A DNA stretch of 64,000 nt from an uncultured Lentisphaerales bacterium (GTDB lineage Bacteria; Verrucomicrobiota; Lentisphaeria; JABSQK01; JAJFLO01). Where the stretch lies: the NCBI GenBank assembly GCA_964615975.1, contig CAZTTH010000001.1:6559-70558 (forward strand). Reading direction: 5' to 3'. A model generated the notes under the pieces. That model saw only the letters and a list, made by a program, of their open reading frames with translations. It searched no databases and had not been told where the DNA came from. Both the position numbers and the translations under genes were made by a program. Shown piece after piece: positions 1 to 64,000 of the stretch; positions within the stretch are counted from its first letter, which is position 1, and every line of letters starts with the position of its first letter.

Positions 1-2334
1 CTTGATGTTGTATGTTTGAGGCTGTGACTCTTTGACAGGCAGGCTCGTAGTTAAGAAGTCAGCTTCGCGTAGAAATTCTGTCAATTCCTCATCACCACCG
101 GTGAGATGGATATGCAGGTTGGGAAGTGTGAATATATCAGCAGCGATTATCTTTAGTTGTTCAATCAGCGATTCAGGCTGATGATCACTGACCTTGGCAT
201 ATTCCTTCAAGGCATGATATTGACTAACGCCATTGGTTATTTCATGATATTGACCGAGGCGTGAATGATAGGCTGCCAGGCGTTTTTCAGCGTAGTTATG
301 CCCTTGGGGAATGATTTGTGAATGCTTGTTGGCAGAGGAAATGTGCAGCACTTCAGATATTCGTTTGGGGTTTTCCCAGTTGACCAAGGTGATAATTTCT
401 CGTAATAACTGTACCAAATCTCTGGTTTTAGCACGCAGACATTTGGCGCTAAAGGTAAGGGAATTAATAACCGAATCACGATGGCCCAGCGCAATTGTAG
501 AAGAATATCCTGCCCCAACTCCTCCGGTATGGATGTCAATGTCCTGCAGCAATTCGACATAACTTCTTGTCTGGGTACCGACCTGAAACAATAATTGCGA
601 AAAACTGGGAAGGAGAGGCAGATAGGATTGAGGAATTCCGGCCGCATTAAATGTGAGCATCAAATAGGTAATGCCATTGGTCGGTTGACGGGAAAAGGAG
701 AGGGTATGACCTGGCCGGGGAATTAATTCAAAAGGATAAATTTCGGCCTTGCTGTCAATTGCCGACATGGGCAATTTGGGTATAGAACTCAAAGCGAGGG
801 CTGAATCCGGTTCCAACTGTTTGGCTAAAAGGTGGTTTTGCCTTTGCTGGACATGTTCAATTTCATCGTGATTCATTTGGCGCTTCGTGGCGGCCAATTT
901 GTCTTTGAGACACTGATGGGTTACTTTTTCGAGCTGTGGGTCGGGATGTAAAATGATCGTGGCATGATGGGGATTTTTGATAAAATAATTCTCTATCATG
1001 GTTTCGAAGTAACGCCCGGCCGCCAGCCTGGTTTTGATTATATTCAAGATGTGTTCATAGCCTAGATGCATTAAGGGATCCGCGTCATAGACCCAGGAAT
1101 TAAGCATCGTCAACCCATAGCATAAGCCTTTGGGATACCCACCAAAATTTGCTTCACGCAATTGGAATTCGATTTGATTCATTGAGGCTTGGATGGTATT
1201 AGGATCGAGACCATTTGCCACTAATTGCCGAAGCGTGGAATCGATGATATCCTCCATCGATTGTACCAGGTCAGGATCGGTGCCCTTTAATCCGACAACA
1301 TAATAATTTTCGAGTGAATCATGCTCGAATCCATAATGAATGGTGCTTTCACCCAAATGGGAATCGACCAGGGCCTTTCGTAATGGCGAGGCTGGCGTGC
1401 CACTTAAAATCCGTGATAATATGGTGAAAGCGAGATAGTATTCAGGTTCAGTCGGTTGTGAGAGGAGATAACTCCTAACTGCATATGTGCTTCTGATGGT
1501 GGTTTCGCCTGGAGTTGTAGGGTATGCCCCGTGGCGACAAATGGGACGGGAGAATCTCGGTTGCAATGCTATCGTACCCTGGCATTCCTGAAACTCATAA
1601 GCTGAAAGATAATCTGCCAGGTGGGCCAATTTTGCCATTATATCAAAATTGCCATAGAGTAGAATTTTGGCATTGCTGGGATGGTAATATCGACGATAGA
1701 ATTCTATGAATTTAGGGTAAGTGAGCTGGGGAATATGCTTGGGATCACCCCCTGAAGATTTACCATATATGCTGTCCGGGAATAAGGCCCGGCCGATTTC
1801 GTCCATGAGCAGATTTTCCGGATCCGAATAGGCGCCCAACATCTCATTATAAACTACGCCAGAATAAGTCAGATCACCACCTTCAGGATTAATCGCGTAA
1901 TGCCATCCTTCCTGTAAAAATGTGTCTTCATTGATTAATGGGTTGAAAACCGCGTCCAAATAGACATCCATTAGATTAATGAAATCCTGTTGATTGCGAC
2001 TGGCAACCGGATAGACGGTCCGGTCAGGGTAGGTCATCGCATTCAAAAAAGTATATAGACTGCTTTTGAGCAATTCCGCGAAAGGTTCCTTTACCGGATA
2101 TTTGCGAGAACCATTAAGGACTGAATGTTCAAGAATATGCGAGACACCCGTATCATCTTCGGGCAAAGTCTTAAAGGTAATCATGAAAACATTGTTATCG
2201 TCTGAATTGGATAGAATGATGACTTCGGTTTTAGTGCGCTCATATCTGAAAATTCTAGCGACCGATTGTATTTCCTTGATTTCTTGCATGCGTATTAATC
2301 GAAAACCATTATAAATTTGATCGAGTTCTAACAT
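1..2334 (-). CDS. M16-family zinc metallopeptidase, presequence-protease-like; 3' end runs off the window start
   Basis: Reverse-strand translation from ATG at 2334 gives MLELDQIYNGFRL...TLPEDDTGVSHILEHSVLNGSRKYP. This contains the inverted zinc-binding HxxEH motif (HILEH) of insulinase/M16 peptidases. The reading frame stays open to coordinate 1 (more than 770 aa). The ORF track omits it because it runs off the edge. Confidence 0.8.
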   Translation of the reverse strand, partial: MLELDQIYNGFRLIRMQEIKEIQSVARIFRYERTKTEVIILSNSDDNNVFMITFKTLPEDDTGVSHILEHSVLNGSRKYPVKEPFAELLKSSLYTFLNAMTYPDRTVYPVASRNQQDFINLMDVYLDAVFNPLINEDTFLQEGWHYAINPEGGDLTYSGVVYNEMLGAYSDPENLLMDEIGRALFPDSIYGKSSGGDPKHIPQLTYPKFIEFYRRYYHPSNAKILLYGNFDIMAKLAHLADYLSAYEFQECQGTIALQPRFSRPICRHGAYPTTPGETTIRSTYAVRSYLLSQPTEPEYYLAFTILSRILSGTPASPLRKALVDSHLGESTIHYGFEHDSLENYYVVGLKGTDPDLVQSMEDIIDSTLRQLVANGLDPNTIQASMNQIEFQLREANFGGYPKGLCYGLTMLNSWVYDADPLMHLGYEHILNIIKTRLAAGRYFETMIENYFIKNPHHATIILHPDPQLEKVTHQCLKDKLAATKRQMNHDEIEHVQQRQNHLLAKQLEPDSALALSSIPKLPMSAIDSKAEIYPFELIPRPGHTLSFSRQPTNGITYLMLTFNAAGIPQSYLPLLPSFSQLLFQVGTQTRSYVELLQDIDIHTGGVGAGYSSTIALGHRDSVINSLTFSAKCLRAKTRDLVQLLREIITLVNWENPKRISEVLHISSANKHSQIIPQGHNYAEKRLAAYHSRLGQYHEITNGVSQYHALKEYAKVSDHQPESLIEQLKIIAADIFTLPNLHIHLTGGDEELTEFLREADFLTTSLPVKESQPQTYNIK

Positions 2335-2568
2335 GGGTATTCCTTAATGATGGTGACAATGCAGAGTGAATAGAAATATATTTCCACAGATATCTTTTGG
2401 TATTAAATTCGAAGGCCAGTAATGTAAGTTCCTTTTTATAGATCACCAGATACTTTGAATAAGATGAGAATTCATTAACCGTTCTCCATGGCTTTATTCT
2501 CATCCCAATGATATTACCAACTAAATAAACTGCGCCAAATTGTTTCACAGCTCGAATCGTATTTTTCA

Positions 2569-2661
2569 GGAGGGGTGCCAGAGTGGTCGAATGGGACGCA
2601 CTCGAAATGCGTAGTGTGAGTAATCCTTGCACCTAGGGTTCGAATCCCTACCCCTCCGCCA
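2569..2661 (+). tRNA. tRNA-Ser (anticodon CGA), type II with long variable arm
   Basis: Acceptor stem GGAGGGG pairs with CCCCTCC, followed by G and CCA. The anticodon stem is ACGCA/TGCGT with loop CTCGAAA. There is a ~20-nt variable arm, and the T-arm has a TTCGAAT loop. Confidence 0.85.
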
Positions 2662-2728
2662 TTTTATCGAGATTCAGCGGTCATCATAAGTTGAGCAGGT
2701 TTGGCCAGGAGTAAAAAAGGAGCCTGAT

Positions 2729-3271
2729 TTGCGTTCCCGGCGCACCCAGCGAATTTCCACTCAAAACCTGGCATTGCCGGTCATTCCTTTCCTTGCGATC
2801 ATGCTGGGATTGATGGGAGTGATGGCTTTGACCACCATTGGCATCGCCGTTGAACAACGAAATGCCAGTGTCGAACGAGGTGTAGTTCAACTTTCCGATA
2901 TCCCAACGAATTTCATTCCTTTCCATCTCCGTTGTAGCGGCGATAAAATCAGTTGGCTTGATGATAAGAACCTATGGGGAGCAATGGTCATGGAGGATTT
3001 TATACAGCTCTTTCAACGGGATATCAGGATACTGCAGACTTCTAACCGTGACGCTATCAGATTTCATCAATTTCTTCAACAAAAGGTTCAGGCAAATCGC
3101 GCATTAAGCTTTTCCCGGCAACAAAATACCATGATTGTCTGGGTCGAGCCTGATGGTGTGGAAATGGCTTCTTTGCTGGAATACTTTATTACCATAAATA
3201 AAATTCCCCTGCGGATGGGATTGTTGCCAATTTTGCCGGGTGAAGAAATACGTGATAAGCATGAAAACTGA
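2729..3271 (+). CDS. hypothetical membrane protein
   Basis: ORF with a TTG start 6 nt downstream of an AAAGGAG motif. It has one hydrophobic N-terminal helix (LALPVIPFLAIMLGLMGVMALTTIGIAV). There is no recognisable catalytic motif. Confidence 0.4.
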   Translation: MRSRRTQRISTQNLALPVIPFLAIMLGLMGVMALTTIGIAVEQRNASVERGVVQLSDIPTNFIPFHLRCSGDKISWLDDKNLWGAMVMEDFIQLFQRDIRILQTSNRDAIRFHQFLQQKVQANRALSFSRQQNTMIVWVEPDGVEMASLLEYFITINKIPLRMGLLPILPGEEIRDKHEN

Positions 3272-3902
3272 AAGCAGCGTCGATCTGGCAGTTCTAACCG
3301 ATATAATTTCCAATGTCGTTGGAATGACGATTCTGCTGGCCTGTGTGGCATTGTTGTTTCGGCAAAAAACACTAGGTGAATCGGCCGGTGAAAATCTCGC
3401 TGCCAAACCGATTTCATTTCCTTTGGCATATGTCCCAGAGAAACGTTCTTTAACCTTGGTACTTAAGCATGATCGATTATATGAATTGCCGGAGAAAGAA
3501 CTTCTTGAAGCAGTAACTGAAAAAGTGGTAGATCATGAACCAGTTGCCTGGCTCAGATTGGAGAAGGATGGAGTCGATGGTGAAATCCATCTGACCAGTA
3601 CCGCAACCGGGTTTCGCTTTATGTATAAAATTAAACCTGCCGGAGGTGTATTATTGGATTCCACTCCATTATTGGTAAAGACCATCGATGCGATTATCAG
3701 TAAATTCCCCCCCGAGCGCTTTTTTTATGTATTTCATACCTGGCCGGAATGTTTTTCTCAATTTCGAGAAATCAGGGAATATCTGATTGAACAAGGTGGG
3801 GAAGTTGGGTGGCATCCGCGGGCAGAGAATCGAGAAAAATATGATGTGATTTATTCGATCGGTGAATATGATGAGTCGCTTTCAACCATTAAAGCTCAAT
3901 AA
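3240..3902 (+). CDS. hypothetical membrane-anchored protein
   Basis: ORF with a single N-terminal TM segment (VVGMTILLACVALLF). It overlaps the upstream ORF, suggesting a two-gene operon. No family recognised. Confidence 0.4.
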   Translation: MKKYVISMKTESSVDLAVLTDIISNVVGMTILLACVALLFRQKTLGESAGENLAAKPISFPLAYVPEKRSLTLVLKHDRLYELPEKELLEAVTEKVVDHEPVAWLRLEKDGVDGEIHLTSTATGFRFMYKIKPAGGVLLDSTPLLVKTIDAIISKFPPERFFYVFHTWPECFSQFREIREYLIEQGGEVGWHPRAENREKYDVIYSIGEYDESLSTIKAQ

Positions 3903-3927
3903 GCATCCCCAAAGTGTTTTGATGGTT

Positions 3928-4491
3928 TTATATGTGCAGCAATTCGGCTTCTTTATTGTCTGATAATTTATTGATCAGGCTGATATGGTCATCAGTGGTC
4001 TTTTGGATTTTTTCCAGAGCCTTGGCCAGGTCGTCTTCTGTGATTTTACCGTCTTTTTGTAGTTTTTTTATCACATCATTTGATTCACGGCGGAATGTGC
4101 GGATTTCAACACGGGCTTCTTCTGCGCGCTTCTTTACTTCCTTGACATAATCCCGCCGGCGCTCTTCGCTGAGTTCGGGAAGTTGTAAGCGAATGACTTT
4201 TCCATCATTCAAGGGGGTTACACCCAAATTGCAAGCCAACAAGGCCTTTTCAATATCCGGCAACGCATTTTTATCCCATGGTAAAATAACAATTGTGCGC
4301 GGTTCTGGAATTGAGATACCGGCGATATCACGGAGACGTGTTGAGGTCCCGTAATATTTTACAATTACATTTTCGACCAAAGAAGATGAGGCTTTTCCTG
4401 TACGTATGGCGCTTAAATCTTTTTCTAACGCATGAATTCCGTCAGTCATTTTCTTATCACTATGGGTAATTGTTTCTTCAATTGTTGTCAT
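3928..4491 (-). CDS. frr: ribosome recycling factor
   Basis: 187-aa translation (…VKYYGTSTRLRDIAGISIPEPRTIVILPWDKNALPDIEKAL…RLQLPELSEERRRDYVKEVKKRAEEARVEIR…) matches the conserved RRF fold and length. Confidence 0.9.
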   Translation of the reverse strand: MTTIEETITHSDKKMTDGIHALEKDLSAIRTGKASSSLVENVIVKYYGTSTRLRDIAGISIPEPRTIVILPWDKNALPDIEKALLACNLGVTPLNDGKVIRLQLPELSEERRRDYVKEVKKRAEEARVEIRTFRRESNDVIKKLQKDGKITEDDLAKALEKIQKTTDDHISLINKLSDNKEAELLHI

Positions 4492-4523
4492 AATAATGTT
4501 CCATATAATTAGAGTTTGTCATA

Positions 4524-5813
4524 CTATTTATTGAGGTCTGAGTAGCTGGGAAGGCTGTCTTTCCCCTCTAGGCCTTTGAATGGAATTACTTTCTTATAAA
4601 ACGAGTCTACTAAATAAAGGTGTTGTTTGCCCCCAAAGTTTCGCGTGCAGACAATATGCCGACCATCCGTCGCCCAGGAAGGTGATTCCCAATCGCCAGC
4701 TATATTGATCAAGACTTCAGGGTCACGATCATTTGAATTCATATCGACATAGGCAATGGTGTATTGATTGCCGCTCGCCATGGAAAAACAGATTTTGTTT
4801 GATACCTTGGACCAATTAGGGGATACTGATTCAACCGGTATTCGCAGGAGTCGTTTTGGTGTTCCACCAGTTGCAGAAATTGTGTAAATCATAGGGCGAT
4901 TGCCGACATCATCGGAAACAAAACAAATTTGCTTATCGTCAGGCGACCATGATGGTGAAGACTCAGCTCCTTCGCTATTGGTCAGGCGATCTAGTTTACC
5001 ACTGATTAAATCCATGACATAAAGATCGACATTGCCATCTTTGCTCAAGGTCATTGCAGCCGTGAGGCTGTTTCGCGCCATGGCGGCACTGCTATTCAAA
5101 CCTGGGAAACGGGTTACACGTTTATGAATTTTCTTATGCATATCCACCATAATGATATCGGTAGAATAGTTGTTGTAGTAGGTATAAATTAAAAAGCGGT
5201 TGCCGTTTCCCCAATCAGGTTCCACTGAAATCCCGTTATTGCGGGTAAGTTGATACGCATTGCTGCCATCGAAGTCAGCAATCCAAATTTCTTTTTTCCC
5301 TTGCCAGTTTTTTACATAAGCGATGTGGGTGGAGCAAAATCCCTGGGTTTTGAATATTTTTGAAATTATCTCATCAACCGTGTTGTATATCAAACGGTGA
5401 GTGGGGTTGATCTTTTCGGTTTTTTGCTCAAATCGAGTAATCGGATTTTGATCGGAACTCGAGATTTGGATTTTAATCAATTTCTCGTTGGAATTTTCTT
5501 GATATGACGCCGTGATATAATAGTCGGCTTTGGTATTATCATTCACCACCTCGAACCAATCGCAGAAAATAAGAGTGTTTCGCAGCATTTGTTTGACTTC
5601 TTCATTGCCATAAAAAGAATCAATCGATAATGTCGGGTTTTGGGTAAGGGCTTTTTTGACCACTGTCAGGTCTTGAGGAATGTCCGATAATGCCATGTTA
5701 TAAGGAAAAATGACATTCACTAATAAGATGCCAAGAATAATTATGGTGACTTTAAAAATTCGAAGATTTGAAAATGATTTACAGGAGGAAATTAATCGAA
5801 GGTAGATGGGCAT
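4524..5813 (-). CDS. tolB: TolB-like periplasmic beta-propeller protein
   Basis: 429 aa with an N-terminal signal/TM segment. Repeated WSPDG-like blades (PDWGNGNRFLIYT, PSWSPDDKQICFVSD, PNWSKVSNKICF, PSWATDGRHIVCT) are typical of TolB/WD40-like propellers. Confidence 0.7.
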   Translation of the reverse strand: MPIYLRLISSCKSFSNLRIFKVTIIILGILLVNVIFPYNMALSDIPQDLTVVKKALTQNPTLSIDSFYGNEEVKQMLRNTLIFCDWFEVVNDNTKADYYITASYQENSNEKLIKIQISSSDQNPITRFEQKTEKINPTHRLIYNTVDEIISKIFKTQGFCSTHIAYVKNWQGKKEIWIADFDGSNAYQLTRNNGISVEPDWGNGNRFLIYTYYNNYSTDIIMVDMHKKIHKRVTRFPGLNSSAAMARNSLTAAMTLSKDGNVDLYVMDLISGKLDRLTNSEGAESSPSWSPDDKQICFVSDDVGNRPMIYTISATGGTPKRLLRIPVESVSPNWSKVSNKICFSMASGNQYTIAYVDMNSNDRDPEVLINIAGDWESPSWATDGRHIVCTRNFGGKQHLYLVDSFYKKVIPFKGLEGKDSLPSYSDLNK

Positions 5814-6089
5814 ATGCTTTAATGTCTGATAAATGGTTTGATATAATTAATTTATTCGATGATGTATGTTGGTAAATGTAGCTGATTGAAAGTTGAGCTT
5901 AATCTCAAAGAGTCCGAAATTAACTCAAGTTATTATATTATAGTATTTATGGTAATATGAGTATGATGTCAACCATCAGCAAAAATAAAAGCGAATAAGT
6001 TATTTTTTTATCGATAGAGATACGTTTCCTCTATACATATTTACCTTAAAATTTACCGGATTGCTTAAATCAAGGCTAACGTTCGTTTC

Positions 6090-7031
6090 ATGGAATATCG
6101 GAAACTGGGCAAATCATCATTAAATGTATCTGTGATCGGTTTTGGCGCTTGGGGTATTGGCGGAATTCCATTCTGGCAAAATCAAGGAGATAGGAAAGCA
6201 CAACATGCTATAATCCGAGCAGTTGAAAGGGGAATTAATTTTTTTGATACCGCACCGGTTTATGGATTTGGGCATTCGGAAATATTGTTGGGAAAAACAT
6301 TAAAATCGATGCGGAATCAGGTTTTAATTGCCAGCAAATGTGGACTATCGTGGACATCACATGCAGTTGGAAACATTTATCGCGATAGCCGGCGAGCAAC
6401 CATTTTAAATGAAATCGATTGCAGCTTAAAACGATTACAAACAGATTGGATTGATCTTTATCAAATACACTGGCCGGATCTGAAAACACCATTTGAAGAA
6501 AGTATTGGAACACTTCTGAACCTGCAAAAATCCGGAAAAATCAGAGAGTTTGGTGTCAGTAACTTTTCACTGAGTCAACTAAGTGAATGCAATGGTATTG
6601 CGCCAGTAACTGCCTTGCAAAATGAATATAGTTTACTCAATCGGAGTATTGAGAGGGAATTGCTTCCCTATTGTCTGGATCAGGATATTGGAATTTTGGC
6701 TTATAGCCCTTTGGGATCTGGAATATTAACAAACAAATATGATGAACAGACTAAATTCACTGATTGGCGTGGCAAAAAACATTTTCCCCAATTCCACGGT
6801 GAAGCATTTAGAAAAAATATTCAAAAAGTGAAGAAGCTGGCACAGCTTGAAGTCGTTACCGGTCATTCTTGCGCGGAAATGGCGTTGAATTGGATAATCA
6901 CTAAATCGGGAGTGGTCACTGCTTTGACAGGGATATATGACCCAGCACATGTGATAACCAGTTGTAAGGCTTTGAATTGGGGTTTAGATATGAAAACAAA
7001 GGCAAGGATTGAGCGGATATTCAGCGGATAA
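6090..7031 (+). CDS. aldo/keto reductase family oxidoreductase
   Basis: 313 aa; MEYRKLGKSSLNVSVIGFGAWGIGG…FFDTAPVYGFGHSE…LYQIHWPD are hallmark AKR motifs. Confidence 0.85.
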   Translation: MEYRKLGKSSLNVSVIGFGAWGIGGIPFWQNQGDRKAQHAIIRAVERGINFFDTAPVYGFGHSEILLGKTLKSMRNQVLIASKCGLSWTSHAVGNIYRDSRRATILNEIDCSLKRLQTDWIDLYQIHWPDLKTPFEESIGTLLNLQKSGKIREFGVSNFSLSQLSECNGIAPVTALQNEYSLLNRSIERELLPYCLDQDIGILAYSPLGSGILTNKYDEQTKFTDWRGKKHFPQFHGEAFRKNIQKVKKLAQLEVVTGHSCAEMALNWIITKSGVVTALTGIYDPAHVITSCKALNWGLDMKTKARIERIFSG

Positions 7032-7472
7032 TTATTGATTATTAGGGGTTACGACGGAAAATACAGGCAAATAGGATGATAATTTGTCCTGCATGGTAGT
7101 AATATGATTGCGTATTTCAACAAAATGCGCATTCATATATGCCAGGCGATATGCCAATGTTTGCGCGACATTTACTGCGATTTCCGGGTTTAATCGTAAG
7201 AACGGTATTAAATCCTCAATTTCATAAAACACGCTGTCATCCATGGCGGTCACCGTGGCAACGATGGGGGTTCCCAGCAATGCAGAAATTTCTCCCAGGA
7301 TAGTCCCTGGACTGTGCTCGCGAGCGATAAGATGTGAACCGACAGTGATTTCTACCCCACCAGAAAGTAAAACGAAAACGCGAGTGCCTTCGCTTCCTTT
7401 CTCCATCATTACTGTTCCCTTGGGAATTTTAACTTCAGGCAATTTCAAATCTTTTAGTAGCGCAATATTCAC
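7032..7472 (-). CDS. cyclic-nucleotide-binding domain protein
   Basis: 146 aa; a GTILGEISALLGTP segment resembles the cNMP-binding phosphate-binding cassette. Single domain only. Confidence 0.5.
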   Translation of the reverse strand: MNIALLKDLKLPEVKIPKGTVMMEKGSEGTRVFVLLSGGVEITVGSHLIAREHSPGTILGEISALLGTPIVATVTAMDDSVFYEIEDLIPFLRLNPEIAVNVAQTLAYRLAYMNAHFVEIRNHITTMQDKLSSYLPVFSVVTPNNQ

Positions 7473-7583
7473 AATGAGTATGTACTTAAATTGGTATGAA
7501 ATTTATTTTACTTTATGTAATTAATGGCAGATATAATAGTATCAAACCACCCCCGGCAAACAAGTAATAATGCGGATGAACAT

Positions 7584-8609
<1,026 letters not shown>

Positions 8610-8736
8610 TTATTAAAAATTGGTTAGTAATTAGCAATTATACATTAAGATTAAACCCAATGACAGTAAGAAAATAAATCCTCAATATGACAGTGCAAAC
8701 GCAATGCCTAAACTTTTTAACTAATATGGTAATATC

Positions 8737-9789
8737 ATGGCTATACCCGTACCCAATTATCAGAGTGCTGGAGTCAACATGGATCTGGCCGGTCAATTAT
8801 TGTCCCGAATAAAACCAAAAATCATTGCGACTCATCGGCCAGGTGTCTTGGAGCCAACCGATCGGTTTGGTGGCATGTTTCAAGTTGATTTCAAGGAATA
8901 TGAAGAACCGGTTTTGATCAGCAGTATGGATGGAGTAGGAACCAAACTGCTGGTGGCTTCAATGATGAACAATCATAAATTTATAGGCCATGATTTAGTG
9001 AATCATTGTATTAATGATATTGCCTGTCAAGGGGCGAAGCCGTTGTATTTCTTTGACTATATTGGAATCGGCAGGCTGCGCAGTCCCCTCTATGAAGAGA
9101 TTTTATCTGGATTGGCTGATGCCTGTATGCAGCATGATGTTTCATTGTTGGGGGGTGAAACAGCTGAAATGCCTGGGATGTATGGGAATGATTATGATCT
9201 GGTGGGTATGATTACCGGAATAGCGGAAAAATCGCGTATTATTACCGGAGTTGCTATTCAGCCAGGTGATCAATTGGTGGGATTGGCATCAAATGGTCTC
9301 CATACCAACGGTTACAGTTTGGCCCGCAAGGTATTGCTTGAACAGGCGCGATTGAGTTTATCTACTCATGAACCTGAATCAGGCGTGAGTCTGGGAGAAT
9401 TACTACTCAAACCCCATGTTTGCTATTGGCCAGTGATCAAACAGGCGCTCCATGAGCAACTGGTGATTCATGGCATTGCTCATATTACCGGAGGTGGGAT
9501 CTACGATAATTTGGAACGCATACTGCCGGATAATGTTGATGCGGTTATTACTGCTCATAATTTCGCATGTCCCCCAATCTTCAATTTCATTCAGGTACAC
9601 GGCAAAATCTCAACCCGAGAAATGTATCGAGTTTTCAATATGGGGGTTGGTATGATATGGATAGTACCAGCATCAGTGACACCAAAAATATTGAACTTAG
9701 CTCGTCAAAACAAAATTAGTGCAGCCGCAATTGGTGAAATTACGGATGGGAGTGGTTGCGTTAAAATAATTGGTGTGGATCAGGAATAA
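8737..9789 (+). CDS. purM: phosphoribosylformylglycinamidine cyclo-ligase (AIR synthetase)
   Basis: 350 aa with a PurM-like N-terminus and core (…DGVGTKLLVA…GGETAEMPGMY…). Confidence 0.9.
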   Translation: MAIPVPNYQSAGVNMDLAGQLLSRIKPKIIATHRPGVLEPTDRFGGMFQVDFKEYEEPVLISSMDGVGTKLLVASMMNNHKFIGHDLVNHCINDIACQGAKPLYFFDYIGIGRLRSPLYEEILSGLADACMQHDVSLLGGETAEMPGMYGNDYDLVGMITGIAEKSRIITGVAIQPGDQLVGLASNGLHTNGYSLARKVLLEQARLSLSTHEPESGVSLGELLLKPHVCYWPVIKQALHEQLVIHGIAHITGGGIYDNLERILPDNVDAVITAHNFACPPIFNFIQVHGKISTREMYRVFNMGVGMIWIVPASVTPKILNLARQNKISAAAIGEITDGSGCVKIIGVDQE

Positions 9790-9827
9790 TCTTTATCTTC
9801 TATCTACTCTTGTGAGCTTATTACGAT

Positions 9828-10520
9828 TTATTTAATTATGGCATATAGAGGTTCATGATAATATACCAATTGAGTGAGGAAAATCCGATTAGCCAGATGT
9901 CGGTTGAATTCATTTTCGGTCAGATCAGGTATGGCCTTGAATATAGCAAGTTCTTTAGTTTCACCACTTGTGCTTTGATACTCTAATTTTTTCTCCAGAT
10001 ATCCCACGATTATAAAATGATCTCCACGGCGTATATCTGTTGTGTTCATACGAACCCCGATCATTTGATTATTACCATCCGATGCCAATAAATTTTGATT
10101 GTCGGTAACTGATATTACTTTTATCTTTGAGCGAATCAAATCATTATTATCGGCGTCAGGAAGTATTTCAGCCGCAATAATAGCCGCATCAAAATTTTTT
10201 TTGATATGGCGAAAATTTTTGCGAAGGGCACGCGGGTGATTCAAAATTAGATTAATGATATAATCCTGATCAGTTTCGATAAATTGATTCACTTGGAAAC
10301 AATAATCCTCATTGTCAGAATATTGACGCAACCTTACCATCCCAGAATCAATCGATAAAAATTTAGCGTTAATAGTCTTGCCGCTTTCCTTCAAGGTCCA
10401 GCTTTTTCCGAAACCTGATAAGGGGATGAGAAATAGGTAACAGATAATAAATGTTGTAAACGAACTCGATAAGAGAAAATTTATATAAGTGTGTACCATG
10501 TGGCCCCCGGTTAAATTCAT
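9828..10520 (-). CDS. hypothetical secreted protein
   Basis: 230-aa ORF with a hydrophobic N-terminal signal-like segment (FLLSSSFTTFIICYLFLIPLSGFG). No known motif. Confidence 0.4.
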   Translation of the reverse strand: MNLTGGHMVHTYINFLLSSSFTTFIICYLFLIPLSGFGKSWTLKESGKTINAKFLSIDSGMVRLRQYSDNEDYCFQVNQFIETDQDYIINLILNHPRALRKNFRHIKKNFDAAIIAAEILPDADNNDLIRSKIKVISVTDNQNLLASDGNNQMIGVRMNTTDIRRGDHFIIVGYLEKKLEYQSTSGETKELAIFKAIPDLTENEFNRHLANRIFLTQLVYYHEPLYAIIK

Positions 10521-10704
10521 GGTGATTTAGTTTGATTTATGGAAGAAATACATTTTATAATTTGATATAATCTAACTAATCACTCTTCTTAATTCCAACC
10601 CAGGGTGAAAATACCTCAAGTTACCTCTGTCACTTGCTGCACAGTATACAATTCCCCATGAACGCACCAATCTTTACGTAATCATTAGTAATAAAATTGG
10701 ATCT

Positions 10705-11274
10705 TTATCGATTTGGATAGTGAGCGTTAGAAACTTTGTAGAATACGAACATCACGTTGCCATAACGTCTGATCACAACTTCTTGCGTGCAACGTGTTTT
10801 AAATGGCGTATATTCAGTCGGGTCAATTTGAACAATGATTTGGGTATCCGGCTTTAAGCATTGGGGGTTTTGTTCGATGACATTGAGTGTCTCGATCCAC
10901 AACTGTCGATATTGTGGAGGGGCCAAGAATATAATGTCATAAACTTCTTTGTTTCTGGTTAAAAAGTGTCGTGCATCCATTCTGTAAATTAAAGCATCAG
11001 TGATCAGATTTGTTGTCGTTAAATTCCGGCGAAGATATTTGATCACTTGATTAGATTGTTCAACAAAAGTAGCTTTGGCGGCGCCCCGGCTAAGCGCTTC
11101 AATACCAACATTCCCTGCCCCGGCATATAAATCAAGAAAGTGATTATTGACCAGGCATGGATTTAAGATATCAAAGAGGGCTGTTTTCGCTCTATCTGTT
11201 ATCGGACGAACTATCCGACAAGATTGGGGAAGATATATTTGATGCCCTTTTGCCCGCCCTGAAATTACTCGCAT
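10705..11274 (-). CDS. rsmD: 16S rRNA (guanine966-N2)-methyltransferase
   Basis: 189 aa; MRVISGRAKGHQIYLP…RPITDRAKTALFDIL…DLYAGAGNVGIEALSRGA is the RsmD signature and SAM-binding motif. Confidence 0.85.
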   Translation of the reverse strand: MRVISGRAKGHQIYLPQSCRIVRPITDRAKTALFDILNPCLVNNHFLDLYAGAGNVGIEALSRGAAKATFVEQSNQVIKYLRRNLTTTNLITDALIYRMDARHFLTRNKEVYDIIFLAPPQYRQLWIETLNVIEQNPQCLKPDTQIIVQIDPTEYTPFKTRCTQEVVIRRYGNVMFVFYKVSNAHYPNR

Positions 11275-11413
11275 AATGATAATGAATTCTGAAGGAATTT
11301 ATAATGTCTTTATCGAAATTCTTTAGGCTTGTGATAAAATCCGCAGAGTTGCAATTACCCCGAAATATTTGGAGGGAATTAAGCCAAGCAAAATTGTTAT
11401 TTTATGTCAAATA

Positions 11414-11782
11414 TCAAGATATGGGTATTGAATCTTTCATTCCGGATCGGAAGATGAAATATACTGCTCCAAGGATACAAAACGCGGCCCATACATAATC
11501 CCATTTAAAAGATTCTTTAAGGTAAATAATTGAAAAGGGGACAAATACACTCAGCGTTATGACCTCTTGAATAATTTTAAGTTGTCCGATAGTCAGGGCG
11601 GTATAGCCAATGCGATTAGCTGGTACTTGAATAAGGTATTCAAAAAATGCGATACCCCAACTAATTAACACGACATGATACCAAAGACTATGTGTGAGGT
11701 TTTTTAAATGACCATACCATGCGAAGGTCATAAAAATATTGCTGATTATCAGCATCAAACAGGTAATAAACATGATTTTCAT
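11414..11782 (-). CDS. DMT-superfamily small membrane protein (DUF486-like)
   Basis: 122 aa with four predicted TM helices. The pattern FAWYGHLK…ALTIGQLKIIQEVITL is typical of the DUF486/DMT family. Confidence 0.6.
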   Translation of the reverse strand: MKIMFITCLMLIISNIFMTFAWYGHLKNLTHSLWYHVVLISWGIAFFEYLIQVPANRIGYTALTIGQLKIIQEVITLSVFVPFSIIYLKESFKWDYVWAAFCILGAVYFIFRSGMKDSIPIS

Positions 11783-11794
11783 AAAGTAATAATC

Positions 11795-12067
11795 TCATCC
11801 GGTAGGTTTTCTTGATTCCAATATTAATGGCAATACAGCCGCTTTATCAGCGTTGAGTGCTATGTAATTTTTCCACTTGTCAGGAACTTCCTCATCCCAA
11901 AATATGGCATCAACCGGGCATAAGGGAACACATGCACCGCAATCAATACATTCTACCGGATCGATAATTAACATTTCCTCATCTTCATGAAAGCAATCGA
12001 CGGGGCAAACATCAACACAATCTGTGTATTTGCACTTAATACAAGGTTCTGTCACAACATACGCCAT
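11795..12067 (-). CDS. fdxA: ferredoxin (7Fe, FdxA-type)
   Basis: 90 aa; [26 protein letters not shown]…[16 protein letters not shown] provides two Cys clusters. Confidence 0.9.
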
Positions 12068-12341
12068 AAAATATGTACCCTTGAATTTGTTTTGAAAAAT
12101 TAGGCAAATTTATTCTTCTCAGGAATGCGAATAATCATATAAAATTCTATAATGATCCAATGACTTCCAAGGATGCAATATAGCAATAAACCTAATCATT
12201 GATATCTTCAAGAATTTGTTGATCTGAATAAAGTGACAAATAATCATAAAACAGATTTGCGATCTATTTTAGATGTCATATTATAACGTTTTCACAATTT
12301 TATAAATTTCATTGCTCATAAAAAACGAAAGGGTTCGATTC

Positions 12342-13466
12342 ATGCAAGTTCCATTCTATGGCCATTACCGGCAATATCAAAATCTTAAAACTGAAATAGA
12401 TAAAAATATCAAGGATATCATTAAAAGCGGTAATTACGTTCAAGGCCCAATGTTGAAACAATTTGAAGATGAATTGGCTGCGTATTATGGCATGAAATTC
12501 GCCATCGGATTAAACAGTGGCACCGATGCATTATGGCTCTCTTTTATGGCGTTGGGGATTGGACCGGGAGATGAATGCATTACCCATCCTAACACATTTT
12601 TTGCCACTGCTGAAGCGATTTGGATTGCCGGTGCAACTGCGGTTTTTGTTGATTGTGACCCCAAAACAAAATGTATTGATCCGCGCAAGATCGAAGCAGC
12701 TATTACACCCAAGACCAAAGCAATAGTTCCCGTTCATTTATATGGGCATACAGCGGATATGAAAGCGATCAAAAAGATTGCCAAAAAACACAAATTGTAT
12801 TTAGTTGAGGATAATGCCCAGTCTATAGATGGAAGTGGAGATGGCTTCAAGCAAGGTGAATTAAGTGAAACCATGTGTACCAGTTTTATCATCCAAAAAA
12901 ATCTTGGCACTTTTGGCGATGGGGGAGCGGTCTTGACTAACGATAAAGATATTGATAAAACCATTCGCCGTCTCCGCAATCATGGGTCACTTGAAAGATC
13001 TCATCACAGTTATGGATTTAATAGTCGTTTAGATGATATTCATGCGGGGGTACTTAGCGCGAAACTGAAACATCTCCGTGAATTTTCAGAAAATCGCAGG
13101 AAATGGGCGGCTCTCTATACCAAAGGATTGAAAAAGACTCAGTTGACATTGCCATACGAAGCTCCTGGCTATTATCATGTCTATCATCTTTATGTCGTTG
13201 AAACCGAAAATGAGAAAAAGCGGCAATCTTTGCTGGATTATCTTGTCAAGAATGGTGTAGATGCCAAATTGCATTATCCAATAGCCATTCATCAACAAAA
13301 AGGTTATCCATGGGGAAAGGAAGCCCGAATCGTAGGTGACATATCAAACTCAGAGCACAACGCGGCAACATGTGTTTCTCTTCCAATGTTTCCTGAACTT
13401 AAAAAGGAAGAAGTTGAGTACTCCATTGCGAAAGTTGTGGAATGGGATAAAGCAAATCGCAAATAG
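12342..13466 (+). CDS. DegT/DnrJ/EryC1/StrS-family PLP-dependent sugar aminotransferase
   Basis: ATG at 12342 (MQVPFYG…) lies downstream of the TTG start listed in the track. The sequence shows family-typical GLNSGTDAL, HLYG and a late Lys-containing region. Confidence 0.85.
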   Translation: MQVPFYGHYRQYQNLKTEIDKNIKDIIKSGNYVQGPMLKQFEDELAAYYGMKFAIGLNSGTDALWLSFMALGIGPGDECITHPNTFFATAEAIWIAGATAVFVDCDPKTKCIDPRKIEAAITPKTKAIVPVHLYGHTADMKAIKKIAKKHKLYLVEDNAQSIDGSGDGFKQGELSETMCTSFIIQKNLGTFGDGGAVLTNDKDIDKTIRRLRNHGSLERSHHSYGFNSRLDDIHAGVLSAKLKHLREFSENRRKWAALYTKGLKKTQLTLPYEAPGYYHVYHLYVVETENEKKRQSLLDYLVKNGVDAKLHYPIAIHQQKGYPWGKEARIVGDISNSEHNAATCVSLPMFPELKKEEVEYSIAKVVEWDKANRK

Positions 13467-13523
13467 TCCTATTTATCGAGCCAACTTACAGAAAATATTC
13501 ACATCAAAACGAGGTATTATTCA

Positions 13524-14600
13524 ATGTCAAAGCCATATCGTGTATTAGTGGTTGGTATGGGAAAACGAGGCAATCATCATGCAATGGCCTTTCATGCCAA
13601 TAAACGATTCGAAGTAGTTGGGATCTGTGATATTTTTCCAGATCGCTTGCCAGAATTGGCGGCAAAATTAGGCAATCCTAAATATGGCACTGATGCACGA
13701 GCTTTGGCATTGGAAACCAATCCAGATATTTTTTGTTTTTGTACCCTTCCCAATTTGCGCTATGAATTAATTGAAGTCGCAGTTCAAAGCGGCGCTTCGC
13801 TTATAGCTTATGAAAAACCCATGGCTGGATCCATGTCGGAAGCGTTAAAGATTATGAAATTAATCCGCGAAGCCGGGGTTAAGACTGTGGTAAGTCACCA
13901 ACATCGCTATGGTGTTCACTATCAGAAGGTAAAGGAAATTATAGCCAGTGGAGATTTAGGCAGAGTTCATACTGTTTATGGTATTGCTAGTGGCTGGATG
14001 TTACATATGTTGACTCATCTAATCGAATATATTCGTTGGTATAATGATGGGGTAGATGCTGAGTGGGTGATGGGACAAGCTGCGGGCAAAGGCAAGTTCA
14101 AGGATAATCATTCCTCTCCTGATTATATTGCTGGATTTATTCATTTCGCCAATGGAGTTCGGGGTATCGTTGATTGTGGTGCCGGAGCTCCCGATGTACC
14201 TGAAGTCGATTATTGGTGGAGAAAATGTCGGGTAGGTGCTCAGGGGACACATGGATTTGCTGAAGTACTAACTGGTGGAGGTTGGCGTGCGGTAACTAAA
14301 AAAGGCGCATTCGAAGGTAAGGGGACGATGAGTTACGATGATGATATGCCTCCTTATGTGGCGGAAATGGCGGATTGGTTAGACGATCCCAAAAAAGTAC
14401 ATTGTTGCAATGGTGAAAGTGCCTTCAAGGGATGGGAAATTGCCATGGGGTTATGTCGTTCTGTAATTGAGAGAGGGCAAATAACCATGCCATTGGATGC
14501 AGGAACATATAGTGAAATTCCTGAATTAGAAAAGATATTACCAAATCGTCCGGTAGTTCCTTCAACTGCAAGTAATGCCAAAGAATATCTGGGTAAATAG
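13524..14600 (+). CDS. Gfo/Idh/MocA-family NAD(P)-dependent oxidoreductase
   Basis: 358 aa; N-terminal Rossmann segment MSKPYRVLVVGMGKRGNHH and an EKP motif (AYEKPMA). Adjacent to the DegT gene, as in WbpB/WbpE-type amino-sugar pathways. Confidence 0.8.
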   Translation: MSKPYRVLVVGMGKRGNHHAMAFHANKRFEVVGICDIFPDRLPELAAKLGNPKYGTDARALALETNPDIFCFCTLPNLRYELIEVAVQSGASLIAYEKPMAGSMSEALKIMKLIREAGVKTVVSHQHRYGVHYQKVKEIIASGDLGRVHTVYGIASGWMLHMLTHLIEYIRWYNDGVDAEWVMGQAAGKGKFKDNHSSPDYIAGFIHFANGVRGIVDCGAGAPDVPEVDYWWRKCRVGAQGTHGFAEVLTGGGWRAVTKKGAFEGKGTMSYDDDMPPYVAEMADWLDDPKKVHCCNGESAFKGWEIAMGLCRSVIERGQITMPLDAGTYSEIPELEKILPNRPVVPSTASNAKEYLGK

Positions 14601-15062
14601 TCAAATCCTATTGCATTTATAATTGGATTAAAATTCGTCCTCTCTTTTTCATCACTTGAGTGATGATGTCAATTAGTTTTATTCTTACCATTAATTGGTT
14701 AAATATTCCCCCATAGACTTTGTACTAAGAGATGTCCTATGATAGATACTCGATATAGACAATATCGTTGTATAAGCTTGGGTAGGGTAGAGCGGTGTTC
14801 AAGGTGGCAGTTTTCTATGATCAGCTAATTATCAGTATGATCTAATCATGGCTATTGGATGATGATAGTTTGCATGGTTTTGCTTCTCAATTTTGAGAGG
14901 TCATCATATCTTTTCGATACTTATCTTGCCTGCGTGTGCTGCTGATCTGAACTATTTATTCACAAACCCTTTACCAGTGTTAATTTTGGATTATAATTCT
15001 CTTATCTGTTGATTCGTAAAATCGAATGGATTTAATAATCTAAAAATCTATTATAAATCCCT

Positions 15063-15611
15063 ATGGATCATACACTCTTTATTCCTGTAAAAATTGATAA
15101 TATCACTTTGAGTAATCTGGGTTTCATCGTTTTCTTGAAACATGAAAATGATGATAATGTGTTACCCATATGTATAGGTGCAATGGAGGCTCATTCGATA
15201 GCTGCGTCATATAATAATCAACAATTCCCGCGTCCATTATCCCATGATTTATTTCGCAATATTTTAGTAACCTTAAACTGTGTTGTTTCAAAAATATATG
15301 TTACCGATTTGATCGATGGAACATTTTATGCGCGAATTTACCTTAAAAATGGTAAGGAAGAAATAGATATTGATTCTCGCCCCTCAGATGCCATTGCTAT
15401 GGCATTGCGCTTCGACGCACCAATATTTGTTCATGCAGATGTTTTAAAGTCAGCTTCAGTAAATATGAATCAACTTCGGGATAACGTCGATGAACCCATC
15501 GATCCAATACAGAAATTGAAGGACGAGTTAAAAAAAGCCATTAATGAAGAACGGTATGAAGATGCCGCCACGATCCGTGATCAGTTGCTCAAAAAAAAAG
15601 AATCCAATTGA
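15063..15611 (+). CDS. bifunctional nuclease (DUF151) with C-terminal UVR motif
   Basis: 182 aa. The conserved BFN core is present (…ICIGAMEAHSIA…RPLSHDLF…YARIYLKNGKEEIDIDSRPSDAIAMALR). The C-terminus has a UvrB/UvrC-type motif (LKKAINEERYEDAATIRDQL). Confidence 0.75.
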   Translation: MDHTLFIPVKIDNITLSNLGFIVFLKHENDDNVLPICIGAMEAHSIAASYNNQQFPRPLSHDLFRNILVTLNCVVSKIYVTDLIDGTFYARIYLKNGKEEIDIDSRPSDAIAMALRFDAPIFVHADVLKSASVNMNQLRDNVDEPIDPIQKLKDELKKAINEERYEDAATIRDQLLKKKESN

Positions 15612-16663
15612 AGAGAAAATTAACAACCAATAATTCATCGGATAATGATCCGTTAAAAATAACGAAATTAAAAAAATCTCTTCCGCTTCCGCCTCTTCCA
15701 ATTGACATTGATGGTTTGCCGTCAATGGCTGAAATTTTTGATTCTCATGACCCCCTCTCATTTCCTAATCATTCCCACCCCATTCCTCAAAAACGGATGA
15801 ATCGCGTTAGCGATTTTAATTTCCTGATTCAGACCAAAAATTTACCTGATATGGTTGAATTGATCGCCAACAATCAGTTAAATTTTAGCAAGGAAGAAGA
15901 TGATCAGGTTTGGATTAGAGAATTGAACAGTGATACATGCGTAGTTTCATTTTCTAATGGGAATATAGGAGTTATCGAAACCCAAACACTTCCGACGGGG
16001 GTAAAATTAATAAAAGGAGACCTAATATTAGTTAGATATTGTTCAAAAACCGCATCCGATTTACCTATTAGATGTCAATTTATTAAACTAATCAGTCGTG
16101 AAAAACTAGTTAGAAATCGAGCTGAACAAAAATCTAAATACCATGCGATTGCGAAGCAAAAATTTATTATCGATGCCTCAAATATATGCCGTAGCTTCAA
16201 CCCTGCTGATTCAGGATCATCGCTGTTGCCATTGCTAACCCTTGTATTGGCATTGTGCAAACGTCAAGCCCGGATTTATTGTGTCTTTGATGCAAATGAA
16301 CGTTATATATTGCAAAATAACGTTAATGAGGTTGGAAATGTTGAATTTTATCAAATGCTGCTGGATAAATTCAAGCACGTTTTTTTTGAAGTTACTCCAG
16401 GTACCCAGGCGGATGATTACCTCTTGGAATTAGCAGACCGCTTTAACTTAATTGTTATCAGTAATGATCATTTTGATAAACAACACGACCAGCACACTCA
16501 ACAGTATTCCTGGCTTAGAATTGGATCAAAGCGATTGATATCCGGCACGTTGGAAAATCAATTGCTGTGTCTGCCCAATTTAGGGTTGGAACTGTCACTT
16601 CGTGGTAATTTACCCGGGATTATCAGTGAATTGTTGCGTACGAAGATCAGAAAATCATTTTGA
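15608..16663 (+). CDS. NYN/Zc3h12a-like ribonuclease domain protein with uncharacterised N-terminal domain
   Basis: 351 aa. The C-terminal 140 aa (FIIDASNICRSF…IYCVFDANERY…ADDYLLELADRFNLIVISNDHF) align in pattern with the Zc3h12a/NYN PIN-like RNase core (IDGSNV…VFVP…DDRFIVKLA…IVSNDTY). The TTG start overlaps the upstream stop, implying coupling. The N-terminal ~190 aa are unrecognised. Confidence 0.6.
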   Translation: MKRKLTTNNSSDNDPLKITKLKKSLPLPPLPIDIDGLPSMAEIFDSHDPLSFPNHSHPIPQKRMNRVSDFNFLIQTKNLPDMVELIANNQLNFSKEEDDQVWIRELNSDTCVVSFSNGNIGVIETQTLPTGVKLIKGDLILVRYCSKTASDLPIRCQFIKLISREKLVRNRAEQKSKYHAIAKQKFIIDASNICRSFNPADSGSSLLPLLTLVLALCKRQARIYCVFDANERYILQNNVNEVGNVEFYQMLLDKFKHVFFEVTPGTQADDYLLELADRFNLIVISNDHFDKQHDQHTQQYSWLRIGSKRLISGTLENQLLCLPNLGLELSLRGNLPGIISELLRTKIRKSF

Positions 16664-17977
16664 TTATGATCGAGGATGATTTCGTATGGCGATTGCTCGT
16701 TGATGTCCGGGAAGATCTTCTATTCCGGCTAAATCACAGATTGCCCCGCTTTCATCAAGCAATGCGTTCCGGTCATATTCAATCACACTTATACGGCGAA
16801 GAAATTGTCCGGTTGTCAGCCCACTAAAAAACGTGGCGGTACCGCCTGTAGGCAATACATGACTGGGGCCTGCGATATAGTCTCCAACCGGTTCAGGTGT
16901 CCATGGACCAATAAATATTGCTCCTGCAGTGGTTATCTGTGCCGCTAATTCACGAGCGTTTTCGGTCATTATTTCAACATGTTCAGGAGCGATTTCATTA
17001 ATTACTTGTAATGCTTCATTAAGGTTGTTTACCGAGATCAAATAAAAACCGTGATCAATAACCTGTTTAATCTGATCTGGATTTTTGTGGTGGTGAACTT
17101 GCAGATAAATTTCTTCTTTTACCTTGCTGATCAATGAAGTCGAATTAGTTACCAGAATGGATAACTCATAGCCAGATCCATGTTCAGCTTGTGCTAACAT
17201 GTCCGCAGCGACAAAGCCTGGATTAGCGGTGTTGTCAGCTATAATTGCGATTTCAGAAGGACCCGCGATCATGTCAATGCCGACACTACCGTAGACTAGT
17301 TTTTTAGCAGTAGAAACATAAGCATTGCCAGGGCCGACAATTTTATCAACTTTCGCTATAGTTTCAGTACCGTAAGCGAATGCTCCGATGGCATAGACAC
17401 CCCCCAATCGATAAACTGCAGATGCTCCGGCTATGGAGGCAGCATATCGAATTGCGGGATGAATTAATTTTGTTGGTCCAACTGGAGTAGTTATGATTAT
17501 TTCCTTAACCCCGGCGACCTTGGCTAGTGTGACGGTATGAATTACTGTTGATACCAAGGGTACATTGCCACCGGGGATATACGCAACGACACGGTTGAGC
17601 GGTACAAAGCGTTCTCCCATTTTGACCCCAAGTCGGGGGCTGTAATGCCATGATTGTGGCGTAAACTGTTCTGAAAATGAACGGATGTTATCATGCGATT
17701 TGCGGATCGCATCTTTTATTTTGGAGTCAAGCTGACTGGCTGCGCTTTCGATATCAACGGTATTTAGTTGAAACTCGGGAGGATTAAGATCTACATTGTC
17801 ATAGCGTTTTGCGTATTCGATTATGCTAAGGTCTCCTATCGTCCGTACGTTTTTTAAGATTGCCGCGACATCCTTTTCGATTTCAAGAGGCAGCCCACAA
17901 TTGTTTCTCATGAGCTTGAGGTTGGATTTAAAATCGATATCTGCTACATGCAATAATTTCATAATGATCTCGATCAA
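16664..17977 (-). CDS. hisD: histidinol dehydrogenase
   Basis: 437 aa; …GPSEIAIIADNTANPGFVAADMLAQAEHGSGY… and a C-terminal HisD signature. Confidence 0.9.
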   Translation of the reverse strand: MIEIIMKLLHVADIDFKSNLKLMRNNCGLPLEIEKDVAAILKNVRTIGDLSIIEYAKRYDNVDLNPPEFQLNTVDIESAASQLDSKIKDAIRKSHDNIRSFSEQFTPQSWHYSPRLGVKMGERFVPLNRVVAYIPGGNVPLVSTVIHTVTLAKVAGVKEIIITTPVGPTKLIHPAIRYAASIAGASAVYRLGGVYAIGAFAYGTETIAKVDKIVGPGNAYVSTAKKLVYGSVGIDMIAGPSEIAIIADNTANPGFVAADMLAQAEHGSGYELSILVTNSTSLISKVKEEIYLQVHHHKNPDQIKQVIDHGFYLISVNNLNEALQVINEIAPEHVEIMTENARELAAQITTAGAIFIGPWTPEPVGDYIAGPSHVLPTGGTATFFSGLTTGQFLRRISVIEYDRNALLDESGAICDLAGIEDLPGHQRAIAIRNHPRS

Positions 17978-18056
17978 TGTGAATGCGAATCGAATTATTG
18001 AATAAAATCAGAGCGCATTGTGGGCAAAACTTAGGTATAAAATACAATTGATTTGC

Positions 18057-18710
18057 TCAAAGATTAATGACATCAACAGCGATATTACCAGACGAATTTA
18101 TTACGCCACTGATCGCCGCTACAGGGTGAGAGAATTTTGCGAATACCCCTTCTGAAAGAATATAGCGGCAAGCTTTTTCAGGAGCATTGGCATTAAAGCA
18201 ATTATCAACTTGAGTTTCGTCTAGGGACTGCATTTTGTAGGTGGCAACGTAGAATAGTTTACCAGGTTTTAGATCATATGACATTACCGATAATGAATGA
18301 TCGGTAACAATACCCATGTATCCGAAAGATTTTTCCATGTCAACAACTCCACATATTCGTGGTGTATGTAATGAGTCGGGTTCATAATCAAATGATAATA
18401 AAACTGACCCCAGGGTATCCTTGATTGACATTCCATTACGTAATTTGACCGCAACAATTTCAGTATGAGAACCATTCCCGACAACCATATAAGGATTTAC
18501 TACACTTAAACATTGATATGAAATGAATGGGTTTTTAAGTATATCGTCTTCATGTCCAACTTTCGGAATTACTAGCCCCTCCTTATTATTTACGATTATT
18601 TTTCTATTCGGAAAAGAACGTGAAGAAATGCGATAGAGAGCGGTTAATCCATTATCCGGATTTTTTCCAATGGCGACAATTCTGCCCACATAGACAAGAG
18701 AATCATCCAT
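18057..18710 (-). CDS. purO: archaeal-type IMP cyclohydrolase
   Basis: 217 aa; strong pattern identity to PurO (YVGRIVAIG…YRISSRSFPNR…NPFISYQC…VGNGSHT…TPRI…GIVT…). Confidence 0.7.
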   Translation of the reverse strand: MDDSLVYVGRIVAIGKNPDNGLTALYRISSRSFPNRKIIVNNKEGLVIPKVGHEDDILKNPFISYQCLSVVNPYMVVGNGSHTEIVAVKLRNGMSIKDTLGSVLLSFDYEPDSLHTPRICGVVDMEKSFGYMGIVTDHSLSVMSYDLKPGKLFYVATYKMQSLDETQVDNCFNANAPEKACRYILSEGVFAKFSHPVAAISGVINSSGNIAVDVINL

Positions 18711-18712
18711 GA

Positions 18713-18991
18713 CTATAATGCCATGCTATCAAAATCTTTTACTGATATCGCTTCAGATGTAGCAAATGCTATTCCGGTTAGGCGAGTGAGTATCAAAGAA
18801 ACTTTCATTGCTTCCTTAATACCAGGAAAATCAACGACTAAGATCATATCATATTCCCCCAGCATGACATACATCATTTTAATGATACCATGGTTTTGCT
18901 TGACTATATCAACGGCTTGTTCAGTGCGTTCGGCGCTAATATTCTCGATCCCTTCCGGGGTATATTTTCCTAACATGATATATGTTGACAT
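18713..18991 (-). CDS. GYD-domain protein
   Basis: 92 aa; MSTYIMLGKYTPEGIEN…GEYDMILVVDFPG is typical of the GYD family. Confidence 0.7.
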   Translation of the reverse strand: MSTYIMLGKYTPEGIENISAERTEQAVDIVKQNHGIIKMMYVMLGEYDMILVVDFPGIKEAMKVSLILTRLTGIAFATSEAISVKDFDSMAL

Positions 18992-19114
18992 AATAAATTT
19001 CCTTGTCTGTTGTCTGTATTCAAAGCTAAATCTGTTTGTAATAATGTATCTAAGTATGCCGTCAGGAATACTGGATAAACTGTGGATGATTTTAATTAAT
19101 AATCAACTCGATTG

Positions 19115-20116
19115 TCAGATGAAAATCTTAGATAAGAAGAGATATTGTTGTAAATAACCATGGGGAAAAATAGTAAACAGTTTGATAATAATGCCGAATA
19201 AAATCAATACGTAAATGAGGTTAGGTATAAATATGCCGAGATTTATCAATTTAGTTTCTATTTCTTCTTCCAAGCGACGCGCTACATGGTTGAGAGATTC
19301 AACTAATCTCCCGCAGTTCTCACCAGTCTCAATAATCGCTATATGAGAAACTGTGAGAAAATTTATATCGCTTAAAGTCTTGCTTAAATGTGTGCCGGGT
19401 TTGAGTTTTTTAAGAAAGAACTTATAATCCTTGATGGTGGGTGGAAGATCGGAGCTATTTATCGCGATATTAACACCTTCCTGCATGCTTAAACCAGCAT
19501 CAATTGCATGAGCAAAGACCCGGAAAAAGCGAACCGATGCTATTTGTTGCAATGGGAAGAAGGCGTAAAGAACAGGGAATTGCGATATTAAACGCTTGAT
19601 CATCCGATTCATAGATGGTGAATAAACCCATAACCGATTTATCATTAACAGAATTGCAATTACCACATAAAATCCTCCCCACCCAATCACCAAGGTTTTG
19701 CATCCAGATAATGAATTCAGGATAAAACAGTTGATTACAGCAATAATTGCCACCGAAAAATGGAATAAAAATATGGGGTACGTTAAGCGTGATATAAGTC
19801 GATTACGAAATTGAATCCATTGCATCTTATTATCACAAATCAATCCCAGTATTGCTGGAACATTCCCATTTCTTTCTCCTGCTGCGATTAGATTTAAGTC
19901 AACGGTGCTGATGATGGCAGGAAATCCACGACAAGCAGTCGCTAATCGTTCCCCTTGATCAATTCTTGATCGGATGATACTCAGAAATCTACTGTATTGA
20001 GTACTAGCTTGATTTTCCAATTGTGCCAATGCCGTCGAGATGGAAAGACCAGCATTCATCATGATTGCCAGATGACGGAATAAATTGGCTGTTTCCGAAC
20101 CATAGGAGATAAACAT
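19115..20116 (-). CDS. type II secretion / type IV pilus platform protein F-like (GspF/PilC family), orphan
   Basis: 333 aa with two T2SSF-like repeats (…MMNAGLSISTAL…LIAAGERNGNV… and …AIDAGLSMQEGV…IIETGENCGRL…) and three TM segments. No adjacent ATPase or pilin genes. Confidence 0.65.
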   Translation of the reverse strand: MFISYGSETANLFRHLAIMMNAGLSISTALAQLENQASTQYSRFLSIIRSRIDQGERLATACRGFPAIISTVDLNLIAAGERNGNVPAILGLICDNKMQWIQFRNRLISRLTYPIFLFHFSVAIIAVINCFILNSLSGCKTLVIGWGGFYVVIAILLMINRLWVYSPSMNRMIKRLISQFPVLYAFFPLQQIASVRFFRVFAHAIDAGLSMQEGVNIAINSSDLPPTIKDYKFFLKKLKPGTHLSKTLSDINFLTVSHIAIIETGENCGRLVESLNHVARRLEEEIETKLINLGIFIPNLIYVLILFGIIIKLFTIFPHGYLQQYLFLSKIFI

Positions 20117-20185
20117 AAGAAATTAGAAACAGTTCTGTATTATGTAAGGTCATAAAAATGAGTTTTCATATTATTAATAAAAAAC

Positions 20186-21256
20186 TTAATAGTCTCTCAT
20201 CATAATAAATTCAGTCCATTGCTGGAGATATGTCCGAAAGCGATTTGACGGCCAATATGCAAGTAATTCCATACATTCTTCCACTAATTGGTCTATCATT
20301 AATTCTACAGTGGATACTGCGCCAGATTCGATTAACAACTCTTTAATTTTTGCTAAATCATGATCTTTCAGATCAATTTTTCCCAATTGTTGTAGGAAAA
20401 ATTTTTTTTTACTGCCTTTCAGTCGTTCTGCTGCCAAAGCGATTAGTAAAGTTCGTTTCCCTTGACAAATATCGGATCCGATGGGTTTGCCAACTTTGAC
20501 GGGATCGCCGAAAATTCCTAAATAATCATCCTTAAGTTGAAAGGCTAAACCAGCTTTTTCGGCGAATATCCCAGCTTTTTTGATCAGCTGGTGGTTGAAG
20601 TCAGTCACATTCAACCCCACCAGGGCTCCAGTTTCAGCCGCAAATCTTATTAATTTGCCAGTTTTTCCTGCTAACATATACTCGATATCGAGTGATGAAA
20701 TATTTTCGATTGGTGTTATCGCCATGATTACATCCATTGCTTCACCGCTAATCAATTGAGGATTAACAAAATGATTTAATTGAGTTAAAATACTTAGGAT
20801 TGTGTTAATGCTAATTCCATCTTCCTGCGATCTGATAAAGAAATGATTGGAGCAGGCCTGCAGGATATCCCCACTCAAGATTGCTAAATCAATGCCGATC
20901 TTAATCGCATTTTTCTCTTCAAGATGATGTTCATTCATCAACCAATTTTTGATCTGTATATGGAGTGACGGAGCTCCGCGGCGAGTTTTATCTTCATCAA
21001 TGATATCATCATGAACTAATGTCCAGATATGATAGAGTTCGATTGCTGCCGCAATTTTCAGGCTTTGAGAATAACGATCACAGAATAAGCCACACATCCA
21101 TAAATTCAGCGCAGGGCGTAATGCCTTTCCAGCTCGTGATGGATATGCCAATACCGCTTGGCGTAAAATTTCCGGTTTAATTTGATGAAAAAATTGATCA
21201 TTGATGATAATCTCCTTAATCTCATCATCTACCTTTTTTAATTGGTCCAAGAACAT
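20186..21256 (-). CDS. polyprenyl diphosphate synthase (trans-isoprenyl diphosphate synthase family)
   Basis: 356 aa; first Asp-rich motif LVHDDIIDED and second motif region (…FQLKDDYLGIFGD…). Confidence 0.85.
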   Translation of the reverse strand: MFLDQLKKVDDEIKEIIINDQFFHQIKPEILRQAVLAYPSRAGKALRPALNLWMCGLFCDRYSQSLKIAAAIELYHIWTLVHDDIIDEDKTRRGAPSLHIQIKNWLMNEHHLEEKNAIKIGIDLAILSGDILQACSNHFFIRSQEDGISINTILSILTQLNHFVNPQLISGEAMDVIMAITPIENISSLDIEYMLAGKTGKLIRFAAETGALVGLNVTDFNHQLIKKAGIFAEKAGLAFQLKDDYLGIFGDPVKVGKPIGSDICQGKRTLLIALAAERLKGSKKKFFLQQLGKIDLKDHDLAKIKELLIESGAVSTVELMIDQLVEECMELLAYWPSNRFRTYLQQWTEFIMMRDY

Positions 21257-21438
21257 TGAGTGGTATCCCCGATGATATACGGAAATATGGTATAATGTGG
21301 ATCAGATTGGTAAATGATAACAATGTTGCATCGATTTGAGACAGGTAGCAGTGGAAATTTCGACTGCCGCTGTTCCAAGCAGACTGGTAATCGTGCATGC
21401 CTTTTCCAAAATCTGATAGTGCTCAGTATTCAAAAGAA

Positions 21439-24036
21439 TTATTCCTTGGATACACTACTTCGCGTGGAGAATTGGTAATCATTATCAAAATAATCGATTT
21501 CTAACGCCATGTTTTCACTGATTTCGTTGCCTATCAGCATACGTGAAATTGGCGTTTCCAAACGGCGGGAAATCACACGTTTCAATGGCCTTGCTCCATA
21601 TATCGGATCGTATCCCTCATGGGCTAATTGTTTTTTGGCATTTTCCGCAACAATCAAATCTATCTGCAGTTTTTTCAGTTTATCTTTAAATAATTCTAAC
21701 TGAATGTCTACAATTTTTACCAGGTCACAGTCGGATAATGATTTAAACACGACGATATCATCTATTCGATTGAGAAATTCTGGACGGAATATCTGACGTA
21801 ATGCCATCATGACCTCATCTTTTTTCTTTGCTTCGGTGAGCGATTCATCTAAAAGAATCCCGCTACCAACATTTGAGGTCATGATAATAATGGTATTTTT
21901 GAAATCGACAATATGTCCCTGGGAATCTGTCAAACGTCCATCATCAAGTAATTGCAATAACACATTAAATACTTCTGGATTAGCCTTTTCTATTTCATCA
22001 AAAAGTATCACGGCAAATGGATGTCGCCGAATGGCTTCGGTCAATTGTCCGCCTTCATCATATCCCACGTAGCCAGGGGGAGCGCCAATTAACCTGGATA
22101 CACTGTGTTTTTCCATGTATTCAGACATGTCAATGCGCACCAATGCACGTTCATCGTCAAACATTAATTCAGCAAGGGCACGGGCTAATTCGGTCTTACC
22201 TACTCCTGTTGGCCCTAAAAATATAAAACTACCAATTGGTCGATTGGGGTCTTTCAGACCTGCACGAGAGCGGAGTATGGCATCGGCAACCGCATCAACC
22301 GCTTCATTTTGGGATATTACTCGTTGATGAAGCAGGATGCCAAGTTGCAACAAGCGTTCCCGTTCACTTTGTAATAATTTGGTTATCGGGATGTGCATCC
22401 AACGACTGATTATTTCAGCAATATCGTTCTCATCAACCTCGCGTTTTAACAGTCTCTTTTCACCGGAATCGGCGATTCGTTTTTCAGCGTCATTTACCTG
22501 GCGTTCCAAATTAGGAATAATCCCATAACGCAGTTCGGCGACTTTATTCAAATCATAATTTCGTTCTGATTCTATGAGATTACGTTTCGCCAATTCGAGA
22601 GATTCTCTTAGGGCTTGGATATCGCTTATCGAATTTTTTTCCGCATCCCATTTGGCCTGCATAACCTGTAAATTCTCGTTGAGATCATACAAATCTTCTT
22701 CCAGTTTTTCCCTGCGTAAGTTTGATTCGTTATCACTTTCTTTTCTTAGTCCGGTAATTTCAATTTCCATTTGCAGTTTGCGCCGCGCTAATTCATCAAT
22801 TTCTACAGGACGACTATCAATCTCGGTCCGTAATTTTGCGGCAGCTTCATCGATCAGATCTATGGCTTTGTCCGGCAGGAATCGTTCGGAAATATAGCGA
22901 TTGGATAAAATTGCGGCACTGACAAGAGCGGAATCACGGAGGGTAACCCCATGATGTACTTCATAACGTTCCCTAAGGCCGCGTAAAATTGAAATGGTAT
23001 CTTCCACACTTGGTTGATCGACTAAAATTGTCTGAAATCGACGTTCAAGCGCCTTGTCTTTTTCAATGTGTTTGCGATATTCATTCAGAGTGGTGGCGCC
23101 AATACAATGAAGTTCACCACGCGCCAGCATTGGCTTTAAAAGATTCCCAGCGTCCATTGCGCCTTCTGCAGCGCCGGCACCAACCACGGTGTGTAGTTCA
23201 TCTATAAAAAGAATTATATCACCTTTTGCTTCAATGACTTCCTTGAGTACTGCCTTTAAACGTTCTTCGAATTCACCCCGATATTTTGCCCCAGCAATCA
23301 ATGCCCCCATATCGAGGGCGATAATGCGACGCTGCTTTAAGCCATCCGGAACGTCCTGTTGTATAATCCTTAATGCCAATCCTTCGACAATTGCAGTTTT
23401 ACCGACACCGGGATCACCGATCAGGACGGGATTATTTTTGGTGCGGCGTGATAAGATTTGAATAACCCGGCGAATCTCATCGTCACGGCCTATCACTGGA
23501 TCGAGTTTATGCTGTTGTGCTGCCGCAGTTAAGTCCCGTCCATATTTTTCTAATGCCTGAAATGTTGCTTCTGGAGTTGGTGAGGTAACCCGTTGATTGC
23601 CGCGAACTTCTCTTAGACCACCAAGAAGTTTAGCCTCATTGATACCAAATTTACCTATAATTGAATCACACTCATGATCCGTTTTGATTAAAGCGAGGAG
23701 TAAATGTTCGACGCTGACATAATCATCCTTCAGTTTTTTAGCGATTGATTGTGCTTCATTTAATGCCTGACTGAATTCACGGGTGGCAGATGGTTGTCCT
23801 ACACCGGGACCCGTAACTTTTGGTATCTTCATCAAAGATCGATCAATTTCATGTTTGATATCGTTAATCGCGACACCCAATTTTTCGAATAAAGCGGGGG
23901 TGAGCCCATTTTGCTGATTAACCAATGTGCTAAACAGATGTATTGGATGTAAATTCTGATGTTTCAACTCCGTAGCAAGTTGCTGAGTCACGACGAGTGA
24001 TTCTTGGGATTTTTCAGTAAAATTATTGATATTCAT
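21439..24036 (-). CDS. clpB: ATP-dependent chaperone ClpB
   Basis: 865 aa with an N-domain, two AAA+ modules (GDPGVGKT… and …[11 protein letters not shown]…), a long middle coiled coil and a C-terminal …[25 protein letters not shown]…. Confidence 0.95.
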
Positions 24037-24296
24037 GTATGATCTCTCGATTAATATGATTTAGTTATATTAATGAATTAAAAACCATTTCTCATTTCTG
24101 ATTCAACCTCTATTCTTACTCAATCAACATAGCAAATTATGTTCCTTGATGATGGTAATTATCATTACATATTTGCAGTTAAAGAATTGAGAGAATTTCA
24201 AGTTTTAATGTGAGGATAATTCATGGACAAGATGGCACACCAAAATCGGATAATGATGACCCCAAAATATTTTCAAAGTATGTTCATTGAATCATT

Positions 24297-25391
24297 ATGA
24301 AAATCCCTTTTTTTGATTTGGAAAAAAATAATCAAATTTATTTACCTGAATTACAGGAAGCCGTTGCTACTGCAGTTTCATCCGGGCGTTATATTTTGGG
24401 TGAAAATGTGGCTTTGTTTGAAGCTGAATTTGCTGCCTATTGCGGCACTCAGCATGCTATAGGTGTGAGCAATGGCCTTGATGCATTAACTTTGATTTTA
24501 CAGGGATTCGGCATCGGCAGGGATGATGAGGTCATTGTGCCGGCAAACACCTATATCGCGACCATACTGGCGATCACCAGAGTCGGTGCTAATCCTGTTT
24601 TAATAGAGCCGAATCTGACATTTTACAATATCGATCCGGAACTGATTCGCGCTAAAATCAGTTCAAACACTAAAGCCATCATGGTCGTGCATCTGTATGG
24701 TTTGGCAGCAGCTATGGAATCAATTGAAAGCATGGCAAAAGAATTTGGACTTGTTATCATTGAGGATGCGGCTCAGGCTCATGGTGCCTATTATCAACAA
24801 AGGCGAGTCGGGAATTTGGGAGATGCTGCGGGATTCAGTTTTTATCCAAGTAAGAATCTGGGAGCCTTGGGTGATGGGGGAATTATCACTACCAATAATC
24901 CTGAATTGTCAGCTAAGTTAAAGGCATTGCGCAATTATGGTTCAGAACAGAAATATGTCAATCTGTATAAGGGATACAATGCGCGTTTGGACGAAATTCA
25001 GGCAGCCGCATTACGTGTAAAAATCAAACATCTTGACTACGAAAATAAATGCCGCCGTCAGGTTGCTAGAGCCTATCGTGAGCAAATAACAAATCCCCAA
25101 GTGATCCTGCCTCAAACTCCGAATGAAAATCAGCATGTGTGGCATCTTTTTGTGGTGCGGGTCAAGGAACGTGAACACTTTCAAAATTACCTCAGAGAAC
25201 ATGGTATTGACACCTTGATTCATTATCCAATTCCGCCCCATAAACAAGCTGCTTTCAAAGAGTTGAATTCAATGTCCTTGCCGATCACTGAAACTATCCA
25301 TCGAGAAGTAATCAGTCTGCCCATGAGTCCAACCCTATCTGAAACCGAAATCGAATATGTTATTGCGATGATAAATAAATGGAAAAAATAA
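24297..25391 (+). CDS. DegT/DnrJ/EryC1/StrS-family sugar aminotransferase (second copy)
   Basis: 364 aa; [12 protein letters not shown]…[11 protein letters not shown]…HLYG… pattern of the WecE/ArnB-like family. Confidence 0.85.
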
Positions 25392-25460
25392 AATAAAACA
25401 GTGTTGATGAATGTGGTTGCAGTATTTCCCTGCCGATTTATAGTTTCAGACAGTTTAAAC

Positions 25461-25534
25461 GCGGGTATAGCATAGTGGTAATGCATCAGCTTCCCAAGCT
25501 GACGAGGAGAGTTCGATTCTCTCTACCCGCTCCA
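25461..25534 (+). tRNA. tRNA-Gly (anticodon CCC)
   Basis: Acceptor GCGGGTA pairs with TACCCGC, followed by CCA. Anticodon stem TCAGC/GCTGA with loop TTCCCAA. T-loop TTCGATTC. Confidence 0.85.
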
Positions 25535-25661
25535 CTCGTTTACCGCATGGTAAAGATGGGCTCAATGTGCAAATGATCAGTTGGATATCATTACTTCTCG
25601 GTTCAGTATTCTCGCTATCCATGAATCAATAAGTAATAAATATATTTAAACCCTGAATCAA

Positions 25662-27533
25662 TTACTTCACCGTTACAGTTTTTGCTAAATTGCGTGGTTG
25701 ATCGATGTTTTCACCGCGTAAATCAGCTATGTGGTAGGCAAGTAATTGTAACGGTATGGTTACAGTAATTGGCGAAACATACTCATCGGTTATTGGTATC
25801 CAAATCATATCGTTCGCCTGTGAAGCGACATCATTGGGATCAGCTGATATGTCGACACCCGTTTTGGGAATTTTTTCGTCTCCATCATATGCGACGGCAA
25901 TAATAGGTCCGCTGCGTGCCTTAATTTCCATTATGTTACCTATCATTTCATCGTATGTAGGGCCTTGACAAGCTATCGCTAGAACAAACATATTGGGTTC
26001 AACCAAGGCAATGGGACCGTGTTTCATCTCACCTGCTGAATATGCTTCGGCGTGTAAATAACTGATCTCCTTGAGCTTCAAGGCGCCTTCCATTGCAGAT
26101 GGCAGATTAATCCCTCGAGCCAGATACAATGCATTGGGTTTCTGGTAGTGTTTCTCCGCGATTTTAGCGATTTCGGGTTCACGCTTGAGAAGGAGCTCTG
26201 TTTGTTCAGGTAATTTGAGGATCGCGGCTTTAAGTTTTTCTAATTCTTCGGATGGATGTGATCCCCTTATTTGTGCGAAATACAACACCAATAATTCGAT
26301 AGTGAGTAGTTGCATGGTATAGGCTTTAGTAGAAGCAACACTGATTTCCGGACCAGCTTGAATATAGGCTACACCATCGCTCTCACGGGCGATAGTACTA
26401 TCGACGACATTGATAATTCCAATTACCTTGGCACCCTTTCGTTTCATAGCACGAAGCGCTTCCAGGGTATCAGCGGTTTCACCGGACTGACTGACAACTA
26501 TGCACAAGGTATTTTCGAGAATAACTGGATCTCGCTGTTTTAATTCCGCCGCTAAATCGGCTTCCGCAGGAATTTTAGCGATCCTGTCCATCAAAAATCT
26601 TCCTACCATACCCGCATGCATGGCGGTACCACATGCTGTAAAGATAACTTTCTTAAGATTTTTTATCTCATCGTGAGAAAGGCCGATTTTTTCGAATGAT
26701 ATTGGCTGGTTTGCGGTTCGCAGTCGACCGGAAAGGCAAGCGCGCATGGCATTAGGCTGCTCATGAATTTCTTTAATCATGAATTTTTTATAGCCGCCTT
26801 TTTGTGCTGCTTCTGCCGGCCAGGGAATAAGATATGGTTTTCGTTGTATAGGGTTGAAATCCAAATCGGTGATTTCGATACGGTCCCGGGTAATTCGGCA
26901 AATTTCATTATCATTTATGATATAAACCTGATCTGTTTCAGCCCGGATTGCTCCCATGTCTGAGGCAATGTAGTTTTCGTTTTCGCCAATTCCGATTACC
27001 AGTGGTGAAAAACGGCGAACCGCGATGATTTCATCGGGATGATCAACAGAGATACAACCGATTGCAAACGCTCCCTGCAAGTCCTTAATCGCTCTGGCGA
27101 CAGCTTGCCGCAAATCGCCTTGATAATAATGTTGCACCAGATGCGGCACAACTTCAGTGTCAGTTTGGCTGCGAAATACAAATCCCTTCGCGGTAAGATC
27201 CTTGCGTAATTCCTGGTAATTGTCGATAATGCCATTATGGACAACCGAGATTTTTTTATTATGACTAAGGTGAGGGTGAGAATTTTCTGTAGTCGGTTTG
27301 CCATGTGTAGCCCAACGAGTATGACCAATGCAAATGTTGCCGACTAGTGGTTTTTCTTCAAGTATGGCGGTTAAATTGGTAAGATTTCCAACTACCCTGC
27401 ATAATTCCAACCGATGATTATTAACAACAGATATACCTGCTGAATCATATCCTCGATATTCCAATCTCCGCAACCCCGCTAGGCAAATTGTCCATGCTTG
27501 ACGGTCACCGATATAACCTACTATTCCACACAT
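25662..27533 (-). CDS. glmS: glutamine--fructose-6-phosphate aminotransferase (isomerising)
   Basis: Start trimmed to MCGIVGYIG (Cys nucleophile). Two SIS domains and the C-terminal …PRNLAKTVTVK. The track ORF carries 25 spurious upstream codons. Confidence 0.95.
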   Translation of the reverse strand: MCGIVGYIGDRQAWTICLAGLRRLEYRGYDSAGISVVNNHRLELCRVVGNLTNLTAILEEKPLVGNICIGHTRWATHGKPTTENSHPHLSHNKKISVVHNGIIDNYQELRKDLTAKGFVFRSQTDTEVVPHLVQHYYQGDLRQAVARAIKDLQGAFAIGCISVDHPDEIIAVRRFSPLVIGIGENENYIASDMGAIRAETDQVYIINDNEICRITRDRIEITDLDFNPIQRKPYLIPWPAEAAQKGGYKKFMIKEIHEQPNAMRACLSGRLRTANQPISFEKIGLSHDEIKNLKKVIFTACGTAMHAGMVGRFLMDRIAKIPAEADLAAELKQRDPVILENTLCIVVSQSGETADTLEALRAMKRKGAKVIGIINVVDSTIARESDGVAYIQAGPEISVASTKAYTMQLLTIELLVLYFAQIRGSHPSEELEKLKAAILKLPEQTELLLKREPEIAKIAEKHYQKPNALYLARGINLPSAMEGALKLKEISYLHAEAYSAGEMKHGPIALVEPNMFVLAIACQGPTYDEMIGNIMEIKARSGPIIAVAYDGDEKIPKTGVDISADPNDVASQANDMIWIPITDEYVSPITVTIPLQLLAYHIADLRGENIDQPRNLAKTVTVK

Positions 27534-27718
27534 GTTTGAATCCCTTAATATGTTTGATCCTTGAATGATGTTTAGAAACGACGAAGTAATTTTCGCTTTA
27601 ATTGTCATTCATAAATTGTTAAACTGAATGTAAAAACTGGATGTAAATGAGCTGTGAAAGATAAGTTGGATTAGAATGGATTCAAATAGGCGATATAAAC
27701 TTAGAAAGTCAATTATCA

Positions 27719-28411
27719 ATGAATGCCCCACATCATAATTTTAATTTTACCCCGGTAGACTGGCTATTTATAACCGATGTACTTGCCATGAATGATCGGG
27801 AAGGGGACGCACTCATAAAATTATTCACTGATATCGAATCTTTAGATAAAATCCTCGATGATCCGCGACTTTTTGAGGCAATCTTGAATCGCCCTCAATG
27901 TGTTACCATATCGCCTCAGCTATATTTTTATATCTTGGCCCGGCAGGTGTTACTAAAAGCAAAAATCAACGAGTCGATATTAGCCAAATATCTGTCTGAT
28001 TTATTGGCTGATTTTGCAGGAATAAAAAAGGCTACTACCTCATCTGCGCTGGATGAATTTAACGGTCTGAATTCACTATCAGATTTATTGGCGTTATTAC
28101 CAACTGCGAATGAACCAATGAAATTCACCATACAGGTATATATCGGTAATTATATATTGTTCATGACTGGTATCTTCCCTGAATATATTCAACAAAGAAC
28201 TGAACGTCGGGCTGCGCCACAGATGTATTTTTATGAACATTTGGGGAGTGTGAACTATCGTTCAGCAAGCAAACAGCGGCGGGCATTCACGGACGGAACC
28301 AGTGAGATTTTCTGGCAATTGTCCGAGATGTTCCATGTTATTCGTTTGGCATTGAATGAATTAGCGGATCGATTGGTCTTTATCGAATCCCCTAGAATGA
28401 TATTGGCTTGA
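27719..28411 (+). CDS. hypothetical protein
   Basis: 230-aa ORF with no recognisable motif. Confidence 0.4.
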   Translation: MNAPHHNFNFTPVDWLFITDVLAMNDREGDALIKLFTDIESLDKILDDPRLFEAILNRPQCVTISPQLYFYILARQVLLKAKINESILAKYLSDLLADFAGIKKATTSSALDEFNGLNSLSDLLALLPTANEPMKFTIQVYIGNYILFMTGIFPEYIQQRTERRAAPQMYFYEHLGSVNYRSASKQRRAFTDGTSEIFWQLSEMFHVIRLALNELADRLVFIESPRMILA

Positions 28412-28492
28412 TCATAACAATAAATGAATATGTTATCAGATCATTGAAATAAACCTGCCATGTAGTACTTCCCGATTAACCATGTTATGTAG

Positions 28493-28915
28493 TTGGTTTG
28501 GTATTCAATTTCTTGGGGGATCAGTGTGATGTCCATCGCATTATTACTTGTCGATCATGGATCTACTCATGAGGCTGCTAATCAGATGTTAATCGATGTA
28601 GCCCAATTGGTGCAAAACTTACAGCCAGAGATCATGGTGGAATATGCTCATATGGAGTTGGCCGAACCAACTCTTGAACAAGGTATTGCGGCATGTGTAG
28701 AAAAGGGAGCACTTACTGTCGTTGTTCACCCATTTATGCTTTCACCGGGTCGTCATGCCACTGTCGATATTCCGCGCATGGTAAACAAAGCAGCCGATTA
28801 TTATCCAGGAATTAATATAAGTGTTACCGAACCATTGGGTTTACATGTGAAAATCGCGGAAGTTATTCTGATTCGCGCTAATTTGATATCAAAAACCCAA
28901 GCCAATTTAGATTAA
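28493..28915 (+). CDS. cbiX: CbiX-type sirohydrochlorin chelatase (short form)
   Basis: …SIALLLVDHGSTHEAANQ…TVVVHPFMLSPGRH… are CbiX motifs. The true start may be the internal Met at about 28532. Confidence 0.7.
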   Translation: MVWYSISWGISVMSIALLLVDHGSTHEAANQMLIDVAQLVQNLQPEIMVEYAHMELAEPTLEQGIAACVEKGALTVVVHPFMLSPGRHATVDIPRMVNKAADYYPGINISVTEPLGLHVKIAEVILIRANLISKTQANLD

Positions 28916-28942
28916 TTTAATAAGCAGTTATAGCGCATATCT

Positions 28943-30112
28943 TTACCGTCTGTGCAAGGTTAAGATACTGAGGAAAAATGATGATAATATAATCTGGTAG
29001 CCAAGAGCGGTCAGCATGGCACCGGGGATGACCAACCGCATGGTATTGCGGTAATCCAAGCGCCCAAAGTTGGATTCATGCCAAATTAAAATGGCGATAA
29101 GTAACAGCACGGTCCCCAATATTAGTAAACTTGCACCACCCAAAAGACGTTTTTCCAGTTTATGATTATCCGTTTCAATTTCACGTTCCTTCCAATTGGG
29201 AAGAAAACCTTCTGACAATGCAAACGATTGAGTGAATTCCCCAAAGAGAATTGATTGGTATCCTAAGAGAATAAAGAGACTGGCGAATAACAAAGTATGA
29301 CCTTCAAAAGTGATACCTTGAATGGTTAATCCCGGTAGGGCAATGACATAACCTAATAAGCCCAAAAAAAAGCAGCAATAACCGGGAATACGATACAGCC
29401 ATTGCGGCGAACACATTAAAAAATACCGAAGAGTTCGCCAACCGTCACGAACGGTACGCAAATGAGAGCGGTGAGTTTTTCGGCCATCTTGATGGAGGGT
29501 AATTGGAACTTCACATATATTGGCGCCGAGCAAGCTGGATTTGATGATCATTTCCACCGCAAACTCCATGCCTGTGCAACGCAGGTTCATCCGCAGGTAA
29601 TGTGTTTTGGTAAAACCGCGCATTCCACAATAAATATCATGAATCTGGCTGTTAAACCACCATTTCGCCATTAACGAAAACATTGGGTTACCCCACCACT
29701 CATGAGAGATTGGCATGGCGCCCGGTTTTATGGTTCCACCACCTGAAGCAAGTCGACATCCTTGTACCAGATCAAATCCGGATCGGAGTTTTTCGATAAA
29801 TTTTGGTAATTCCAAAAAGTCATAGCTATCATCTGAATCTCCAATTATGATATATTGGCCAGACGAAGCATCGATCCCAGACATCAATGCATTGCCATAA
29901 CCGCGCTCAAGTGCTTTTACAACTTTAGCGCCCGACTTTTCTGCAATTACAATCGATGAGTCATTGCTGCCATTATCAGCGACGATGATTTCTCCCTTTA
30001 GTTGGTATTCGCTGAAAATTTTATTGATCTTTTTAAGACATGAGCCTAGAGTGTCAGCTTCATTCAAGCAAGGGATGACAATCGATACTTCTATGGGATA
30101 TTCTGGATTCAT
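28943..30112 (-). CDS. GT2-family glycosyltransferase with C-terminal membrane domain (polyprenyl-phosphate sugar synthase-like)
   Basis: 389 aa; N-terminal VSIVIPCLNEADTLG…IIVADNGSNDSS…IIGDSDDSYD matches GT2 DXD motifs. Four C-terminal TM helices. Confidence 0.8.
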   Translation of the reverse strand: MNPEYPIEVSIVIPCLNEADTLGSCLKKINKIFSEYQLKGEIIVADNGSNDSSIVIAEKSGAKVVKALERGYGNALMSGIDASSGQYIIIGDSDDSYDFLELPKFIEKLRSGFDLVQGCRLASGGGTIKPGAMPISHEWWGNPMFSLMAKWWFNSQIHDIYCGMRGFTKTHYLRMNLRCTGMEFAVEMIIKSSLLGANICEVPITLHQDGRKTHRSHLRTVRDGWRTLRYFLMCSPQWLYRIPGYCCFFLGLLGYVIALPGLTIQGITFEGHTLLFASLFILLGYQSILFGEFTQSFALSEGFLPNWKEREIETDNHKLEKRLLGGASLLILGTVLLLIAILIWHESNFGRLDYRNTMRLVIPGAMLTALGYQIILSSFFLSILTLHRR

Positions 30113-30370
30113 AAGTCTTGAAAAGGAGTATGGTGTGTTATATGAACAGTATCTGATAATATGATTTCAGATGAAGTTCATCAACTTGCAAGGTCATGCT
30201 GACAATTGGTATTTTGCAAATACTGTATATGGTTGGAATCAGTTAATGGTGTTATAAAATTTTATTATACTATGTCGTGTGCCGATGATAAAGGCTTAAT
30301 ATTATCTGAGGCTGAGTTAATTATTCAATTCATTGTCTGGGAATGATAATAGTCCTTGAAGAGGAAGTTT

Positions 30371-31636
30371 ATGATTCGTTTAATTGAAGCCTTAAATTTT
30401 CGCAATCTAAATTATATTCGCCAACCGGTTCATAACTTTCAAGTGTTGATTGGTACTAATGGTTCTGGCAAGTCGAATTTTCTTGACATACTTTCCTTTT
30501 TAGGACGATTTATATCCAAAGGAGCGAAAGTGGCCATCACCGAACGAAGTAATAATTTTCGTGATTTGACCTGGCGTCGAAATGCCAACCGTTTTGAATT
30601 GGCAATCGAAGCTGAAATCCCCCCAGAACATCGACGTCCCTTAGACTCCCCTGAATACGATATCATTCGTTATGAGTTCGCAATTGGTATCACCCCTGAA
30701 AACCAGGATCTGATTTCATTTGATGAACAGATTACTTTGATTCAACAAAGCGAAATGACGGAGAGTGCGGTCAGCTCTTTGGAGAAAATCCCAGATACAG
30801 TATTCGTTGCTGACTACCACCAAATGTATAAGCAACTAATAGCCTATGATGAAAAGGGGAATTTATTGTTGTACCCGGAAGAGTCATTTGAAAATCAGGG
30901 GTGCCTGACATCTGACAATTACCTTTTACCCAACCGTCTCGAACCCAACCTATCGGTTTTTTGCGCCATACAAGCTTTCGAGAATGAATTTCCAGCTGCC
31001 AATTGGCTGGTACGTTTTCTCACTCAAAGTTTGTTTCAAATTCGATTGGATAGCTCCACCATGCGTCAACTCAGTCGTTATGGTCAGGAGTTTCTATTTA
31101 CCGAATATGGCGCCAAGCTGCATTGGGTAATCGAACGAATTAAAAAGGAAACACCAGATCGATTTGTTGATTGGTTGACGCAAATAAAATCACTGATGCC
31201 AGACCTCGAAGATATTGTCATCCATGAACGTCCAGATGACCGAAAAAAAATTATTGCAATCCGTTATAATGATGGGTTTGAAATCCCATCGGGTTTAATG
31301 TCAGAAGGGCTCCTGCGCTTGCTGGCGTTGACCAGTCTGCCATATTTTCCTGATAAGGGTTATCTATGTATTATTGAGGAACCTGAGAATAATCTGCATC
31401 CATTAGCTTTGGAGATTGTTATCCGGAATTTACGATCGAATTTTTCTGGTCAGATCATAATGACTACTTATTCGCCATTTGCTTTGGGATTATGCCATGC
31501 GCATGAGGTGCTGATATTTTCTGCTGATTCCCAACATGGCGCCCAAATTACCAGTGGTTCACAACACCCTGGTATCTCATATAATTTGGCTGACAGTGGA
31601 TTAAAGACTTTATTTGAAATGGGGGAATTGAATTAG
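30371..31636 (+). CDS. orphan AAA_21/ABC-type ATPase (OLD/PtuA/AriA-like P-loop protein)
   Basis: ATG at 30371 is preceded by GAAGAGGAAG. Walker A is VLIGTNGSGKSNFLD. ABC-signature-like region plus Walker B/D-loop is LLRLLALTSL…YLCIIEEPENNLHPLALE. H-loop-like region is QIIMTTYSPFAL. There is no fused nuclease domain and no partner gene. Confidence 0.7.
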   Translation: MIRLIEALNFRNLNYIRQPVHNFQVLIGTNGSGKSNFLDILSFLGRFISKGAKVAITERSNNFRDLTWRRNANRFELAIEAEIPPEHRRPLDSPEYDIIRYEFAIGITPENQDLISFDEQITLIQQSEMTESAVSSLEKIPDTVFVADYHQMYKQLIAYDEKGNLLLYPEESFENQGCLTSDNYLLPNRLEPNLSVFCAIQAFENEFPAANWLVRFLTQSLFQIRLDSSTMRQLSRYGQEFLFTEYGAKLHWVIERIKKETPDRFVDWLTQIKSLMPDLEDIVIHERPDDRKKIIAIRYNDGFEIPSGLMSEGLLRLLALTSLPYFPDKGYLCIIEEPENNLHPLALEIVIRNLRSNFSGQIIMTTYSPFALGLCHAHEVLIFSADSQHGAQITSGSQHPGISYNLADSGLKTLFEMGELN

Positions 31637-31724
31637 AAAATCATCTCTTGGTTTTGTTAAGGTCACCATTTCTATGATTATTCAACTATAAACTTAGCTT
31701 ATCATTGTCAGGGAATGATTAAGA

Positions 31725-32939
31725 TTAATTCGTTATCGTTGGCGTCAGAGTTGTGAGTGAACATTTCATAAGTTCAGGAATATCGAGTTTGGATTCTTCA
31801 TCAAGTACACGGCCAAGCAAGGCGCCGGTAGCAGGCGATCGTGGTTCAAACACTACGCAACAATCTGGACTATATTGTTCCGATATTTCCAAAGTGCCAA
31901 TCCTGCGTCCGATCGACACGGTCTCATACTTATCCATGCTGATTAATGGCCGAAGGATCAAATAATCTGTAGCGCGATTGATTGCATCCATGTTTTTGAG
32001 CGTTTGACTAGCTACTTGTCCGACGACATCACCCGTTACCAATGCTGTTAATTTCAAAACCCGCGCCACGTGTGCGGCTATGCGTATCATCAATCGCCGG
32101 TAAAGAATGGTGCGATATTTATCCAGGCAAATATCCCGGATGATTTTTTGCGCTGCACTGATATTGCAAGCGTACAAGATTCCTGCGGTCTGATAACGAT
32201 TTAAGACTTTGACCAGTTGCCCCACCTTATCCAATGTTTCTGCTGGAGTGTAGGGATAACTGTGAAAAGTGAGAAAATGCAATCGGGTTCCACGTTTCAT
32301 TGCAAGATAACTGGCCACCGGTGAATCGATCCCTCCGGATAATAATGACAATGCGCTTCCATTCGTTCCACTGGGAAGCCCACCTGGACCGGGAAACTCA
32401 TTAAAATAAATGAAGCTCCAATGTTCTCTAATCTCGAGACCAATATCGATCTTTGCCTCCTTAAGATTCAACTGCAAGCGCGGATAACCACGTAAGAATA
32501 AGTCCGAAAAATGGATTTCAATTTCCTGTGAAGTCATGGGAAATGGTTTCCATCCCCGTCGGGCACGCATACGATAAGTGATTGGCGTGTCATCTCCAAT
32601 CTGACCAGCACTGAGTTGATAAATTTCGGGGAAATGACTCTTGATGGCTGCCACAATGGTGGAAAAATCCGTTGCTACCTTGATCCCTGGGGAATAGGAT
32701 GATAGGCCAAAAACCAGAGGCATTCGACTATAAATGCCTGCGAGTTGTTCAGTAGTAAAAGGTTGAAAGCGGGATTGGTGCAATAATATCCGGCCGCGTT
32801 CACGCAGGAAAAGCGGCTCCATAATGTCCTGTATGGTCCGTTTGATCCCAGTCAAAAACAGCCGTTCGAACATACCGCGATTATGTCCCTTGGTGGCTAT
32901 TTCATTGTACCGACACATGATTGTGTTATACAGCGGCAT
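31725..32939 (-). CDS. thiI: tRNA 4-thiouridine synthase / thiamine biosynthesis protein ThiI
   Basis: Start trimmed to an internal Met (MPLYNTIMCRYNEIATKGHNR…), leaving THUMP and PP-loop ATPase regions (SGGIDSPVA). The 24 upstream codons in the track ORF are translation of the tRNA-Gln repeat. Confidence 0.85.
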   Translation of the reverse strand: MPLYNTIMCRYNEIATKGHNRGMFERLFLTGIKRTIQDIMEPLFLRERGRILLHQSRFQPFTTEQLAGIYSRMPLVFGLSSYSPGIKVATDFSTIVAAIKSHFPEIYQLSAGQIGDDTPITYRMRARRGWKPFPMTSQEIEIHFSDLFLRGYPRLQLNLKEAKIDIGLEIREHWSFIYFNEFPGPGGLPSGTNGSALSLLSGGIDSPVASYLAMKRGTRLHFLTFHSYPYTPAETLDKVGQLVKVLNRYQTAGILYACNISAAQKIIRDICLDKYRTILYRRLMIRIAAHVARVLKLTALVTGDVVGQVASQTLKNMDAINRATDYLILRPLISMDKYETVSIGRRIGTLEISEQYSPDCCVVFEPRSPATGALLGRVLDEESKLDIPELMKCSLTTLTPTITN

Positions 32940-32979
32940 GAGAGGGTAGATAAGTAAGAAATTAGCAACTGAATAAAAT

Positions 32980-33031
32980 TGGTTACCCCGCCTGGACTCG
33001 AACCAGGACAAACAGGATCAAAACCTGTTGT
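32980..33031. repeat. 52-bp direct repeat (att site), partial 3' copy of tRNA-Gln
   Basis: TGGTTACCCCGCCTGGACTCGAACCAGGACAAACAGGATCAAAACCTGTTGT is identical to 41779-41830. It corresponds to the 3' 52 nt of the tRNA-Gln gene. Confidence 0.9.
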
Positions 33032-33147
33032 TATAGGTATAAAAATTAAATAGTGTGGTTGTTATGTGGTGATAATTCATGTATAATAGTGTCATATAGT
33101 TTCTATTGGTGTTAGTTAAATCATTAATCAATTAAAGGGATAATCGT

Positions 33148-34467
33148 ATGGCACGTCATAACAAGGGCACACTCTACAAACGCGGTAAAATTTACTGGCT
33201 TGAATATTACGTTAATAATGAGCGAATTCGAGAAAGTCTTAAGACCAGCAATCTCAAAGAGGCACAATCCAAGCGGGATATAATAATCAACGACCTGAAA
33301 GCCCGCAAGAATGAAGACAAACATATCGCTATCCTCCATCGAGTCAAAGATGCAGAACATGCCCGCATAGAAGCCGAACAGAAACTTCAGGATTTCCGCG
33401 AAGAAAACCGAACTAAATTGAAAATAACCGATGTTTGGGAGCATTACCTTGCCAGTAAAGAACGTCCTCAATCCGGTCAAGGAACATTAAAGGATTACGA
33501 TTATTGCTGGCGGAAATTTGTTATGTGGTGGTCGAATAATGATGGCGATCAACGCCCGTATGTAGAGGACATCAAAAAAGAAGACGCCTCGAAATTCGCC
33601 AGATTTCTTGATACAGAACAATTAAGTCCGAACCGTTACAATAAAATTATTATTTCCTGCAAGCTGGTATTAAATGTTATTGCCCCTTTATGCAATGATA
33701 TGGCCAATCCTTTTGCCGGGATTCGGAATAAACGGCTTGACCCTCAAGGTCATCGAAAATTGACCGTTGAAGAACTCCGAATAGTGTGTGGTAAAGCAAC
33801 CGGTGAAATGCGCGTTTTATTTGCGATTGGTTTGTTCACTGCTCTGAGAATGGGAGATTGCTGTACTTTGCAATGGAACGAAATCAGTTTAGAACTTGAT
33901 CGCATCGTTAGAAAACCCAATAAAGTCAAAAGTCGTAAGAAAAAGAATACCCTTATTATTCCCCTGCACCCCGATCTCCGGAAAATCCTTGTTGAGATCC
34001 CCCAGGATACGCGGCAAGATTATGTTTTACCTGAATATGCCAGTCTCTATCTTAGAGATCGTGGCGCGGTCAGCAAAAAAATACAGCAACACTTTACTGA
34101 TTGTGGAATAGATACCAAGGGGGGAAGGACTGGAAAAAATGCACCGCCCGAAGTTGGATTCCATTCGCTCAGGCATACCTTTGTCAGCATGGCTGCTCAA
34201 GCGGGTGTTCCATTACCGATCATTCAGGAATTGTGCGGCCATGAATCTTCTGCCATTCAACAGGTATATCTTCATATGGGAGAAGATGCTACCCGGCAAG
34301 CTATCCTAGCCTTGCCGAATATCGGCAATCCCGTTAACGACAACCAGCTTCTCCCGATGCCATCCAGTCAATCCCGAAATCAAGAAGCCATCGCCTTACT
34401 GAATTCCATGAATGCCAAAAACTGGGATGAAATCAAAGATAAAGTAATTAGAATACTATCTTCTTGA
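33148..34467 (+). CDS. int: tyrosine-type site-specific integrase
   Basis: 439 aa; catalytic residues in …TALRMGDCCTLQW…, HSLRHTFVSMAAQAG and …VYLHM (R…HxxR…Y). Sits adjacent to the attL repeat. Confidence 0.9.
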   Translation: MARHNKGTLYKRGKIYWLEYYVNNERIRESLKTSNLKEAQSKRDIIINDLKARKNEDKHIAILHRVKDAEHARIEAEQKLQDFREENRTKLKITDVWEHYLASKERPQSGQGTLKDYDYCWRKFVMWWSNNDGDQRPYVEDIKKEDASKFARFLDTEQLSPNRYNKIIISCKLVLNVIAPLCNDMANPFAGIRNKRLDPQGHRKLTVEELRIVCGKATGEMRVLFAIGLFTALRMGDCCTLQWNEISLELDRIVRKPNKVKSRKKKNTLIIPLHPDLRKILVEIPQDTRQDYVLPEYASLYLRDRGAVSKKIQQHFTDCGIDTKGGRTGKNAPPEVGFHSLRHTFVSMAAQAGVPLPIIQELCGHESSAIQQVYLHMGEDATRQAILALPNIGNPVNDNQLLPMPSSQSRNQEAIALLNSMNAKNWDEIKDKVIRILSS

Positions 34468-34479
34468 CTCAATTTAGAC

Positions 34480-35970
34480 TTAATCATTATTGGAGTTAAA
34501 CCATCGAATTTCTTTGTCAATAGCAGCTATAATTGAATTTGGAAATATGTAAATAAGGGGAAAATATACACCATGTGAACGGTAATGTAACGCGGTTACA
34601 ATAAAACCGATTTTACTCATAGCCATATTATCATATTTGAGCTGATTAAATATTTGGCAAACTGCTGCTTTTGAACATCCTAAAATTTTCCCTATATCAG
34701 TTAAAAAAGGCTTCAGATCAACCATTCCCTTCTTTGCATCATGTCTTTTTATTCGCCTTAGTGATTCCAATTCATTTAATGTCAAACCGATATCACTCGA
34801 AACAGTTTTTGCGATTGTGTAAGATTCTAAATCTTGGTCTATTGGGTACCAGCACATCCCACATTCCGGGCACTTAACTTCAATGTTAAAATTCGAATTA
34901 TCATCATTTGACAACTCGTCATCTTTCCATTTTTCGTCAGTATCAACTACATAAGATGTTCGATTTTTATCAATCCATTTCCCCTTTATTTGGCATGTCT
35001 GACAAACTAGTTTGCTTGGAGCTAAGATTTGATTAAGAAACCCTTTAACCAAAACATAAGTTTCATGGTTATTGAGAGTTGGATTTTTTCTCTTTTGATA
35101 TTCAAAAAGCTTTCCATAAATTAAATCAAAATAAATCTTTTCATCTTGAGGATTTCTTTTTTGACTAAAAATCGAATCTAAGTGAATCAGCAAACCTTGG
35201 ATGTATCGAATTTGCCCATTTGTGAATGAAGTCATCAAATTCATAAATTCATTACTGGGCTTTGGTAAACACGGATAAAGTTTTTTTGATAACTCACATA
35301 CCCTGGCATCCTTGAAAGTTGTTTTACAAGAATATTTAGGTAGCCTTATATTTTTTGTTAACTCCCGTGGCATAAAAAGTAATCGCCACAAGATAATTAT
35401 CTCTCGTGTTTTTGACGATTTCACAATGATATTATTTGCTTTGGGCTTCCAGTTCCATTTTATAACTGCATCTAATGAATAAAATTTTTTCTTATCTCTC
35501 CTCTCTATTGAATTCCCTAATTTCCCCTTATTAGCTGCTCTTTTAATTGTTGGAATTGATTTGCCAGTTAGTAAGTTTATATCATCATATCCCAGTCCCT
35601 TATCGTACCCCCATGAAGTTTGAACCCTCGGATTAATTAAGGTTTTTTTATATATCTCCCTCAATCGTTGTAATTCACATTCAAGAATCTTGTTTTGGTC
35701 AGTTAAAGTTAAATCAATTCCATGTAACCTGATCTTTATGTTTGCAGATGGAGGAAAAACTTCCCATTCTTTTGGAAAGTAAACTTTGAATGGAATTTTG
35801 AATTCAAATTCATAGTGGTCAATGATTGAAGCCAGAATATTTGTCAATAACTCATATATAAAGTATATAGCGTTACTTTCTTCTAATTCAGTAATTCTTC
35901 CCTTCTGCAAGTCGTTATCCAAAACGCTCGATCTTAACGGTGTGTTCATAATCTTCTTCATAGGTCGCAT
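34480..35970 (-). CDS. hypothetical 496-aa island protein (Zn-ribbon CxxC…CxxC, C-terminal HTH-like segment)
   Basis: Long AT-rich ORF convergent with int and divergent from the XRE gene. Contains CQTCQ…CPECGMC and a C-terminal DIGKILGCSKAAVCQIFNQL helix-turn-helix-like stretch. No family recognised. Confidence 0.55.
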   Translation of the reverse strand: MRPMKKIMNTPLRSSVLDNDLQKGRITELEESNAIYFIYELLTNILASIIDHYEFEFKIPFKVYFPKEWEVFPPSANIKIRLHGIDLTLTDQNKILECELQRLREIYKKTLINPRVQTSWGYDKGLGYDDINLLTGKSIPTIKRAANKGKLGNSIERRDKKKFYSLDAVIKWNWKPKANNIIVKSSKTREIIILWRLLFMPRELTKNIRLPKYSCKTTFKDARVCELSKKLYPCLPKPSNEFMNLMTSFTNGQIRYIQGLLIHLDSIFSQKRNPQDEKIYFDLIYGKLFEYQKRKNPTLNNHETYVLVKGFLNQILAPSKLVCQTCQIKGKWIDKNRTSYVVDTDEKWKDDELSNDDNSNFNIEVKCPECGMCWYPIDQDLESYTIAKTVSSDIGLTLNELESLRRIKRHDAKKGMVDLKPFLTDIGKILGCSKAAVCQIFNQLKYDNMAMSKIGFIVTALHYRSHGVYFPLIYIFPNSIIAAIDKEIRWFNSNND

Positions 35971-36055
35971 CAAAAGATCCTAATAGCTTAACCTTTGTAA
36001 GGAGTTAACGCCAACATACGTGGCAATAACAACCAAAAATATAAAGGCAAGTATT

Positions 36056-36283
36056 ATGAATGAACAAACCCCATTAAGGAAACATCGGCTATCAAAAAAA
36101 TGGACGATGTCAAAGCTGGCAAAAGAAGCCAGAGTCTCACTATCAACACTATCAAGATATGAAAACGACTGGGACACACCAACATATCAAACAGCTCAAC
36201 GCCTGGCTATCGCCTTGGAAGTGGAAGTCAGTCAAATCTATCCCAATAAGACTCTTAAAGAATCGGGGAGGGCTCTGATATGA
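36056..36283 (+). CDS. XRE-family helix-turn-helix transcriptional regulator
   Basis: MNEQTPLRKHRLSKKWTMSKLAKEARVSLSTLSRYENDWDTPTYQTAQRLAIALEV is a canonical HTH_XRE. The ATG at 36056 is preferred over the track start. Confidence 0.8.
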   Translation: MNEQTPLRKHRLSKKWTMSKLAKEARVSLSTLSRYENDWDTPTYQTAQRLAIALEVEVSQIYPNKTLKESGRALI

Positions 36284-36630
36284 AATTCAAGAACAAACCT
36301 CCTGAAAGTACACTCCTGGCAATTGTCCATCTGATTCAACCATTTGTCAGAGAAGAAATAACCCCCCAACTTCTGATCGAGACCTTGAAGCAATTCATTC
36401 CCAATCATGAAGCAAACAACCAAACTTCATCAATCCCCATTGCAAAATCGATTTCGATAATCGAAGCGGCCAACCGTCTCAATGTGAGTAAATCAACGAT
36501 CTGGAGATTGATCCGGGTGGGGATACTGAAACGATCAAAACTGGGCTCAAGAACCGCTCGCATTTCAGAACGTGATCTTGCAGCATTGATAGAGAAGGGA
36601 GGTTACGACTATGAGAAAAAACAATCGTAA
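36280..36630 (+). CDS. AlpA/excisionase-family HTH protein (HTH_17-like)
   Basis: C-terminal SIIEAANRLNVSKSTIWRLIRVGILKRSKLGSRTARISERDLAALIEKG matches MerR-type excisionase/AlpA HTH. Overlaps the XRE stop. Confidence 0.65.
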   Translation: MKFKNKPPESTLLAIVHLIQPFVREEITPQLLIETLKQFIPNHEANNQTSSIPIAKSISIIEAANRLNVSKSTIWRLIRVGILKRSKLGSRTARISERDLAALIEKGGYDYEKKQS

Positions 36631-36841
36631 TCACTCTCAACAAGCATACTTTGTCGGCCATTATACTGGAAAACAGATTCCCAAATGTACTTGTTGTGGG
36701 ATCCTCATTACGAACTGGAACCTTGGCGGGAGCAATCGAGAAAATGGAAGTACCATTACTGGTAATGTTCCTTGCAATCGTTGTGTCGATCCTGAATGCC
36801 CACCGGATTGTTTAGTTGTAAAAGAGGGAGTCAGCTTATGA
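36611..36841 (+). CDS. small Cys-rich (zinc-ribbon-like) protein
   Basis: 76 aa with CTCCG…CNRC…CPPDC. The ATG start overlaps the upstream gene, and its stop overlaps the primase ATG (ATGA), suggesting a coupled operon. A small ORF, so uncertain. Confidence 0.4.
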   Translation: MRKNNRNHSQQAYFVGHYTGKQIPKCTCCGILITNWNLGGSNRENGSTITGNVPCNRCVDPECPPDCLVVKEGVSL

Positions 36842-39390
36842 ACACCCCCCTTATCCAATTCATGATCGACGACTTGGCAAAATCCGGAATCTCATACAAA
36901 TGGGCTGTAAAACACGGATTAAGACCAGTGAATGCCAATGAATTGGCTTCCATGCTTGGATTTTCCCCCAAGAATATCAACGGTAACCAGTGTGAAGGTT
37001 ATGTAATCCCGTTCTTTGATCCCATCACGAAAAAACCCATGTTTTGCCCAGATGGTCACCGTGATTATGTTCGCGTCAAGCTCCGTGTTCCGGCCATCGA
37101 CAAAGATGGCGACCCGGCAAAATACCTTTCACCAAAAGATGCTGGCCAACATGCTTTGATTCTGCCTGAAGTCCATGCTTATTTACAAGATTCACAAAAG
37201 CCGGTAATAATAACTGAAGGTGAGAAGAAAGCCTTGGCTGCAACCCTGGCTGAATTGCCTACTATCGCATTGACCGGCAATCATGGCTGGAATATCGGCA
37301 AGACCAATGAACTATTGCCGGAATTATCCCGCTATATCGATCATAAACTGTGGATTGCCGTTTATGATTCCGATGCCAAAATCAATCCTGATTTTCACCG
37401 TTCCTTGGCACGAATGGCATTCGCGCTGTCAAAATTTGATTGCCAGCTCTATGCCGTCTATCTCCCGTCCATGGGCAACGGCAAAGTGGGGATCGATGAT
37501 TACTTGGTCGAACATGGCAAGACCATTGACGACTTAACGCGATACATAAATGAAACCAAAACCCTGGTCTCCACTGAAGATATTCCAATATCAACAAAAC
37601 CGTCGAATCACAAATCCAAGCGTTCACCCAATCAAGCGGAATTATTGGTACGTTTGACTAAAGAAATCACCTTATTTCACGGCCTTGAAGATTGCACCAA
37701 AACATATGCCAGCATTTCAATCGACAATCATTTTGAAACTTGGCCATTAAACAATCAATGTTTTTATAATTGGTTATCAAAACAGTATTATAAGACATAT
37801 AAAAAAATCCCCGGATCACAAGCAATTAACGATGCAGTAAAAACCGTTCAGGGCATTGCTCAATTCGACAAAGAAGCAATTCATGTGGGAATAAGATTCA
37901 CTTTCTATCAAGAAAGTATTTGGCTTGATCTGTGCGATCCAGAATGGCGAATCGTTAAAATTTCATCCAATGACTGGAAAATCGTTTCCGCCAAAGATGC
38001 CCCGGTAAAATTTATTCGTCGTCGTGGAATGCTACCATTGCCACAGCCTCAATCGGGGGGAAACTTCGATGATCTCAGACAACTATTGCATATCGAAGAC
38101 GATCAAAATTGGTATTTGATACTTGGTTGGCTGACCGGAGCATTACATCCCACCGGTGGATATCCCATGTTGGTAGTTAATGGCGAACAGGGGAGCGGTA
38201 AAAGCACACTGTGCAAATTTTTGCGATACTTAATTGATGCCAATACTGCCGCCCTGCGTCGCCCCCCCAAAGAACCAAAAGATTTATTCATTGCCGTTAA
38301 AAACAGCTACTTGATTGCATACGATAATCTTTCCAGTGTTCCTGATTGGTTATCGGATTCTTTGTGTACAATATCGACAGGTGGTGGATTTGCGACGCGG
38401 GAATTATATAGCGATGATGAAGAAATAATAATAAACGCTGTACGCCCGATAATCATTAATGGCATTCCCAACCTGGGGACTCGATCCGATTTGGTGGATC
38501 GTTCAGTTTGTCTACAAATGAAAGAAATTCATAACCAACAACGTAAAAGCGACCTTTACCTTGAAAATGAATTCTCTCGTTTAGCCCCATCTCTAATTGG
38601 AAAACTATGCGAAACCGCATCACATGGACTTCGTAAATATCGGCAAATTGAATTATCTGAAACGCCACGCATGGCGGATTATGCTCAATGGATTGTCGCT
38701 TGTGCCCCCGCCTTGGAATTTCATGAAAATACTTTACTGAATGCCTATCTATCTAATCGTCAGGAAATCAATCTTGATACCCTTGAACATTCGCCGCTTG
38801 CCAAAATAATTGAACGCTATTTGGAATCCGATCATCGATGGCAGGGAACATGCGGAGAACTCCTTAAGGCATTTCAGAAACTTTGTAATGATGATACTTC
38901 AGTATCTTCATCAGATTTACCCAAAACATCAAGAAAACTATCCAATGATCTAAAGCGCATTGCACCCAATTTGCGTATGAACGGGATCGAAGTTCAATTC
39001 GGTAACAAAACGAATAAGGGCAGGACAATCACTTTAGAAAAGGTTGGGAAAACACCGTCACATCCGTCACCATCGTCACAAAATAATCATAAAATATTGA
39101 ATACGAATAACATAGATTCTCATACAACCAGTGATCATTGTGTGACGTTTACCCAGAAGAGTGACGATACCGATTCATTATCAAATAACCCGGTGTCGAT
39201 TGAAGAAAGAAATATGATCATCAGTGATGGTGGAAAAGATTCGAAAGTCACCATCGCAACCAGTTGCAAACAAACTTCTTCTGAATCAACAGATCATTCA
39301 AGTGACGATAGTGACGATTGCCACCCCATATCTTCTAAATCGATATCTGAGAATGAATATGATCCCAATGTTACAACCTGGTTGTATTGA
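36838..39390 (+). CDS. replication primase-helicase (TOPRIM/DUF3854-like domain + P-loop NTPase) with Ser/Asp-rich C-terminal tail
   Basis: TOPRIM-like PVIITEGEKKALA…IAVYDSDAKIN…GIDDYL. Walker A VVNGEQGSGKST and Walker B LIAYDNL, typical of P4/D5-type primase C-terminal helicases. The last ~130 aa are low-complexity S/D/T-rich. Confidence 0.8.
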   Translation: MNTPLIQFMIDDLAKSGISYKWAVKHGLRPVNANELASMLGFSPKNINGNQCEGYVIPFFDPITKKPMFCPDGHRDYVRVKLRVPAIDKDGDPAKYLSPKDAGQHALILPEVHAYLQDSQKPVIITEGEKKALAATLAELPTIALTGNHGWNIGKTNELLPELSRYIDHKLWIAVYDSDAKINPDFHRSLARMAFALSKFDCQLYAVYLPSMGNGKVGIDDYLVEHGKTIDDLTRYINETKTLVSTEDIPISTKPSNHKSKRSPNQAELLVRLTKEITLFHGLEDCTKTYASISIDNHFETWPLNNQCFYNWLSKQYYKTYKKIPGSQAINDAVKTVQGIAQFDKEAIHVGIRFTFYQESIWLDLCDPEWRIVKISSNDWKIVSAKDAPVKFIRRRGMLPLPQPQSGGNFDDLRQLLHIEDDQNWYLILGWLTGALHPTGGYPMLVVNGEQGSGKSTLCKFLRYLIDANTAALRRPPKEPKDLFIAVKNSYLIAYDNLSSVPDWLSDSLCTISTGGGFATRELYSDDEEIIINAVRPIIINGIPNLGTRSDLVDRSVCLQMKEIHNQQRKSDLYLENEFSRLAPSLIGKLCETASHGLRKYRQIELSETPRMADYAQWIVACAPALEFHENTLLNAYLSNRQEINLDTLEHSPLAKIIERYLESDHRWQGTCGELLKAFQKLCNDDTSVSSSDLPKTSRKLSNDLKRIAPNLRMNGIEVQFGNKTNKGRTITLEKVGKTPSHPSPSSQNNHKILNTNNIDSHTTSDHCVTFTQKSDDTDSLSNNPVSIEERNMIISDGGKDSKVTIATSCKQTSSESTDHSSDDSDDCHPISSKSISENEYDPNVTTWLY

Positions 39391-39406
39391 ATGGAGTGAA
39401 CGATTG

Positions 39407-39697
39407 ATGAACCCGTCATTATCTCACCGTGCTTTAATTATTCAGAAAGCGTTGCCATTAGATAAACAACCCGAATTCAGTAAACGCTGGCAATTCTTTC
39501 ATGATGACTTACATAAAGCTGTAAATTTCCTGAATAGAATTGAACGAACCATCACACAATTAACTACTTCAACTTACGAAGCCCCATGCAACCCCGATCC
39601 TTCATGCGTACCCTTGAACCTACCCCGGAAACCCAATGAATCGAGTGTCCAATTGCTGGATCGGTGCTACAAGGCTGACGGTTATATCAAAGCCTAA
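39407..39697 (+). CDS. hypothetical small island protein
   Basis: ATG at 39407 just after the primase stop (MNPSLSHRALIIQKALPLDKQPEF…). The longer track ORF (39224..) overlaps primase in another frame and is trimmed. Confidence 0.35.
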   Translation: MNPSLSHRALIIQKALPLDKQPEFSKRWQFFHDDLHKAVNFLNRIERTITQLTTSTYEAPCNPDPSCVPLNLPRKPNESSVQLLDRCYKADGYIKA

Positions 39698-39727
39698 ACA
39701 TAATTCAAACTACAAGTGGAGAAGACC

Positions 39728-39901
39728 ATGACACGACAAGAAGTTATCACCATTTTAGAGCGGATGATTCGCGACGAAAATACCATTGATTATGATCGGA
39801 TACAGGCGATTGCGGAGTTGGCAAAAATCCAAGGCTTTTATGCCCCCAATCAATTCATAACCAAACTACAGCCATGCCTTGAATTAATGAACCTCAACTG
39901 A
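39728..39901 (+). CDS. hypothetical small protein
   Basis: 57 aa from an ATG preceded by GGAGAAG. No motif. Confidence 0.3.
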   Translation: MTRQEVITILERMIRDENTIDYDRIQAIAELAKIQGFYAPNQFITKLQPCLELMNLN

Positions 39902-40384
39902 CAACTTCATGGGTTCCTTAATGCCTTTGACCGTTGTCATGTGTTCATATACCGATATCGCCCGGGCAGCCGCAATCCTTCGAGAGACCTCCCGCGTACT
40001 GATTGTTCCGGGTGGGGTGTTCAAATTCAGGTTTGCATTGTAGTTTTCAGAACGTATGGGCGGGAACTCCCCGGCCAATTTACAATCGATTTCAATTGCC
40101 CTCAACCGATCCGCCACATTCAGGCTGTCATTAAACATCAGTTGACTTAATAATTCCCGCTTTTCCTGCAATGTCGCAACTTTGCTTTTGGCAACTTCCT
40201 TCTGTAGCTCTTTTATTCTGTCCTGAATACCAACATTTTTCAACAAAAGCCGGGAAGCTGCCGATGCCGCAATCTTGGGATTTTTCACATTCCACCCGCT
40301 TTTCCGATACGCTTCAGCCTTGGAATACCCCTCCGCGATCAATTGCGCGAACTTCTCATATCGTGGATGATTGATCACAGACAT
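39884..40384 (-). CDS. terS: phage terminase small subunit (Terminase_2/P27 family) homologue
   Basis: 166 aa; PRYEKFAQLIAEGYSKAEAYRKSGWNVKNPKIAASAASRLLLKNVGIQDRIKEL matches the Terminase_2 N-terminal HTH consensus. Confidence 0.7.
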   Translation of the reverse strand: MSVINHPRYEKFAQLIAEGYSKAEAYRKSGWNVKNPKIAASAASRLLLKNVGIQDRIKELQKEVAKSKVATLQEKRELLSQLMFNDSLNVADRLRAIEIDCKLAGEFPPIRSENYNANLNLNTPPGTISTREVSRRIAAARAISVYEHMTTVKGIKEPMKLSVEVH

Positions 40385-40457
40385 AATTCCAATTTCTTAC
40401 ATTCATAAGTTTTATACAAAGCATAAGCGACTTAATATAAACGCCACTAACTTATCT

Positions 40458-41240
40458 CTAATTTTCCTTCTTCCATTTCCATGGAGGTATCGGGCTGGTG
40501 TCTGCCCATAACCCGATCTTTTTTTCACGCGCATCTTGTTCAGTGGAATTAAAAACCCCTGAACACGGTTTATCATAATTATAACACCATGCTAACCCTT
40601 CTTTTAGCATTTGATAATTAACGGTCGTTTCTAAAAGTTTGTTTTCATCATCAATCAATTCAGTTCCATCATCAATCAATTTTTTTTTATCCAGTAATAA
40701 CACAATCCCAATATAGAAATCATGTCTTTCTTTTTTTTCACATATTACCATAAGTGGAACACTTCCTTGTGTTAGCTCGGAAGACACTAATTTAGTCAAA
40801 TAAAATTTTGCTTTATATCCATAAGGTTGATCTAATTCTGGTGCATCAATTCCCTTAAGTCTAATTACGTACAATCCATGATCGTCATCCGATCTGATTT
40901 TTAATGTATCTCCGTCAATTATGGATTCTGCCATTCCAGAAAACGACATTGTTTCCAATTCGTTTGATTTCACAATCGTTTCTTGTCCAGGAAGTTCTGG
41001 TTTTGCTTTTTTATCATCCATCAAACCATCAACCTGTTTAAATTTATTATCAGACCAAGACCACTCATAGGTTTTGAATGCACCAAATTTTGTGTCAAGG
41101 ATTACTATTACCGATTGATTTGCTCTTGCTGTGTGTACTTGATACCGTCCAATGTCCACATTTTGTTTATGACAATACCAGTATAGCCACATCGAAAAAG
41201 CAAAGAAGAGATAAAGTATAGCTATTTTTATATTGCTCAC
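40458..41240 (-). CDS. membrane-anchored thermonuclease (SNase-like) domain protein
   Basis: 260 aa with an N-terminal TM segment and a C-terminal SNase core (DGDTLKI…IRLKGIDAPELDQPYGYKAKFYL…LKEGLAW…AREKKIGLW). GTG start. AT-rich gene. Confidence 0.8.
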   Translation of the reverse strand: MSNIKIAILYLFFAFSMWLYWYCHKQNVDIGRYQVHTARANQSVIVILDTKFGAFKTYEWSWSDNKFKQVDGLMDDKKAKPELPGQETIVKSNELETMSFSGMAESIIDGDTLKIRSDDDHGLYVIRLKGIDAPELDQPYGYKAKFYLTKLVSSELTQGSVPLMVICEKKERHDFYIGIVLLLDKKKLIDDGTELIDDENKLLETTVNYQMLKEGLAWCYNYDKPCSGVFNSTEQDAREKKIGLWADTSPIPPWKWKKEN

Positions 41241-41778
41241 TTTATCGATATATAATTGTGTTTATGAGTCATTGGGTTGGTTATATCATTAAACAATAAG
41301 TGCGATAGCAATGAATTGTTTGAGGGATACTCATCAATTCTTTATGATTTTTCCTGTGACGATTATAAATTAAATTCGTTATATTCTATGTTCCTTACCA
41401 TTTAATGGTTGTGAATTTCTCATTATCGTTTGTAGTGATAACAAATCACAGACGGTCATTCATCAAGATTTTGATTAAAAATAATCAGAAATTGCCAATC
41501 TGGCAACTCATGATAAAATTTCTAAACAACCACTGTACCACCAAAATAATTGTTATGGATGAGTGGCATATTTTTGTCAGACTCTTTAACACCTTCCGGA
41601 AACATCCCCAAAAATATTTTGAACCTACCCCCACAGGTCGTGATCGATAATGCCCCCGCCCCCCCTCCATATTAAAACGACCAGCCTAAAGCAGACTGTG
41701 GTTGTTATGTGGTTGTTATTCGGGGGCAATGTGGTGGTTTCATAAAGTGTCAGATAGGCTTTATTAGCCTCAAATGAA

Positions 41779-41853
41779 TGGTTACCCCGCCTGGACTCGA
41801 ACCAGGACAAACAGGATCAAAACCTGTTGTGCTACCGATTACACCACGGGGTA
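41779..41853 (-). tRNA. tRNA-Gln (anticodon TTG), intact; 3' 52 nt form the right att repeat
   Basis: Minus-strand sequence TACCCCGTGGTGTAATCGGTAGCACAACAGGTTTTGATCCTGTTTGTCCTGGTTCGAGTCCAGGCGGGGTAACCA. Acceptor TACCCCG/CGGGGTA. Anticodon stem ACAGG/CCTGT with loop TTTTGAT. Confidence 0.85.
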
Positions 41854-41985
41854 GGAAAAGGAGGGCGGAAAAAGAAACTCATCACAAACTTAATAATTTT
41901 TCTTTCTTTTACAGAACAACCCATATAATGAAAAACGTAAGTAGAATGTAGAAGTTTCGTTAATCTGCAATCTGAAAAGTGAAAA

Positions 41986-43296
41986 TTAATTATTGTTTTC
42001 GACACGCATGATGGCTTGATAAATATTCGCGAACAAAGTTTCTAATTTATCGAATGGTGTCGATGAATATGCGACCCGGATTACATCGTTAAGCACGATA
42101 ACTCCGGTCGAATATTCTTTAAGTAATAATTTACGAACGAGTTCCGGATCGACTTTTTTGGGTTTTAAGCACATGAAATAACCGGAATTGAAGGGCAGGG
42201 GATCCCAGGCATTGGTGTATTCAGGATGAGTAGATAATATGATTTTAATCTGATCATAGCGCCGTTTCAATGTGGCATATTTCTGGCGTTTTTGCGCTTC
42301 ATAATCCCGGGAATTGTAGGCCTGGTTTAACAATGCCTGTGAGATATTCGGGCTGTTGGATATATTGCCACGGATCGCGCCGGCTGTCTTAGCTTCCAAT
42401 GCGGTATACAAAGCGGGAGTGCCGCCCTTGATGGCATAGGTGATAAAACCCACACGAAAACCCCAGACATAATCTTCCTTGGTTGAGCCGTCAATCTTGA
42501 TGGTAAGGACACGTTCGTGCAGATTCGCCAAATATGGAAAGATGGATTCCGTGAGAATACCAGGTTCAAACACCAGGCCGAAATATGCGTCATCGATGAT
42601 TATGACAATGTTATTGCCAGCATCAGCAGCCTCATAGATGACATCACGGATTTGCTCTGCTTCGGCTGGCGACACCGTATAACCGGTGGGATTGTTGGGG
42701 AAGTTCAAAGATACAATCCGTTTACCGGTGGGACCGGTCTGGAGCAGTTCTTTCAGCCCTGCGACATTGAATCCATTGTTCAGGTTAAAGGTTGGGAAGG
42801 TATGAAAACATGTGCCATAAGCGTTTTCGTACATCAACTGATAATTTTCCCAGAGCAAATCAGGCGTATAAAAGCGATCACCCTCATTGATAAACAAATA
42901 ACCACACATGCTCAATCCATGAGTCAACGCACAAGACACTATCGGCATACTGATAGCAATATCTTTAAGCGCTGGGTTTTTCTGATAAATCATTTTTTTC
43001 CAGGTCGCACGAATATCCGGACGTCCGGGACTGGGCGCATATGGGAAGATTTCATTGCTATCCTGGATCACAGCTTGTGAAATACAATCCAGGCACATTG
43101 GTGCGCCGTTATCTTCCAAAGCGATACCAATGGTGGCATTAACCGCTTTGCCTTTTGCTTCAGCCGCCTGCGCGAGTATGCCCCTTTGTGGAAAGTAAAT
43201 GGACTTACCGCGTGCCGAGAGCATTTCGGGAAGATAGGGATTCGCATTTCGAATAATTTCGTTCAACTCGCTTGCTTGGATGTTCAAATCACTCAT
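41986..43296 (-). CDS. class I/II PLP-dependent aminotransferase
   Basis: 436 aa with NFPNNPTGY and the Lys-containing DGSTKEDYVWGFRVGF motif. Exact specificity not assignable. Confidence 0.7.
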   Translation of the reverse strand: MSDLNIQASELNEIIRNANPYLPEMLSARGKSIYFPQRGILAQAAEAKGKAVNATIGIALEDNGAPMCLDCISQAVIQDSNEIFPYAPSPGRPDIRATWKKMIYQKNPALKDIAISMPIVSCALTHGLSMCGYLFINEGDRFYTPDLLWENYQLMYENAYGTCFHTFPTFNLNNGFNVAGLKELLQTGPTGKRIVSLNFPNNPTGYTVSPAEAEQIRDVIYEAADAGNNIVIIIDDAYFGLVFEPGILTESIFPYLANLHERVLTIKIDGSTKEDYVWGFRVGFITYAIKGGTPALYTALEAKTAGAIRGNISNSPNISQALLNQAYNSRDYEAQKRQKYATLKRRYDQIKIILSTHPEYTNAWDPLPFNSGYFMCLKPKKVDPELVRKLLLKEYSTGVIVLNDVIRVAYSSTPFDKLETLFANIYQAIMRVENNN

Positions 43297-43480
43297 TATT
43301 ATTCCTGTTCTGTTGCTGGGAGTTTAAACCGATTGGTGAATCAAATACACCTGTCCAATATACCATGAGTTACTGAATTGTAGTATATAACGTTTCGATA
43401 ACAAGGGATAAATTTCATCATTAAGGCAGGACGCAATCGTCATTCATGGATATAATAATAAATTTACGTTTATATGAATC

Positions 43481-45502
43481 ATGGATATCGGTTTCTTAAA
43501 CCCACAACAACAAAAAGCCATTCAAACCGTCAATGGTCCCCTCCTGGTGCTGGCTGGCGCCGGCACTGGTAAAACCACGGTGATCACTTATCGAGTGGGC
43601 TGGATGCTGAAAAACGGTATCCGTCCGGATCAGATCATGGGAGTAACATTTACCAATAAAGCGGCAGCGGTGATGAAACAGAAAATCACCCAATTACTAC
43701 CGGAGGTAAATCATCGCTCAATGTATATTGGCACCTTTCATTCCTTTGGCTATCGCATGTTGTGGCAGTTTATCGATCGCCTTGGCTACTCTCCTCAATT
43801 TGGAATCGCGGATGCGGATGATCAGGAAAAGCTGATCAAGGATATCGTCAGGGAAAGCGGCCTTTCAGGTAGCGACTTGAAACTGGACTTTTTTATTCGC
43901 GGGATACGCGATGCCAAGAATCGCCAATTGACGGAGAATGATATTCGCCAATCCGGCAGTATGCCGTGGTTTCAAAAATTAGCCGATGTTTATGTTGACT
44001 ATCAGGCACAATTGAAAAAACAAAATCTGGTGGATTTTGACGATTTAATCGCCTTGCCCTGCAAAATCTGGCGGGAATATCCCGAAACCCTGGAAATCTG
44101 CCATAAGAGATTTCAATACCTGCTTGTCGATGAATACCAGGATACTAATGCCAACCAGAGTCAATTGATTGACCTGTTGGTGGGTATAAAACAAAATGTG
44201 TGTGTAGTCGGCGACGACGATCAATCGATTTATGGATGGCGCGGTGCTGAAGTTAAAAACATACTTTTGTTCAAAGAACGTTATCCTAATGCTGCGGTGA
44301 TTAAACTTGAACAAAATTATCGGTCAACTACACATGTGCTGGCGGCAGCAAACAATGTGATCGCGCATAATTTTGAACGTCATCCGAAAGCTTTGTGGAC
44401 TGCCCGGGAGGATGGGGAACGGTTGCAAATAATTCATCTCGAAAATGAACAAAAAGAAGCCAAGCTGGTAACCCGCTTGATTGAACATTTACTTTATGAA
44501 ATGCGCTTGACCTACAAAGACTTTTTAGTATTGATTCGTTCCAATTTTCAATCCCGTCTCTACGAACTGGCATTTCACGAAAGTCATATTCCCTATCGTA
44601 TTGTCGGCGCCAAATCATTTTATGAAAGCCGTGAAATCAAGGATGCCCTGGCATATTTAAAGATTCTTTATAATCCTCATGATGAGATCAGTTTGTTGCG
44701 GATCATCAATGTTCCCGCACGTGGGATTGGGGACAAGACCTTGGAAAAATTATTGGGATTGCGACAACAGATCAATAAACCCTTATTGATGGTGATGTCG
44801 AGTCCCGAAGCACAGAAAATTCTGCCACCCGGTGCCTGGGCGAAACTGCATGCGTTCAATATGACATTACAACGCTGGCAAATAAATTTTCAACAATCCG
44901 GTCGTTTAGCGGAAAAGATCAAAGAGTATTTAACAGACATGGAGTTTTTCTCGTCAGTCGAACAACTCTATCGGGATAAAGATGAACGCGATCAAAAAGC
45001 GCGAAGTGATAACCTGAATGAATTCATTATTTCAGCAACTCTGCTTGAAGAGCGTCTCGGGCATATGACTTCTCTGAGTGAATTTCTTCAGACGTATGGT
45101 TTGATGGATGATCAGGATCGTGTCAAGGAGGAGAATCGAGCAAGTGGAAATTCGGTTAATTTAATGACCGTGCATGCGGCGAAAGGCACAGAGTTCCCGG
45201 TCGTGATAATAGTTGGTTTGGAGGAGGAGTTTTTCCCCCATGCCCGCTCGCTGGAAGAAAATGGTTTGGAAGAAGAAAGACGCCTGTTTTATGTGGCGTT
45301 GACTCGTGCGCAACAAAGGGTATACATGACGTGGGCGCACACACGCGCGAAATTTTATCAGCGTGAAAGGCGCTATCCATCACGTTTTATTCACGAACTT
45401 CCGCCCGAACATGTCAATCATACCAAGGAACGAGATATCTTCCTGCCAGCCAATCCTACTGATGTTGCAGCGGTTTTCGCCGATATGAAAAATCGGTTTT
45501 AA
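43481..45502 (+). CDS. UvrD/Rep/PcrA-family ATP-dependent DNA helicase
   Basis: 673 aa; LNPQQQKAIQTVNGPLLVLAGAGTGKTTVIT (motif I) and VDEYQDTN (motif II), plus a C-terminal helicase domain. Confidence 0.9.
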   Translation: MDIGFLNPQQQKAIQTVNGPLLVLAGAGTGKTTVITYRVGWMLKNGIRPDQIMGVTFTNKAAAVMKQKITQLLPEVNHRSMYIGTFHSFGYRMLWQFIDRLGYSPQFGIADADDQEKLIKDIVRESGLSGSDLKLDFFIRGIRDAKNRQLTENDIRQSGSMPWFQKLADVYVDYQAQLKKQNLVDFDDLIALPCKIWREYPETLEICHKRFQYLLVDEYQDTNANQSQLIDLLVGIKQNVCVVGDDDQSIYGWRGAEVKNILLFKERYPNAAVIKLEQNYRSTTHVLAAANNVIAHNFERHPKALWTAREDGERLQIIHLENEQKEAKLVTRLIEHLLYEMRLTYKDFLVLIRSNFQSRLYELAFHESHIPYRIVGAKSFYESREIKDALAYLKILYNPHDEISLLRIINVPARGIGDKTLEKLLGLRQQINKPLLMVMSSPEAQKILPPGAWAKLHAFNMTLQRWQINFQQSGRLAEKIKEYLTDMEFFSSVEQLYRDKDERDQKARSDNLNEFIISATLLEERLGHMTSLSEFLQTYGLMDDQDRVKEENRASGNSVNLMTVHAAKGTEFPVVIIVGLEEEFFPHARSLEENGLEEERRLFYVALTRAQQRVYMTWAHTRAKFYQRERRYPSRFIHELPPEHVNHTKERDIFLPANPTDVAAVFADMKNRF

Positions 45503-45636
45503 TGGCAAATACATATTTATAACGATACGATCTTTGTTAAAGCACATGATTTGGATATTATTATTGTTGGTTCAAAGGCGGTGCGATCGATAAATAGCCA
45601 TTAGAAATTGAGGCACTGGGCAGTTTTTGGAAAATC

Positions 45637-46035
45637 TTGGAGAACAAGATGAATAAACCAACACAAATACTGCAGGTCGAGGATAACTGCATGGACGTCG
45701 AATTAACGCATGAAGCCTTTCGCCAGGTTCTGCGGTATGTCAACATTCATGTCGCGCCAAATGGTGAAAAGGCATTAAGCTATTTTGGGGGGCTAAAAAA
45801 ACTTAATTCCATTGATACCAGGAAGCTCCCTGATTTGATTCTCCTGGATTTAAAACTGCCGGGGATTGATGGATTTGAAGTTTTGCGTCAACTTAAAACA
45901 ACACCGTTACTCAAACGGCTGCCAATTATCATTCTTACCTCATCAAGCGATGAAGGTGATCGGGCACGCGCTTATGACCTTGGGGCCAATGTTATTTGGT
46001 CAAGCCGGTCACATTTTCTGGGTTTTTGGAAATGA
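45637..46035 (+). CDS. response-regulator receiver protein with C-terminus disrupted by an apparent -1 frameshift (intact frame would end at 46097)
   Basis: REC motifs ILQVEDN…LILLDLKLPGIDGFEVL…IIILTSS. After GAN the canonical CYLVKPVTFSGFLEMIRKIHEYWLVLN continues in the +2 frame from about 45990. Confidence 0.7.
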   Translation: MENKMNKPTQILQVEDNCMDVELTHEAFRQVLRYVNIHVAPNGEKALSYFGGLKKLNSIDTRKLPDLILLDLKLPGIDGFEVLRQLKTTPLLKRLPIIILTSSSDEGDRARAYDLGANVIWSSRSHFLGFWK

Positions 46036-46257
46036 TTCGAAAAATCCATGAGTATTGGTTGGTGCTTAATATGTATCCACCCGAGGAGTCCGCATGAATG
46101 GTGTCAACGCTAATTATATATGGTTACTCCATGCCTACCACCAAAGGATAATGCGGTTAAGTTCGCCGTACGTCAGACGACTAATACTGTCTAATTCTAA
46201 ACTGAGGTGTAATTTCGATCATCATTTTACCACCATCAAACCCATGGAGCCGGCACA

Positions 46258-48396
46258 ATGATAGCGGCGTTGCCACCAAATGAAGAAGCGCGACTGAAAA
46301 CCTTATATCGTTACAATGTCTTAGATACGGAACCAGAATCTGCATTGGATGATCTCACCGCACTGGTGGCTCATATTTGTGGCACTCCGATTGCTCTGGT
46401 TTCATTGGTAGATGCCGACCGTCAATGGTTTAAGTCCCGTTTTGGTCTCGATATTCAACAAACATCCCGTGACCAGGCATTTTGTGCTCATGCGTTATTG
46501 CAGCCTGACGATGTAATGATCGTGGAGGATACCATCGAGGATAAGCGATTCTCCGACAATGTACTGGTCACTGATAAGCCGCAAATCCGTTTTTATGTCG
46601 GGGCCCCTCTAATTGCCTGTGATGGCCATGCGTTGGGTACATTGTGCGCAATCGATACCAAGCCACGTCAGCTTGATGAAAGCCAGATACAAGCTATACG
46701 GGTGTTGAGTAATCATGTCGTCACTTACCTTGAGGTGCGTCGTCAAGAAGAGGCGCGAAAACGAGCAGAAGCACATATTCATTCAATCCTTGAAGCGACA
46801 CCAAACGGTCTTATCATGATTGATTCACAGGGATATATCACATTGCTCAACATTCAGATTGAGAAATTATTTGGCTATTCACGTGAAGAACTTATTGGTC
46901 AGAATATCGATATCCTGGTTCCTGAGCGTTTTCGCGAACTTCATCCGCATCATCGTGCGCGATACTTCTCTGAACCATCCACCCGTGCGATGGGCGTTGG
47001 ACGTGACCTCTATGGGCAGCGTAAGGATGGAAGTGAGTTTCCGGTTGAGATAGGCCTGAACCCACTTACCACACCAGAGGGGCTAATGGTGTTAGCCTCG
47101 GTGGTGGATATTAGCGAACGTAAACGGTTGGAATTATTAATGAATACCAAGCAAAAGGTGCTGGACATGCTTGGCGATGGCACCAATATCAATATTATTT
47201 TGAATAAAATTGCACTTGGAATCGAGATTTATTTCACTGATTTGCTATGTTCTATCATGCTGGTGGATTCGGATGGTGTTCATTTCAGTACTAGCGTTGC
47301 TCCCAATCTTCCAGAGCCTTTCAAGCTTGCCATGGAAAGGGTTTCAATCGAGGAGCTATATGGATTGAGAGAAGGAGAAAATTACTGCGAGCAAATCCTT
47401 GTCAGTGACATCGCTGTTGATCCATTCTGGGCGGGATTTCGGGAACTGGCATTGGATAATGGTTTATATACCTGCTGGTCGACACGTGTTTTTGATACCA
47501 GTTGCCGCCTGTTGGGTATGATTCATTTGTTTAGCAAGAAGCCATATCAACCTACTTACCAAGACATTACGACGATTGAGGGGTTTGGCAATCTGATCAG
47601 CATTGCCAACGAATATTCAAGCACACATGAACTGCGACTGGCGAAAGAGAGTGCTGAAGCGGCCGACCGGCTCAAATCCGCTTTTCTCGCCACCATGTCA
47701 CATGAACTGCGCACCCCACTCAATTCTATCATCGGATTTACCGGCATCATACTGAACGGCTTGGCCGGGCCATTGAATCCAGAACAGACCAATCAGTTGG
47801 GTATGGTACAGAGCAGCGCCCGTCATCTCCTTGCTCTAATCAATGATGTCCTGGATATTTCCAAGATTGAGGCCGGCCAATTAACCCTAAGCTTTGATCC
47901 ATTCAACCTTCGTGATGCTATAACCCGAATGGTTGATTTAGTCAAACCTATGGCGGATAAAAAAGGTCTGTCAATGCGAATCGATCTTTCATTTGATGAG
48001 GACGTTATCATCAGTGATCAACGCCGGGTCGAACAAATCATTCTCAACCTACTCAGCAATGCGATAAAATTTACTGAAAATGGTAGTGTGGTATTGGAAG
48101 TCACGGATGTTCCCGATTATCCCGGGAGGGTGAACAATCGTGTCATGTCGGCGGTTAGTATTTGTGTGACAGATACGGGTATTGGTATTAATCCTGAAGA
48201 TTTAACCATGATATTTAACCCATTTCAACAGGTTGAAACCGGGTTGAGTCAACCAGTTGAAGGCACCGGTTTGGGACTTGCCATATCTAAGCGATTGGTT
48301 GATCTGCTAGGCGGCGACATTAAAGCTGAAAGTGAATGGTGTCGGGGGAGTAGATTTACCGTCACATTGCCAGTAAAACCTCCCGCGGAACCGTGA
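46258..48396 (+). CDS. sensor histidine kinase (GAF-PAS-GAF-HisKA-HATPase_c)
   Basis: 712 aa; H-box ATMSHELRTPLNSI, N/G-box …LLSNAIKFTENG…GTGLGLAISKRLV. Confidence 0.85.
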   Translation: MIAALPPNEEARLKTLYRYNVLDTEPESALDDLTALVAHICGTPIALVSLVDADRQWFKSRFGLDIQQTSRDQAFCAHALLQPDDVMIVEDTIEDKRFSDNVLVTDKPQIRFYVGAPLIACDGHALGTLCAIDTKPRQLDESQIQAIRVLSNHVVTYLEVRRQEEARKRAEAHIHSILEATPNGLIMIDSQGYITLLNIQIEKLFGYSREELIGQNIDILVPERFRELHPHHRARYFSEPSTRAMGVGRDLYGQRKDGSEFPVEIGLNPLTTPEGLMVLASVVDISERKRLELLMNTKQKVLDMLGDGTNINIILNKIALGIEIYFTDLLCSIMLVDSDGVHFSTSVAPNLPEPFKLAMERVSIEELYGLREGENYCEQILVSDIAVDPFWAGFRELALDNGLYTCWSTRVFDTSCRLLGMIHLFSKKPYQPTYQDITTIEGFGNLISIANEYSSTHELRLAKESAEAADRLKSAFLATMSHELRTPLNSIIGFTGIILNGLAGPLNPEQTNQLGMVQSSARHLLALINDVLDISKIEAGQLTLSFDPFNLRDAITRMVDLVKPMADKKGLSMRIDLSFDEDVIISDQRRVEQIILNLLSNAIKFTENGSVVLEVTDVPDYPGRVNNRVMSAVSICVTDTGIGINPEDLTMIFNPFQQVETGLSQPVEGTGLGLAISKRLVDLLGGDIKAESEWCRGSRFTVTLPVKPPAEP

Positions 48397-48740
48397 ATGT
48401 GTAGAGTGGAGGTTTATCCATTATTAAAGTGGCGACTTTGTTATTTTAACCAGAGCAGCTTTTATGGTGTCGAAAAAGGTATTCAATACAATTCTCTCCG
48501 TTTTTGAATAACCACCTGAGCTCATTCAATGATTGCTGGATGAGATCAATTCAATGGCTTATGTTGAATTATTAATACAGATCAAATTACAGACAAATAT
48601 GGTCATGACGCTTAATCCTAACTAATGTTGCCGCAATAATATCCTGTAAGTATTGATATAGGGTCGACTACAACATAAGTTAAAAGGCAACAGCCCCGCT
48701 GAAAATAAGTCAGACGAAATAAAGTTAAGCATTCGCAGCT

Positions 48741-50762
48741 ATGAAAATCCTCCTTATTGAAGACAACGAGCATAATCGAAAACTTGCCGCATTTCTATTG
48801 GAACGCCATGGATATAAGGTGGTTCTTGCGACATCAGGGACGGAGGGCATAGAGCTTGCACTTCAAACGCATCCAGCACTCGTTCTCCTCGACATTCAAT
48901 TGCCAGAAATGGATGGTTATGCTGTGGCCCGAACGCTCCGCGCCAATCCAAAACTGAATGCGATCCCGATAATCGCGGTAACCGCCTGTGCAATGGTCGG
49001 TGACCGTGAAAAAGCGATTGAAGCTGGTTGCCATGGCTATATCGAAAAACCCATTAATCCACTTACTTTCGTTACCGAAATCGAGCGTTTCCTCCCATCA
49101 TCTTCTAAATCGGTCGCACCTAAGATACGCGTGCTTTTAATTGACGACAAAGATGAAAACATCTATATGCTGCGAGCATTGCTTCAGGGTAATGGGTTCA
49201 TTGTGGACGAGGCTCATCATGGCGCAGAAGCATTGAGTAAGGCCCGAGTAATACGTCCGGATCTGGTCATCACCGACCTTTTGATGCCGGTGATGGATGG
49301 ATATACCTTCCTGCGCCATTGGAAAGCGGATGAGCAATTAACTATTATCCCCGTTGTCGTTTATACTGCGACTTACACCGATCCGAAAGATGAACGCCTT
49401 GCCTTGGACTCGGGTGCCGATGCATTCATCATCAAACCCTCTGAACCGGATGATTTCTTGGCGCGGATTCAGAAGATTTTAATCCAACAAAATGAAGGCA
49501 ATCTCAATCCGCCCATGCAACCACTAGCGGATGAGACTATTATTCTCAAGGAATACAATCAGGCATTGATCCGGAAACTGGAGGCAAGGACCTTGCAGTT
49601 GGAGCAGGGCAATCGTGATCTGGCTAAGAGAGAGAGTCACCTGAGAGCAATTTTTGACACTGAACCCGGGTGTGTGAAACTACTGAGTTTGGATGGCAGT
49701 TTAATCGCAATGAATCGTGCGGGACTCAATATAATCGAAGCCGACTCGTTGTCGCAAATGGAAAACAGAAGTGTTTTTTCCCTGGTAGTTGAGAAAGACC
49801 GTGCCGCCTTCCGCCAATTAACTGAAAACGTCTTTCGCGGCGAGAGCGGAGTATTGGAGTTCGAATTGATCGGCCTCAAAGGTAGTCGGCGATGGTTGGA
49901 AACCCATGCAGCTCCATTGCGTAACCAGGATGGGAAGGTCTCTTCCTTATTAGCGATTACCCTGGATATCACTGAGCGAAAAAGAGCAGAAGAAGAAATT
50001 CGCTTATTAAACGCAAAACTCGAACAACGGGTGCGCGAGCGTACCACACAACTTCTTGCCGCGAATCAAGAGCTCGAAGCCTTCACCTATTCAATATCAC
50101 ATGACCTGCGATCGCCGTTGCGCGCGATCAGCGGCTTTGCCGAGATTATTGCCAGTCGTCACCGTGAAAACCTGAATGAGGAAGGTCAGAGATATATCGA
50201 CAACATCGTCAAATCAAGCGAACGCATGGGACATTTGATTGACGATCTCCTGTCTTTTTCACGTCTTAATCATCAGTCAACAAGCCGAGTAACCATACCA
50301 TTAAGTGAAATTTTCACATCTTTGGTCAATGAACTGACCGAGCGCCTGCATGAAGTTGGCGGAACGCTCGAAATCGCGGCGAACCTACCAAAGGTACTGG
50401 GAAATCGGAGTTTGCTAAATCAAATTTTTTCCAATCTGTTGGATAACGCGATTACCTATCGGCGGAATCATGAGCCGGTGAAAATTAAAGTTGCTTCAAG
50501 CATTGAAGATAATTTTGCAGTTATCGAGATTCAGGACAACGGCATCGGAATTCCATCTGAATATCATGAAATAATCTTCAATGTCTTTCAGCGACTGCAT
50601 GGTGATGAACACTATCCCGGTACCGGGATCGGTCTGGCTACCGTGAAGAAATCGGTCGAGTTGCTTGGTGGCGAGGTAAGACTTAAATCCGAAATTAACG
50701 CAGGTAGTACCTTTATTGTCAAATTACCAGTGGCGCCGGATGGCGAAATGGTATCATCATAA
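48741..50762 (+). CDS. hybrid sensor kinase (REC-REC-PAS-HisKA-HATPase_c)
   Basis: 673 aa; two receiver domains (ILLIEDNEHN…LLDIQLPEMDG and VLLIDDKDEN…ITDLLMPVMDG), a PAS domain, H-box SISHDLRSPL, and ATP-binding …GTGIGLATVKKSVELLGG. Confidence 0.85.
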   Translation: MKILLIEDNEHNRKLAAFLLERHGYKVVLATSGTEGIELALQTHPALVLLDIQLPEMDGYAVARTLRANPKLNAIPIIAVTACAMVGDREKAIEAGCHGYIEKPINPLTFVTEIERFLPSSSKSVAPKIRVLLIDDKDENIYMLRALLQGNGFIVDEAHHGAEALSKARVIRPDLVITDLLMPVMDGYTFLRHWKADEQLTIIPVVVYTATYTDPKDERLALDSGADAFIIKPSEPDDFLARIQKILIQQNEGNLNPPMQPLADETIILKEYNQALIRKLEARTLQLEQGNRDLAKRESHLRAIFDTEPGCVKLLSLDGSLIAMNRAGLNIIEADSLSQMENRSVFSLVVEKDRAAFRQLTENVFRGESGVLEFELIGLKGSRRWLETHAAPLRNQDGKVSSLLAITLDITERKRAEEEIRLLNAKLEQRVRERTTQLLAANQELEAFTYSISHDLRSPLRAISGFAEIIASRHRENLNEEGQRYIDNIVKSSERMGHLIDDLLSFSRLNHQSTSRVTIPLSEIFTSLVNELTERLHEVGGTLEIAANLPKVLGNRSLLNQIFSNLLDNAITYRRNHEPVKIKVASSIEDNFAVIEIQDNGIGIPSEYHEIIFNVFQRLHGDEHYPGTGIGLATVKKSVELLGGEVRLKSEINAGSTFIVKLPVAPDGEMVSS

Positions 50763-51241
50763 GTGGTATATTTTCTACATAAACGAGGTTTAAATTTTCA
50801 TCGCATTAACTGCCTTGCTTAAAAGGACATTTACCGACAGATAAGTCAGCATACTCGGCAAATATTATCTTACGGTTGTGATGAACTTATTTTAACCTTA
50901 CTTACAGTACCATCGCTATTTGCCCAGCCTCGCTGGGAGGATAGGTGACTTGAAATTCCGCATCTCCTTCCGAAATCAACTCATTGGTATTTTCTGCTAA
51001 AAGTTTATGAACAAATGAAAAGATCAAATCAGAATGACATTTCCCCCGACCATGGTATCATATGTTCATTTTTTTCAGTAATATGACATAAAACTTACAT
51101 GTCGAGAATTGTAACCATGTCGGAAGTTTGGCGCAGTTTCGAATTACCCAATGTATAGATGAAGAATGATGGATGCAAGTCAGCTCCTGTAAGCGGAGTG
51201 AAAATTTAAGCTTGACATCACTCACCAAAAAATATTTGAAG

Positions 51242-54200
51242 ATGAAATCCCCGATTCGCATTCTTTCAATTGATGATAATCCGCTTGACCGTGAACTGGT
51301 GCGCGACGCGCTGAACCAGGATAATGGCAATTTTGAGATAATTGAGGAGTCTAATCGCGCTAACTTCGAAGAACTGATTACTGCAGCAGGCACTTTTGAT
51401 ATCATTCTAAGTGATTTCAATATTTTGGGATTTACCGGTTTACAAGTGCTTGAGGTCATTCTGGAGAAATGTCCAGGTACCCCAGTAATTATGCTGACTG
51501 GCACTGGTTCTGAAGAGATGGCGGTTGAAACGATGAAACGCGGCGCTGCCGATTATGTCCTCAAAACTGACCGGCACATCAAGCGATTACCACACACCAT
51601 TCGCGCAGTACTTGAATCCAGCAGACTGGAGAAAGAAAATCAACGAGTGCAAGAAAATCTGCGTGCAAGTGAATATCTGCATCGGGAATTTATGAATGGT
51701 TTGCCCGTGGCTGTATATACCACGGATATAGACGGTCGTATCATCCTATATAATCATGCCGCGGTAGAAATGTGGGGACGACGACCGGAAGCAGGCGATC
51801 ATTGGTGCGGTTCATTCAAACTTTATCGATTGGATAATCATCTTCTTCCTCATGATGCTTGCCCGATCGCATTGGCTATTAAAGAGAATCGATCTATAAA
51901 TGGTATTGAAGCGATAGTCGAACGAAAAGATGGAAGTCGCATTAATATACTTGCGTACGCAACACCATTCAGGGATAAATCCGGTGAGGTGATCGGCGCC
52001 ATGAATGCGATGGTGGAAATCACGGAACGCAAACGAATAGAGGAAAAACTGCAATTAAATGAACAACATCTACGTCTGTCATTGGAAGCGGGAAAGATGG
52101 GATCGTGGGTTTGGGATCTCCATTCAAACCTATCCTTCTGGAACCAACAAGAATATCAACTGCTAGGGTTACCACCTGGTGATGGCCAGGTCGACACTGA
52201 CTTATTTTTTGAGCACGTTCATCCTGAGGACTTACCAGGATTAAAACTGGCGCTATCTGAATCCATGAAGTATCACACCTCATTTAAGCATCATTTCCGA
52301 ATCATCCGTGCGGATGGGCTTACTCGCTGGATTTCTGGGCGGGGTCAAGTATCGCAGGATGATATATCCGGAAATCCGCAACAGATTTTAGGTATCAACT
52401 TCGATATCACCGAAAGTAAAGAAGCGGATGAAAAATTGCGGCAAACGACAGCCGAACTGCAACTTCGTTTTCGCCAGCAGCAGGCACTCGCCAATCTTGG
52501 TGAATTGGCCTTGCAGGCGAACGACCTTGGAAATTTGTTCCAAACAGCTATCGATATGATCTGTCAGGTTCTGGAACTGGAGTTTGGCAAGATTCTGGAA
52601 CTCCAGCATGATGGACAAACTTTGCTGTTGCGCGCTGGAGTCGGTTGGAAGGAAGGTTTAGTCGGAACCGCAATGATCTCCGGAGGTAAGGATTCACAGG
52701 CAGGCTATACTCTTTTAAGTGATCAGCCAGTAATTGTGGTCGATCTCAACACCGAAACTCGCTTTAGTGGACCGGCATTGCTGCGAGATCATGGGATTGC
52801 CAGTGGAATAAGTGTGGTTATTCGTGGTGGATCTGTGCCATATGGGGTCCTCGGTGTCCATACCCGTCAGCATCGTGAATTCAATCAATATGACCCCTTG
52901 TTTTTGCAAAATGTCGCCACCCTGTTGGGAAATTTTATCGAACGTCAACGTCTAGATACCCAATATCGCCAGTTGATCCAGAGTGTCCAGGATTATGCGA
53001 TTCTCAGGTTGTCAACCTCAGGCACAGTGACGATGTGGAACAGCGGCGCTGAACGGATGATGGGTTTTAAGGCTGAGGAAGTTATTGGCCAGTCTGATGC
53101 AATTTTCTATCTGCCTGAAGATGTTGCCAGTGGCAAACCGAAGCGGATACTGGAAGAAGCGGCAACACATGGTCGGGCTGAACATGAGGGATGGCGACTG
53201 AAGAAGAACAACACCAGATTACTAGTCGATGCGGTCACCTTCGCTTTGACTGACGATGCTGGCTGCTTGACTGGTTATTCACGGATAATCCGTGATATCA
53301 CGTTGAAAAAAAGAGAAGATGAATCACTGCGGTCGGTGGTGGATCATTCAAGTGATGTCATCGTGACCATTGATGATAAAGGTATTATGCAATCTTGTAG
53401 TGGTTCTTTGCAAAAAGTTTTTGGGTATGACCCGGCCAGGATCATAGGGCAGAACGTGAATTTATTAATGCCCGATCCTTGGAAAAGTCATCACGATGGT
53501 TACATCAGCGCTTATCTGCGCACCGGGCTTGCCCGGATTATCGGCAAGGTGCGGGAAGTCACAGGATGTCGCGAAAGTGGCGAATTATTCCCGCTCGAGC
53601 TTGCGATCACCGAATTTACCCTTGATGGCGCCCGCTTTTTTACTGGCATTATGCGCGATATCACCACCCGTAAAAAGTTGGAAGATGAACTCCGGCAATC
53701 GCAAAAAATGGAAGCGATAGGACAATTGGCTGGTGGCATCGCCCACGATTTTAATAATTTGCTGACCATTATCAATGGCTTCAGTGAATTGCTCATTTAT
53801 CAGTTATCATCAAATGACTCCCAAAAGAAAATGTTGCTTGAAATCATGAATGCCGGGAATCGCGCTGCTGATCTCACTCGTCAATTGCTTGCTTACAGTC
53901 GCAAGCAGGTGTTAGCGCCATTATTACTGAATCTAAATAATGTAATATTAAACATCGAAAAGATGCTGCAGCGCTTGATTGGAGAAGACATTATGTTGTC
54001 TACCAATCTGGATCCACAGTTAAGGATGGTGAAGGTCGATCCCAGTCAAATGGAAACAGCTATAATGAACCTTGCTATCAACGCCCGGGATGCCATGCCC
54101 CGGGGGGGAAAACTGACGATTGCGACCAGTAATATTGAGGTTGGTGGGGATGGGTCTAAAATCTATACTGGTTGTCAATCTGGCAGTTATGTTAAGACGA

Positions 54201-54835
54201 CCATTGCCGATACCGGCAGTGGGATGTCACCCGCAATCATGTCACGCATCTTCGAACCATTTTTCTCAACCAAGGAAGTCGGAAAAGGAACCGGATTAGG
54301 GCTGGCAATGGTTTTTGGTTTCGTTAAACAAAGTGAAGGCCATATATCAGTCAGCAGTGAGATTGGAATGGGCACAACGTTCACCATCCTGTTACCTGTA
54401 GTGAAGGAACATTCTGAGGGTACTAAAAGAGATGAAAAGATACAGCCTTTGCCACGGGGTAATGAAACAATATTGATTGTAGAGGATGAGGATAGTGTCA
54501 GGCGATTCGCCAGGATGGCTCTTGAAATGCAGGGCTACAAGGTGTATGAAGCGAGCAATGGACAGAATGCGATAAATTTGATCGAAACATTGGGGATTAC
54601 GATCAAACTCATCATTAGCGATGTAGTGATGCCGGAAATGAGCGGACGCCAATTGGTCGACTTGCTGCGACGGTTTCATCCCGATCTTAAAGTCCTTTTC
54701 ATCAGCGGTTATACCGATGACGCGGTTGTACGATATGGTGTCAGCCACGCAACGGAAGCGTTTCTCCACAAACCATTTGACAAGAATGAATTGACTCAAA
54801 AGGTACGCGCTGTTCTAGATGATAGGATTGGCTAA
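51242..54835 (+). CDS. large hybrid sensor histidine kinase (REC-multiple PAS/GAF-HisKA-HATPase_c-REC)
   Basis: Start trimmed to MKSPIRILSIDDN. Multiple PAS/GAF modules, H-box IAHDFNNLLT, GTGLGLAMVFGFVKQS, and a C-terminal receiver domain ILIVEDEDSVR…SDVVMPEMSG. Confidence 0.85.
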   Translation: MKSPIRILSIDDNPLDRELVRDALNQDNGNFEIIEESNRANFEELITAAGTFDIILSDFNILGFTGLQVLEVILEKCPGTPVIMLTGTGSEEMAVETMKRGAADYVLKTDRHIKRLPHTIRAVLESSRLEKENQRVQENLRASEYLHREFMNGLPVAVYTTDIDGRIILYNHAAVEMWGRRPEAGDHWCGSFKLYRLDNHLLPHDACPIALAIKENRSINGIEAIVERKDGSRINILAYATPFRDKSGEVIGAMNAMVEITERKRIEEKLQLNEQHLRLSLEAGKMGSWVWDLHSNLSFWNQQEYQLLGLPPGDGQVDTDLFFEHVHPEDLPGLKLALSESMKYHTSFKHHFRIIRADGLTRWISGRGQVSQDDISGNPQQILGINFDITESKEADEKLRQTTAELQLRFRQQQALANLGELALQANDLGNLFQTAIDMICQVLELEFGKILELQHDGQTLLLRAGVGWKEGLVGTAMISGGKDSQAGYTLLSDQPVIVVDLNTETRFSGPALLRDHGIASGISVVIRGGSVPYGVLGVHTRQHREFNQYDPLFLQNVATLLGNFIERQRLDTQYRQLIQSVQDYAILRLSTSGTVTMWNSGAERMMGFKAEEVIGQSDAIFYLPEDVASGKPKRILEEAATHGRAEHEGWRLKKNNTRLLVDAVTFALTDDAGCLTGYSRIIRDITLKKREDESLRSVVDHSSDVIVTIDDKGIMQSCSGSLQKVFGYDPARIIGQNVNLLMPDPWKSHHDGYISAYLRTGLARIIGKVREVTGCRESGELFPLELAITEFTLDGARFFTGIMRDITTRKKLEDELRQSQKMEAIGQLAGGIAHDFNNLLTIINGFSELLIYQLSSNDSQKKMLLEIMNAGNRAADLTRQLLAYSRKQVLAPLLLNLNNVILNIEKMLQRLIGEDIMLSTNLDPQLRMVKVDPSQMETAIMNLAINARDAMPRGGKLTIATSNIEVGGDGSKIYTGCQSGSYVKTTIADTGSGMSPAIMSRIFEPFFSTKEVGKGTGLGLAMVFGFVKQSEGHISVSSEIGMGTTFTILLPVVKEHSEGTKRDEKIQPLPRGNETILIVEDEDSVRRFARMALEMQGYKVYEASNGQNAINLIETLGITIKLIISDVVMPEMSGRQLVDLLRRFHPDLKVLFISGYTDDAVVRYGVSHATEAFLHKPFDKNELTQKVRAVLDDRIG

Positions 54836-54840
54836 TCCCA

Positions 54841-55947
54841 TTATATTCCCGTCAGGCGCATCTCTGTCACCCAGTTCTGAATCTTGTTCTGAGTGGCAAG
54901 GAATAAGGGTTTATTGATTAGGATGTCGAGATATTTTTTATAGAGCGCCAAGAAGGCTTCGTTGAAGATTTCGAGAAACTTGATCCGCTCCTGAAAGCGA
55001 CTGCCAGAATCGAGTTCTTCGACTTGGGGCAAGGTTAATCCCCGATAAAAGAACCGATCAGTATCGAGAGTGAACAACCAGATTTCATCCTTTTCACGTG
55101 CCAGGGTCAATCTCGCCTGTCGCAGTTTTTTCCCTTGGATTAAAGCCGTTTGAGCTTCCGGGCTGATCGTCGGCAAGCCCTTGCGGATGACCATTTCCTG
55201 CGCTTTTTCACCATCACCGATGAAGGTTAATGGTCCATCGATCAGAATGCTGAAGGTTCCCAATTCCGGTGTCGGAAATATACCCCCTTCGATTTCCTGG
55301 AAATACCAGATCCAGGTCAGAAAATCCCGTCCAATCGTCAGTTCCGAATCGGGTTCGCGGCCGGTTGGCGAAAAATTCATGGGGCGCAAAGTATCCGTGT
55401 CGATCTGAAAATAGTGGAATGCGACTTCTTCTGGGGTTAACGGTTCGAGTGAAATTTCGAAGGTTTCGTAAAAAAAATCAATGAAACGATCAACTTGCGG
55501 CACCGATGTTGAGCCGATGAACAACAAATCGCTGCGGGCATTGATGACAAATGGAATACCCACCAAGGTTGGCGGCATCTGTTCGATCAGCCGTTCCGCA
55601 ACGGTCTCCCTGACCTCTTTTTTCTGGCGGCGATTGAGATAGGTCATCTTGCTTTCACGCAGCAGTTTGAGTTCAGATAACTGGCATTCAGCGCGAAATA
55701 GGGAGGGGGGGATTTTGCGATTGGCGAGGCGTAAATGCAAATGGGTAAATCCGCCGGTGATGGCGGTGTCATCATTGATCTCGATCTCTAGGAGATGGCG
55801 ACCACTGACCCAACCCACTTCGAGGTCTTCCTTAAGGGCTAGAAGAGAGGTCCCCTTTCTGGCATCAAATCGAGCCCATTTATCCGCGGGCAGGTTGGTT
55901 GGCATATGGCAGATAGTCAATGGTATGGATCCTTTATCGAATGGCAT
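54841..55947 (-). CDS. rdgC: RdgC-like recombination-associated protein (tentative)
   Basis: 368 aa; the central stretch …NRRQKKEVRETVAERLIEQMPPTLVGIPFVINARSDLLFIGSTS…VDRFIDFF… follows the RdgC pattern (K.EK..lkdEv…LLP.AF….wID…l..Vd.aS). The overall match is modest. Confidence 0.45.
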   Translation of the reverse strand: MPFDKGSIPLTICHMPTNLPADKWARFDARKGTSLLALKEDLEVGWVSGRHLLEIEINDDTAITGGFTHLHLRLANRKIPPSLFRAECQLSELKLLRESKMTYLNRRQKKEVRETVAERLIEQMPPTLVGIPFVINARSDLLFIGSTSVPQVDRFIDFFYETFEISLEPLTPEEVAFHYFQIDTDTLRPMNFSPTGREPDSELTIGRDFLTWIWYFQEIEGGIFPTPELGTFSILIDGPLTFIGDGEKAQEMVIRKGLPTISPEAQTALIQGKKLRQARLTLAREKDEIWLFTLDTDRFFYRGLTLPQVEELDSGSRFQERIKFLEIFNEAFLALYKKYLDILINKPLFLATQNKIQNWVTEMRLTGI

Positions 55948-56174
55948 ATTTACATTTCCTTATTTTTACCGGGAATAAATCCGCTCCGGCAGGGCTGTCG
56001 CGATCTTAAGCTTGATTCATCATTACAATTCACATTACCAATGACCGCTTAATCCAGAGAGATTAATGGGGTATTCCGCTATAGATAACTATTCAATTCA
56101 GGAGTAATGTGAGGCGCTGATATTCTCATGTTAATTGGAATTTGCAAGTCATACCCAACCGGAAAATTGATATT

Positions 56175-56516
56175 ATGGCTTTTAACAACGATCTTGCTGA
56201 ACTGGTTAGAAAAATCCTCTCAGGGCAAATCAGGGTAGTGGAAAAGAAGATGTTTGGCGGCGTTGGGTTCCTGGTTAATGGCAATATGATTTGCGGCATA
56301 TTGCGGGAAGATTTGATTGTGCGAATCGGATTATCAAACTATGAGTGGGCATTGCAGCAGACCGGAGTTCGTCAATTCGATATAACTGGACGGATAATGA
56401 AAGGGTGGATCATGATCTCCCCGGCTGGAATAGAGGACAAAAACAGCCTGAAAAGATGGACAGATATGGGGGTTGACTTCGCCTTAACTCTACCGCCTAA
56501 GGAATCAAACCATTAA
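56175..56516 (+). CDS. TfoX N-terminal-domain protein (Sxy/TfoX family, N-domain only)
   Basis: MAFNNDLAELVRKIL…VVEKKMFGGVGFLVNGNMICGI matches TfoX_N. There is no C-terminal TfoX domain. Confidence 0.7.
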   Translation: MAFNNDLAELVRKILSGQIRVVEKKMFGGVGFLVNGNMICGILREDLIVRIGLSNYEWALQQTGVRQFDITGRIMKGWIMISPAGIEDKNSLKRWTDMGVDFALTLPPKESNH

Positions 56517-57931
56517 AGATGCGAGAGTACCACAATTGTTTGATCGTCTGTTTGAGGGGTCGAACCGGAGTAGACTTGGATGGAAGTTAAAAGATTGGTG
56601 GCTGTGATCTTCGGATCGATTCCTTGTTTACTGAATTCCGATTTGATCCGTTCCAAGCCGAAATCCATTTCTTCGTGGTTGCGTGCGTCGGTAATGCCAT
56701 CGGTAAACATGAGAATGGATGTATTGGGTTGCCAGATGAATGCAAAGGTGTCGTAATGAATACTCTCGTCATCTGGCGGTAATAAGCCCAGTGCTGGTCC
56801 ATCGGGGCTAATCACTTGAACTTCTCCATCTGCCTGGCGGATCAACAGTTCCGTATGACCGGCACGGGCGTATTCCACCGTGCTGTCGCGCTTATCAATC
56901 AAACAACAGGCGAGAGTAACAAAACGAGCCTCATCAGTATCTTTATAAAGATTGCGATTCAATTCGGTCAGCAAACCCTCCAGATTATCCTTGTAGCGGC
57001 CAGCATTGGCACGAACGAAGACACGGCACATAGACATGATCATACAGGCGGAAACCCCCTTGCCGCTGGCATCAGCGATCAATACCATCAAATAATTTTC
57101 ATCGACCTCAATGAAGTCGTACATGTCGCCGCTTACTTCAGTAGCTGCCCGGTTGATTCCGAAGATTCCGAACCAATCGCTTTGCGGCGCGGTTTTGGGT
57201 AACAGGGATTGCTGGATGTTACGTGCCAACTGAAGTTCTTGTTTCAGCCGATGCTGTTCATTGATTTCTTCATTGATGTGGAAAAGTTTGACGTAAAAAA
57301 TGATTTGATTTGCCAGGCATTGCAGTAAAAATTGATTTTCAGTGGAGAAAATCGCATTCACCTGTTTGCGATTGATGGCGCAGATCAAGCCACCCTTCCC
57401 CTCGTCGATAGACAGGGGGATGGCCATCAACGACCGCAGATGAGTCTCGCTGTTATCAGTAGCGGTCATCGGAAAGTCAATTAATAGAGGTTGCCCGGTT
57501 TTGAGCACCTTGCCTAACAGGGGATCATCGGCATCGATGGTTTCATGATCGAGAGCTGCATGGATTTGATAAAACTCCTCTGCATGCCCGGACTGAGTAT
57601 ATTCCTTGCCGAAGGGAATAGATTCACCGTTTTCGGTCACCATACGCAGTTTACCAGTCGCGTCATATAGATATATGCGAATATAGCGGGCGCCAATGAT
57701 GGTTAGAAGATGATTGGCTAAATAGCCCAACCATTCACCTTCGTTCCTGCAATTAACCAGCCGTTGAGAAAATTGATCGAGGTAAGAAATGAGATCATTG
57801 TGATCCTGATTTGCTTGAATCAAGGTTTGTTTCAAGGCAGCGGTACGTTGTGTGATATGGTAGATATATATGACCAGTGCGATTGCTGTCAAGGTGATTA
57901 AAATGGAGTAAGGAATCATCAACTTTGCCAC
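56513..57931 (-). CDS. PP2C-family serine phosphatase (RsbU/SpoIIE-like) with N-terminal TM and GAF-like sensor
   Basis: 472 aa; the PP2C core …EVSGDMYDF…MVLIADASGKG…FTDGITDARN…TDDQTIVVL is the SpoIIE/RsbU signature. Confidence 0.85.
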   Translation of the reverse strand: MAKLMIPYSILITLTAIALVIYIYHITQRTAALKQTLIQANQDHNDLISYLDQFSQRLVNCRNEGEWLGYLANHLLTIIGARYIRIYLYDATGKLRMVTENGESIPFGKEYTQSGHAEEFYQIHAALDHETIDADDPLLGKVLKTGQPLLIDFPMTATDNSETHLRSLMAIPLSIDEGKGGLICAINRKQVNAIFSTENQFLLQCLANQIIFYVKLFHINEEINEQHRLKQELQLARNIQQSLLPKTAPQSDWFGIFGINRAATEVSGDMYDFIEVDENYLMVLIADASGKGVSACMIMSMCRVFVRANAGRYKDNLEGLLTELNRNLYKDTDEARFVTLACCLIDKRDSTVEYARAGHTELLIRQADGEVQVISPDGPALGLLPPDDESIHYDTFAFIWQPNTSILMFTDGITDARNHEEMDFGLERIKSEFSKQGIDPKITATNLLTSIQVYSGSTPQTDDQTIVVLSHL

Positions 57932-58009
57932 GTGTTAAACCTTGTTGGATAACGAGATTAACATCATCAGGTTTTCAATATCCCTTATGATTTTATGATC
58001 ATAGTTCCA

Positions 58010-59083
58010 TCAGGCAATTGTTACTTCAGGGCATAGATAAACATCCTGAATTGAATTGAGAATTTTTACTCCTTCATTCATTGGACGCTGAAAAGCTTTT
58101 CTCCCGCTAATCAATCCCATCCCACCGGCACGCTTGTTGATCACAGCAGTTGCTACGGCTTCGGCAATGTCATTCTTTCCGGATGGTCCGCCTGAATTAA
58201 TCAAGCCGATTCGCCCCATGTAATTATTCACGACTTGATAGCGGCACAAATCGATCGGATGATCAGAGCAAAGCGAGGTGTACATGCGCTGATCATATTT
58301 ACCATAGCCCTTTTGCACGGCATTGATGGCTTCGAAGCCACGGTTGTTTGTCGGCAGCTTTTGCTTGATAATGTCGGCTTCGATGGTAACTCCCAAATGA
58401 TTTGCCTGACCGGTAAGATCAGCACTGGTGTGGTAGTCGACATTGTTTACCTTGAAGCCATTGCTGCGAGTGTAACACCAAAGTATGGTCGCCAGTCCTA
58501 ATTCATGCGCTAGTTGAAAAGCGGCGCTGATTTCAGTAATCTGGCGGGTACTTTCAGGAGAGCCGAAATATATCGTCGCGCCAATCGCGACTGCTCCCAT
58601 GTCCCTGGCCTGTTCGGTGAAGCCAAAAAGAATTTGATCATATTTATTGGGATATGAGAGTAATTCATTGTGATTAATCTTCACGATGAAGGGTATGCGG
58701 TGTGCGTATTTACGTGCAACAATACCTAATACCCCCAATGTCGATGCGACGGCATTACAGCCGCCTTCGAGCGCTAACTTTACGATGTTTTCAGGATCGA
58801 AAAATTCTGGATTTGGAGCAAATGATGCACCAGCGGAATGTTCAATGCCCTGATCCACCGGAAGTATCGAAAGGTAACCTGTGTTTGCCAGACGCCCATG
58901 AGCGAATAAACTTTGCAAGCTTCTGAGAACGGGTGGGGTACGGTCGCTAGGTATAAAAATGCGGTCGACCCAGTCTCCGTCAGGAATATGCAATTGTTCT
59001 TTGGGAACACATGAACATTGGTGTGTTAATAAATTATCGGCTTCTTTCCCTAATAAGTTTTCGATATCTGAAATTGTCATCAT
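58010..59083 (-). CDS. fbaB: class I fructose-bisphosphate aldolase (DhnA/FbaB type)
   Basis: 357 aa nearly collinear with E. coli FbaB (…[21 protein letters not shown]…[11 protein letters not shown]…[13 protein letters not shown]…[20 protein letters not shown]…). Confidence 0.9.
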
Positions 59084-59339
59084 CGGATAATGCGCTCCTT
59101 GGACATTAAAATTGCGGTCATAAGGTAATTAATAATTTTGCGGTGGTTAGAGAAAGCAAAGACTATAGTTAATTATGATTGATATTAAAGTTTAAGCGCC
59201 AAAAATTTATTCTTTTTTATCAATCTTTATTTTTTTTTTAATGATGGCAAATTAAGTCAATTAATTAGTTGTGAGTAAATCGACTCACGGTCATTATTTA
59301 ACACTCAAACCTCAAAAGAATTATACAAGGAGAATCATT

Positions 59340-60200
59340 ATGTTTGTCAATGTAAAAACATTAACTAAGATTGCGGTCATGTCATTGGTCATCACTTTGG
59401 GAACCTCATTAAAGGCGATGGATGGCTCTTTCCCATTGCAATTATCCTTGTTTTCTCCGATTTCCATTGCAGGTGATGATACCGCAATCCATGGCTTGCG
59501 AATCAACTTTATTTATGGTTCGAATAGCGATGTGACTGGCATAGATATTGGATTAATTAATCGTACCAACGACAATTTTTCTGGGTATGGTTGGGGGCTG
59601 ATCAACTATGTTGGAGGTGACATTAGCGGCGGTTTTCAGGAAGGGTTTTTGAATTGGGTTGAAGGCAGTGTTAATGGCGGTCAGGCTGGACTTCTCAATT
59701 TTACTCATGGGGATAATCATCATCAATTCGGTTTGTTAAATTGTACTCGTGGTACCAATCACAACCTGCAGGTGGGGTTGCTCAACCATACTGGGGGTGA
59801 TGCGCATTCCCAATTCGGATTTTTAAACTGCAATGCTGGCAGCAGTGATGGCGGTCAGTGGGGGATACTCAACATCACTCGTGGTGATTTTTCCGGTGGT
59901 GCTCAAGGGGGAATATTGAATTGGACAAATGGCAGCATTCATGGTGTACAAGGTGGCTGGTTAGGAGGCTACATTGGCGGAGATATAACCGGAGCTCAAT
60001 TTAACGGGTTGGTTAATTTTTCAGATGCGGTAAATGGCGCGCAATGTGGGGTGATAAATGTGACCAATTCACTCAAGGGATTTCAATTCGGATTGATCAA
60101 TTTCACTAGAGATTTTGATGGGTTGCAAATTGGTTTGGCTAACATTGCCACGAATAGCGATATGTTGAAATTCTTCCCCTTTGTCAATGCAGCCTGGTAA
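59340..60200 (+). CDS. secreted tandem-repeat protein (about ten ~21-aa Gly/Asn-rich GxLN repeats)
   Basis: ATG at 59340 lies 6 nt after AAGGAG, followed by signal peptide MFVNVKTLTKIAVMSLVITLGTSLKA. Periodic units such as GWGLINYVGGDISGGFQEG / FLNWVEGSVNGGQAG / LLNFTHGDNHHQFG / LLNCTRGTNHNLQVG follow. Ends …FFPFVNAAW. Confidence 0.7.
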   Translation: MFVNVKTLTKIAVMSLVITLGTSLKAMDGSFPLQLSLFSPISIAGDDTAIHGLRINFIYGSNSDVTGIDIGLINRTNDNFSGYGWGLINYVGGDISGGFQEGFLNWVEGSVNGGQAGLLNFTHGDNHHQFGLLNCTRGTNHNLQVGLLNHTGGDAHSQFGFLNCNAGSSDGGQWGILNITRGDFSGGAQGGILNWTNGSIHGVQGGWLGGYIGGDITGAQFNGLVNFSDAVNGAQCGVINVTNSLKGFQFGLINFTRDFDGLQIGLANIATNSDMLKFFPFVNAAW

Positions 60201-60250
60201 TATTTCCAATTACTTGATCCTTAAATTTTATCAATCCAACACCTTATCAA

Positions 60251-60288
60251 GGGGCAGTATCATTCAGGATACTGTCCCTTTGATTTTT
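60251..60288 (+). terminator. rho-independent terminator after the repeat-protein gene
   Basis: GGGGCAGTATC-ATTCAG-GATACTGTCCC stem-loop followed by TTTGATTTTT. Confidence 0.6.
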
Positions 60289-60497
60289 AATCAGCAACGG
60301 GTGTATACTTTAATCATTGATTTCCCCTAGACTGCACGCCGTCGAATTTTCGAATGCCGCCATTTTAATCAGACTGTTAATTGTGCGATATTTTTCTAAA
60401 ACCTTATCGGGTACAGTAATAATTGGTTGTTTTTTCCTTCACATCGATCTAAGCAGCATTTATAATTTTAACTATCGAATCTTATCGAATTAAAAAA

Positions 60498-61295
60498 ATG
60501 TTGAATTTTATCCTAACGGTCCAAGCGTTAACGGGCAGGGAGTTACTCTTATTCTTTCGTCAAAAAAATCGACTTGTTGGCGCATTTTTGCAACCCCTGA
60601 TTTTTTGGTTGTTAATGGGGGCGGGATTTAACTCTTCATTTCAACCTTTGGCCAGCCATCAGTATCAAAACCGCTACTCCGACTATTTCTTTCCAGGAGT
60701 AATCGTCATGGTGATCATGTTTACTGCGGTGTTTTCAACCATGAGCCTGATCGAAGATCGCAAGCACGGTTTCATGCAGGGTATATTAGTTGCACCGGTA
60801 TCCCGCTATGCCATTGTATTTGGCAAAATTTTAGGCGGGACACTTTTAGGCATGATTCAAGGGATATTTTTTCTCTTATTACTTTTGACCCCATATTTGG
60901 AATTGACCCTGACTTTTACACACTTTCTCCAGTTGTTGGGATGGATGTTTGTGATGGGATTTGGTTTGACGGGACTGGGATTTGCCATTGCATGGAAAGT
61001 TGATTCAACTCAGGGATATCACGCCATCATGAGTGTATTTCTTTTTCCCTTATGGATTTTTTCCGGGGCATTATTTCCGGCGGAGGGCACACCATGGTGG
61101 ATGAACTGCATTATCGCAATAAATCCTTTAACCTATGGGGTGCAGTTAATTCGGGGCTGTTTTATTGACACCGGCGTTACCATTGGCGCAACTGCCGGAA
61201 TTCCCAATATGACAATGACTTTTGGCAGCGCATATATGCTTGTATTCGGACTTGCAACTCTGTATTTTTGCACTCGCTTGATTGCGCGTGGATAA
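60498..61295 (+). CDS. ABC-2-type transporter permease (no adjacent ATPase)
   Basis: 265 aa with six TM helices. N-terminal LTGRELLLFFRQKNRLVGAFLQPLIFWLLMG is typical of ABC-2 permeases. Confidence 0.7.
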   Translation: MLNFILTVQALTGRELLLFFRQKNRLVGAFLQPLIFWLLMGAGFNSSFQPLASHQYQNRYSDYFFPGVIVMVIMFTAVFSTMSLIEDRKHGFMQGILVAPVSRYAIVFGKILGGTLLGMIQGIFFLLLLLTPYLELTLTFTHFLQLLGWMFVMGFGLTGLGFAIAWKVDSTQGYHAIMSVFLFPLWIFSGALFPAEGTPWWMNCIIAINPLTYGVQLIRGCFIDTGVTIGATAGIPNMTMTFGSAYMLVFGLATLYFCTRLIARG

Positions 61296-61577
61296 AGTCT
61301 TGTATCTGTAATCGAGTAATTGTATTATGGTCGATAAAAAAACTAGGCCTCATGTCCACCATAAACAAAAAAACTTCAGCCTGATAAGCAGGTTGGCAAT
61401 GGCATTAGGCATCAGAAGGCGGACAATCAAAAAATTTGTCTTTGCCTTGGGGATGGTCATCCTCATCTTGTTCTGCACTTTAATATTTAAACTACAATGG
61501 TTATGATTGCGTTCCTCCACATATCCATTCTCTAGTTAATTAAGGGATTTCTATTAATGCCTTAACACGTAACAAAT

Positions 61578-62318
61578 ATGTCAGATTTTAATCGCTTGCC
61601 CAGGAACCAGACTTATGCCCAATCCTTTCTGCCGTTCATCTTGCCCTATTTGTTTTACACGGGTGTCGAAATTTTTAATAGTCTGGGCTTCGCTTTGTGG
61701 GTAATACAACTGATGAAGCTGGTACTGGTGGGTAGCGCCTTATGGTTTTATCGACGAAATTACTCAATCGGTCGCATGCATTCATCAGATCTGGTGGTAG
61801 CGTTCTTAGTGGCACCTGCACTGGCTGTCATTTGGGTTTACCCGCTGAAATTTTTCCTCTCATTTGATCTCAACAGATCGCTTCCTTTATCTCTGAATAT
61901 GATTGATCAGCAGGAGTGGTATTTTATGTTACGATCATTCAATTCAATTATTTTGACCCCATTTTTCGAGGAGTTATTTTTCCGGGTATATCTTCTCCAG
62001 TTATTATTCCATGCGGGATCAGATCAATCTTTATCATTACGCGTTTGGTTTCCTCGATTAGTATCCCTTCTTGACCAAAAGCCGGATAATCTTGATCGTT
62101 TGCCTTTTTCATTATTAAGCGTGGTTGGGACAACCTTTTTATTTGCCATCGGGCATGGAGTAGCTTCCTGGTTTTCAGCCATTTTATACTTTTCCCTCGG
62201 CCATTATTTATATTGGCGAACCCAATCCCTTTGGACTCCGGTACTAATCCATGGATTTACTAATTTAATAATCGCCTATCTGGTGCGATATGCGGACCTT
62301 CAATTTCTATGGTTTTAA
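61578..62318 (+). CDS. CPBP-family intramembrane metalloprotease (CAAX protease/Abi family)
   Basis: 246 aa; motifs EELFFRVYL (EExxxR), FAIGHG (FxxxH) and HGFTN (HxxxN/D). Confidence 0.8.
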   Translation: MSDFNRLPRNQTYAQSFLPFILPYLFYTGVEIFNSLGFALWVIQLMKLVLVGSALWFYRRNYSIGRMHSSDLVVAFLVAPALAVIWVYPLKFFLSFDLNRSLPLSLNMIDQQEWYFMLRSFNSIILTPFFEELFFRVYLLQLLFHAGSDQSLSLRVWFPRLVSLLDQKPDNLDRLPFSLLSVVGTTFLFAIGHGVASWFSAILYFSLGHYLYWRTQSLWTPVLIHGFTNLIIAYLVRYADLQFLWF

Positions 62319-62557
62319 ACCTTCATATTGCTGAGTTGTTATCTTACTCCGATCGGATATTTTGATTTCTCAGTCTGGTCGATGAAACTATGAAGCTATG
62401 TGGTCAGTCATAGGTTGTCATAACAAATCCATGACGAATAGGAGAGAGTGTTAAAATTGATAATTTGAGCGGACTCCTTGATCGAGTTGGATCGAATTGT
62501 CACTTCAGTGTCGCCTATGGATGCTATTACTGATCTAAAAAGCAAGAATTTATCAGC

Positions 62558-64000
62558 ATGACTTTAATCCAGAAATTATGTTATTATCGATTTCTGACTT
62601 TATCGCTGATTTTGTTGCTGACTTGGGGGTGTCGAACCCCAGATTATTATCGAAGTCAAGCGAATAAGAATGTGCAACAGATCATCGAAAGCACTCAGTT
62701 GGAAGTTCTTGGAAAAACTTCCGAATTTACTATCGAACGTCCAAGCGATATGTTGAGACGACAGTTGATTATCAATCAACATCTGCCGCATACCGGTCCA
62801 GCCACATTGGGGACGGATGTTTTGCCTCCTGTTCCGGGATGGCCAATGGAGGAAAAGGGCGGTAATGGTGATATAAAATCGGCTAATTCGGAGCCATCGC
62901 AAAATTTAACAACTGCTATTCCAAACCCATTGCCGATCAATCTGATCTCTGCTCTGCAGATTGGCGCGCGCAATAGTTTCGACTATCAAACGAAAAAAGA
63001 AGAGATATTTCGCGCTGCTCTCAACCTTGATCTCGAACGGCATCAATTTCGTCAGACCTATAGTGGCAGACTGCTGTCTCAGGCGAGTACCGATGGCAGT
63101 AATAGTCTGAGTGAAAGTGGATTGGAGACCAATGCTGTCGTGGGAGTCGCACGCAAATTTCAGTCGGGTCTGGCTTTGAGCGGTCAGTTGTTTATTGATC
63201 TGGTGCAGTTATTGACCATGGGAGAGGCATCATCATTGGGCATATTGGGTGATGCCACAATGACAGTACCGATCTTGCGCGGCAGTGGAAAACAAATTGT
63301 AGCTGAACCCTTGACCCAGTCAGAGAGAGAGGTGATGTATGCTTTACAGTCCCTGGAACGATTCAAGGAAGAATTTGCGGTTGAAATTGCCAGTCGGTAT
63401 TATCGGGTGCAAAATCAGTATGATCAATCGCTTAACGCGAGGGCGAATTATCGCAGCCTGCAGGATTCGACAAAACGAGCTCGACAGTTGGCTGAAGCTG
63501 GGCGGCGCACTATCGTTGAAGTGGATCAAACCGCCCAAGATGAACTCCGGGCTCGAGATAATTGGATTAATTCCTCCACGGAATATCAGAATCAGCTCGA
63601 CAACCTCAAAAAGTTTATTGGTTTGCCACCGGATGCACGTCTCGAGATTAAGCAAAATGAGTTGGAAGCGCTGCGGATTGCCAATCGGGAGCGAATCAAC
63701 CTTTCACGTAATACTGGGATAATAAAAACCGAAAACCCTAAGAACATCTCTGCTCCTGAAACCGATAGTAGTGGGAAAGATCAAACACAATTGCCCATGA
63801 AAATATTTAGCTTGAGTGATGACCAAGCTATAGAAATGGCCTTGATTCATCGCCGGGATTTACAGGTAGCTCAGCAAAAAATAGTTGATGCCCAGCGTCA
63901 AGTTGCTGTGGCTGCAGATGGATTGCGTGCCGAATTAACCTTAATGGGTAAGGCTGAAATGGGTGAACGGCGAGATTTGAATAGTGTGCATTCTTCTGAT
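62558..64000 (+). CDS. TolC/NodT-family outer-membrane efflux lipoprotein; 3' end runs off the window
   Basis: ATG at 62558; lipobox LLLTWGC. Long coiled-coil/OEP-repeat character (…YRVQNQYDQSLNARANYRSLQDSTKRARQLAEAGRRTIVEVDQ…). The frame is open to the window end (more than 480 aa). Confidence 0.75.
   Translation, partial: MTLIQKLCYYRFLTLSLILLLTWGCRTPDYYRSQANKNVQQIIESTQLEVLGKTSEFTIERPSDMLRRQLIINQHLPHTGPATLGTDVLPPVPGWPMEEKGGNGDIKSANSEPSQNLTTAIPNPLPINLISALQIGARNSFDYQTKKEEIFRAALNLDLERHQFRQTYSGRLLSQASTDGSNSLSESGLETNAVVGVARKFQSGLALSGQLFIDLVQLLTMGEASSLGILGDATMTVPILRGSGKQIVAEPLTQSEREVMYALQSLERFKEEFAVEIASRYYRVQNQYDQSLNARANYRSLQDSTKRARQLAEAGRRTIVEVDQTAQDELRARDNWINSSTEYQNQLDNLKKFIGLPPDARLEIKQNELEALRIANRERINLSRNTGIIKTENPKNISAPETDSSGKDQTQLPMKIFSLSDDQAIEMALIHRRDLQVAQQKIVDAQRQVAVAADGLRAELTLMGKAEMGERRDLNSVHSSD

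Follow-up and report, generated by a model that had tools for sequence, protein, structure and literature searches.

A predicted Zc3h12a-type endoribonuclease with an S1-like barrel, encoded beside a BFN-UVR gene in Lentisphaeria-like bacteria

Introduction

The second of two overlapping genes in a 64,000-nucleotide stretch of DNA from an uncultured Lentisphaerales bacterium (contig CAZTTH010000001.1; the whole stretch is referred to below as the window) encodes what we consider, with reasonable though far from complete confidence, to be a lineage-restricted chromosomal endoribonuclease, predicted to be built from known modules and used for RNA turnover or processing, whose adjacency to an upstream BFN-UVR gene is a matter of inherited gene order. 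The endoribonuclease reading rests on a match above threshold to the Pfam family RNase_Zc3h12a (PF11977), a predicted fold like that of Regnase-1 and ZC3H12C, invariant Asp and Asn residues, and an S1/IF1-type OB barrel. The protein would serve RNA turnover or processing in Lentisphaeria-like bacteria of the PVC group.

Specificity in the Zc3h12a and PRORP nucleases comes from accessory RNA-binding domains (PMC5499597), and Matelska et al. (2017; PMC5499597) enter the bacterial PF11977 proteins under 'Unknown function in bacteria'. The NYN family described here is part of that uncharacterised set of bacterial RNase_Zc3h12a proteins. Its PVC subfamily differs from other bacterial PF11977 proteins in having a basic tail, one to three copies of a short motif and then, in most members, an S1-like OB barrel, and literature searches found no description of this layout of basic tail, motif, OB barrel and NYN domain.

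The gene pair and its reading frames

The features of the locus, in window coordinates, are as follows.

14601-15062, + strand: ORF-free intergenic region of 462 bp, upstream of BFN-UVR
15063-15611, + strand: BFN-UVR gene, 182 residues, with a DUF151/BFN domain (residues 23-135) and a C-terminal UVR motif (residues 149-180)
15608-15611, + strand: TTGA overlap of 4 nt, the NYN start TTG (15608-15610) lying on the BFN-UVR stop TGA (15609-15611), by direct reading
15608-16663, + strand: ORF2, the NYN gene, 351 residues, TTG start
15608-15892, + strand: basic, disordered N-terminal tail, residues 1-95 (AF2 pLDDT 42-67)
15701-15739, + strand: motif copy 1, IDIDGLPSMAEIF, residues 32-44, located by family alignment, straddling the annotated M40 and reaching the predicted helix 40-45
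15827-15865, + strand: motif copy 2, IQTKNLPDMVELI, residues 74-86, shortly before the OB domain and reaching the predicted helix 82-90
15893-16096, + strand: S1/IF1-type OB barrel of five beta-strands, residues 96-163 (AF2, Foldseek, family profile)
16157-16573, + strand: Zc3h12a-type NYN/PIN-like nuclease domain, residues 184-322 (PF11977 match)
16574-16663, + strand: C-terminal helical tail, residues 323-351 (predicted secondary structure), and stop codon
16664-17977, - strand: hisD, convergent with the NYN gene

Both open reading frames agree in their coordinates with those of the initial annotation, and the TTG/TGA overlap that it described is present in the sequence, with homology backing the TTG as the true start. 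The public database model of the NYN protein has 312 residues and begins at the ATG at 15725 (M40). The TTG at 15608, in turn, is the sole ATG, GTG or TTG start that retains the conserved motif LPIDIDGLPSMAEIF (residues 29-45), kept in all relatives, and because this motif straddles the annotated ATG, the 351-residue TTG model is, on sequence grounds, preferable to the 312-residue one. A promoter and terminator scan, in which sites were no more frequent than in shuffled sequence, found no terminator between the two genes on the + strand. In the source genome the NYN gene would share a transcript with BFN-UVR and be translationally coupled to it. The NYN stop codon abuts the convergent hisD stop codon with zero spacer. 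The overlap alone says little about function, because genes of the NYN family often overlap unrelated neighbours in the same way, by 4 nt of start and stop codon (loci L020, L021/L022 and L007).

The region upstream of the pair, singled out in the initial annotation as AT-rich, ORF-free and possibly regulatory, is AT-rich (32.9% GC, against 41.7% for the window) and has no ORF of at least 50 residues on its + strand; the promoter and 5′ UTR are probably located within it. A sigma-70-like TTTACC-16-TATAAT occurs at 14970-14997, and promoter-like sites in the region show no excess over shuffled sequence. Apart from one chance lncRNA match, no Rfam family was found there at E ≤ 1, the three tRNAs detected in an Rfam scan of the whole window all lying elsewhere, and comparison with the equivalent regions of nine relatives (BFN loci) revealed no DNA conservation. 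The suggestion of a regulatory element thus finds no backing, the region being without an Rfam match and unconserved in relatives.

The BFN-UVR protein

Both domains proposed for the first gene pass formal profile thresholds, in the order DUF151 and then C-terminal UVR: residues 23-135 match BFN_dom (PF02577; E = 3.2e-38, 130.4 bits, cut-off 27), and residues 149-180 match UVR (PF02151; E = 5.2e-07, 29.6 bits, cut-off 21.5). Homologs number 910, the closest being 71-75% identical, and the named ones come from Lentisphaerae, Kiritimatiellae, Planctomycetes, Verrucomicrobiota and Fibrobacterota. The same layout of DUF151 with a C-terminal UVR occurs in the plant proteins BBD1, BBD2 and OmBBD (PMC7249048), from which the window protein differs in being bacterial and in lacking the plant HCR region. 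That both members of the pair are nucleases, as had been proposed, is not supported, the activity of BFN proteins being disputed: plant BBD1 and BBD2 are reported to have nuclease activity in vitro (PMC7249048), Mycobacterium tuberculosis Cor (Rv1829), with DUF151 only, showed neither DNase nor RNase activity (PMC3870250), and in plants ClpC1 traps DUF151-UVR proteins as interactors (PMC8889267). Apparent 'DUF151' matches in a mutant-fitness preprint were actually DUF1513 and are irrelevant here.

The nuclease domain and its predicted active site

Residues 184-322 of the NYN protein match RNase_Zc3h12a (PF11977) at E = 2.1e-06 and 28.0 bits, above the cut-off of 23, over model positions 3-140 of 154, and the same model is matched by all 15 of the 15 NYN family members; no match to NYN_YacP (PF05991) was obtained for the protein at E ≤ 1. 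The AF2 model of the domain has a pLDDT above 90, and Foldseek aligns it with Regnase-1 (5h9v, 3v34), ZC3H12C (7ndk) and 7ndi (TMt 0.63-0.70, rmsd 3.8-4.5, probability 1.00), and also with PRORP. This bears out the Zc3h12a-type assignment of the initial annotation, as do the motifs that it had quoted, IDASNI and VFDAN, which are present together with ADDYLL and ISNDHF and bear the family-invariant D189, N192, D228, D269, S285 and D287. With E231, likewise invariant in the family alignment, these residues make up the predicted active site.

Regnase-1/MCPIP1 (ZC3H12A), ZC3H12B-D, KHNYN and N4BP1 belong to the same Pfam family and have the same nuclease fold, and the eukaryotic enzymes share with the NYN protein the IDGSN, (D)D-x-LA and SND motifs and a C-terminal beta-hairpin element that aligns with KHNYN, at an overall identity of about 16-20%. 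The KHNYN alignment also set the residue register for comparison with the catalytic residues of MCPIP1, which we take to be D141, D225/D226, D244 and D248, plus N144 and S242. The equivalents of D141, N144, D226, S242 and D244 are the invariant D189, N192, D269, S285 and D287, whereas the family has an invariant Ala (A268) at the position of D225, which opens the DD pair, and an invariant Lys (K291) at that of D248, which closes SNDxxxD; D228 and E231, in the sequence FDANE, are extra invariant acidic residues missing from MCPIP1. Since A268 and K291 replace two acidic positions of the Zc3h12a site, the chemistry could differ. The acidic cluster of D189, D228/E231, D269 and D287 would bind Mg2+ or Mn2+, and the domain would cleave single-stranded RNA. 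Compared with the Regnase group, the NYN protein is bacterial and devoid of CCCH zinc finger, KH or ubiquitin-binding domains, its accessory domain, from which specificity is expected to derive in both, being instead an N-terminal S1-type OB; it ends about 29 residues past the NYN domain, and that stretch holds neither a CCCH pattern nor a zinc-finger Pfam match.

The amino-terminal tail and OB barrel

The roughly 190 residues before the nuclease domain, at first regarded as novel, resolve through structure prediction and profiles into a disordered tail and a barrel. By both structural model and sequence profile, residues 96-163 are predicted to be an S1/IF1-type OB fold, modelled with a pLDDT of about 90 in the full protein and 88.1 in a domain-only model. 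Foldseek aligns it with IF-1, with the S1 domains of NusA, Rrp4/Rrp40 and bS1, and with MJ1198 and the OB domain of RsgA (TMq 0.55-0.64, rmsd 2.1-3.3, probability 1.00), and a profile of the family's OB region matches bS1 (E = 4e-11), single-domain S1 constructs (1e-4) and NusA (3e-3). The Pfam S1 model (PF00575) is matched by 3 of 15 NYN family members (best 5e-4), and the window protein on its own has no match to it at E ≤ 1.

Classical S1 domains contact RNA through aromatic and His residues on strands 2-3, in the fGaFV and GLvHvS motifs. In alignment these contacts are absent from both the OB family consensus and the window protein, which have aliphatic or charged residues instead, and domain 1 of bS1 likewise is without them. 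Given its resemblance to this protein-binding domain, the barrel may bind protein, not RNA. A linker of about 20 residues leads from it to the NYN domain, beside whose open active site it would hold the substrate or a partner.

The tail, predicted by AF2 to contain merely two short helices (residues 40-45 and 82-90), begins with a basic cluster, as do the NYN homologs. Its two motif copies conform to the family consensus lPlDlxdMPsMdELL, which occurs one to three times per protein, usually two or three times and with the LPLDL prefix; a regex scan of 486k residues of six-frame translation found matches in NYN-family ORFs only. Forms without the OB barrel (P0123, P0125 and P0129) retain the motif, and in a profile-to-PDB alignment copy 2 falls on the N-terminal helix of ribosomal protein S1. 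The two amphipathic-helix motifs would dock the enzyme on a partner.

Distribution and genomic context

A word-indexed homolog search with the NYN protein returned only itself and the profile version three members, while an index-free search of representatives recovered 359 related ones. The family, with about 25 matches as against 910 for BFN-UVR, is restricted to Lentisphaeria-like PVC bacteria, all named sources being Lentisphaeria or 'Verrucomicrobia' MAGs, and it is part of a wider NYN clade in bacteria whose members exchange N-terminal modules. Pfam-confirmed fusions to the NYN core in this clade include IF2_N in five members and, in P0167, the arrangement HEAT, two S1, NYN and CSD; other members appear, by eye, to have predicted transmembrane or coiled-coil anchors or predicted zinc ribbons. 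Such fusions to RNA- or translation-related modules fit the rule that accessory domains supply specificity (PMC5499597). One candidate, P0127 (3075 residues, 17 matched stretches), taken at first for a giant multi-NYN protein, has repetitive Ig-like/autotransporter-type sequence and is a compositional artefact.

Three related genomes have BFN-UVR followed by NYN in the same orientation. Besides that of the window they are L009 and L017+L005, the latter joined through a 141-bp exact contig overlap. These genomes have GC contents of 42, 50 and 56%, and their NYN proteins are only about 30% identical. Persistence of the order in such GC-divergent genomes could reflect a functional link and counts against simple inheritance. 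The two proteins might then form a two-component module in which BFN-UVR regulates, inhibits or delivers the RNase, as an antitoxin-like partner or as a UVR adaptor to a Clp unfoldase, the RNase being released under stress or infection. The 4-nt overlap in the window, the role of UVR motifs in protein-protein contacts, including the ClpC1 trapping of plant DUF151-UVR proteins (PMC8889267), and the faster divergence of the NYN proteins (about 30% identity) than of BFN (72-75%) would all suit such a module.

We nevertheless hold a module of this kind to be unlikely. The co-occurrence check proposed in the initial annotation, which had envisaged a dedicated pair, found the genes linked in just these three genomes: NYN lies apart from BFN in at least nine loci (L006, L007, L008, L010, L011, L012, L020, L021/L022 and L023), being placed after gyrBA, after a HAD hydrolase gene, beside HMG-CoA reductase, before DUF192 and elsewhere, and BFN-UVR is without a downstream NYN in at least seven close relatives (L001-L004, L016, L018 and L019), with hisD or other genes following it directly. 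The spacing between the two is inconstant, from a 4-nt overlap in the window to gaps of about 60-90 nt in L009 and about 500 nt in OFTM198, and BFN-UVR is far commoner than the NYN family. Part of the OFTM198 spacer resembles a tRNA, but ARAGORN does not recognise it as one. Nor did tests for defence, toxin or mobile-element links speak for a module: neither protein has a PADLOC match at E ≤ 1 or a Pfam domain of toxin-antitoxin type, and 50,697 phage and 72,556 plasmid records contain no NYN homologs.

We favour inherited gene order as the explanation of the adjacency. BFN, hisD and IMP cyclohydrolase stay together in L001, L003, L004 and the joined L017+L005, with or without an intervening NYN, and in L018 BFN still adjoins hisD; because these genes, functionally unrelated to one another, are equally syntenic, the adjacency of BFN and NYN looks like gene order inherited in one clade and not like an obligate two-protein system. 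NYN has a syntenic position of its own, retained in L006, L011 and L012. Its neighbours in every locus are ordinary metabolic or informational genes, and no defence island or mobile element adjoins it at any examined locus. The abortive-infection or toxin-type role floated in the initial annotation is accordingly disfavoured by the absence of PADLOC matches and of phage or plasmid relatives and by these housekeeping neighbours. Against a housekeeping reading, fast evolution and patchy presence, both seen in the NYN family, are also typical of conflict genes.

Possible links to the translation machinery

Placing an S1/OB module beside a catalytic nuclease domain is a design logic common to RNase E/G, PNPase, RNase II/R and the PIN+S1 protein Rrp44/Dis3. 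Their catalytic domains are unrelated to that of the NYN protein, save for the generic PIN fold of Rrp44, and the OB of the NYN protein differs from theirs in lying N-terminal to a Zc3h12a-type NYN domain and in lacking the classical aromatic RNA-contact residues. A possible functional analogue, should the PVC enzyme work with the translation machinery, is Rae1/YacP of Bacillus subtilis, a ribosome-associated NYN-class endoribonuclease that acts on mRNA (PMC12407103, PMC10351889); it belongs to a different NYN family (NYN_YacP, PF05991) and is single-domain, with a GYN motif and without an S1/OB domain or the NYN-family motif.

A strict form of this analogy, not homologous in detail to Rae1, would have the motif and OB imitate the N-terminal helix and domain 1 of S1. 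The RNase would thereby become a ribosome-associated mRNA endonuclease, bound to ribosomal protein S2 on the side of the 30S subunit where mRNA exits. The best PDB match of the family profile is indeed bS1 (9zcd_A, E = 5e-9, best stretch 26.5 bits), in an alignment that pairs motif copy 2 with the N-terminal helix and the OB with domain 1; an OB-only profile ranks domain 1 top of the six Escherichia coli S1 repeats; both barrels are without the classical RNA-contact residues; and sister architectures carry IF2_N, S1 and CSD modules. The free S1 N-terminal peptide, moreover, suffices for 30S binding (PMC4288201), which would account for the forms that keep the motif and lack the OB. We rate this mimicry as very improbable all the same, and downgrade it because the two Phe essential for S2 binding are unmatched: docking of S1 on S2 needs pi-stacking of two conserved Phe, an Ala in place of either F5 or F9 abolishes it (PMC4288201), and the corresponding residues of the NYN motif are Met and Leu. 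Besides, domain 1 is only slightly preferred (15.7 bits, with domain 6 at 12.3 and domain 4 at 12.1), S1 repeats in general have a helix preceding the barrel (as in the domain 2 alignment), and the usual two or three motif copies with their LPLDL prefix have no counterpart in S1.

More broadly, the one to three motif copies and the domain-1-like barrel of the PVC proteins might together be a docking module tethering a Regnase-type RNase to the translation machinery, of which binding to S2 at the S1 site is the most specific version; we regard this as a long shot. If true, PVC bacteria would possess an mRNA endonuclease anchored on the ribosome and evolved separately from Rae1, and the sister fusions IF2_N-NYN and S1-S1-NYN-CSD would be variants of one tethering strategy.

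The possibility we consider least credible is that the NYN protein acts alone in defence or as a toxin, degrading RNA once triggered, be it against phages, in abortive infection or otherwise. A type III CRISPR-associated NYN of Bacteroides fragilis does offer a defence precedent (bioRxiv 10.1101/2024.04.08.588522), and the family is patchy and fast-evolving, but the searches of defence models, phages, plasmids and neighbouring genes described above came back empty, BFVD matches are to generic OB or NYN folds only, no immunity or sensor partner is conserved, and the GC content of the gene (36.9%) is near that of the neighbouring BFN (36.1%).

Implications

Taken as a predicted chromosomal endoribonuclease, the NYN protein adds no new defence or toxin system. 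Its study yields a corrected gene start for a database entry and a specific motif for finding further family members. Hardly any work has addressed how PVC bacteria degrade RNA, and the bacterial Zc3h12a members are functionally unassigned in the main survey of these nucleases (PMC5499597). Within this setting, the locus defines a coherent PVC subfamily that combines docking motifs, an S1-like barrel and an NYN domain, and the swapping of N-terminal modules in the wider clade points to RNases targeted to different substrates or cell sites.

The overlapping genes and the start of the second

Both reading frames lie where the initial annotation had placed them, as checked on the sequence:

15063-15611, forward strand: BFN-UVR protein (gene 1), 182 aa, with Pfam matches to PF02577 and PF02151
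15608-16663, forward strand: NYN protein (gene 2), 351 aa, with a Pfam match to PF11977

Profile scans bore out both suspected nuclease-type domains, each above its cut-off: BFN_dom (PF02577) covers residues 23-135 of gene 1 (3.2e-38, 130 bits versus a cut-off of 27), ahead of UVR (PF02151) at 149-180 (5.2e-07, 29.6 bits versus 21.5), and RNase_Zc3h12a (PF11977) covers residues 184-322 of gene 2 (2.1e-06, 28 bits versus 23), for which NCBIfam gave nothing informative. The TTG of gene 2 (15608-15610) shares bases with the TGA of gene 1 (15609-15611), so the proposed overlap is real, with a length of 4 nt (TTGA). The sole database copy of the gene 2 protein is 312 aa long and begins at an ATG at 15725, equivalent to M40. 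All gene 2 relatives have a basic N-terminus and then a conserved short motif (consensus lPlDlxdMPsMdELL), whose first copy in gene 2, LPIDIDGLPSMAEIF (residues 29-45), straddles M40, and TTG 15608 is the only ATG, GTG or TTG between the in-frame upstream stop and this copy. For these reasons the 351-aa model, with its overlap of the BFN stop, is better supported than the public annotation. The stop of gene 2, ending at 16663, touches that of convergent hisD (16664-17977, reverse strand) with zero spacer (window 16661-16666), leaving no space for terminators between the two transcripts; the BFN-hisD gap in relatives without NYN is ~60-210 bp.

The AT-rich region upstream (14601-15062), suspected of carrying the regulation of the pair, has no forward-strand ORF and 32.9% GC versus 41.7% for the window. 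It contains a sigma-70-like TTTACC-16-TATAAT at 14970-14997, its promoter-like sites being no more numerous than in shuffled sequence. It matched no Rfam family, showed no convincing small ORF and was not conserved at the DNA level when set against its counterparts in nine relatives. It probably holds the promoter and 5' UTR; a special regulatory element is not supported.

Gene order and the question of a module

BFN-UVR has 910 homologs (the closest 71-75% identical), with named sources in Lentisphaerae, Kiritimatiellae, Planctomycetes, Verrucomicrobiota and Fibrobacterota. At four loci from close relatives (L001, L003, L004, L018) it is followed directly by convergent hisD, the NYN gene being absent, and hisD in turn by IMP cyclohydrolase (L001, L003, L004) or an aldo-keto reductase (L018); in L002, L016 and L019, likewise without NYN, different genes come after BFN-UVR. 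BFN is followed by NYN in three genomes, namely that of the window, OFTM300 (L009; BFN 75% and NYN ~31% identical, spacer ~60-90 nt) and OFTM198. In OFTM198, L017 ends 343 bp past BFN and L005 begins ~300 bp before NYN; their ends (L017 4550-4892 and L005 1-300; GCA_021772635.1, JAJFLP010000048.1 and JAJFLP010000039.1) overlap by an exact 141 bp, and once joined they read BFN, ~500 bp, NYN, an unrelated 393-aa gene, hisD and IMP cyclohydrolase. ARAGORN detected no tRNA in this BFN-NYN spacer, despite a tRNA-like T-arm string.

Elsewhere, NYN occupies varied housekeeping contexts. In L006, L011 and L012 it keeps one position, between HMG-CoA reductase/IDI-2 and CdsA/PurA; in L008 and L020 it comes after a HAD hydrolase, which it overlaps by 4 nt in L020; in L021/L022 it precedes DUF192; in L023, the locus of P0122 (closest of the full-length relatives), it follows gyrB-gyrA; and L007 and L010 show further contexts. 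L023 and L003 come from the same sample, and L023 is the closest in tetranucleotide composition to L003 (r = 0.94), which fits, as an unproven assignment, one organism with BFN and NYN unlinked. BFN, hisD and IMP cyclohydrolase also remain neighbours despite having unrelated functions; the simplest account of the BFN-NYN order is therefore local synteny by descent, with some losses or relocations. Housekeeping genes surround the pair in the window (DegT aminotransferase, GFO/IDH/MocA oxidoreductase, hisD, IMP cyclohydrolase, and further T2SS-F, polyprenyl synthase, a ClpB-type ATPase and GlmS).

A true regulatory or toxin-like BFN-NYN module is unlikely, and the coupled nuclease or toxin-type module that the initial annotation had raised as a possibility is not supported. 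The two are adjacent in those three genomes and each also occurs at loci without the other; synteny most simply explains their order and the neighbours are housekeeping genes; PADLOC models matched neither gene; and relatives of the NYN protein were absent from 50,697 phage and 72,556 plasmid records, a BFVD search returning generic fold matches only. Of the two nucleases claimed, NYN stands as a predicted one by PF11977 and fold, and BFN is uncertain as a nuclease, plant BBD proteins having nuclease activity in vitro (PMC7249048) and M. tuberculosis Cor (DUF151 only) neither DNase nor RNase activity (PMC3870250).

In ClpC1 trapping, plant DUF151-UVR proteins stand out as interactors (PMC8889267), and only for this reason is the ClpB-type AAA+ unfoldase (865 aa; window 21439-24036, reverse strand), ~6 kb from BFN-UVR, of interest; no UVR motif was found in it at E<=1e-5. 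Upstream of BFN-UVR, L001-L004 carry a conserved ~1140-aa protein without Pfam match beside fmt and RNase E/G, where the window has the DegT and GFO genes instead, placing a synteny break just upstream of BFN.

Window 30356-39390, which also includes a 497-aa ORF without Pfam match, may be an integrated mobile element, unrelated to the BFN-NYN finding:

30356-31636: AAA_21/AbiEii-like ATPase
33148-34467: phage-type integrase
36796-39390: DUF3854 protein
41782-41853, reverse strand: tRNA gene, near the possible element

Three consecutive large sensor histidine/hybrid kinase genes with PAS and GAF domains (712, 673 and 1220 aa) occupy 46258-54835.

Tail, barrel and nuclease domain of gene 2

An index-free search of 1.84 billion representatives (E < 1e-3) recovered 359 gene 2 relatives, most aligning over the NYN domain alone and about 12 over most of the protein (P0122, P0124, P0126, P0128, P0130-P0135, P0139); P0123, P0125 and P0129 are short forms without the middle domain. 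An AlphaFold2 model from the relatives' alignment (mean pLDDT 76.7) has three parts:

Residues 1-95: disordered tail with short helices at 40-45 and 82-90
Residues 96-163: five-stranded barrel, pLDDT about 90
Residues 185-330: alpha/beta domain, pLDDT above 90

The two helices fall on the two motif copies. A regular expression picked out the motif in 22 of the fetched relatives, most often as two copies ~45 residues apart. In a six-frame scan of the fetched DNA (~486,000 residues), all matches lay inside NYN-family ORFs, with none outside; the motif is therefore a genuine linear motif specific to the family, and it is predicted to fold as a short amphipathic helix in the disordered region.

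The ~190-aa N-terminal region had been taken for novel. Instead of a new fold, it comprises this tail and an OB domain of diverged S1 type, because the barrel resembles S1/IF-1 domains in structure and S1 domains in sequence profile. Re-modelled on its own (pLDDT 88), the barrel matched IF-1, the S1 domains of NusA, Rrp4/Rrp40 and ribosomal protein S1 (bS1), MJ1198 and the RsgA OB domain (Foldseek, TMq 0.55-0.64, probability 1.00); the family OB profile gave E = 4e-11 with ribosomal protein S1, about 1e-4 with constructs of a single S1 domain and 3e-3 with NusA, and 3 of 15 family members reached Pfam S1 (best 5e-4). A ribosome-docked RNase imitating the S1 N-terminus is improbable. The best PDB profile match does set motif copy 2 and the OB on the N-terminal helix and domain 1 of bS1, and classical S1 RNA-contact residues are absent from the gene 2 OB, as in that domain; however, domain 1 is favoured by only a small margin (15.7 bits versus about 12), and the two phenylalanines of S1 essential for S2 binding (PMC4288201) are Met and Leu in gene 2.

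The NYN domain matched Regnase-1/MCPIP1 (5h9v, 3v34) and ZC3H12C (7ndk, 7ndi) at TM 0.63-0.70, and also PRORP (Foldseek, PDB). This Regnase-type fold and the PF11977 match uphold the Zc3h12a/NYN assignment. Invariant family columns include D189, S191, N192, D228, E231, D269, S285 and D287. In the KHNYN alignment, D269 takes the place of the second Asp in the Zc3h12a DD pair, and S285-N286-D287 that of the SND motif; the first Asp of the pair is replaced by invariant Ala (A268) and the Asp four residues past SND by invariant Lys (K291). The site looks competent from its conserved residues, yet unlike that of the eukaryotic enzymes, and the acidic ligands that it lacks may come from the FDANE element (D228/E231).

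Relatives and known systems

In weaker relatives the same NYN core follows other N-terminal modules. Five (P0150, P0155, P0159, P0171, P0198) carry, by Pfam, IF2_N (PF04760), the small N-terminal domain of initiation factor 2, a fusion for which no earlier description was found. P0167 (613 aa) combines HEAT, two S1, Zc3h12a-NYN and cold-shock domains (Pfam) and shows this nuclease openly joined to several RNA-binding domains. Judged by eye, many others have transmembrane/coiled-coil anchors and some have zinc ribbons; hydrophobic and coiled-coil-like N-terminal stretches in P0156, P0177, P0183, P0185, P0193, P0202 and others resemble, again by eye, the layout of membrane-anchored RNase Y. Such module swapping matches the view that Zc3h12a/PRORP nucleases get their specificity from accessory RNA-binding domains, the function of bacterial PF11977 proteins being listed as unknown (PMC5499597).

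Gene 2 shares PF11977 with the Regnase subfamily but lies outside it for want of a CCCH finger, and outside the Rae1/YacP family for want of a PF05991 match. Neither the motif nor any bacterial S1-NYN protein was found described in searches of the literature. The NYN-OB-motif family is confined to PVC-type genomes, and we rate gene 2 as a PVC-specific architecture within an uncharacterised bacterial branch of Zc3h12a-type RNases.

Proposed role

On balance, the whole is best explained, with somewhat better than even confidence, by a lineage-specific metal-dependent endoribonuclease for RNA turnover or processing. The S1-type barrel would bring RNA, or else a partner, up to the open active site of the NYN domain, and the tail motifs would dock the protein on another component; in the window genome, gene 2 would share a transcript with BFN-UVR, the two being translationally coupled. 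That it is a stand-alone defence effector is very improbable. The PVC-specific architecture is useful for annotation and for the biology of RNA decay in bacteria.

Follow-up and report, generated by a model that had tools for sequence, protein, structure and literature searches.

Pairs of an ABC ATPase and a nuclease, among them OLD, Gabija, PARIS, Septu and HEC-01/MAD3-MAD4, form a major theme of anti-phage defence. The fate of the ATPase after loss of the nuclease is rarely documented. The described systems closest to the gene analysed here are HEC-01 (Hma-embedded candidate 1), which consists of the ABC ATPase HEC-01A and the TOPRIM protein HEC-01B, and the Methylation-Associated Defence System (MADS), which contains the ATPase MAD3. 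In this family, a gene for a TOPRIM-like MAD4/HEC-01B protein of ~210 aa starts at or near the stop codon of the ATPase gene, and the MAD3-MAD4 pair is found either alone or within Hma/MADS methylation-linked defence operons. One homologue (P0004), for example, is flanked by genes for a DUF1156 methylase and a DUF499 protein and has a helicase in its vicinity, which matches the description of Hma (bioRxiv 10.1101/2024.01.29.577857). Deletions of mad3 and mad4 weaken defence in P. aeruginosa (bioRxiv 10.1101/2023.03.30.534895). In the one E. coli test that has been published, HEC-01 did not protect (bioRxiv 10.1101/2024.01.29.577857), so what this parent module does is established only in part.

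The ATPase and MAD4 are rarely separated. The MAD4 profile (NF047734, cutoff 160 bits) scores 204–231 bits on the gene directly 3′ of the ATPase gene at three loci (L003, L005, L008), and at two others (L013, L014) the downstream gene encodes a partner of ~206–211 aa that matches the same profile. At every paired locus that was fetched directly, MAD4 comes after the ATPase gene. MAD4 is intact at 50 of 56 informative metagenome loci, split or truncated at 5 and absent at 1. Decay or loss of the partner elsewhere in the family is seen at L026, L043, L045, L046, L052 and L028.

A diverged ATPase of the MAD3/HEC-01A family

The window, meaning the whole 64-kb stretch of DNA that was analysed, carries an ATPase gene of this kind between a gene for a GT2 glycosyltransferase and thiI (Table 1). 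The ATG at 30371 is taken as its start rather than the TTG at 30356, because the homologues all begin at the same MI(R/T)LIEALNF. The gene is convergent with thiI, and the 88 bp between the two stop codons contain no ORF of at least 20 aa. A Pfam scan found no domain fused to the ATPase and, at E values up to 1, reported no TOPRIM family in the protein, which ends 50 residues past the H-loop. A first, sequence-only reading of this DNA had described a lone 421-aa P-loop protein with neither a nuclease fusion nor a partner gene, and this description stands.

Table 1. Features of the ATPase gene and its flanks (positions in the window).
Feature	Position	Strand	Details
Repeat copy 1, TCATTGTCTGGGAATGATAA	30330..30349	+	Dyad TCATT-N7-AATGA, 21 bp 5′ of the start codon; sequence read
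Putative Shine-Dalgarno-like element, AGAGGAAG	30360..30367	+	Directly 5′ of ATG 30371; read from sequence
Partnerless MAD3/HEC-01A-like ABC ATPase gene	30371..31636, stop codon included	+	ORF and translation, 421 aa
Walker A / P-loop GTNGSGKS	30452..30475	+	Residues 28–35, intact; G28, N30, G33 and K34 kept, invariant in 168 relatives
Signature-like region PSGLMSEGL	31286..31312	+	Residues 306–314; family version PSWMASDGT
Walker B and D-loop, LCIIEEPENNLHP	31364..31402	+	Residues 332–344; acidic E336, E337 and E339 kept
H-loop position TTYSP	31463..31477	+	Residues 365–369; Tyr367 in place of family His
Repeat copy 2, TCATTGTCAGGGAATGATTA	31702..31721	+	In the 88-bp ATPase-thiI spacer, 3 bp from the thiI stop codon

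The NCBIfam model of MAD3 (NF047739) aligns with residues 1–418 over 1–425 of its 427 positions (311.1 bits, E 1.4e-92), a score under its 420-bit cutoff. Partnered homologues score 431–517 bits on this model and the one close relative of the window protein, also an orphan, scores 301, which places both orphans at ~300–311 bits. PADLOC, a check that the sequence-only reading had proposed, gives HEC-01A as the best match (3e-37), with mad3 at 5e-24. The Pfam thresholds are passed for both AAA_21 (PF13304, 81.5 bits vs a cutoff of 27) and AAA_15 (PF13175, 58.2 vs 32.1). An AF2 model, which rests on an alignment mostly of canonical family members, has an ABC head fold at a pLDDT of 81.7. Its best matches in the PDB are PtuA, OLD, GajA and SMC heads, and a sequence-profile search of the PDB returns the same set. 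Judged by these matches, the window protein is a diverged member of the MAD3/HEC-01A family of ABC (SMC/Rad50/OLD-type) ATPases. The kinship with the anti-phage ATPases of OLD, Gabija, Septu and PARIS that had been proposed therefore holds as far as a defence-associated ABC ATPase family is concerned, but the family is specifically MAD3/HEC-01A.

Each of the described systems resembles the locus in part. The window protein shares with MAD3 full-length collinear homology, a length of ~420 aa and the order of the ABC motifs, but it differs in its sub-cutoff score, in W308, T314 and the C-terminal tail, which are changed, and in the Tyr of its H-loop, and the window has neither MAD4 nor any other MADS gene. 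HEC-01A is its best PADLOC match, but HEC-01B and the Hma genes are lacking. PARIS AriA is likewise an ABC ATPase with a separate TOPRIM effector (DUF4435/TOPRIM AriB) and gives local HMM matches (2.8e-24; structure 8ux9); however, only the C-terminal ATPase half aligns, the insert domains differ, and the window has no AriB-like gene. OLD nucleases and Gabija GajA share the ABC head fold, and the window protein matches 6p74 and GajA structures in both sequence and fold, but the identity is ~12–15%, the TM-scores are ~0.4, and these proteins carry a fused TOPRIM that the window protein lacks; the PADLOC matches to Old and GajA are local only. PtuA of Septu and retron type I-A is the top solved-structure match both by profile (8ee4, 1.2e-14) and by Foldseek (9n6b), but the NCBIfam PtuA model gives the window protein 27 bits (cutoff 500), and no PtuB/HNH gene is next to the ATPase gene. 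Neither an AriB (DUF4435) nor a PtuB (HNH) effector adjoins the ATPase, the neighbours being GT2 and ThiI.

Retained and altered residues

The residues G28, N30, G33, K34, E336, E337, P338, E339 and H343, all invariant in 168 relatives, are retained in the window protein, so that the elements that define the ABC ATPase core (Walker A, the Walker B acid and catalytic Glu, and the D-loop) are all present. The features that mark the family, a His or Gln in the H-loop and the invariant residues of PSW...SDGT, are not. At the H-loop position 163 of the 168 relatives have His and 5 have Gln; since the five with Gln are partnered family members, the site tolerates change. In the signature-like region, G308 replaces a W and L314 a T that are found in 168/168 relatives, and E312 replaces a D found in 164/168.

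The motif assignments of the sequence-only reading were partly revised. Its Walker A is found where expected. The stretch CIIEEPENNLHP, which it had called a signature-like/Walker B region, is present at residues 333–344 and is Walker B with the D-loop, not the ABC signature, which corresponds to PSGLMSEGL. Its H-loop, TTYSP, does lie at the H-loop position, with the Tyr already described.

A partnerless sister protein

The sole close homologue of the window protein is P0002 (GCA_021772635.1, locus L001), at 46% identity; the next best reach at most 41%. P0002 is likewise partnerless and lies in another genomic context, and no conserved neighbour gene is common to the two orphans. No MAD4-like sequence was found by tblastn or with the MAD4 HMM, either in the 64-kb window (searched with the HMM as six-frame segments) or in L001. 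A MAD4-like or other effector may lie outside the visible 64 kb. The ORFs scanned across the window include no DUF1156-type methylase, DUF499 ATPase, helicase or other mad gene, and the sole match to mad2 falls on an RsmD-like protein of 189 aa at a distance of 19 kb, where it reflects the methyltransferase fold.

With lengths of 421 and 422 aa, the two orphans have intact frames, and only one indel, of 1 residue, separates them in the alignment. A profile built from both scores 861 and 858 bits on its own members and 428 on the next protein, and a search of 5.8 billion protein clusters with it returned no further members of the clade. The pair has a neighbour-joining bootstrap of 200/200, a mean distance to other members of ~2 times the family median, and a place outside the sampled family on the midpoint-rooted tree. 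At the 134 positions that are at least 90% conserved, the window protein deviates at 39 and P0002 at 43 (about 30%), compared to 1–18, mostly fewer than 10, in the other 27 members. The deviating columns common to both number 30. They also have in common a conserved new stretch, LDSSTMRQLSR. The positions of the W308G, D312E and T314L changes are altered in P0002 as well (at 308, G in both; at 314, L in one and I in the other), as is the near-invariant C-terminal tail (GVLG) in both orphans, and in P0002 the catalytic Glu is a His. In a search with the ThiI of the window, the ThiI from the contig of P0002 was the fifth-best match (53%).

Genomic setting and the flanking repeat

The ATPase gene is compositionally native. 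Its GC equals the window average, its GC3 is 0.383 vs a window mean of 0.404 ± 0.063, and its codon-usage distance is 0.087 vs 0.090 ± 0.023, so a foreign composition is rejected. It is also not a syntenic core gene, which was one of the two outcomes that the sequence-only reading had named as speaking against its proposal, the other being a repeat that is a common intergenic motif with no connection to the presence or absence of the gene. The nearest database ThiI is 57% identical to that of the window, and a ThiI scan gave one contig locus at 47%. Relatives in this range (47–57%) keep the order aminotransferase - tRNA-Gln - thiI and not the downstream side, and the two that keep it have no ATPase-like gene downstream of thiI.

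A tRNA-Gln island, bounded by perfect 52-bp repeats at 32980–33031 and 41779–41830, begins 1.3 kb from the ATPase stop codon with its left, tRNA-Gln-derived repeat, as had been noted. The ATPase gene is not part of it, since the island has its own att repeats and thiI lies in between. By its appearance the island is a phage-satellite-type element. The proposal of a typical defence-islet neighbourhood does not hold: PADLOC finds no system in the island, no other defence model matches within ±5 kb of the ATPase gene, and what PADLOC matches in the rest of the window is of housekeeping type (ClpB, an RsmD-like methyltransferase and a sensor kinase).

The direct repeat of ~21 bp that was said to bracket the gene is confirmed as a 20-mer, TCATTGTC[T/A]GGGAATGAT[A/T]A (motif TCATTGTCWGGGAATGA), of which the two copies are 18/20 identical and each form the dyad listed for copy 1. 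It is the sole direct pair of at least 18/20 at a spacing of 300–4000 bp in the window. In first-order Markov simulations such a pair arises 0.5 ± 0.7 times per window, so the mere existence of a pair is unremarkable. Its placement is less ordinary: the 18/20 match between the two flanking spacers exceeds all 200 shuffles (maximum 16), and by a rough estimate the chance that any gene of the window would be bracketed in this way is about 0.01. The 20-mer is thus locally non-random, and nothing ties it to mobility.

Several identities of the repeat were considered and rejected. It is not a common intergenic or REP motif, as the window holds only the two copies and no third at up to 3 mismatches. 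Nor is it a terminator or structured RNA (fold z-scores of -0.3 to -1.2, no overlapping terminator-like site, no Rfam match). A known phage or mobile-element site is rejected by IMG/VR, in which 13 single matches, none paired, are roughly the chance level expected for a 17-mer given how large that collection is. It is not a feature of the family either: the sister gene in L001 has neither a flanking repeat nor a copy of the motif, and at six further loci, five with a MAD3-MAD4 pair and one partnerless, no flanking repeat stands above chance and the motif is absent.

The sequence-only reading had taken the repeats as a sign that a discrete cassette of ~1.4 kb was inserted. On this explanation the segment was put between the GT2 gene and thiI by site-specific recombination, with the 20-mers as attL and attR and a recombinase supplied in trans; the circular junction would then read TTATCATTGTCWGGGAATGATAA. 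Besides the placement of the repeat, the dyad with a 7-bp spacer resembles a tyrosine-recombinase core site. The left arm of copy 2 and the right arm of copy 1 give a perfect 8-bp inverted repeat, TTATCATT-N7-AATGATAA, compared to only 5 perfect bp in each arm of the reciprocal 'empty site', although this comparison is post hoc. The lack of conserved synteny downstream of thiI fits an insertion, and MAD3-MAD4 pairs do enter core operons, as in the gatA/gatB interval of L013. However, the gene is native in GC, GC3 and codon usage, it lacks an associated recombinase (the nearby integrase uses the unrelated 52-bp tRNA-Gln site), the central spacer base is unlike between the two 20-mers, and the chance frequency of such pairs, the scattered IMG/VR matches and the repeat-free family loci all count against it. 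Insertion as a mobile cassette is therefore unlikely.

Interpretation

The locus is best explained by the loss or re-use of a defence gene, and is neither a new system nor a proven mobile cassette. It holds the strongly diverged ATPase half of a MAD3-MAD4 (HEC-01) module without the nuclease partner. We favour, at a probability of roughly 0.6, an old, solitary MAD3/HEC-01A-type ATPase whose MAD4 partner has been lost and which has been exapted with attenuated hydrolysis; this reading involves no mobility and leaves the bracketing 20-mer unaccounted for. The ATPase would originally have been one half of the two-gene module with TOPRIM-like MAD4/HEC-01B, and the MAD4 half was most likely lost in an ancestor common to the window lineage and P0002. 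Two genomes and one marker, ThiI, point to this single ancestral loss; the same picture would result from transfer between related lineages or from an old sister family in which MAD4 had never been present.

After the loss, the ATPase would have been kept as an intact gene under changed constraints. The elements of ATP binding (Walker A, the Walker B acid, the D-loop and the Ser-x-Gly of the signature) persist, and what has changed are residues of fast hydrolysis (Tyr for His in the H-loop of the window protein, His for the catalytic Glu in the sister) and residues that are invariant in partnered members. These motif changes suggest that hydrolysis is attenuated, and the protein may be a switch or clamp that binds ATP, dimerises and turns over slowly or not at all. 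Exaptation probably followed, to a role in sensing or regulation or to work with an unlinked effector. Delivery of a TOPRIM nuclease would no longer be possible, and the ATPase would not be an autonomous nuclease-based defence system.

An active anti-phage gene is a tentative alternative, and an unlikely one. The ATPase would defend alone or with a distant effector, such as an unlinked TOPRIM, HNH or PIN nuclease. The family is defence-associated, selection is indicated by the frame and the ATP-binding motifs, which two diverged lineages have kept intact, and the new residues common to both orphans suggest a new interaction surface. However, neither genome has a partner in cis, the orphans have no conserved neighbour, no other defence model matches in the surrounding ±5 kb, canonical hydrolysis residues are changed in both proteins, and nearly all sampled family loci retain the partner in cis.

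Rather more doubtful is a variant that goes further than the favoured reading, in which the two-member clade, once it had lost MAD4, became a hydrolysis-poor ATP switch with a new role, either as a decoy or anti-addiction protein that would bind incoming MAD4-type nucleases and neutralise them, or as the sensor of an effector encoded elsewhere. The gene of the window might, in addition, be mobile as a cassette of its own, a recombinase in trans acting on the palindromic 20-mers.

An old sister family, in which the window protein and P0002 never had MAD4 and their differences reflect deep divergence rather than loss followed by acceleration, is improbable. The position of the pair outside the sampled family on the midpoint-rooted tree and its scores under the curated MAD3 cutoff agree with such a family, but both proteins align with MAD3 over their full length with unchanged domains, and the variable insert is by eye closest to the subgroup of P0003, P0004, P0006 and P0008, of which P0004 has MAD4. 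Just two members among 5.8 billion protein clusters would be odd for an old independent family, and loss of the partner has precedents.

Finally, a functionless relic heading for decay, as the lost partner, the altered catalytic residues and the ~30% of family-conserved sites that changed might imply, is hardly credible given that at 46% identity both frames are full length and differ by one indel of 1 residue, that all ATP-binding residues are kept and that derived motifs are common to both proteins, since an unselected 1.27-kb frame in a genome of ~40% GC would by inference gain stops well before such divergence.

Significance

The locus is otherwise ordinary, and no new system or mechanism is demonstrated. 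It advises caution in annotation: a match to AAA_21, HEC-01A or mad3 is, by itself, no ground for annotating a defence system. An ATPase without a partner persists with an intact frame in two diverged lineages, and of the ~40 columns at which each orphan deviates from the family, 30 are common to both. Some of these columns are ATP-site residues, and the rest may include the interface with MAD4. The pair is thus a natural experiment that could reveal the contact surface between MAD3 and MAD4, and whether ATP hydrolysis in this family serves only the nuclease.

Family assignment of the ATPase

The ATPase gene is the sole gene between a GT2 glycosyltransferase gene and thiI (see table). Its start is placed at ATG 30371 because every homologue in the alignment begins MI(R/T)LIEALNF. 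The motifs quoted in the sequence-only reading are all present, including the Walker A motif GTNGSGKS. CIIEEPENNLHP, described there as a signature-like/Walker B region, is Walker B and the D-loop rather than the ABC signature. A signature-like stretch, PSGLMSEGL, lies elsewhere, and the H-loop position (TTYSP) has Tyr where the family has His. The protein has no fused domain, and the 88-bp spacer between the ATPase stop and the thiI stop has no ORF of at least 20 aa.

The protein belongs to Pfam AAA_21 and AAA_15, and its best PADLOC match is HEC-01A (3e-37), with mad3 at 5e-24. It aligns end to end with the NCBIfam MAD3 model (E 1.4e-92), although its 311 bits fall below the curated cutoff of 420. 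Thus the PADLOC matches and the full-length alignment bear out the proposed membership in a defence family. AlphaFold, given 29 family sequences, yields a confident model (pLDDT 81.7, pTM 0.84), and the closest solved structures are the ABC heads of PtuA, OLD, GajA, SMC, and Rad50 (TM about 0.4–0.5, 12–15% identity). A sequence-profile search of the PDB returned the same set.

HEC-01 consists of an ABC ATPase and a TOPRIM protein, is embedded in Hma systems, and gave no protection when tested in E. coli (bioRxiv 10.1101/2024.01.29.577857). In the MADS (Methylation-Associated Defence System) of P. aeruginosa, deletion of mad3 or mad4 lowered defence, and mad5 could be deleted only jointly with mad2 or mad3 (bioRxiv 10.1101/2023.03.30.534895).

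Features of the window and of comparison loci (window positions unless a locus is named)
Feature	Position	Strand	Remark
GT2 glycosyltransferase gene	28943-30112	-	divergent to ATPase gene
20-mer repeat	30330-30349; 31702-31721
ATPase gene	30371-31636	+	421 aa
thiI	31725 to about 32939	-	convergent with ATPase gene
Island	32980-41830		8.8 kb
52-bp direct repeat	32980-33031; 41779-41830		island ends
25-nt repeat TGTGGTTGTTATGTGGT...	33054-33078; 41697-41721; 41708-41732		just inside both island ends
Tyrosine integrase	33148-34467		island
497-aa ORF	34480-35973	-	island; without family
HTH_17 protein	36280-36630		island
864-aa DUF3854 protein	36796-39390		island
Protein resembling small terminase subunit	39884-40384	-	island
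SNase-domain protein	40458-41240	-	island
Aminotransferase (class I/II) - tRNA-Gln - thiI order	window 41986-43296; L009 8009-11179; L012 8198-11374		synteny
RsmD-like methyltransferase	10708-11274		PADLOC mad2, 1.7e-13
ClpB	21442-24036		PADLOC PDC-M37B, 6.5e-41; DolB
Sensor kinase	48741-50759		N-terminal part of SduA model, 1e-15
Sister orphan ATPase gene followed by ShlB/POTRA and TPR-CHAT genes	L001 11336-15473		sister locus
MAD3-MAD4 pair	L013 6457-11408		between gatA and gatB
Second ABC-type ATPase gene	L014 7453-8664		403 aa; SMC_N, AAA_15, AAA_23
Partnerless MAD3-like ATPase	L028 204-1460		near-canonical sequence

Insertion or resident gene

Arrival of the gene as a discrete cassette had been proposed from flanking repeats. 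Two copies of a 20-mer, TCATTGTC[T/A]GGGAATGAT[A/T]A, do bracket it, and the window holds no further copy at up to 3 mismatches. The statistical weight of this repeat depends on the test used. It is the only direct pair in the window with at least 18/20 matches at 300–4000 bp spacing, but a window contains 0.5 ± 0.7 of these pairs in Markov simulations, so that one such pair somewhere is unremarkable. The 18/20 match between the two spacers flanking the ATPase gene exceeds all 200 shuffles (maximum 16), and by our rough estimate the chance of any window gene being so bracketed is ~0.01. Both copies have dyad symmetry, TCATT-N7-AATGA. If the copy 2 left arm were fused to the copy 1 right arm, the product would be a perfect palindrome of 8 bp, which is compatible, on a post-hoc reading, with a recombination site. 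Other identities for the 20-mer gained no support: it folds no better than shuffled sequence, is not a terminator-like site, matches no Rfam family, and has 13 single IMG/VR matches, a number near our expectation for chance alone.

Against a cassette, the composition of the gene is native, with GC (0.41) average for the window, GC3 of 0.383 (window mean 0.404 ± 0.063), and a codon-usage distance of 0.087 (window 0.090 ± 0.023). Moreover, neither the motif nor any above-chance flanking repeat occurs at the sister locus or six other family loci. Insertion as a site-specific cassette is therefore unlikely.

Relatives at 47–57% ThiI identity, an uncultured Lentisphaeria genome and an ENA assembly, keep the aminotransferase - tRNA-Gln - thiI order upstream, which shows that this is the ancestral arrangement and that the island interrupts it. 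Downstream of thiI their genes are unrelated, and the ATPase is thus not a syntenic core gene.

The suggested defence-islet setting did not hold up. The island is an integrative element bounded by a perfect direct repeat that is the 3′ part of tRNA-Gln(ttg); thiI and the ATPase gene both lie outside it. It contains no PADLOC system, and it looks like a phage satellite or PICI-type element rather than a defence island. The other PADLOC matches in the window fall on housekeeping genes (ClpB, the RsmD-like methyltransferase, and the sensor kinase), and would be false positives if taken as defence genes. The 25-nt repeats could be arm-type integrase binding sites. Some 41 bp separate the left att copy, which is a 3′ piece of tRNA-Gln, from the probable thiI start (32939) downstream of it (region 32940-33031). 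This copy also overlaps the N-terminal extension that thiI has in the mechanical ORF call, beginning at TTG 33011. Island insertion therefore replaced DNA upstream of thiI, and may affect its promoter.

The partner rule

In the homologue loci that were fetched directly, the ATPase gene is immediately followed by one of some 206–213 aa. Four of the 5 distinct loci have a 4-bp overlap between this gene and the ATPase stop, the exception being L014, where it starts 23 bp past the stop. This partner scores 204–231 bits on the MAD4 model (cutoff 160) in L003, L005-L007, and L008, and matches a MAD4 profile in L013 and L014. The L005 pair is flanked by DUF1156 methylase and DUF499 genes with a helicase near, which is the Hma/MADS setting. 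The genes gatA and gatB, which normally belong to one gatCAB operon, flank the L013 pair, a clean case of a MAD3-MAD4 module landing among core genes. The second ATPase gene of L014 directly follows its pair.

A scan of metagenome contigs yielded 80 family loci, 56 of them informative (at least 650 bp downstream of the ATPase). MAD4 is intact in 50, split or truncated in five (L026, L043, L045, L046, and L052), and absent in one (L028); partner decay is thus a recurrent event, seen in about 10% of the loci sampled. An ECF sigma/anti-sigma pair follows the L028 ATPase.

MAD4-like sequence occurs nowhere in the window. The window ATPase breaks the partner rule of its family and is truly partnerless; the earlier finding of neither nuclease fusion nor partner gene stands. 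An active role in defence, together with an effector encoded at an unlinked site, is unlikely, on a par with the cassette.

A divergent orphan pair

The exact window protein is known from one contig. Its nearest homologue, P0002 (GCA_021772635.1), has 46% identity, all others at most 41%, and P0002 likewise lacks a partner. Against a profile built from the two orphans, they themselves reach 861 and 858 bits, and the next protein reaches 428. The pair has a bootstrap of 200/200, and its branch lengths are about twice the family median. A long-standing sister family that never had MAD4 is an improbable reading of this pair.

The P0002 gene is flanked by PUFA-synthase genes and a ShlB/CHAT pair: 67 bp past it, on the same strand, comes a ShlB/POTRA outer-membrane protein gene and then a TPR-CHAT protease gene. 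The window has no equivalent of these two genes. The 65-kb contig of P0002 carries the fifth-best match to the window ThiI (53% identity vs 57% for the best), so that each host is one of the nearest relatives of the other among those sampled. By ThiI similarity, both fall near Lentisphaerota.

Partnered members have 134 positions with ≥90% conservation; the window protein deviates at 39 of these, P0002 at 43, and other members at 1–18, and 30 deviating columns are common to the two orphans. Across 168 relatives, W308, T314, and E337 are 100% conserved, and at position 367 there are 163 with His and 5 with Gln. G308 and L/I314 are found in both orphans, as is an altered C-terminal GVLG tail. 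In addition, the window protein has Y367, and in P0002 a His replaces the catalytic Glu.

Both orphans are full-length proteins that retain the D-loop, Walker A, and the acidic residue of Walker B; their alignment has a single 1-residue indel, and they have a new conserved stretch, LDSSTMRQLSR, in common. These features are best read as purifying selection with altered constraints rather than as decay, and make a functionless relic highly improbable.

The preferred reading, with a probability of roughly 60%, is that the window protein is a MAD3-like ABC ATPase, old and partnerless, kept under changed constraints. It would probably still bind ATP but hydrolyse it poorly, and would not be an autonomous nuclease-based defence system.

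Follow-up and report, generated by a model that had tools for sequence, protein, structure and literature searches.

The gene at 34480-35970 of the window, the 64-kb stretch of DNA analysed here, encodes a 496-residue protein (P0001; ORF496) whose central domain is related to Cox of phage P2 and to excisionases (Xis), a relationship that we treat as shown. ORF496 is most likely the switch regulator of a small island resembling a phage satellite and not an enzyme, because its conserved centre resembles a DNA-binding protein of the P2 Cox/excisionase type. Its family is essentially undescribed, unnamed and very rare, with three lineages among 1.8 billion representatives (approximately 15 billion proteins). 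On the int-proximal side of the switch, ORF496 would most likely act as maintenance repressor. The complete proposal, that ORF496 functions as DNA-binding regulator of a PICI-like island of approximately 8.8 kb at a tRNA-Gln gene and keeps the replication/excision operon off, stands in our view at about even chances. From sequence and gene order we infer the functional statements on ORF496, namely that it binds the switch DNA, acts as a repressor and may sense an inducer.

Gene model and distribution of the family

The target gene is defined by its frame and translation, its ribosome-binding site and the family alignment (A1):

34480-35970, minus strand: target gene, 496-residue protein P0001

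The frame is unbroken over this interval and starts with ATG at 35970. The sequence AGGA, 7 nt 5' of this ATG, is a plausible ribosome-binding site, while a TTG one codon earlier would give a protein of 497 residues. At the composition of the gene (33% GC) the chance that 496 codons stay open is approximately 2e-19. These features, along with two relatives sharing its motifs, confirm that the predicted 496-residue ORF is real. A spurious or decaying ORF without function is very improbable: ORF496 is AT-rich and an orphan in a database of 5.8 billion clusters, but a frame of this length, a plausible ribosome-binding site and full-length homologues in which motifs and synteny are conserved and the cysteines invariant speak against it. 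The AT-richness noted earlier was also found, with 32.6% GC compared with 40.7% for the remainder of the island. The family gene lies 6-8 points under its own island in all three islands, and its low GC content could mark a mobile cassette.

An exhaustive search of 1.8 billion representatives returned two relatives of ORF496, P0003 and P0004, at approximately 30% identity. The homologues share 27-31% identity across 170-258 aligned residues and have discrete motifs in common. In the BLASTP alignment of P0001 with P0003 the aligned part comprised residues 124-374, and the N- and C-terminal stretches of approximately 120 residues differ among the family members. Independent copies of the P0004 island, compared for signs of purifying selection, were 100% identical in DNA; the source environments of this island are JGI 3300044991, 3300044951 and 3300044984. 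A word-indexed search of 5.8 billion clusters with ORF496 and then with the family profile returned the query alone. Searches with the alignment pattern and tblastn found no relatives in genome representatives, IMG/VR viral contigs or JGI metagenomes (the latter searched also with a reordered alignment), and tblastn against phage and plasmid collections gave no match to ORF496.

No Pfam, NCBIfam, PHROG or PADLOC family named the single full-length protein, the sole PADLOC match being a 14-bit HTH. By phmmer, ORF496 had no match among PDB sequences at E ≤ 10. Separate segments (middle and C-terminal parts of the three members, N-terminal part of P0001) matched nothing in Pfam at E ≤ 10, and no enzymatic domain was detected in any of the three family members. 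The statement of the original prediction that no catalytic family is recognisable thus held in all single-protein searches, no other named family was matched, and the family may be called essentially undescribed, with just three lineages found. Its further suggestion of a fused sensor-effector or anti-phage module obtained no positive support; PADLOC gave just the 14-bit HTH.

Domain architecture

The layout of the protein from the conserved core towards the C-terminus is as follows:

Residues ~124-200 (35371-35601, minus strand): Cox/excisionase-type winged helix and the next helix with an invariant RE..ILWR motif
Residues ~201-322 (35005-35370, minus strand): conserved, predicted-helical region with the motif F/Y-[IL]-Q-x-x-L-I; Q258, L261 and I262 invariant in A1
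Residues 323-370 (34861-35004, minus strand): four-cysteine zinc ribbon (CQTC...CPEC) with invariant cysteines and an acidic insert between the knuckles
Residues 425-444 (34639-34698, minus strand): stretch DIGKILGCSKAAVCQIFNQL, proposed earlier as sigma-70 region-4/LuxR-type HTH; unsupported

The DNA-binding module predicted from these sequences is the central Cox/excisionase-type winged helix, which had been missed at first, and is not C-terminal. The sigma-70 region-4/LuxR HTH that had been read into residues 425-444 was rejected: no Pfam family matched in the three members at E ≤ 10, hhalign against a sigma-70 factor gave a probability of 0.07, and the stretch is poorly conserved, I429 alone being invariant.

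The similarity to Cox is remote, and the family profile by which it was detected was built on three sequences; at full length this profile placed P2 Cox at the top of the PDB sequences with E=0.014. The core profile, used in hmmsearch against 177,635 PDB sequences, again gave P2 Cox as top match at E=0.0013, with the next match at 0.6. By hhalign, the family core aligned with Cox at 92.6% probability (E=4.6e-7) over 71 columns, covering Cox residues 11-86 of 91. The Pfam family Phage_Cox (PF10743) was not reached by any family member even at E ≤ 10; P2 Cox itself scored 161 bits. Family invariants match the Cox residues Y14, G22 (site of the cox3 mutation), R29 (as K), R30, K36, K75 (as R) and W81; K143, R144 and W195 of ORF496 are the counterparts of R29, R30 and W81. 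L37 is conserved except for an I in one member, and T25, D33, R51, R73, R78 and W84 are not conserved in the ORF496 family. The roles of these Cox residues in DNA binding, packing or oligomerisation, established by mutagenesis, are taken from PMC3936717.

Structure prediction followed by a Foldseek search, as had been recommended, was informative for a part of the protein. The AF2 model from the single sequence was useless (pLDDT 33). The model from three sequences had a mean pLDDT of 38 and was interpretable at residues ~121-175 only; about four fifths of ORF496 had no assignable fold, and a Foldseek search of the ORF496 model against the PDB returned nothing below E=0.5. For the confidently predicted domain, the best structural matches were small winged-helix proteins of the excisionase/AlpA type, with excisionases and recombination directionality factors (RDFs) among them: Pukovnik Xis (4J2N), the GIsul2 excisionase (8C3T), RdfS (8DGL) and BldC. 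Its modelled strand-helix-helix-wing topology superimposes on Xis-type structures, as would be expected of an Excisionase/MerR-class fold. Residues ~201-322 had no family match and their AF2 helices were of low confidence. Kinship of the core with the HTH_17 protein encoded on the island was considered as well and rejected (hhalign 0.8%), the sequence similarity between the family and HTH_17 being negligible (E=0.13, in one member).

The CxxC...CxxC pair described earlier is present as C323/C326 and C367/C370. These four cysteines are invariant in all three family members aligned in A1, including both distant homologues, and are predicted to form a zinc ribbon. At this region the homologues showed weak Pfam matches of the Zn_ribbon_4, HypA, Fin and rubredoxin types, and phrog_1305, annotated as 'DNA binding protein', matched P0003.

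The island and its conserved gene order

ORF496 is located on an island of 8,799 bp whose exact att boundaries, a perfect 52-nt direct repeat (D1) in tRNA-Gln, the original prediction had missed. It comprises the following features in addition to ORF496:

32980-33031, no strand assigned: attL, 52-nt copy of the 3' part of tRNA-Gln (repeat D1)
33148-34467, plus strand: tyrosine integrase gene int (Pfam Phage_integrase E=3.8e-17; phrog_1 E=4e-48)
36056-36283, plus strand: small XRE/Cro-type HTH gene leading the rightward operon, alternative GTG at 36020 (HTH_3 E=8e-12; PHROG transcriptional repressor/regulator families)
36280-36630, plus strand: HTH_17 (AlpA/excisionase-type) gene (HTH_17 E=8.6e-10; phrog_66 excisionase/regulator)
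36796-39390, plus strand: primase-helicase gene, DUF3854 Toprim-type N-terminus and P-loop (DUF3854 E=1e-13, weak AAA matches)
39884-40384, minus strand: homologue of the small terminase subunit, TerS (Terminase_2 E=5.6e-6; phrog_51 E=8e-15)
40458-41240, minus strand: SNase-domain (thermonuclease-like) protein, likely accessory (SNase E=4.4e-12; NCBIfam and PHROG nuclease matches)
41779-41853, minus strand: tRNA-Gln(ttg), whose 3' 52 nt (41779-41830) are attR (ARAGORN, Rfam tRNA, repeat D1)

The HTH_17 gene overlaps the XRE stop codon by 4 nt (ATGA). The gene-caller version of the primase-helicase (P0005) has 850 residues, and relatives with 37-39% identity occur in integrative elements of MAGs. 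Homologues of capsid, tail or lysis proteins were absent among the island ORFs scanned, and two small ORFs (157 and 76 residues) had no family match. According to PMC10085698, the five core components of PICIs are an integrase, a regulator (alpA/merR/stl), a primase-replicase, a capsid-morphogenesis gene and the small terminase, and PICIs are defined as having no other phage structural or lysis genes. Four of the five are held by the island, i.e. the integrase, the AlpA-type regulator, the primase/replicase and the small terminase; a capsid-morphogenesis gene was not recognised in it. With approximately 8.8 kb the island is close to the PICI median of 9.5 kb, and its small size is accompanied by specific, exact att repeats in a tRNA gene. 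It differs from PICIs in that the replication operon is on one strand and terS with the SNase gene on the other, and in that int converges on the regulator gene. ClpB, used to place the host, had at most 61-63% identity to any species representative and its matches were spread over different phyla, so that this protein did not assign the host to a known lineage. Judged by its genes, the island can be described as a PICI-like satellite or integrative element.

The original prediction placed ORF496 in a topology like that of stl/str. Convergence with int was correct, but the stop codons are separated by 12 nt (34468-34479) and not by 13. The divergent spacer of about 85 bp was likewise found, with 85 bp (35971-36055) between ORF496 and the XRE ATG at 36056, shrinking to 49 bp if XRE uses the in-frame GTG at 36020. 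ORF496 is on the int-proximal side of a divergent pair and this position recurs in both homologues. In canonical SaPIs and PICIs, however, int is beside stl and co-directional with it (PMC6092414), a layout from which the three islands depart.

The family and the layout of the gene pair are conserved. Each of the three family genes is paired divergently with a small XRE gene, the spacer being 85 bp in the window, 81 bp in the second island (L002) and approximately 101 bp in the third (L001), whose contig ends at this XRE gene. In all three, int is convergent on the family gene. The window's integrase shares 26-28% identity with those of the two homologous islands. No genes other than int, the family gene and XRE are common to the three islands; these have diverged to a similar degree, and the replication genes differ. 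In the window and in L002, XRE overlaps a downstream HTH_17-type gene that heads the replication operon; L001 carries two HTH_17/AlpA-type excisionase candidates beside int. Islands with related primases or integrases share the HTH_17-primase module and none of them encodes a member of the ORF496 family; some related primase islands carry defence cargo, e.g. type I R-M and SIR2 genes. tRNA-like fragments beside the integrases of L002 and L001 were discarded, having no Rfam or ARAGORN support.

PICI accessory genes usually sit between int and the regulators (PMC6092414, PMC10085698), and hence position alone does not make ORF496 a repressor. It might instead be accessory cargo in the slot beside int, e.g. 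an anti-phage or helper-interference factor whose winged helix serves autoregulation or target recognition. The large size of the protein, its varying termini, the GC content markedly below that of the island in all three cases and the defence genes of related primase islands would fit such a role. Against this, neither an effector, NTPase, nuclease or other defence-type domain nor a PADLOC match beyond the 14-bit HTH was detected, and no family member turned up in collections of phages, plasmids, viral contigs and genomes, through which mobile defence cassettes usually spread. Moreover, the gene and the leader of the replication operon diverge directly from each other in both the window and L002 (the L001 contig ends at XRE), and there is no other candidate repressor on the int-proximal side of the switch. 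The gene is also always accompanied by one integrase lineage and one XRE lineage that have diverged to a matching degree, instead of occurring in varied contexts. We consider accessory cargo rather unlikely.

The divergent region and the att arms

The spacer between ORF496 and XRE was compared with its counterparts and with the ends of the island:

35971-36055, no strand assigned: divergent intergenic (switch) region of ORF496 and XRE, defined by sequence; equivalent spacers in L001 and L002
36026-36037, minus strand: copy of the att-arm box TGTGGTTGTTA in the switch region, matching at 10 of 11 positions (weight matrix)
33054-33075, plus strand: two tandem arm boxes (TGTGGTTGTTA, TGTGGTGATAA) with 11-bp spacing, inside attL (repeat family D2, matrix scores)
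41697-41740, plus strand: three arm boxes (TGTGGTTGTTA twice, TGTGGTGGTTT) with 11- and 22-bp spacing, inside attR (repeat families D2 and D10, matrix scores)

No sigma-70 consensus promoter was reported within 35971-36055, and an operator search in the three switch regions yielded no convincing inverted or direct repeats. ATAACAA was the single 7-mer common to all three spacers (p~0.04), and shared k-mers were weakly above chance. The sequence ATAACAACC occurs four times in 64 kb, always within the island, compared with 0.4 expected. The box in the switch region scored 12.9 bits, which corresponds to roughly p~0.01 per 85-bp region for a matrix that was trained on the att-proximal boxes and applied post hoc. 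The motif link between arms and switch was not clearly reproduced in L002, and L001 lacks its ends. Cox and Apl are known to have sites at the switch as well as at att (PMC3936717, PMC7498355), and RDFs typically bind direct repeats that are spaced by one helical turn (PMC7498355). The protein binding the arm and switch boxes could also be Int.

Alternatively, ORF496 might be mainly an RDF and excision regulator of the Cox/Apl kind, acting near att with the convergent integrase, while XRE is the true repressor. ORF496 would then drive or block excision, and its binding at the switch would act on the lytic side, in partial overlap with the repressor role that we prefer. Such a function would accord with the tandem, 11-bp-spaced boxes inside both att ends and their near-copy in the switch, with an integrase that is linked to the family gene, and diverges along with it, in each of the three islands, with structural matches to excisionases and RDFs, and with the homology being to Cox in particular, a protein that serves as excisionase and as switch repressor. 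On the other hand, that the boxes on both arms point the same way is more typical of integrase arm sites, and an HTH_17/AlpA-type excisionase candidate is already present in the rightward operon (L001 has two beside int). RDFs are also small, leaving approximately 400 additional residues of ORF496 unexplained, and ORF496 is transcribed apart from, and opposite to, the operon that would be induced with excision. An RDF as the main function is therefore possible but improbable.

Comparison with known regulators and proposed role

P2 Cox (PF10743, PDB 4LHF), with its functional analogue Apl of phage 186, is the first system for comparison. The core of ORF496 spans nearly the whole 91-residue Cox, its gene, beside int, forms a regulatory pair with a divergent small HTH gene as cox does, and a motif is common to the att arms and the switch region of the island. 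Unlike Cox, ORF496 has 496 residues and its Cox-like unit is embedded at ~124-200 between unrelated regions including the zinc ribbon. Also unlike Cox, which is the first gene of an early operon, ORF496 is int-proximal and solitary, i.e. in the position of P2 C. Cox of P2 and Apl of 186 are lytic-side, excision-promoting proteins, the opposite of a maintenance repressor.

With Stl of SaPIs and Rpr of PICIs, ORF496 shares divergence from a regulator that heads the excision/replication operon of a small int-primase-terS island, a multi-domain build with a DNA-binding module and variable regions, and the lack of an SOS-type peptidase domain. It differs from them in that its DNA-binding domain, a winged helix of the excisionase type, is placed mid-protein and in that int is convergent and not co-directional. 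Stl has an N-terminal XRE-type HTH. A relationship to Stl/Rpr or phage repressors was not detected, as neither a transcription-regulation family of PHROG nor a Pfam family of the HTH_3 type matched ORF496. Of the proposed novel Stl-type repressor, the position and a predicted DNA-binding domain thus remain, but the sequence is unrelated to the known Stl/Rpr or phage repressor families. HTH_17/AlpA-type winged-helix proteins have a domain with an identical order of secondary structures; these are, however, single-domain factors of 50-120 residues, compared with 496 for ORF496.

For the maintenance repressor, our preferred reading, we propose the following course of events. The core of ORF496 would be a complete Cox-type unit, comprising the recognition helix, the wing and a C-terminal helix with the tryptophan that is needed for P2 Cox activity. 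ORF496 would be transcribed alone and leftward from the ~85-bp region shared with the rightward XRE/HTH_17/primase operon, and this transcription would collide head-on with that of int. The protein may oligomerise on sites in the switch region and, when bound, silence the replication and excision operon during quiescence of the island, as a positional analogue of Stl/Rpr or of the phage cI/C repressors. More speculatively, the variable regions and the acidic insert of the zinc ribbon might receive the inducing signal, e.g. a helper-phage protein. A still broader role as a single 'giant Cox', in which ORF496 senses the helper phage, derepresses the operon and controls Int-mediated excision via the box shared by att arms and switch, with the acidic insert being autoinhibitory or DNA-mimicking, would make it a satellite master regulator of a new type, but seems quite doubtful.

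The locus bears on the question of how phage satellites outside Firmicutes stay silent and are then induced. It offers a candidate in three very distant islands, namely a large regulator with a Cox/excisionase-type domain at its core, accompanied by a Cro-like gene and an integrase that has diverged in parallel. If ORF496 is indeed the switch protein, large and possibly signal-sensing repressors can recruit winged helices of the RDF type for binding DNA, and the coupling of the transcriptional switch to recombination known from P2 and 186 would extend to PICI-like elements.

Gene, topology and island context of ORF496

ORF496 is an unbroken frame at 34480-35970 on the minus strand and encodes 496 aa counted from the ATG at position 35970; an AGGA lies 7 nt ahead of this codon. 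A TTG one codon upstream is an alternative start that would add one residue. At the composition of the gene (32.6% GC) the chance of 496 open codons is about 2e-19, and a spurious reading frame is extremely improbable. The stop codons of ORF496 and int are 12 nt apart and int lies on the plus strand, so the two genes are convergent. On its other side, the ORF496 start is separated by 85 bp (35971-36055, the spacer) from the ATG of an XRE gene at 36056 on the opposite strand; XRE could also start at an in-frame GTG (36020). These positions bear out the coordinates and the convergent and divergent topology of the original prediction. Given the 12-nt gap, and since no terminator was detected between the two stops, transcription of ORF496 probably reads through into int in antisense orientation.

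An island of 8.8 kb is bounded by the two identical copies of a 52-nt direct repeat (32980-33031 and 41779-41830); the right-hand copy belongs to a tRNA-Gln(ttg) gene (41779-41853), of which it makes up the 3′ part.

Genes of the island, with the basis of each assignment
33148-34467, plus strand, tyrosine integrase, int (Pfam Phage_integrase, E=3.8e-17)
34480-35970, minus strand, ORF496 (ORF)
36056-36283, plus strand, XRE, HTH_3 (profile matches)
36280-36630, plus strand, HTH_17 gene of the AlpA/excisionase type (profile matches)
36796-39390, plus strand, DUF3854-type primase with P-loop domain (profile matches)
39224-39901, plus strand, two small ORFs (ORF scan)
39884-40384, minus strand, small terminase homologue, Terminase_2 (profile matches)
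40458-41240, minus strand, SNase-domain protein (profile matches)

The XRE stop and the HTH_17 start overlap (ATGA). Four of the five core components that define PICI satellites are present and the size is typical (definition in PMC10085698); no capsid, tail or lysis homologue was found among the island ORFs scanned.

The terS and SNase genes point towards the replication operon, which differs from the arrangement in canonical PICIs. The SNase gene adjoins attR, and its 260-aa product has a C-terminal SNase (staphylococcal-nuclease) domain behind an N-terminus of about 100 aa without assignment; its role for the island may be accessory, or may lie in interference or defence. One of the small ORFs (61 aa, 39716-39901, plus strand) gave a weak small-terminase PHROG match (E=0.004) and overlaps the 3′ end of the Terminase_2 gene convergently. 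In another frame, a Cys-rich ORF of 76 aa (36611-36841, plus strand; CTCC...CNRC...ECPPDC) spans the junction of HTH_17 and primase; it matched no family in profile searches and is at most a putative gene.

Outside the island, the thiI call (31725-33011, minus strand) starts at a TTG within the attL repeat. Its ThiI_fer match begins at residue 30, which probably places the true start further downstream and the repeat just upstream of thiI. Beyond thiI lies an AAA_21/AAA_15 ATPase gene (30356-31636, plus strand) with strong PADLOC matches to defence ATPases of the HEC-01A, AriA, mad3, AbiLi, OLD and PtuA types (E down to 3e-37), for which no partner gene was identified. The chromosome is of the type of a free-living bacterium. 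Among 185,579 GTDB species representatives, the best identities to its ClpB (21439-24036) were 61-63%, spread over several phyla including Acidobacteriota, Nitrospirota and Desulfobacterota.

ORF496 belongs to a rare family with a conserved core

Full-length ORF496 had no usable match in Pfam, NCBIfam, PHROGs or PADLOC and none among PDB sequences, and the query was the sole result of a word-indexed search across 5.8 billion clusters. An exhaustive HMMER search of 1.84 billion representatives recovered two relatives, P0003 (555 aa, E=7e-7) and P0004 (502 aa, E=1.6e-4). Pairwise, ORF496 shares 27-31% identity with them across 170-258 residues, and the two share 28% with each other across 277 residues. 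No further members came from scanning the nucleotide sequences of genome, virus and metagenome collections with the family alignment, from tblastn against phages and plasmids, or from the regions flanking related primase and integrase genes. Judged by these comparisons, the family is real and extremely rare.

The alignment of the three proteins has a conserved core at approximately residues 93-375 (ORF496 numbering), surrounded by N- and C-terminal regions without convincing alignment. Invariant are Y128, G136, S138, T141, K143, R144, G149, K150, R189-E190, I193-L194-W195-R196, Q258, L261, I262 and four cysteines. The CxxC...CxxC pair noted earlier is present in ORF496 (C323/C326 and C367/C370), and an acidic segment separates the two knuckles in each of the three proteins. 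The invariant cysteines, together with weak zinc-ribbon matches in the homologues, support the zinc ribbon that had been predicted. No enzyme domain was detectable, in agreement with the initial reading that no catalytic family is recognisable. The proposed C-terminal helix-turn-helix of sigma-70 region-4/LuxR type (residues 425-444) did not hold up: the stretch gave no Pfam match even at E≤10, hhalign against a sigma-70 factor returned 0.07% probability, and it is barely conserved within the family.

The central domain resembles the Cox protein of phage P2

When a profile of the whole family was compared with all PDB sequences, phage P2 Cox (4LHF) was the best match (E=0.014); with a profile of the core only, E improved to 0.0013 and the next match had 0.6. 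Compared directly by hhalign, the core and P2 Cox matched with 92.6% probability (E=4.6e-7) across 71 columns, which span residues 11-86 of the 91-residue Cox. Residues characterized by Cox mutagenesis were mapped onto the family alignment.

Cox residues with their role (PMC3936717) and the corresponding invariant family residue
Y14, packs hydrophobically against I32: Y128
G22, position mutated in cox3: G136
R29, DNA binding: K143
R30, DNA binding: R144
K36, packing: K150
K75, DNA binding: R189
W81, needed for activity and assigned to oligomerisation: W195

Cox T25, R51, R78 and W84 are not conserved in the family. AF2 models were useless from the single sequence (pLDDT 33) and poor overall from the three-sequence alignment (mean pLDDT 38); in the latter, residues 121-175 reached pLDDT 57-82 as strand-helix-helix-strand-strand-helix. 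The sole tight local Foldseek matches belonged to the Cox/excisionase class, none of them significant. Similarity of the core to the island's own HTH_17 protein was negligible.

P2 Cox itself matches Pfam Phage_Cox (PF10743) at 161 bits, and no family member reached this profile. Because the domain resembles Cox but does not reach PF10743, we regard it as a remote, Cox-like winged helix of the excisionase class and place it outside the curated Cox family. ORF496 carries a predicted DNA-binding unit of this class and a predicted zinc ribbon, and is very probably a DNA-binding protein with a Cox/Xis-type domain.

Conservation of the genomic context

The P0004 island (L002-L005) has the gene order of the window. 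The P0004 gene is convergent with a tyrosine integrase gene (the ORFs overlap by 68 nt) and divergent from an HTH_3 gene at a distance of 81 bp; the latter overlaps an HTH_17-like gene downstream and leads an operon with a DnaG-type primase and a Terminase_4 small terminase. On the contig of the P0003 island (L001), the family gene is divergent from a 65-aa Cro/C1-type HTH gene, about 101 bp away, and faces a leftward gene block ending in two HTH_17 genes and an integrase. By tblastn, the genes common to the three islands are limited to the family gene, the integrase (26-28% identical) and, at a weak level, XRE; the replication modules differ between islands. XRE heads the replication operon in the window and in L002; the L001 contig ends at the XRE gene. 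From these shared genes and orientations, the conserved unit is an integrase directed towards the family gene, which is divergent from a small XRE gene. This pairing is conserved in all three islands, and the ORF496 gene is real and conserved.

The slot between int and the regulators is a usual one for accessory or defence cargo (PMC6092414; PMC10085698), and ORF496 might be such a gene; we consider this rather unlikely. The family genes lie 6-8 GC points below their own islands in all three cases: 0.326 against 0.407 for the rest of the island in the window (34480-35970), 0.384 against 0.458 in L002 (10001-11509) and 0.321 against 0.383 in L001 (298-1965). Amino-acid bias or a different origin could account for this.

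A sigma-70 gene lies at the far end of the P0004 island (L002). Both ends of this island (1-145 and 12836-13132) bear repeated motifs of its own, AAATTATATACA and CTTTTTGAGGCTAAA. Beside int, a stretch ending GGTTCGAATCCATCCCCCACCACCA resembles a tRNA 3′ end and was not called by ARAGORN or Rfam. The nearest primase relatives (37-39% identity; L006, L007 and L008), from Acidobacteriota MAGs and metagenome contigs, keep the HTH_17-primase module; the integrative elements around it bear defence cargo, namely genes for type I R-M, Mrr, SIR2/STALD and SLFN-like helicases.

Repeated boxes at the att arms and in the spacer

Tandem TGTGGTTGTTA-type boxes with 11-bp spacing lie inside both att ends, at 33054 and 33065 near attL (span 33054-33075) and at 41697, 41708 and 41730 near attR (span 41697-41740). 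The ORF496/XRE spacer holds a copy with 10 of 11 positions (36026-36037). The 9-mer ATAACAACC, the reverse complement of the box core, occurs four times in the 64-kb window (0.4 expected), always in the island: three copies at the att arms and one in the spacer (36026-36034). With a weight matrix trained on the arm boxes only, the spacer copy scores 12.9 bits; because a handful of off-island sites score equally high, we estimate p~0.01 for the 85-bp region, from a post hoc test. ATAACAA is the sole 7-mer common to the spacers of all three islands (p~0.04). The arm/spacer pattern was not clearly reproduced in L002, and the ORF496/XRE spacer contained no sigma-70 consensus promoter and no clear operator repeat. 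Cox and Apl bind both att and switch (PMC3936717; PMC7498355), which makes the shared box a lead. Its binder could be the Cox-like protein or HTH_17, and could equally well be the arm-binding domain of the integrase.

Proposed role of ORF496

In the P2 switch (int - C, then cox), the neighbours of int are likewise a small HTH protein and a winged helix of the Cox type. Compared with P2, the window has the two in exchanged positions, and its Cox-type partner is enlarged to 500 aa. ORF496 might, like Cox, act on the lytic side as an excision and directionality factor. This reading overlaps partly with our preferred one and seems rather unlikely to us. The SaPI/PICI stl/str topology assigned originally is matched in part: the divergent pair is likewise present, but int is convergent with the putative repressor, whereas the two are co-directional in canonical PICIs (PMC6092414). 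Also unlike in canonical PICIs, terS lies on the strand opposite the replication genes, and Stl has no homology to ORF496. The suggestion of a novel regulator in the repressor position thus stands as a candidate, with a different DNA-binding motif and only part of the topology.

With middling confidence, we favour ORF496 as a regulator of the island switch, most likely a maintenance repressor. ORF496, the solitary partner on the int side, would bind the spacer shared with XRE and most likely hold the rightward XRE/HTH_17/primase operon silent, a role played by Stl/Rpr in PICIs and by cI/C in phages; its variable termini might, speculatively, receive the inducing signal. On the evidence of three sequences, the family is best described as new, rare and multi-domain; it is built around a predicted DNA-binding unit of the RDF/Cox type and occupies the switch position of a PICI-like island. 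The case is relevant to the repression of satellites beyond the Firmicutes.

Follow-up and report, generated by a model that had tools for sequence, protein, structure and literature searches.

The 64-kb window analysed here, meaning the whole stretch of DNA under study, raises the question of what kind of element has placed a gene for a small terminase subunit and a gene for a nuclease-like protein side by side next to a tRNA gene, and what role the nuclease-like protein might have there. The first-pass annotation had named these two genes as the last of an island before tRNA-Gln, and we confirmed both: the ORF at 39884–40384 (minus strand, 166 aa) encodes a small terminase subunit (TerS) by Pfam and PHROG, and the ORF at 40458–41240 (minus strand, 260 aa from a GTG start) encodes a protein of the SNase/thermonuclease family by Pfam, AF2 and Foldseek. 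The island comprises 8,851 bp (32980–41830) and has at its ends the two copies of a perfect direct repeat of 52 nt that corresponds to the 3’ part of tRNA-Gln. The intact tRNA-Gln(ttg), located by tRNA and repeat detection, lies at 41779–41853 on the minus strand, and its 3’ 52 nt (41779–41830) constitute attR; the displaced copy at 32980–33031, to which no strand is assigned, constitutes attL. Repeat analysis also found two TGTGGTTGTTA-type 11-mers just inside attL (33054–33078, plus strand), which are candidate arm-type recombinase sites, and three direct (A/C)TGTGGTTGTT 11-mers just inside attR (41696–41739, plus strand) with an inverted copy at 41525–41536, the function of both sets being putative.

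Reading inward from attL, the island encodes a 439-aa tyrosine integrase (33148–34467, plus strand; PHROG_1 integrase at 4.2e-48, with XerA/XerC-type matches in NCBIfam). The accessory slot beside it is occupied by a 497-aa orphan protein (34480–35973, minus strand), which has no match in Pfam, PHROGs or NCBIfam and whose gene is low in GC (32.6%, with GC3 of 29.5%, against 41–47% in the core genes). Two regulators follow on the plus strand, an 87-aa Cro/CI-type HTH_3 protein at 36020–36283 (PF01381 at 8e-12; PHROG_3 repressor at 7e-12) and a 116-aa AlpA/excisionase-type HTH_17 protein at 36280–36630 (PF12728 at 8.6e-10; TIGR01764 excisionase domain at 36.1 bits, cutoff 28.8; PHROG_66). The 864-aa replication protein at 36796–39390 (plus strand) is of the primase-helicase type, with an N-terminal DUF3854 (Toprim-like) domain (PF12965 at 1.1e-13) and a P-loop domain; Pfam gave weak AAA matches at residues 438–503, and the central and C-terminal part has 35–38% identity to mobile-element Prim-Pol/PriCT_2 proteins of 1000–1300 aa. 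A 61-aa ORF at 39716–39901 (plus strand) is convergent with terS and overlaps it by 18 nt. The terS and nuclease genes run opposite to the replication module, which is not the arrangement of textbook PICIs.

The whole 64-kb window yielded no homologue of the large terminase subunit (TerL), and neither capsid, tail, lysis or other structural genes (PHROG, Pfam; island proteins scanned) nor conjugation or mobilisation genes (Pfam, PHROG, NCBIfam) were detected on the island. Within 39300–41900, an Rfam search recovered the tRNA alone, and a promoter and terminator scan that included the region upstream of the nuclease gene gave nothing better than shuffled sequence. The candidate identity ‘EcnA’ was rejected, its NCBIfam score being far below the cutoff and the name not being traced in the literature.

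A Terminase_2-family small subunit had been proposed for the 39884–40384 ORF, and the proposal stood. The Pfam match is marginal, PF03592 exceeding its cutoff of 26.1 bits by just 1.4 (27.5 bits) and covering mostly the N-terminal HTH. PHROG_51 ‘terminase small subunit’ matched at 8e-15, and a family HMM from which the query had been left out matched at E 1e-45 over positions 8–153 of 169, spanning the HTH and the core. The AF2 model is all-helical (pLDDT 86.9), and its top six PDB matches are small terminases (PaP3, NV1, E217 and Sf6), but the matches are weak (E 0.02–0.8, TM 0.3–0.5). A word-indexed homologue search with TerS found the protein itself alone, and an exhaustive phmmer search was needed to recover its 830 relatives. 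TerS also matches annotated TerS proteins of isolated phages. The relatives in viral contigs are directly followed by an ORF of 430–730 aa; of 34 ORFs in this position, at least 23 match PHROG_2 TerL, and Pfam Terminase_6N or Terminase_3 matches occur in 15. The genomic relatives are all from Verrucomicrobiota, and six of the eight have no TerL within their flanks. In these TerL-less integrase-primase islands TerS is followed by variable cargo, for example a restriction-modification (R-M) system; one locus (L005) has the order integrase, AlpA-like protein, D5_N primase-helicase and TerS, then type I/IIG R-M cargo. Because its relatives precede TerL in phages, yet sit without TerL in Verrucomicrobiota islands, we read terS as a hijacking gene, so that the protein is best assigned as the packaging-hijack core gene of the island. 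The earlier description of both genes as terminal cargo thus applies to the nuclease but not to terS, a core satellite gene, and the suggestion that a terS lacking its large subunit is of the satellite type was borne out by the TerL-free window and by the TerL-less islands that hold most of the genomic relatives.

An orphan terS inside an integrase/primase island is a satellite signature, and the gene content was compared with the core set of the phage-inducible chromosomal island (PICI) class (de Sousa et al. 2023). Four of the five modules are present, namely integrase, regulation, primase-replicase and the island’s own TerS, the regulation module (alpA, merR or stl type) being represented by the HTH_17/excisionase-type and HTH_3 proteins. 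The PICI definition also calls for an own terS without TerL, tail, lysis or other structural genes, and the island has this arrangement. For the fifth module, a capsid-morphogenesis gene, there was no PHROG or Pfam match among the island proteins scanned; this component is also missing in SaPI-type PICIs (PMC10085698). We considered the alternative that the island is an integrative element other than a phage satellite, either integrative and mobilisable or a defective remnant, and that its Terminase_2-like protein is an HTH DNA-binding protein that has been domesticated and has no part in packaging. The thin Pfam margin, the weak Foldseek E-values, the lack of a capsid-morphogenesis gene, the opposite orientation of the terS module and the small size of 8.85 kb are compatible with this alternative, and a PICI-like set with few core genes can represent another kind of element (PMC10085698). 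It is nevertheless unlikely in our judgement: the PHROG_51 match and a family profile that runs past the HTH into the core argue against a mere DNA-binding protein, the relatives are genuine phage TerS genes with TerL next to them, the integrase-primase-TerS-cargo layout recurs independently in Verrucomicrobiota, and the four core modules are present with no conjugation or mobilisation genes detected. We therefore favour, with moderate confidence, the explanation that the island as a whole is a PICI-like phage satellite in tRNA-Gln with a TerS hijack gene and a tethered SNase-like cargo protein. As such it adds one more, rather ordinary, case to a known element type.

The island shares with SaPI-type PICIs its tRNA- or att-flanked position, the integrase, the AlpA/Xis-type and HTH regulators, the primase-replicase and its own TerS, the lack of TerL, structural and lysis genes, and the placement of accessory genes by the integrase and after terS (PMC10085698). 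It differs in being below the typical PICI size, in the inversion of terS and cargo, in the DUF3854/Toprim-like N-terminus of its primase and in its host, a Shine-Dalgarno-poor diderm with many hybrid histidine kinases that also encodes TolB; the relatives of its genes are in Verrucomicrobiota and Planctomycetota and not in Firmicutes or Proteobacteria. Its induction and packaging are predicted from gene content. Small integrative elements with an integrase, AlpA, a primase/helicase and sometimes TerS are also known as marine VEIMEs (Eppley et al. 2022, PMC9618062), some of which are integrated in Verrucomicrobia and some of which carry R-M or Abi cargo, and the VEIME TerS is closest to the TerS of co-occurring phages (PMC9618062). 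VEIMEs are defined by their presence inside virions (PMC9618062), whereas the island in the window is known from its genes. We found no sequence relatives in IMG/VR with the primase or by a single-protein terS scan. Sister islands were also not found: the primase had no match among viral contigs and recovered a single weak fragment from metagenome contigs, and the 8.85-kb island has no close relatives with which to compare its layout. A composite homologue query made of the primase, two host proteins, the 497-aa orphan and the N-terminus of the nuclease yielded five primase relatives among the matches listed, and it is a weak test of whether the 497-aa protein and the nuclease linker have relatives.

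The gene content suggests how such a satellite would behave. A helper tailed phage would induce the island, leading to its excision by the integrase and the AlpA/Xis-like protein, and the excised island would replicate via the 864-aa primase-helicase. The island TerS would then draw the helper’s large terminase onto island DNA, resulting in packaging in helper capsids.

The second gene of the pair was analysed for its fold and its active site. Pfam SNase (PF00565) matched residues 126–247 with 46.8 bits (cutoff 21; E 4.4e-12), a family HMM from 75 homologues gave 129.6 bits, and a profile alignment gave 9.3e-42. AF2, Foldseek and the profile alignment delimit an SNase OB-fold domain at residues 98–259 (40464–40949, minus strand), with pLDDT above 90 across the nuclease domain, and the best PDB matches of the model are S. 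aureus nuclease (Foldseek E 1e-9, TM on target 0.75–0.82). The protein ends one or two residues past this domain and has no C-terminal domain. Upstream of it, residues ~26–100 have no detectable homologue, in agreement with the unknown ~100-aa linker that had been described, and homologue matches are confined to the nuclease domain, ~60% of the query.

In S. aureus nuclease, Asp21 and Asp40 are Ca2+ ligands and Glu43 is the general base. D111, R127, D132 and E135 of the window protein are the equivalents of D21, R35, D40 and E43, in columns that are invariant or near-invariant, and the conserved C-terminal GLW...PPW motif is kept. At the position of Arg87, the codon TTC (40716–40718, minus strand) encodes Phe175; this column holds Arg in 71 of 76 sequences in a MAFFT alignment, with which an independent profile-HMM alignment agrees. 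The five of 76 without Arg87 are four homologues and the window protein itself. Two neighbouring positions also deviate, Asp83 (Asp in 73 of 76) being replaced by Glu171 and the near-invariant Tyr85 by His173. The catalytic role of Arg87 has been described (PMC8436206), and a rate effect of ~35,000-fold is attributed to the two guanidinium residues in combination with Ca2+ (PMC8436206). The first-pass annotation had called the nuclease fold complete and had itself named absence of the catalytic Arg/Glu/Asp constellation as evidence against its reading. The fold, the PF00565 match and the four equivalent residues held, but the constellation fails in part, and the active site is not complete because the catalytic Arg87 is Phe175.

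The substitutions at Arg87, Asp83 and Tyr85 argue against an efficient nuclease. Turnover would be expected to lie much below that of canonical enzymes, or the chemistry to be altered, unless another basic residue substitutes; Arg172, Lys169 and Lys170 are possible stand-ins. Compared with S. aureus nuclease (Nuc or micrococcal nuclease), with which it shares the OB-fold and the D21, R35, D40 and E43 equivalents at ~20% identity, the window protein differs at the positions of Arg87, Asp83 and Tyr85, and it adds a predicted N-terminal TM anchor, a ~75-aa linker and, within the nuclease domain, a hairpin insertion of ~20 aa. Repeat analysis and the alignments place this insertion at 40632–40694 (minus strand), and it contains an imperfect 21-bp tandem duplication (LIDDGTE / LIDDENK). 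These features raise the possibility of a pseudo-enzyme or a decaying gene, in which the fold is kept and catalysis lost, so that the product would bind nucleic acid only or be a functionless hitch-hiker. Phe175 and the two further deviations fit such a loss, the duplication within the loop suggests relaxed constraint, and there are no close relatives to demonstrate purifying selection. We nonetheless find this doubtful, since a 260-codon frame is intact in 35%-GC DNA, the remaining four residues with a role in catalysis or Ca2+ binding are retained along with the GLW...PPW motif, AF2 confidence is high over the domain, and the loss of Arg87 in other family members means that it is not strictly indispensable there.

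The location of the protein depends on its start codon. With the GTG start, residues 4–23, IKIAILYLFFAFSMWLYWYC (41172–41231, minus strand), form a predicted signal-anchor/TM helix (Kyte-Doolittle 15-residue maximum of 2.0; AF2 helix at residues 2–25), but the NCBI gene call (P0001, 244 aa) starts at Met17 (41190–41192) and loses most of the hydrophobic segment, so that the N-terminal TM helix annotated at first pass stands only with the GTG start. Ribosome-binding sites are no guide to the choice between GTG and Met17, as the host hardly uses Shine-Dalgarno sequences. An N-terminal hydrophobic segment is present in 68 of 76 SNase homologues (18 have a lipobox), and this family comparison favours the GTG start over Met17. 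Export is favoured because so many homologues carry such a segment, and the protein is likely exported or membrane-located. It would be a type-II membrane protein made of an N-terminal signal anchor, a ~75-aa poorly ordered juxtamembrane linker and a C-terminal domain, and the SNase domain with its predicted Ca2+ site would face the periplasm of the diderm host.

If Met17 were the start, the protein could be cytoplasmic and a partner of TerS, either cutting helper-phage DNA as an interference function, like NixI of PLE, or acting as the cutting partner in packaging. In keeping with this are the public gene call, the short distance of 73 nt from the nuclease gene to terS, which follows it on the same strand, and the known deployment of nucleases against helpers by satellites. 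We regard it as highly improbable: an SNase gene occurred in none of 56 terS loci, the export signals prevail in the family, the 16 codons before Met17 encode a coherent hydrophobic helix, and the GC content of the nuclease gene is 12 points off that of terS. SNase enzymes need high Ca2+, typical outside the cytoplasm, and this need also fits an extracytoplasmic site.

The nuclease-like gene has a GC content of 34.6% and GC3 of 28%, compared to 41–47% for core genes and 43–46% for host genes, and apart from itself the protein had no match above 40% identity among 5.8 billion clusters. Its homologues have heterogeneous contexts, one being beside an AbiEii gene, one beside chromosomal-type genes and one among genes without Pfam matches. 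Because it sits in the slot after terS, is low in GC, has no close relative and is missing from the 56 terS loci, we classify the gene as horizontally acquired cargo, on composition and distribution. From the attR side, the gene and terS are probably transcribed together. The view of a secreted or membrane nuclease as an accessory gene was therefore upheld as to the accessory status, with an exported or membrane location likely. A toxin-like role, which had also been offered, found no support, since the family consists of exported enzymes with signal peptides and no immunity partner was evident. The cognate inhibitor sought among the small ORFs at 39407–39901 was likewise not found: one of these is the 61-aa TerS-core-like ORF, and the other has no matches.

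In place of these roles, the SNase-like protein most likely resembles YokF, by analogy, as an accessory protein that is tethered outside the cytoplasm and binds or degrades DNA. YokF, from the B. subtilis prophage SPbeta, is described as a thermonuclease that is located at the membrane and prevents the transfer of plasmids (bioRxiv 10.1101/2025.10.26.684598). The two proteins are alike in being encoded by mobile elements, in their location at the membrane after export (predicted for the window protein) and in having a thermonuclease domain, with a proposed action against competing DNA (bioRxiv 10.1101/2025.10.26.684598). They differ in that YokF consists of a cleavable signal peptide, a TNase domain and a C-terminal TNM domain (residues 256–296), a three-part architecture not found in the window protein, which has an N-terminal anchor and linker and no C-terminal domain. 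YokF is also Gram-positive and the host of the window protein diderm, and the Arg87-to-Phe change is a feature of the window protein that the available text does not report for YokF (bioRxiv 10.1101/2025.10.26.684598). In a YokF-like manner, the tethered nuclease could keep out competing DNA that arrives from phages, from plasmids or by transformation, or it could process extracellular DNA.

The 61-aa ORF was found by the TerS HMM on a six-frame translation of the island (E 1e-7), and hhalign aligned it to TerS residues 67–114 with a probability of 94% (E 1.3e-7). It lacks the HTH and can be classed, from these alignments, as a fragment-like homologue of the TerS core. A bolder proposal, which we hold improbable, joins the two small products in a satellite kit against competitors, in which a periplasmic SNase gate would capture or slowly nick DNA and so exclude phage and plasmid DNA, while the 61-aa mini-protein poisons the TerS ring of the helper and full-length TerS packages the island. 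Under this proposal the Arg87-to-Phe change would have turned a bulk nuclease into the DNA-capturing or slow-nicking gate, and the TerS-core-only protein would co-assemble with the helper TerS, its function resembling that of SaPI Ppi. A two-part kit of this kind is not known to have been described for satellites.

Neither the island nor its SNase-like protein overturns current understanding. The island would add a PICI-like satellite to lineages in which satellites are barely catalogued, and the Verrucomicrobiota loci form a small set of similar islands. Its slot after terS appears to hold an exported nuclease-fold protein instead of the usual toxin or cytoplasmic defence system. The Arg87-to-Phe variant is a natural experiment on the tolerance of the SNase active site to the loss of a catalytic arginine. 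If it is true that the tethered nuclease excludes foreign DNA, the idea of a YokF-type gatekeeper at the cell envelope would extend to diderms and to satellites.

The island occupies 8,851 bp between two copies of a perfect 52-nt direct repeat (32980-33031 and 41779-41830), identical to the 3' part of the tRNA-Gln(ttg) gene that ARAGORN and Rfam placed at 41779-41853 (-). A tyrosine integrase (33148-34467, +; PHROG and NCBIfam profile matches) is followed by orf497 (34480-35973, -), a 497-aa orphan without a match in Pfam, PHROGs or NCBIfam. It lies between the integrase and the regulators, a Cro/CI-type HTH_3 protein (36020-36283, +; Pfam and PHROG matches) and an HTH_17/excisionase-type protein (36280-36630, +; Pfam, PHROG and NCBIfam matches), and it carries Cys-rich zinc-ribbon-like motifs. 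Next comes an 864-aa protein (36796-39390, +) with an N-terminal DUF3854 (Toprim-like) domain and a P-loop by Pfam; its central and C-terminal part shares 35-38% identity with Prim-Pol/PriCT_2 proteins (1000-1300 aa) encoded by other mobile elements, including one from a Planctomycetota MAG. ORF calling placed small ORFs at 39407-39901 (+), and the two remaining genes lie where the first-pass annotation had put them: the 166-aa small terminase, TerS (39884-40384, -; Pfam and PHROG), and the 260-aa SNase-like protein with a GTG start (40458-41240, -; Pfam). An 11-mer, (A/C)TGTGGTTGTT, is repeated just inside both att sites, with two copies at attL (33054-33078) and three direct copies and one inverted near attR (41696-41739 and 41525-41536); these look like candidate arm-type binding sites for the integrase or Xis. 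Just outside attL, a 426-aa AAA ATPase (30356-31636, +) matches PADLOC defence-system profiles (HEC-01A at 2.8e-37; also AriA, mad3 and OLD-like) and may represent a defence gene adjoining an integration hotspot.

TerS scored barely above the threshold of Pfam Terminase_2 (27.5 bits against 26.1) and matched PHROG_51, 'terminase small subunit', at 8e-15. A word-indexed homologue search yielded no match beyond TerS itself; exhaustive phmmer recovered 830 relatives with 38-47% identity across residues 1-110. A family HMM built with the window sequence left out matched TerS at E 1e-45, and the match covered the HTH as well as the helical core. The AF2 model was all-helical (pLDDT 86.9), and its best six matches in the PDB fold search were all small terminases (PaP3, NV1, E217, Sf6), albeit with weak E-values. 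Isolated phages, Pseudanabaena phage Pam5 and Bacillus phage TP21-L among them, gave tblastn matches to genes annotated as small terminase subunits. The convergent 61-aa ORF at 39716-39901 (+), which overlaps terS by 18 nt, aligned with the TerS family over its helical core alone (hhalign probability 94%, E 1.3e-7; hmmsearch E 1e-7), and no HTH part was found upstream of it in any frame. It may be what is left of a second terS (two copies occur at L004) or a mini-protein consisting of the TerS core; a role as a decoy against a helper TerS is speculative. No cognate nuclease inhibitor, as had been envisaged among these small ORFs, was evident.

In 48 IMG/VR contigs with TerS relatives, an ORF of 430-730 aa almost always directly followed terS. 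At least 23 of the 34 such ORFs scanned match PHROG_2 (large terminase, TerL), and further matches were to other TerL PHROGs and Pfam Terminase_6N/6C/3. The eight genomic relatives, all from Verrucomicrobiota, had TerL within the flanks at two loci only (L003 and L006); at L006 (7943-10501) the order is unusual, with a TerL-like 671-aa gene directly preceding terS instead of following it. None of 35 TerL-like queries matched the 64-kb window, even at E <=1. TerL thus accompanies the relatives in viral contigs but is missing beside the window terS and most of the genomic relatives, as would be expected if a satellite contributed TerS and took the rest from a helper, in agreement with the earlier satellite reading.

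The core of a phage-inducible chromosomal island (PICI) comprises an integrase, alpA/merR/stl-type regulation, a primase-replicase, capsid morphogenesis and terS, with capsid morphogenesis often absent, for instance from SaPIs (De Sousa et al., PMC10085698). The window island has four of these five items and fits both accessory-slot rules; terS is thus a core item, and its earlier description as cargo was wrong. At L001 and L007, terS is followed by miscellaneous genes (ion-channel protein, LRR protein, GNAT acetyltransferase, helicase). That the island is a non-satellite integrative element, its TerS-like protein being a domesticated HTH protein, is in our judgment unlikely. As a satellite, it would be excised and replicated upon induction by a helper and packaged under the direction of TerS.

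Assignment of the 40458-41240 product to the SNase family is solid: Pfam SNase matched residues 126-247 (E 4.4e-12), a profile from 75 homologues scored it at 129.6 bits, the AF2 model exceeded pLDDT 90 at residues about 98-259, and the top PDB matches by Foldseek were S. aureus nuclease (E 1e-9). We mapped the active site twice, by MAFFT alignment of 76 sequences and, independently, by a profile-HMM alignment including the S. aureus enzyme, and the two agreed. The first-pass annotation had described a complete fold, but the active site is incomplete: the equivalents of D21, R35, D40 and E43 are retained (D111, R127, D132 and E135), whereas R87, an Arg in 71/76 sequences, is replaced by F175. 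D83, an Asp in 73/76, corresponds to E171, and Y85 is substituted by H173. The Phe175 codon, TTC (40716-40718), is at least two substitutions from any Arg codon and therefore not a single base error. In the S. aureus enzyme, Arg35 and Arg87 polarize the scissile phosphate, Arg87 is the proposed proton donor, and the guanidinium groups and Ca2+ are jointly credited with a ~35,000-fold rate effect (PMC8436206). Because the role of Arg87 is lost, the protein should have much lower nuclease activity or act chiefly by binding DNA, barring compensation by another basic residue. A hairpin of the domain also carries a loop insertion of ~20 aa (residues 183-203) with an imperfect 21-bp tandem duplication, LIDDGTE/LIDDENK (40632-40694, -). 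A dead or decaying gene is a somewhat unlikely account of these features.

The other correction to a largely right first-pass observation concerns the N-terminal TM helix, which depends on the start codon. From the GTG, a hydrophobic stretch of 20 residues spans positions 4-23 (IKIAILYLFFAFSMWLYWYC; 15-residue Kyte-Doolittle maximum 2.0), and AF2 modelled residues 2-25 as a helix; the public NCBI call (P0001, 244 aa) begins at Met17 and loses most of it (start region 41190-41240). An N-terminal hydrophobic segment is present in 68/76 SNase homologues and a lipobox in 18, so that the family is predicted to be exported and the GTG start would give back its typical N-terminus. This suggests that the true start is the GTG 16 codons upstream of Met17, and that the public annotation probably truncates a signal anchor. 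Shine-Dalgarno motifs were almost absent upstream of the starts of 24 host and island genes; since the host rarely uses them, ribosome-binding sites cannot decide between the two starts. Residues about 26-100 had low AF2 confidence, and the homologue search detected nothing for them. The host encodes TolB and is therefore a diderm, in which GTG initiation would yield an inner-membrane anchor with the nuclease domain in the periplasm.

The nuclease-like gene occupies the canonical slot after terS and has a GC content of 34.6% (GC3 28%), compared with 46.7% for terS, 41-43% for other core genes and 43-46% for host genes. No relative above 40% identity, other than itself, was found among 5.8 billion protein clusters, and none of 56 terS loci carried an SNase gene, which argues against a conserved TerS-SNase partnership. 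For these reasons we call the gene cargo, as its earlier accessory designation implied. A cytoplasmic nuclease cooperating with TerS is the least likely alternative, and a very improbable one. Elsewhere, the surroundings of SNase homologues vary, and a few phages also carry one. The other accessory-slot gene, orf497, is as deviant (GC 32.6%) and is either further cargo of foreign composition or, possibly, a regulator of the Stl type. The closest functional precedent is YokF of the B. subtilis prophage SPbeta, a thermonuclease at the membrane that through its activity prevents plasmid transfer (bioRxiv 10.1101/2025.10.26.684598). The C-terminal TNM domain described there for YokF is missing from the nuclease-like protein, making the latter an analogue rather than a YokF-family member. 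The nuclease-like protein would act on extracytoplasmic DNA, either keeping incoming DNA out or processing DNA outside the cell.

The host belongs to a poorly sampled diderm lineage: none of the host proteins tested clustered with another protein at 90% identity in a collection of 15 billion, and the host genome was absent from the GTDB representatives scanned. Elsewhere in Verrucomicrobiota, L005 (1-9900; MAG contig JBAXOP010000203.1) is an independent island laid out like the window island, with an integrase, a 77-aa AlpA-like protein, a D5_N/DUF5906 primase-helicase, a small ORF, TerS and then R-M cargo (type I/IIG methylase and specificity subunit). At L004, two tandem terS genes accompany a DUF5906 protein and an integrase-like protein that has just the N-terminal SAM-like domains, and together these islands look like an uncatalogued PICI-like group. 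Small TerS-bearing satellites integrated in Verrucomicrobia are already known (Eppley et al., PMC9618062), and the window island is an isolated example of a satellite resembling PICIs or virion-encapsidated integrative mobile elements (VEIMEs), with a somewhat unusual cargo gene.
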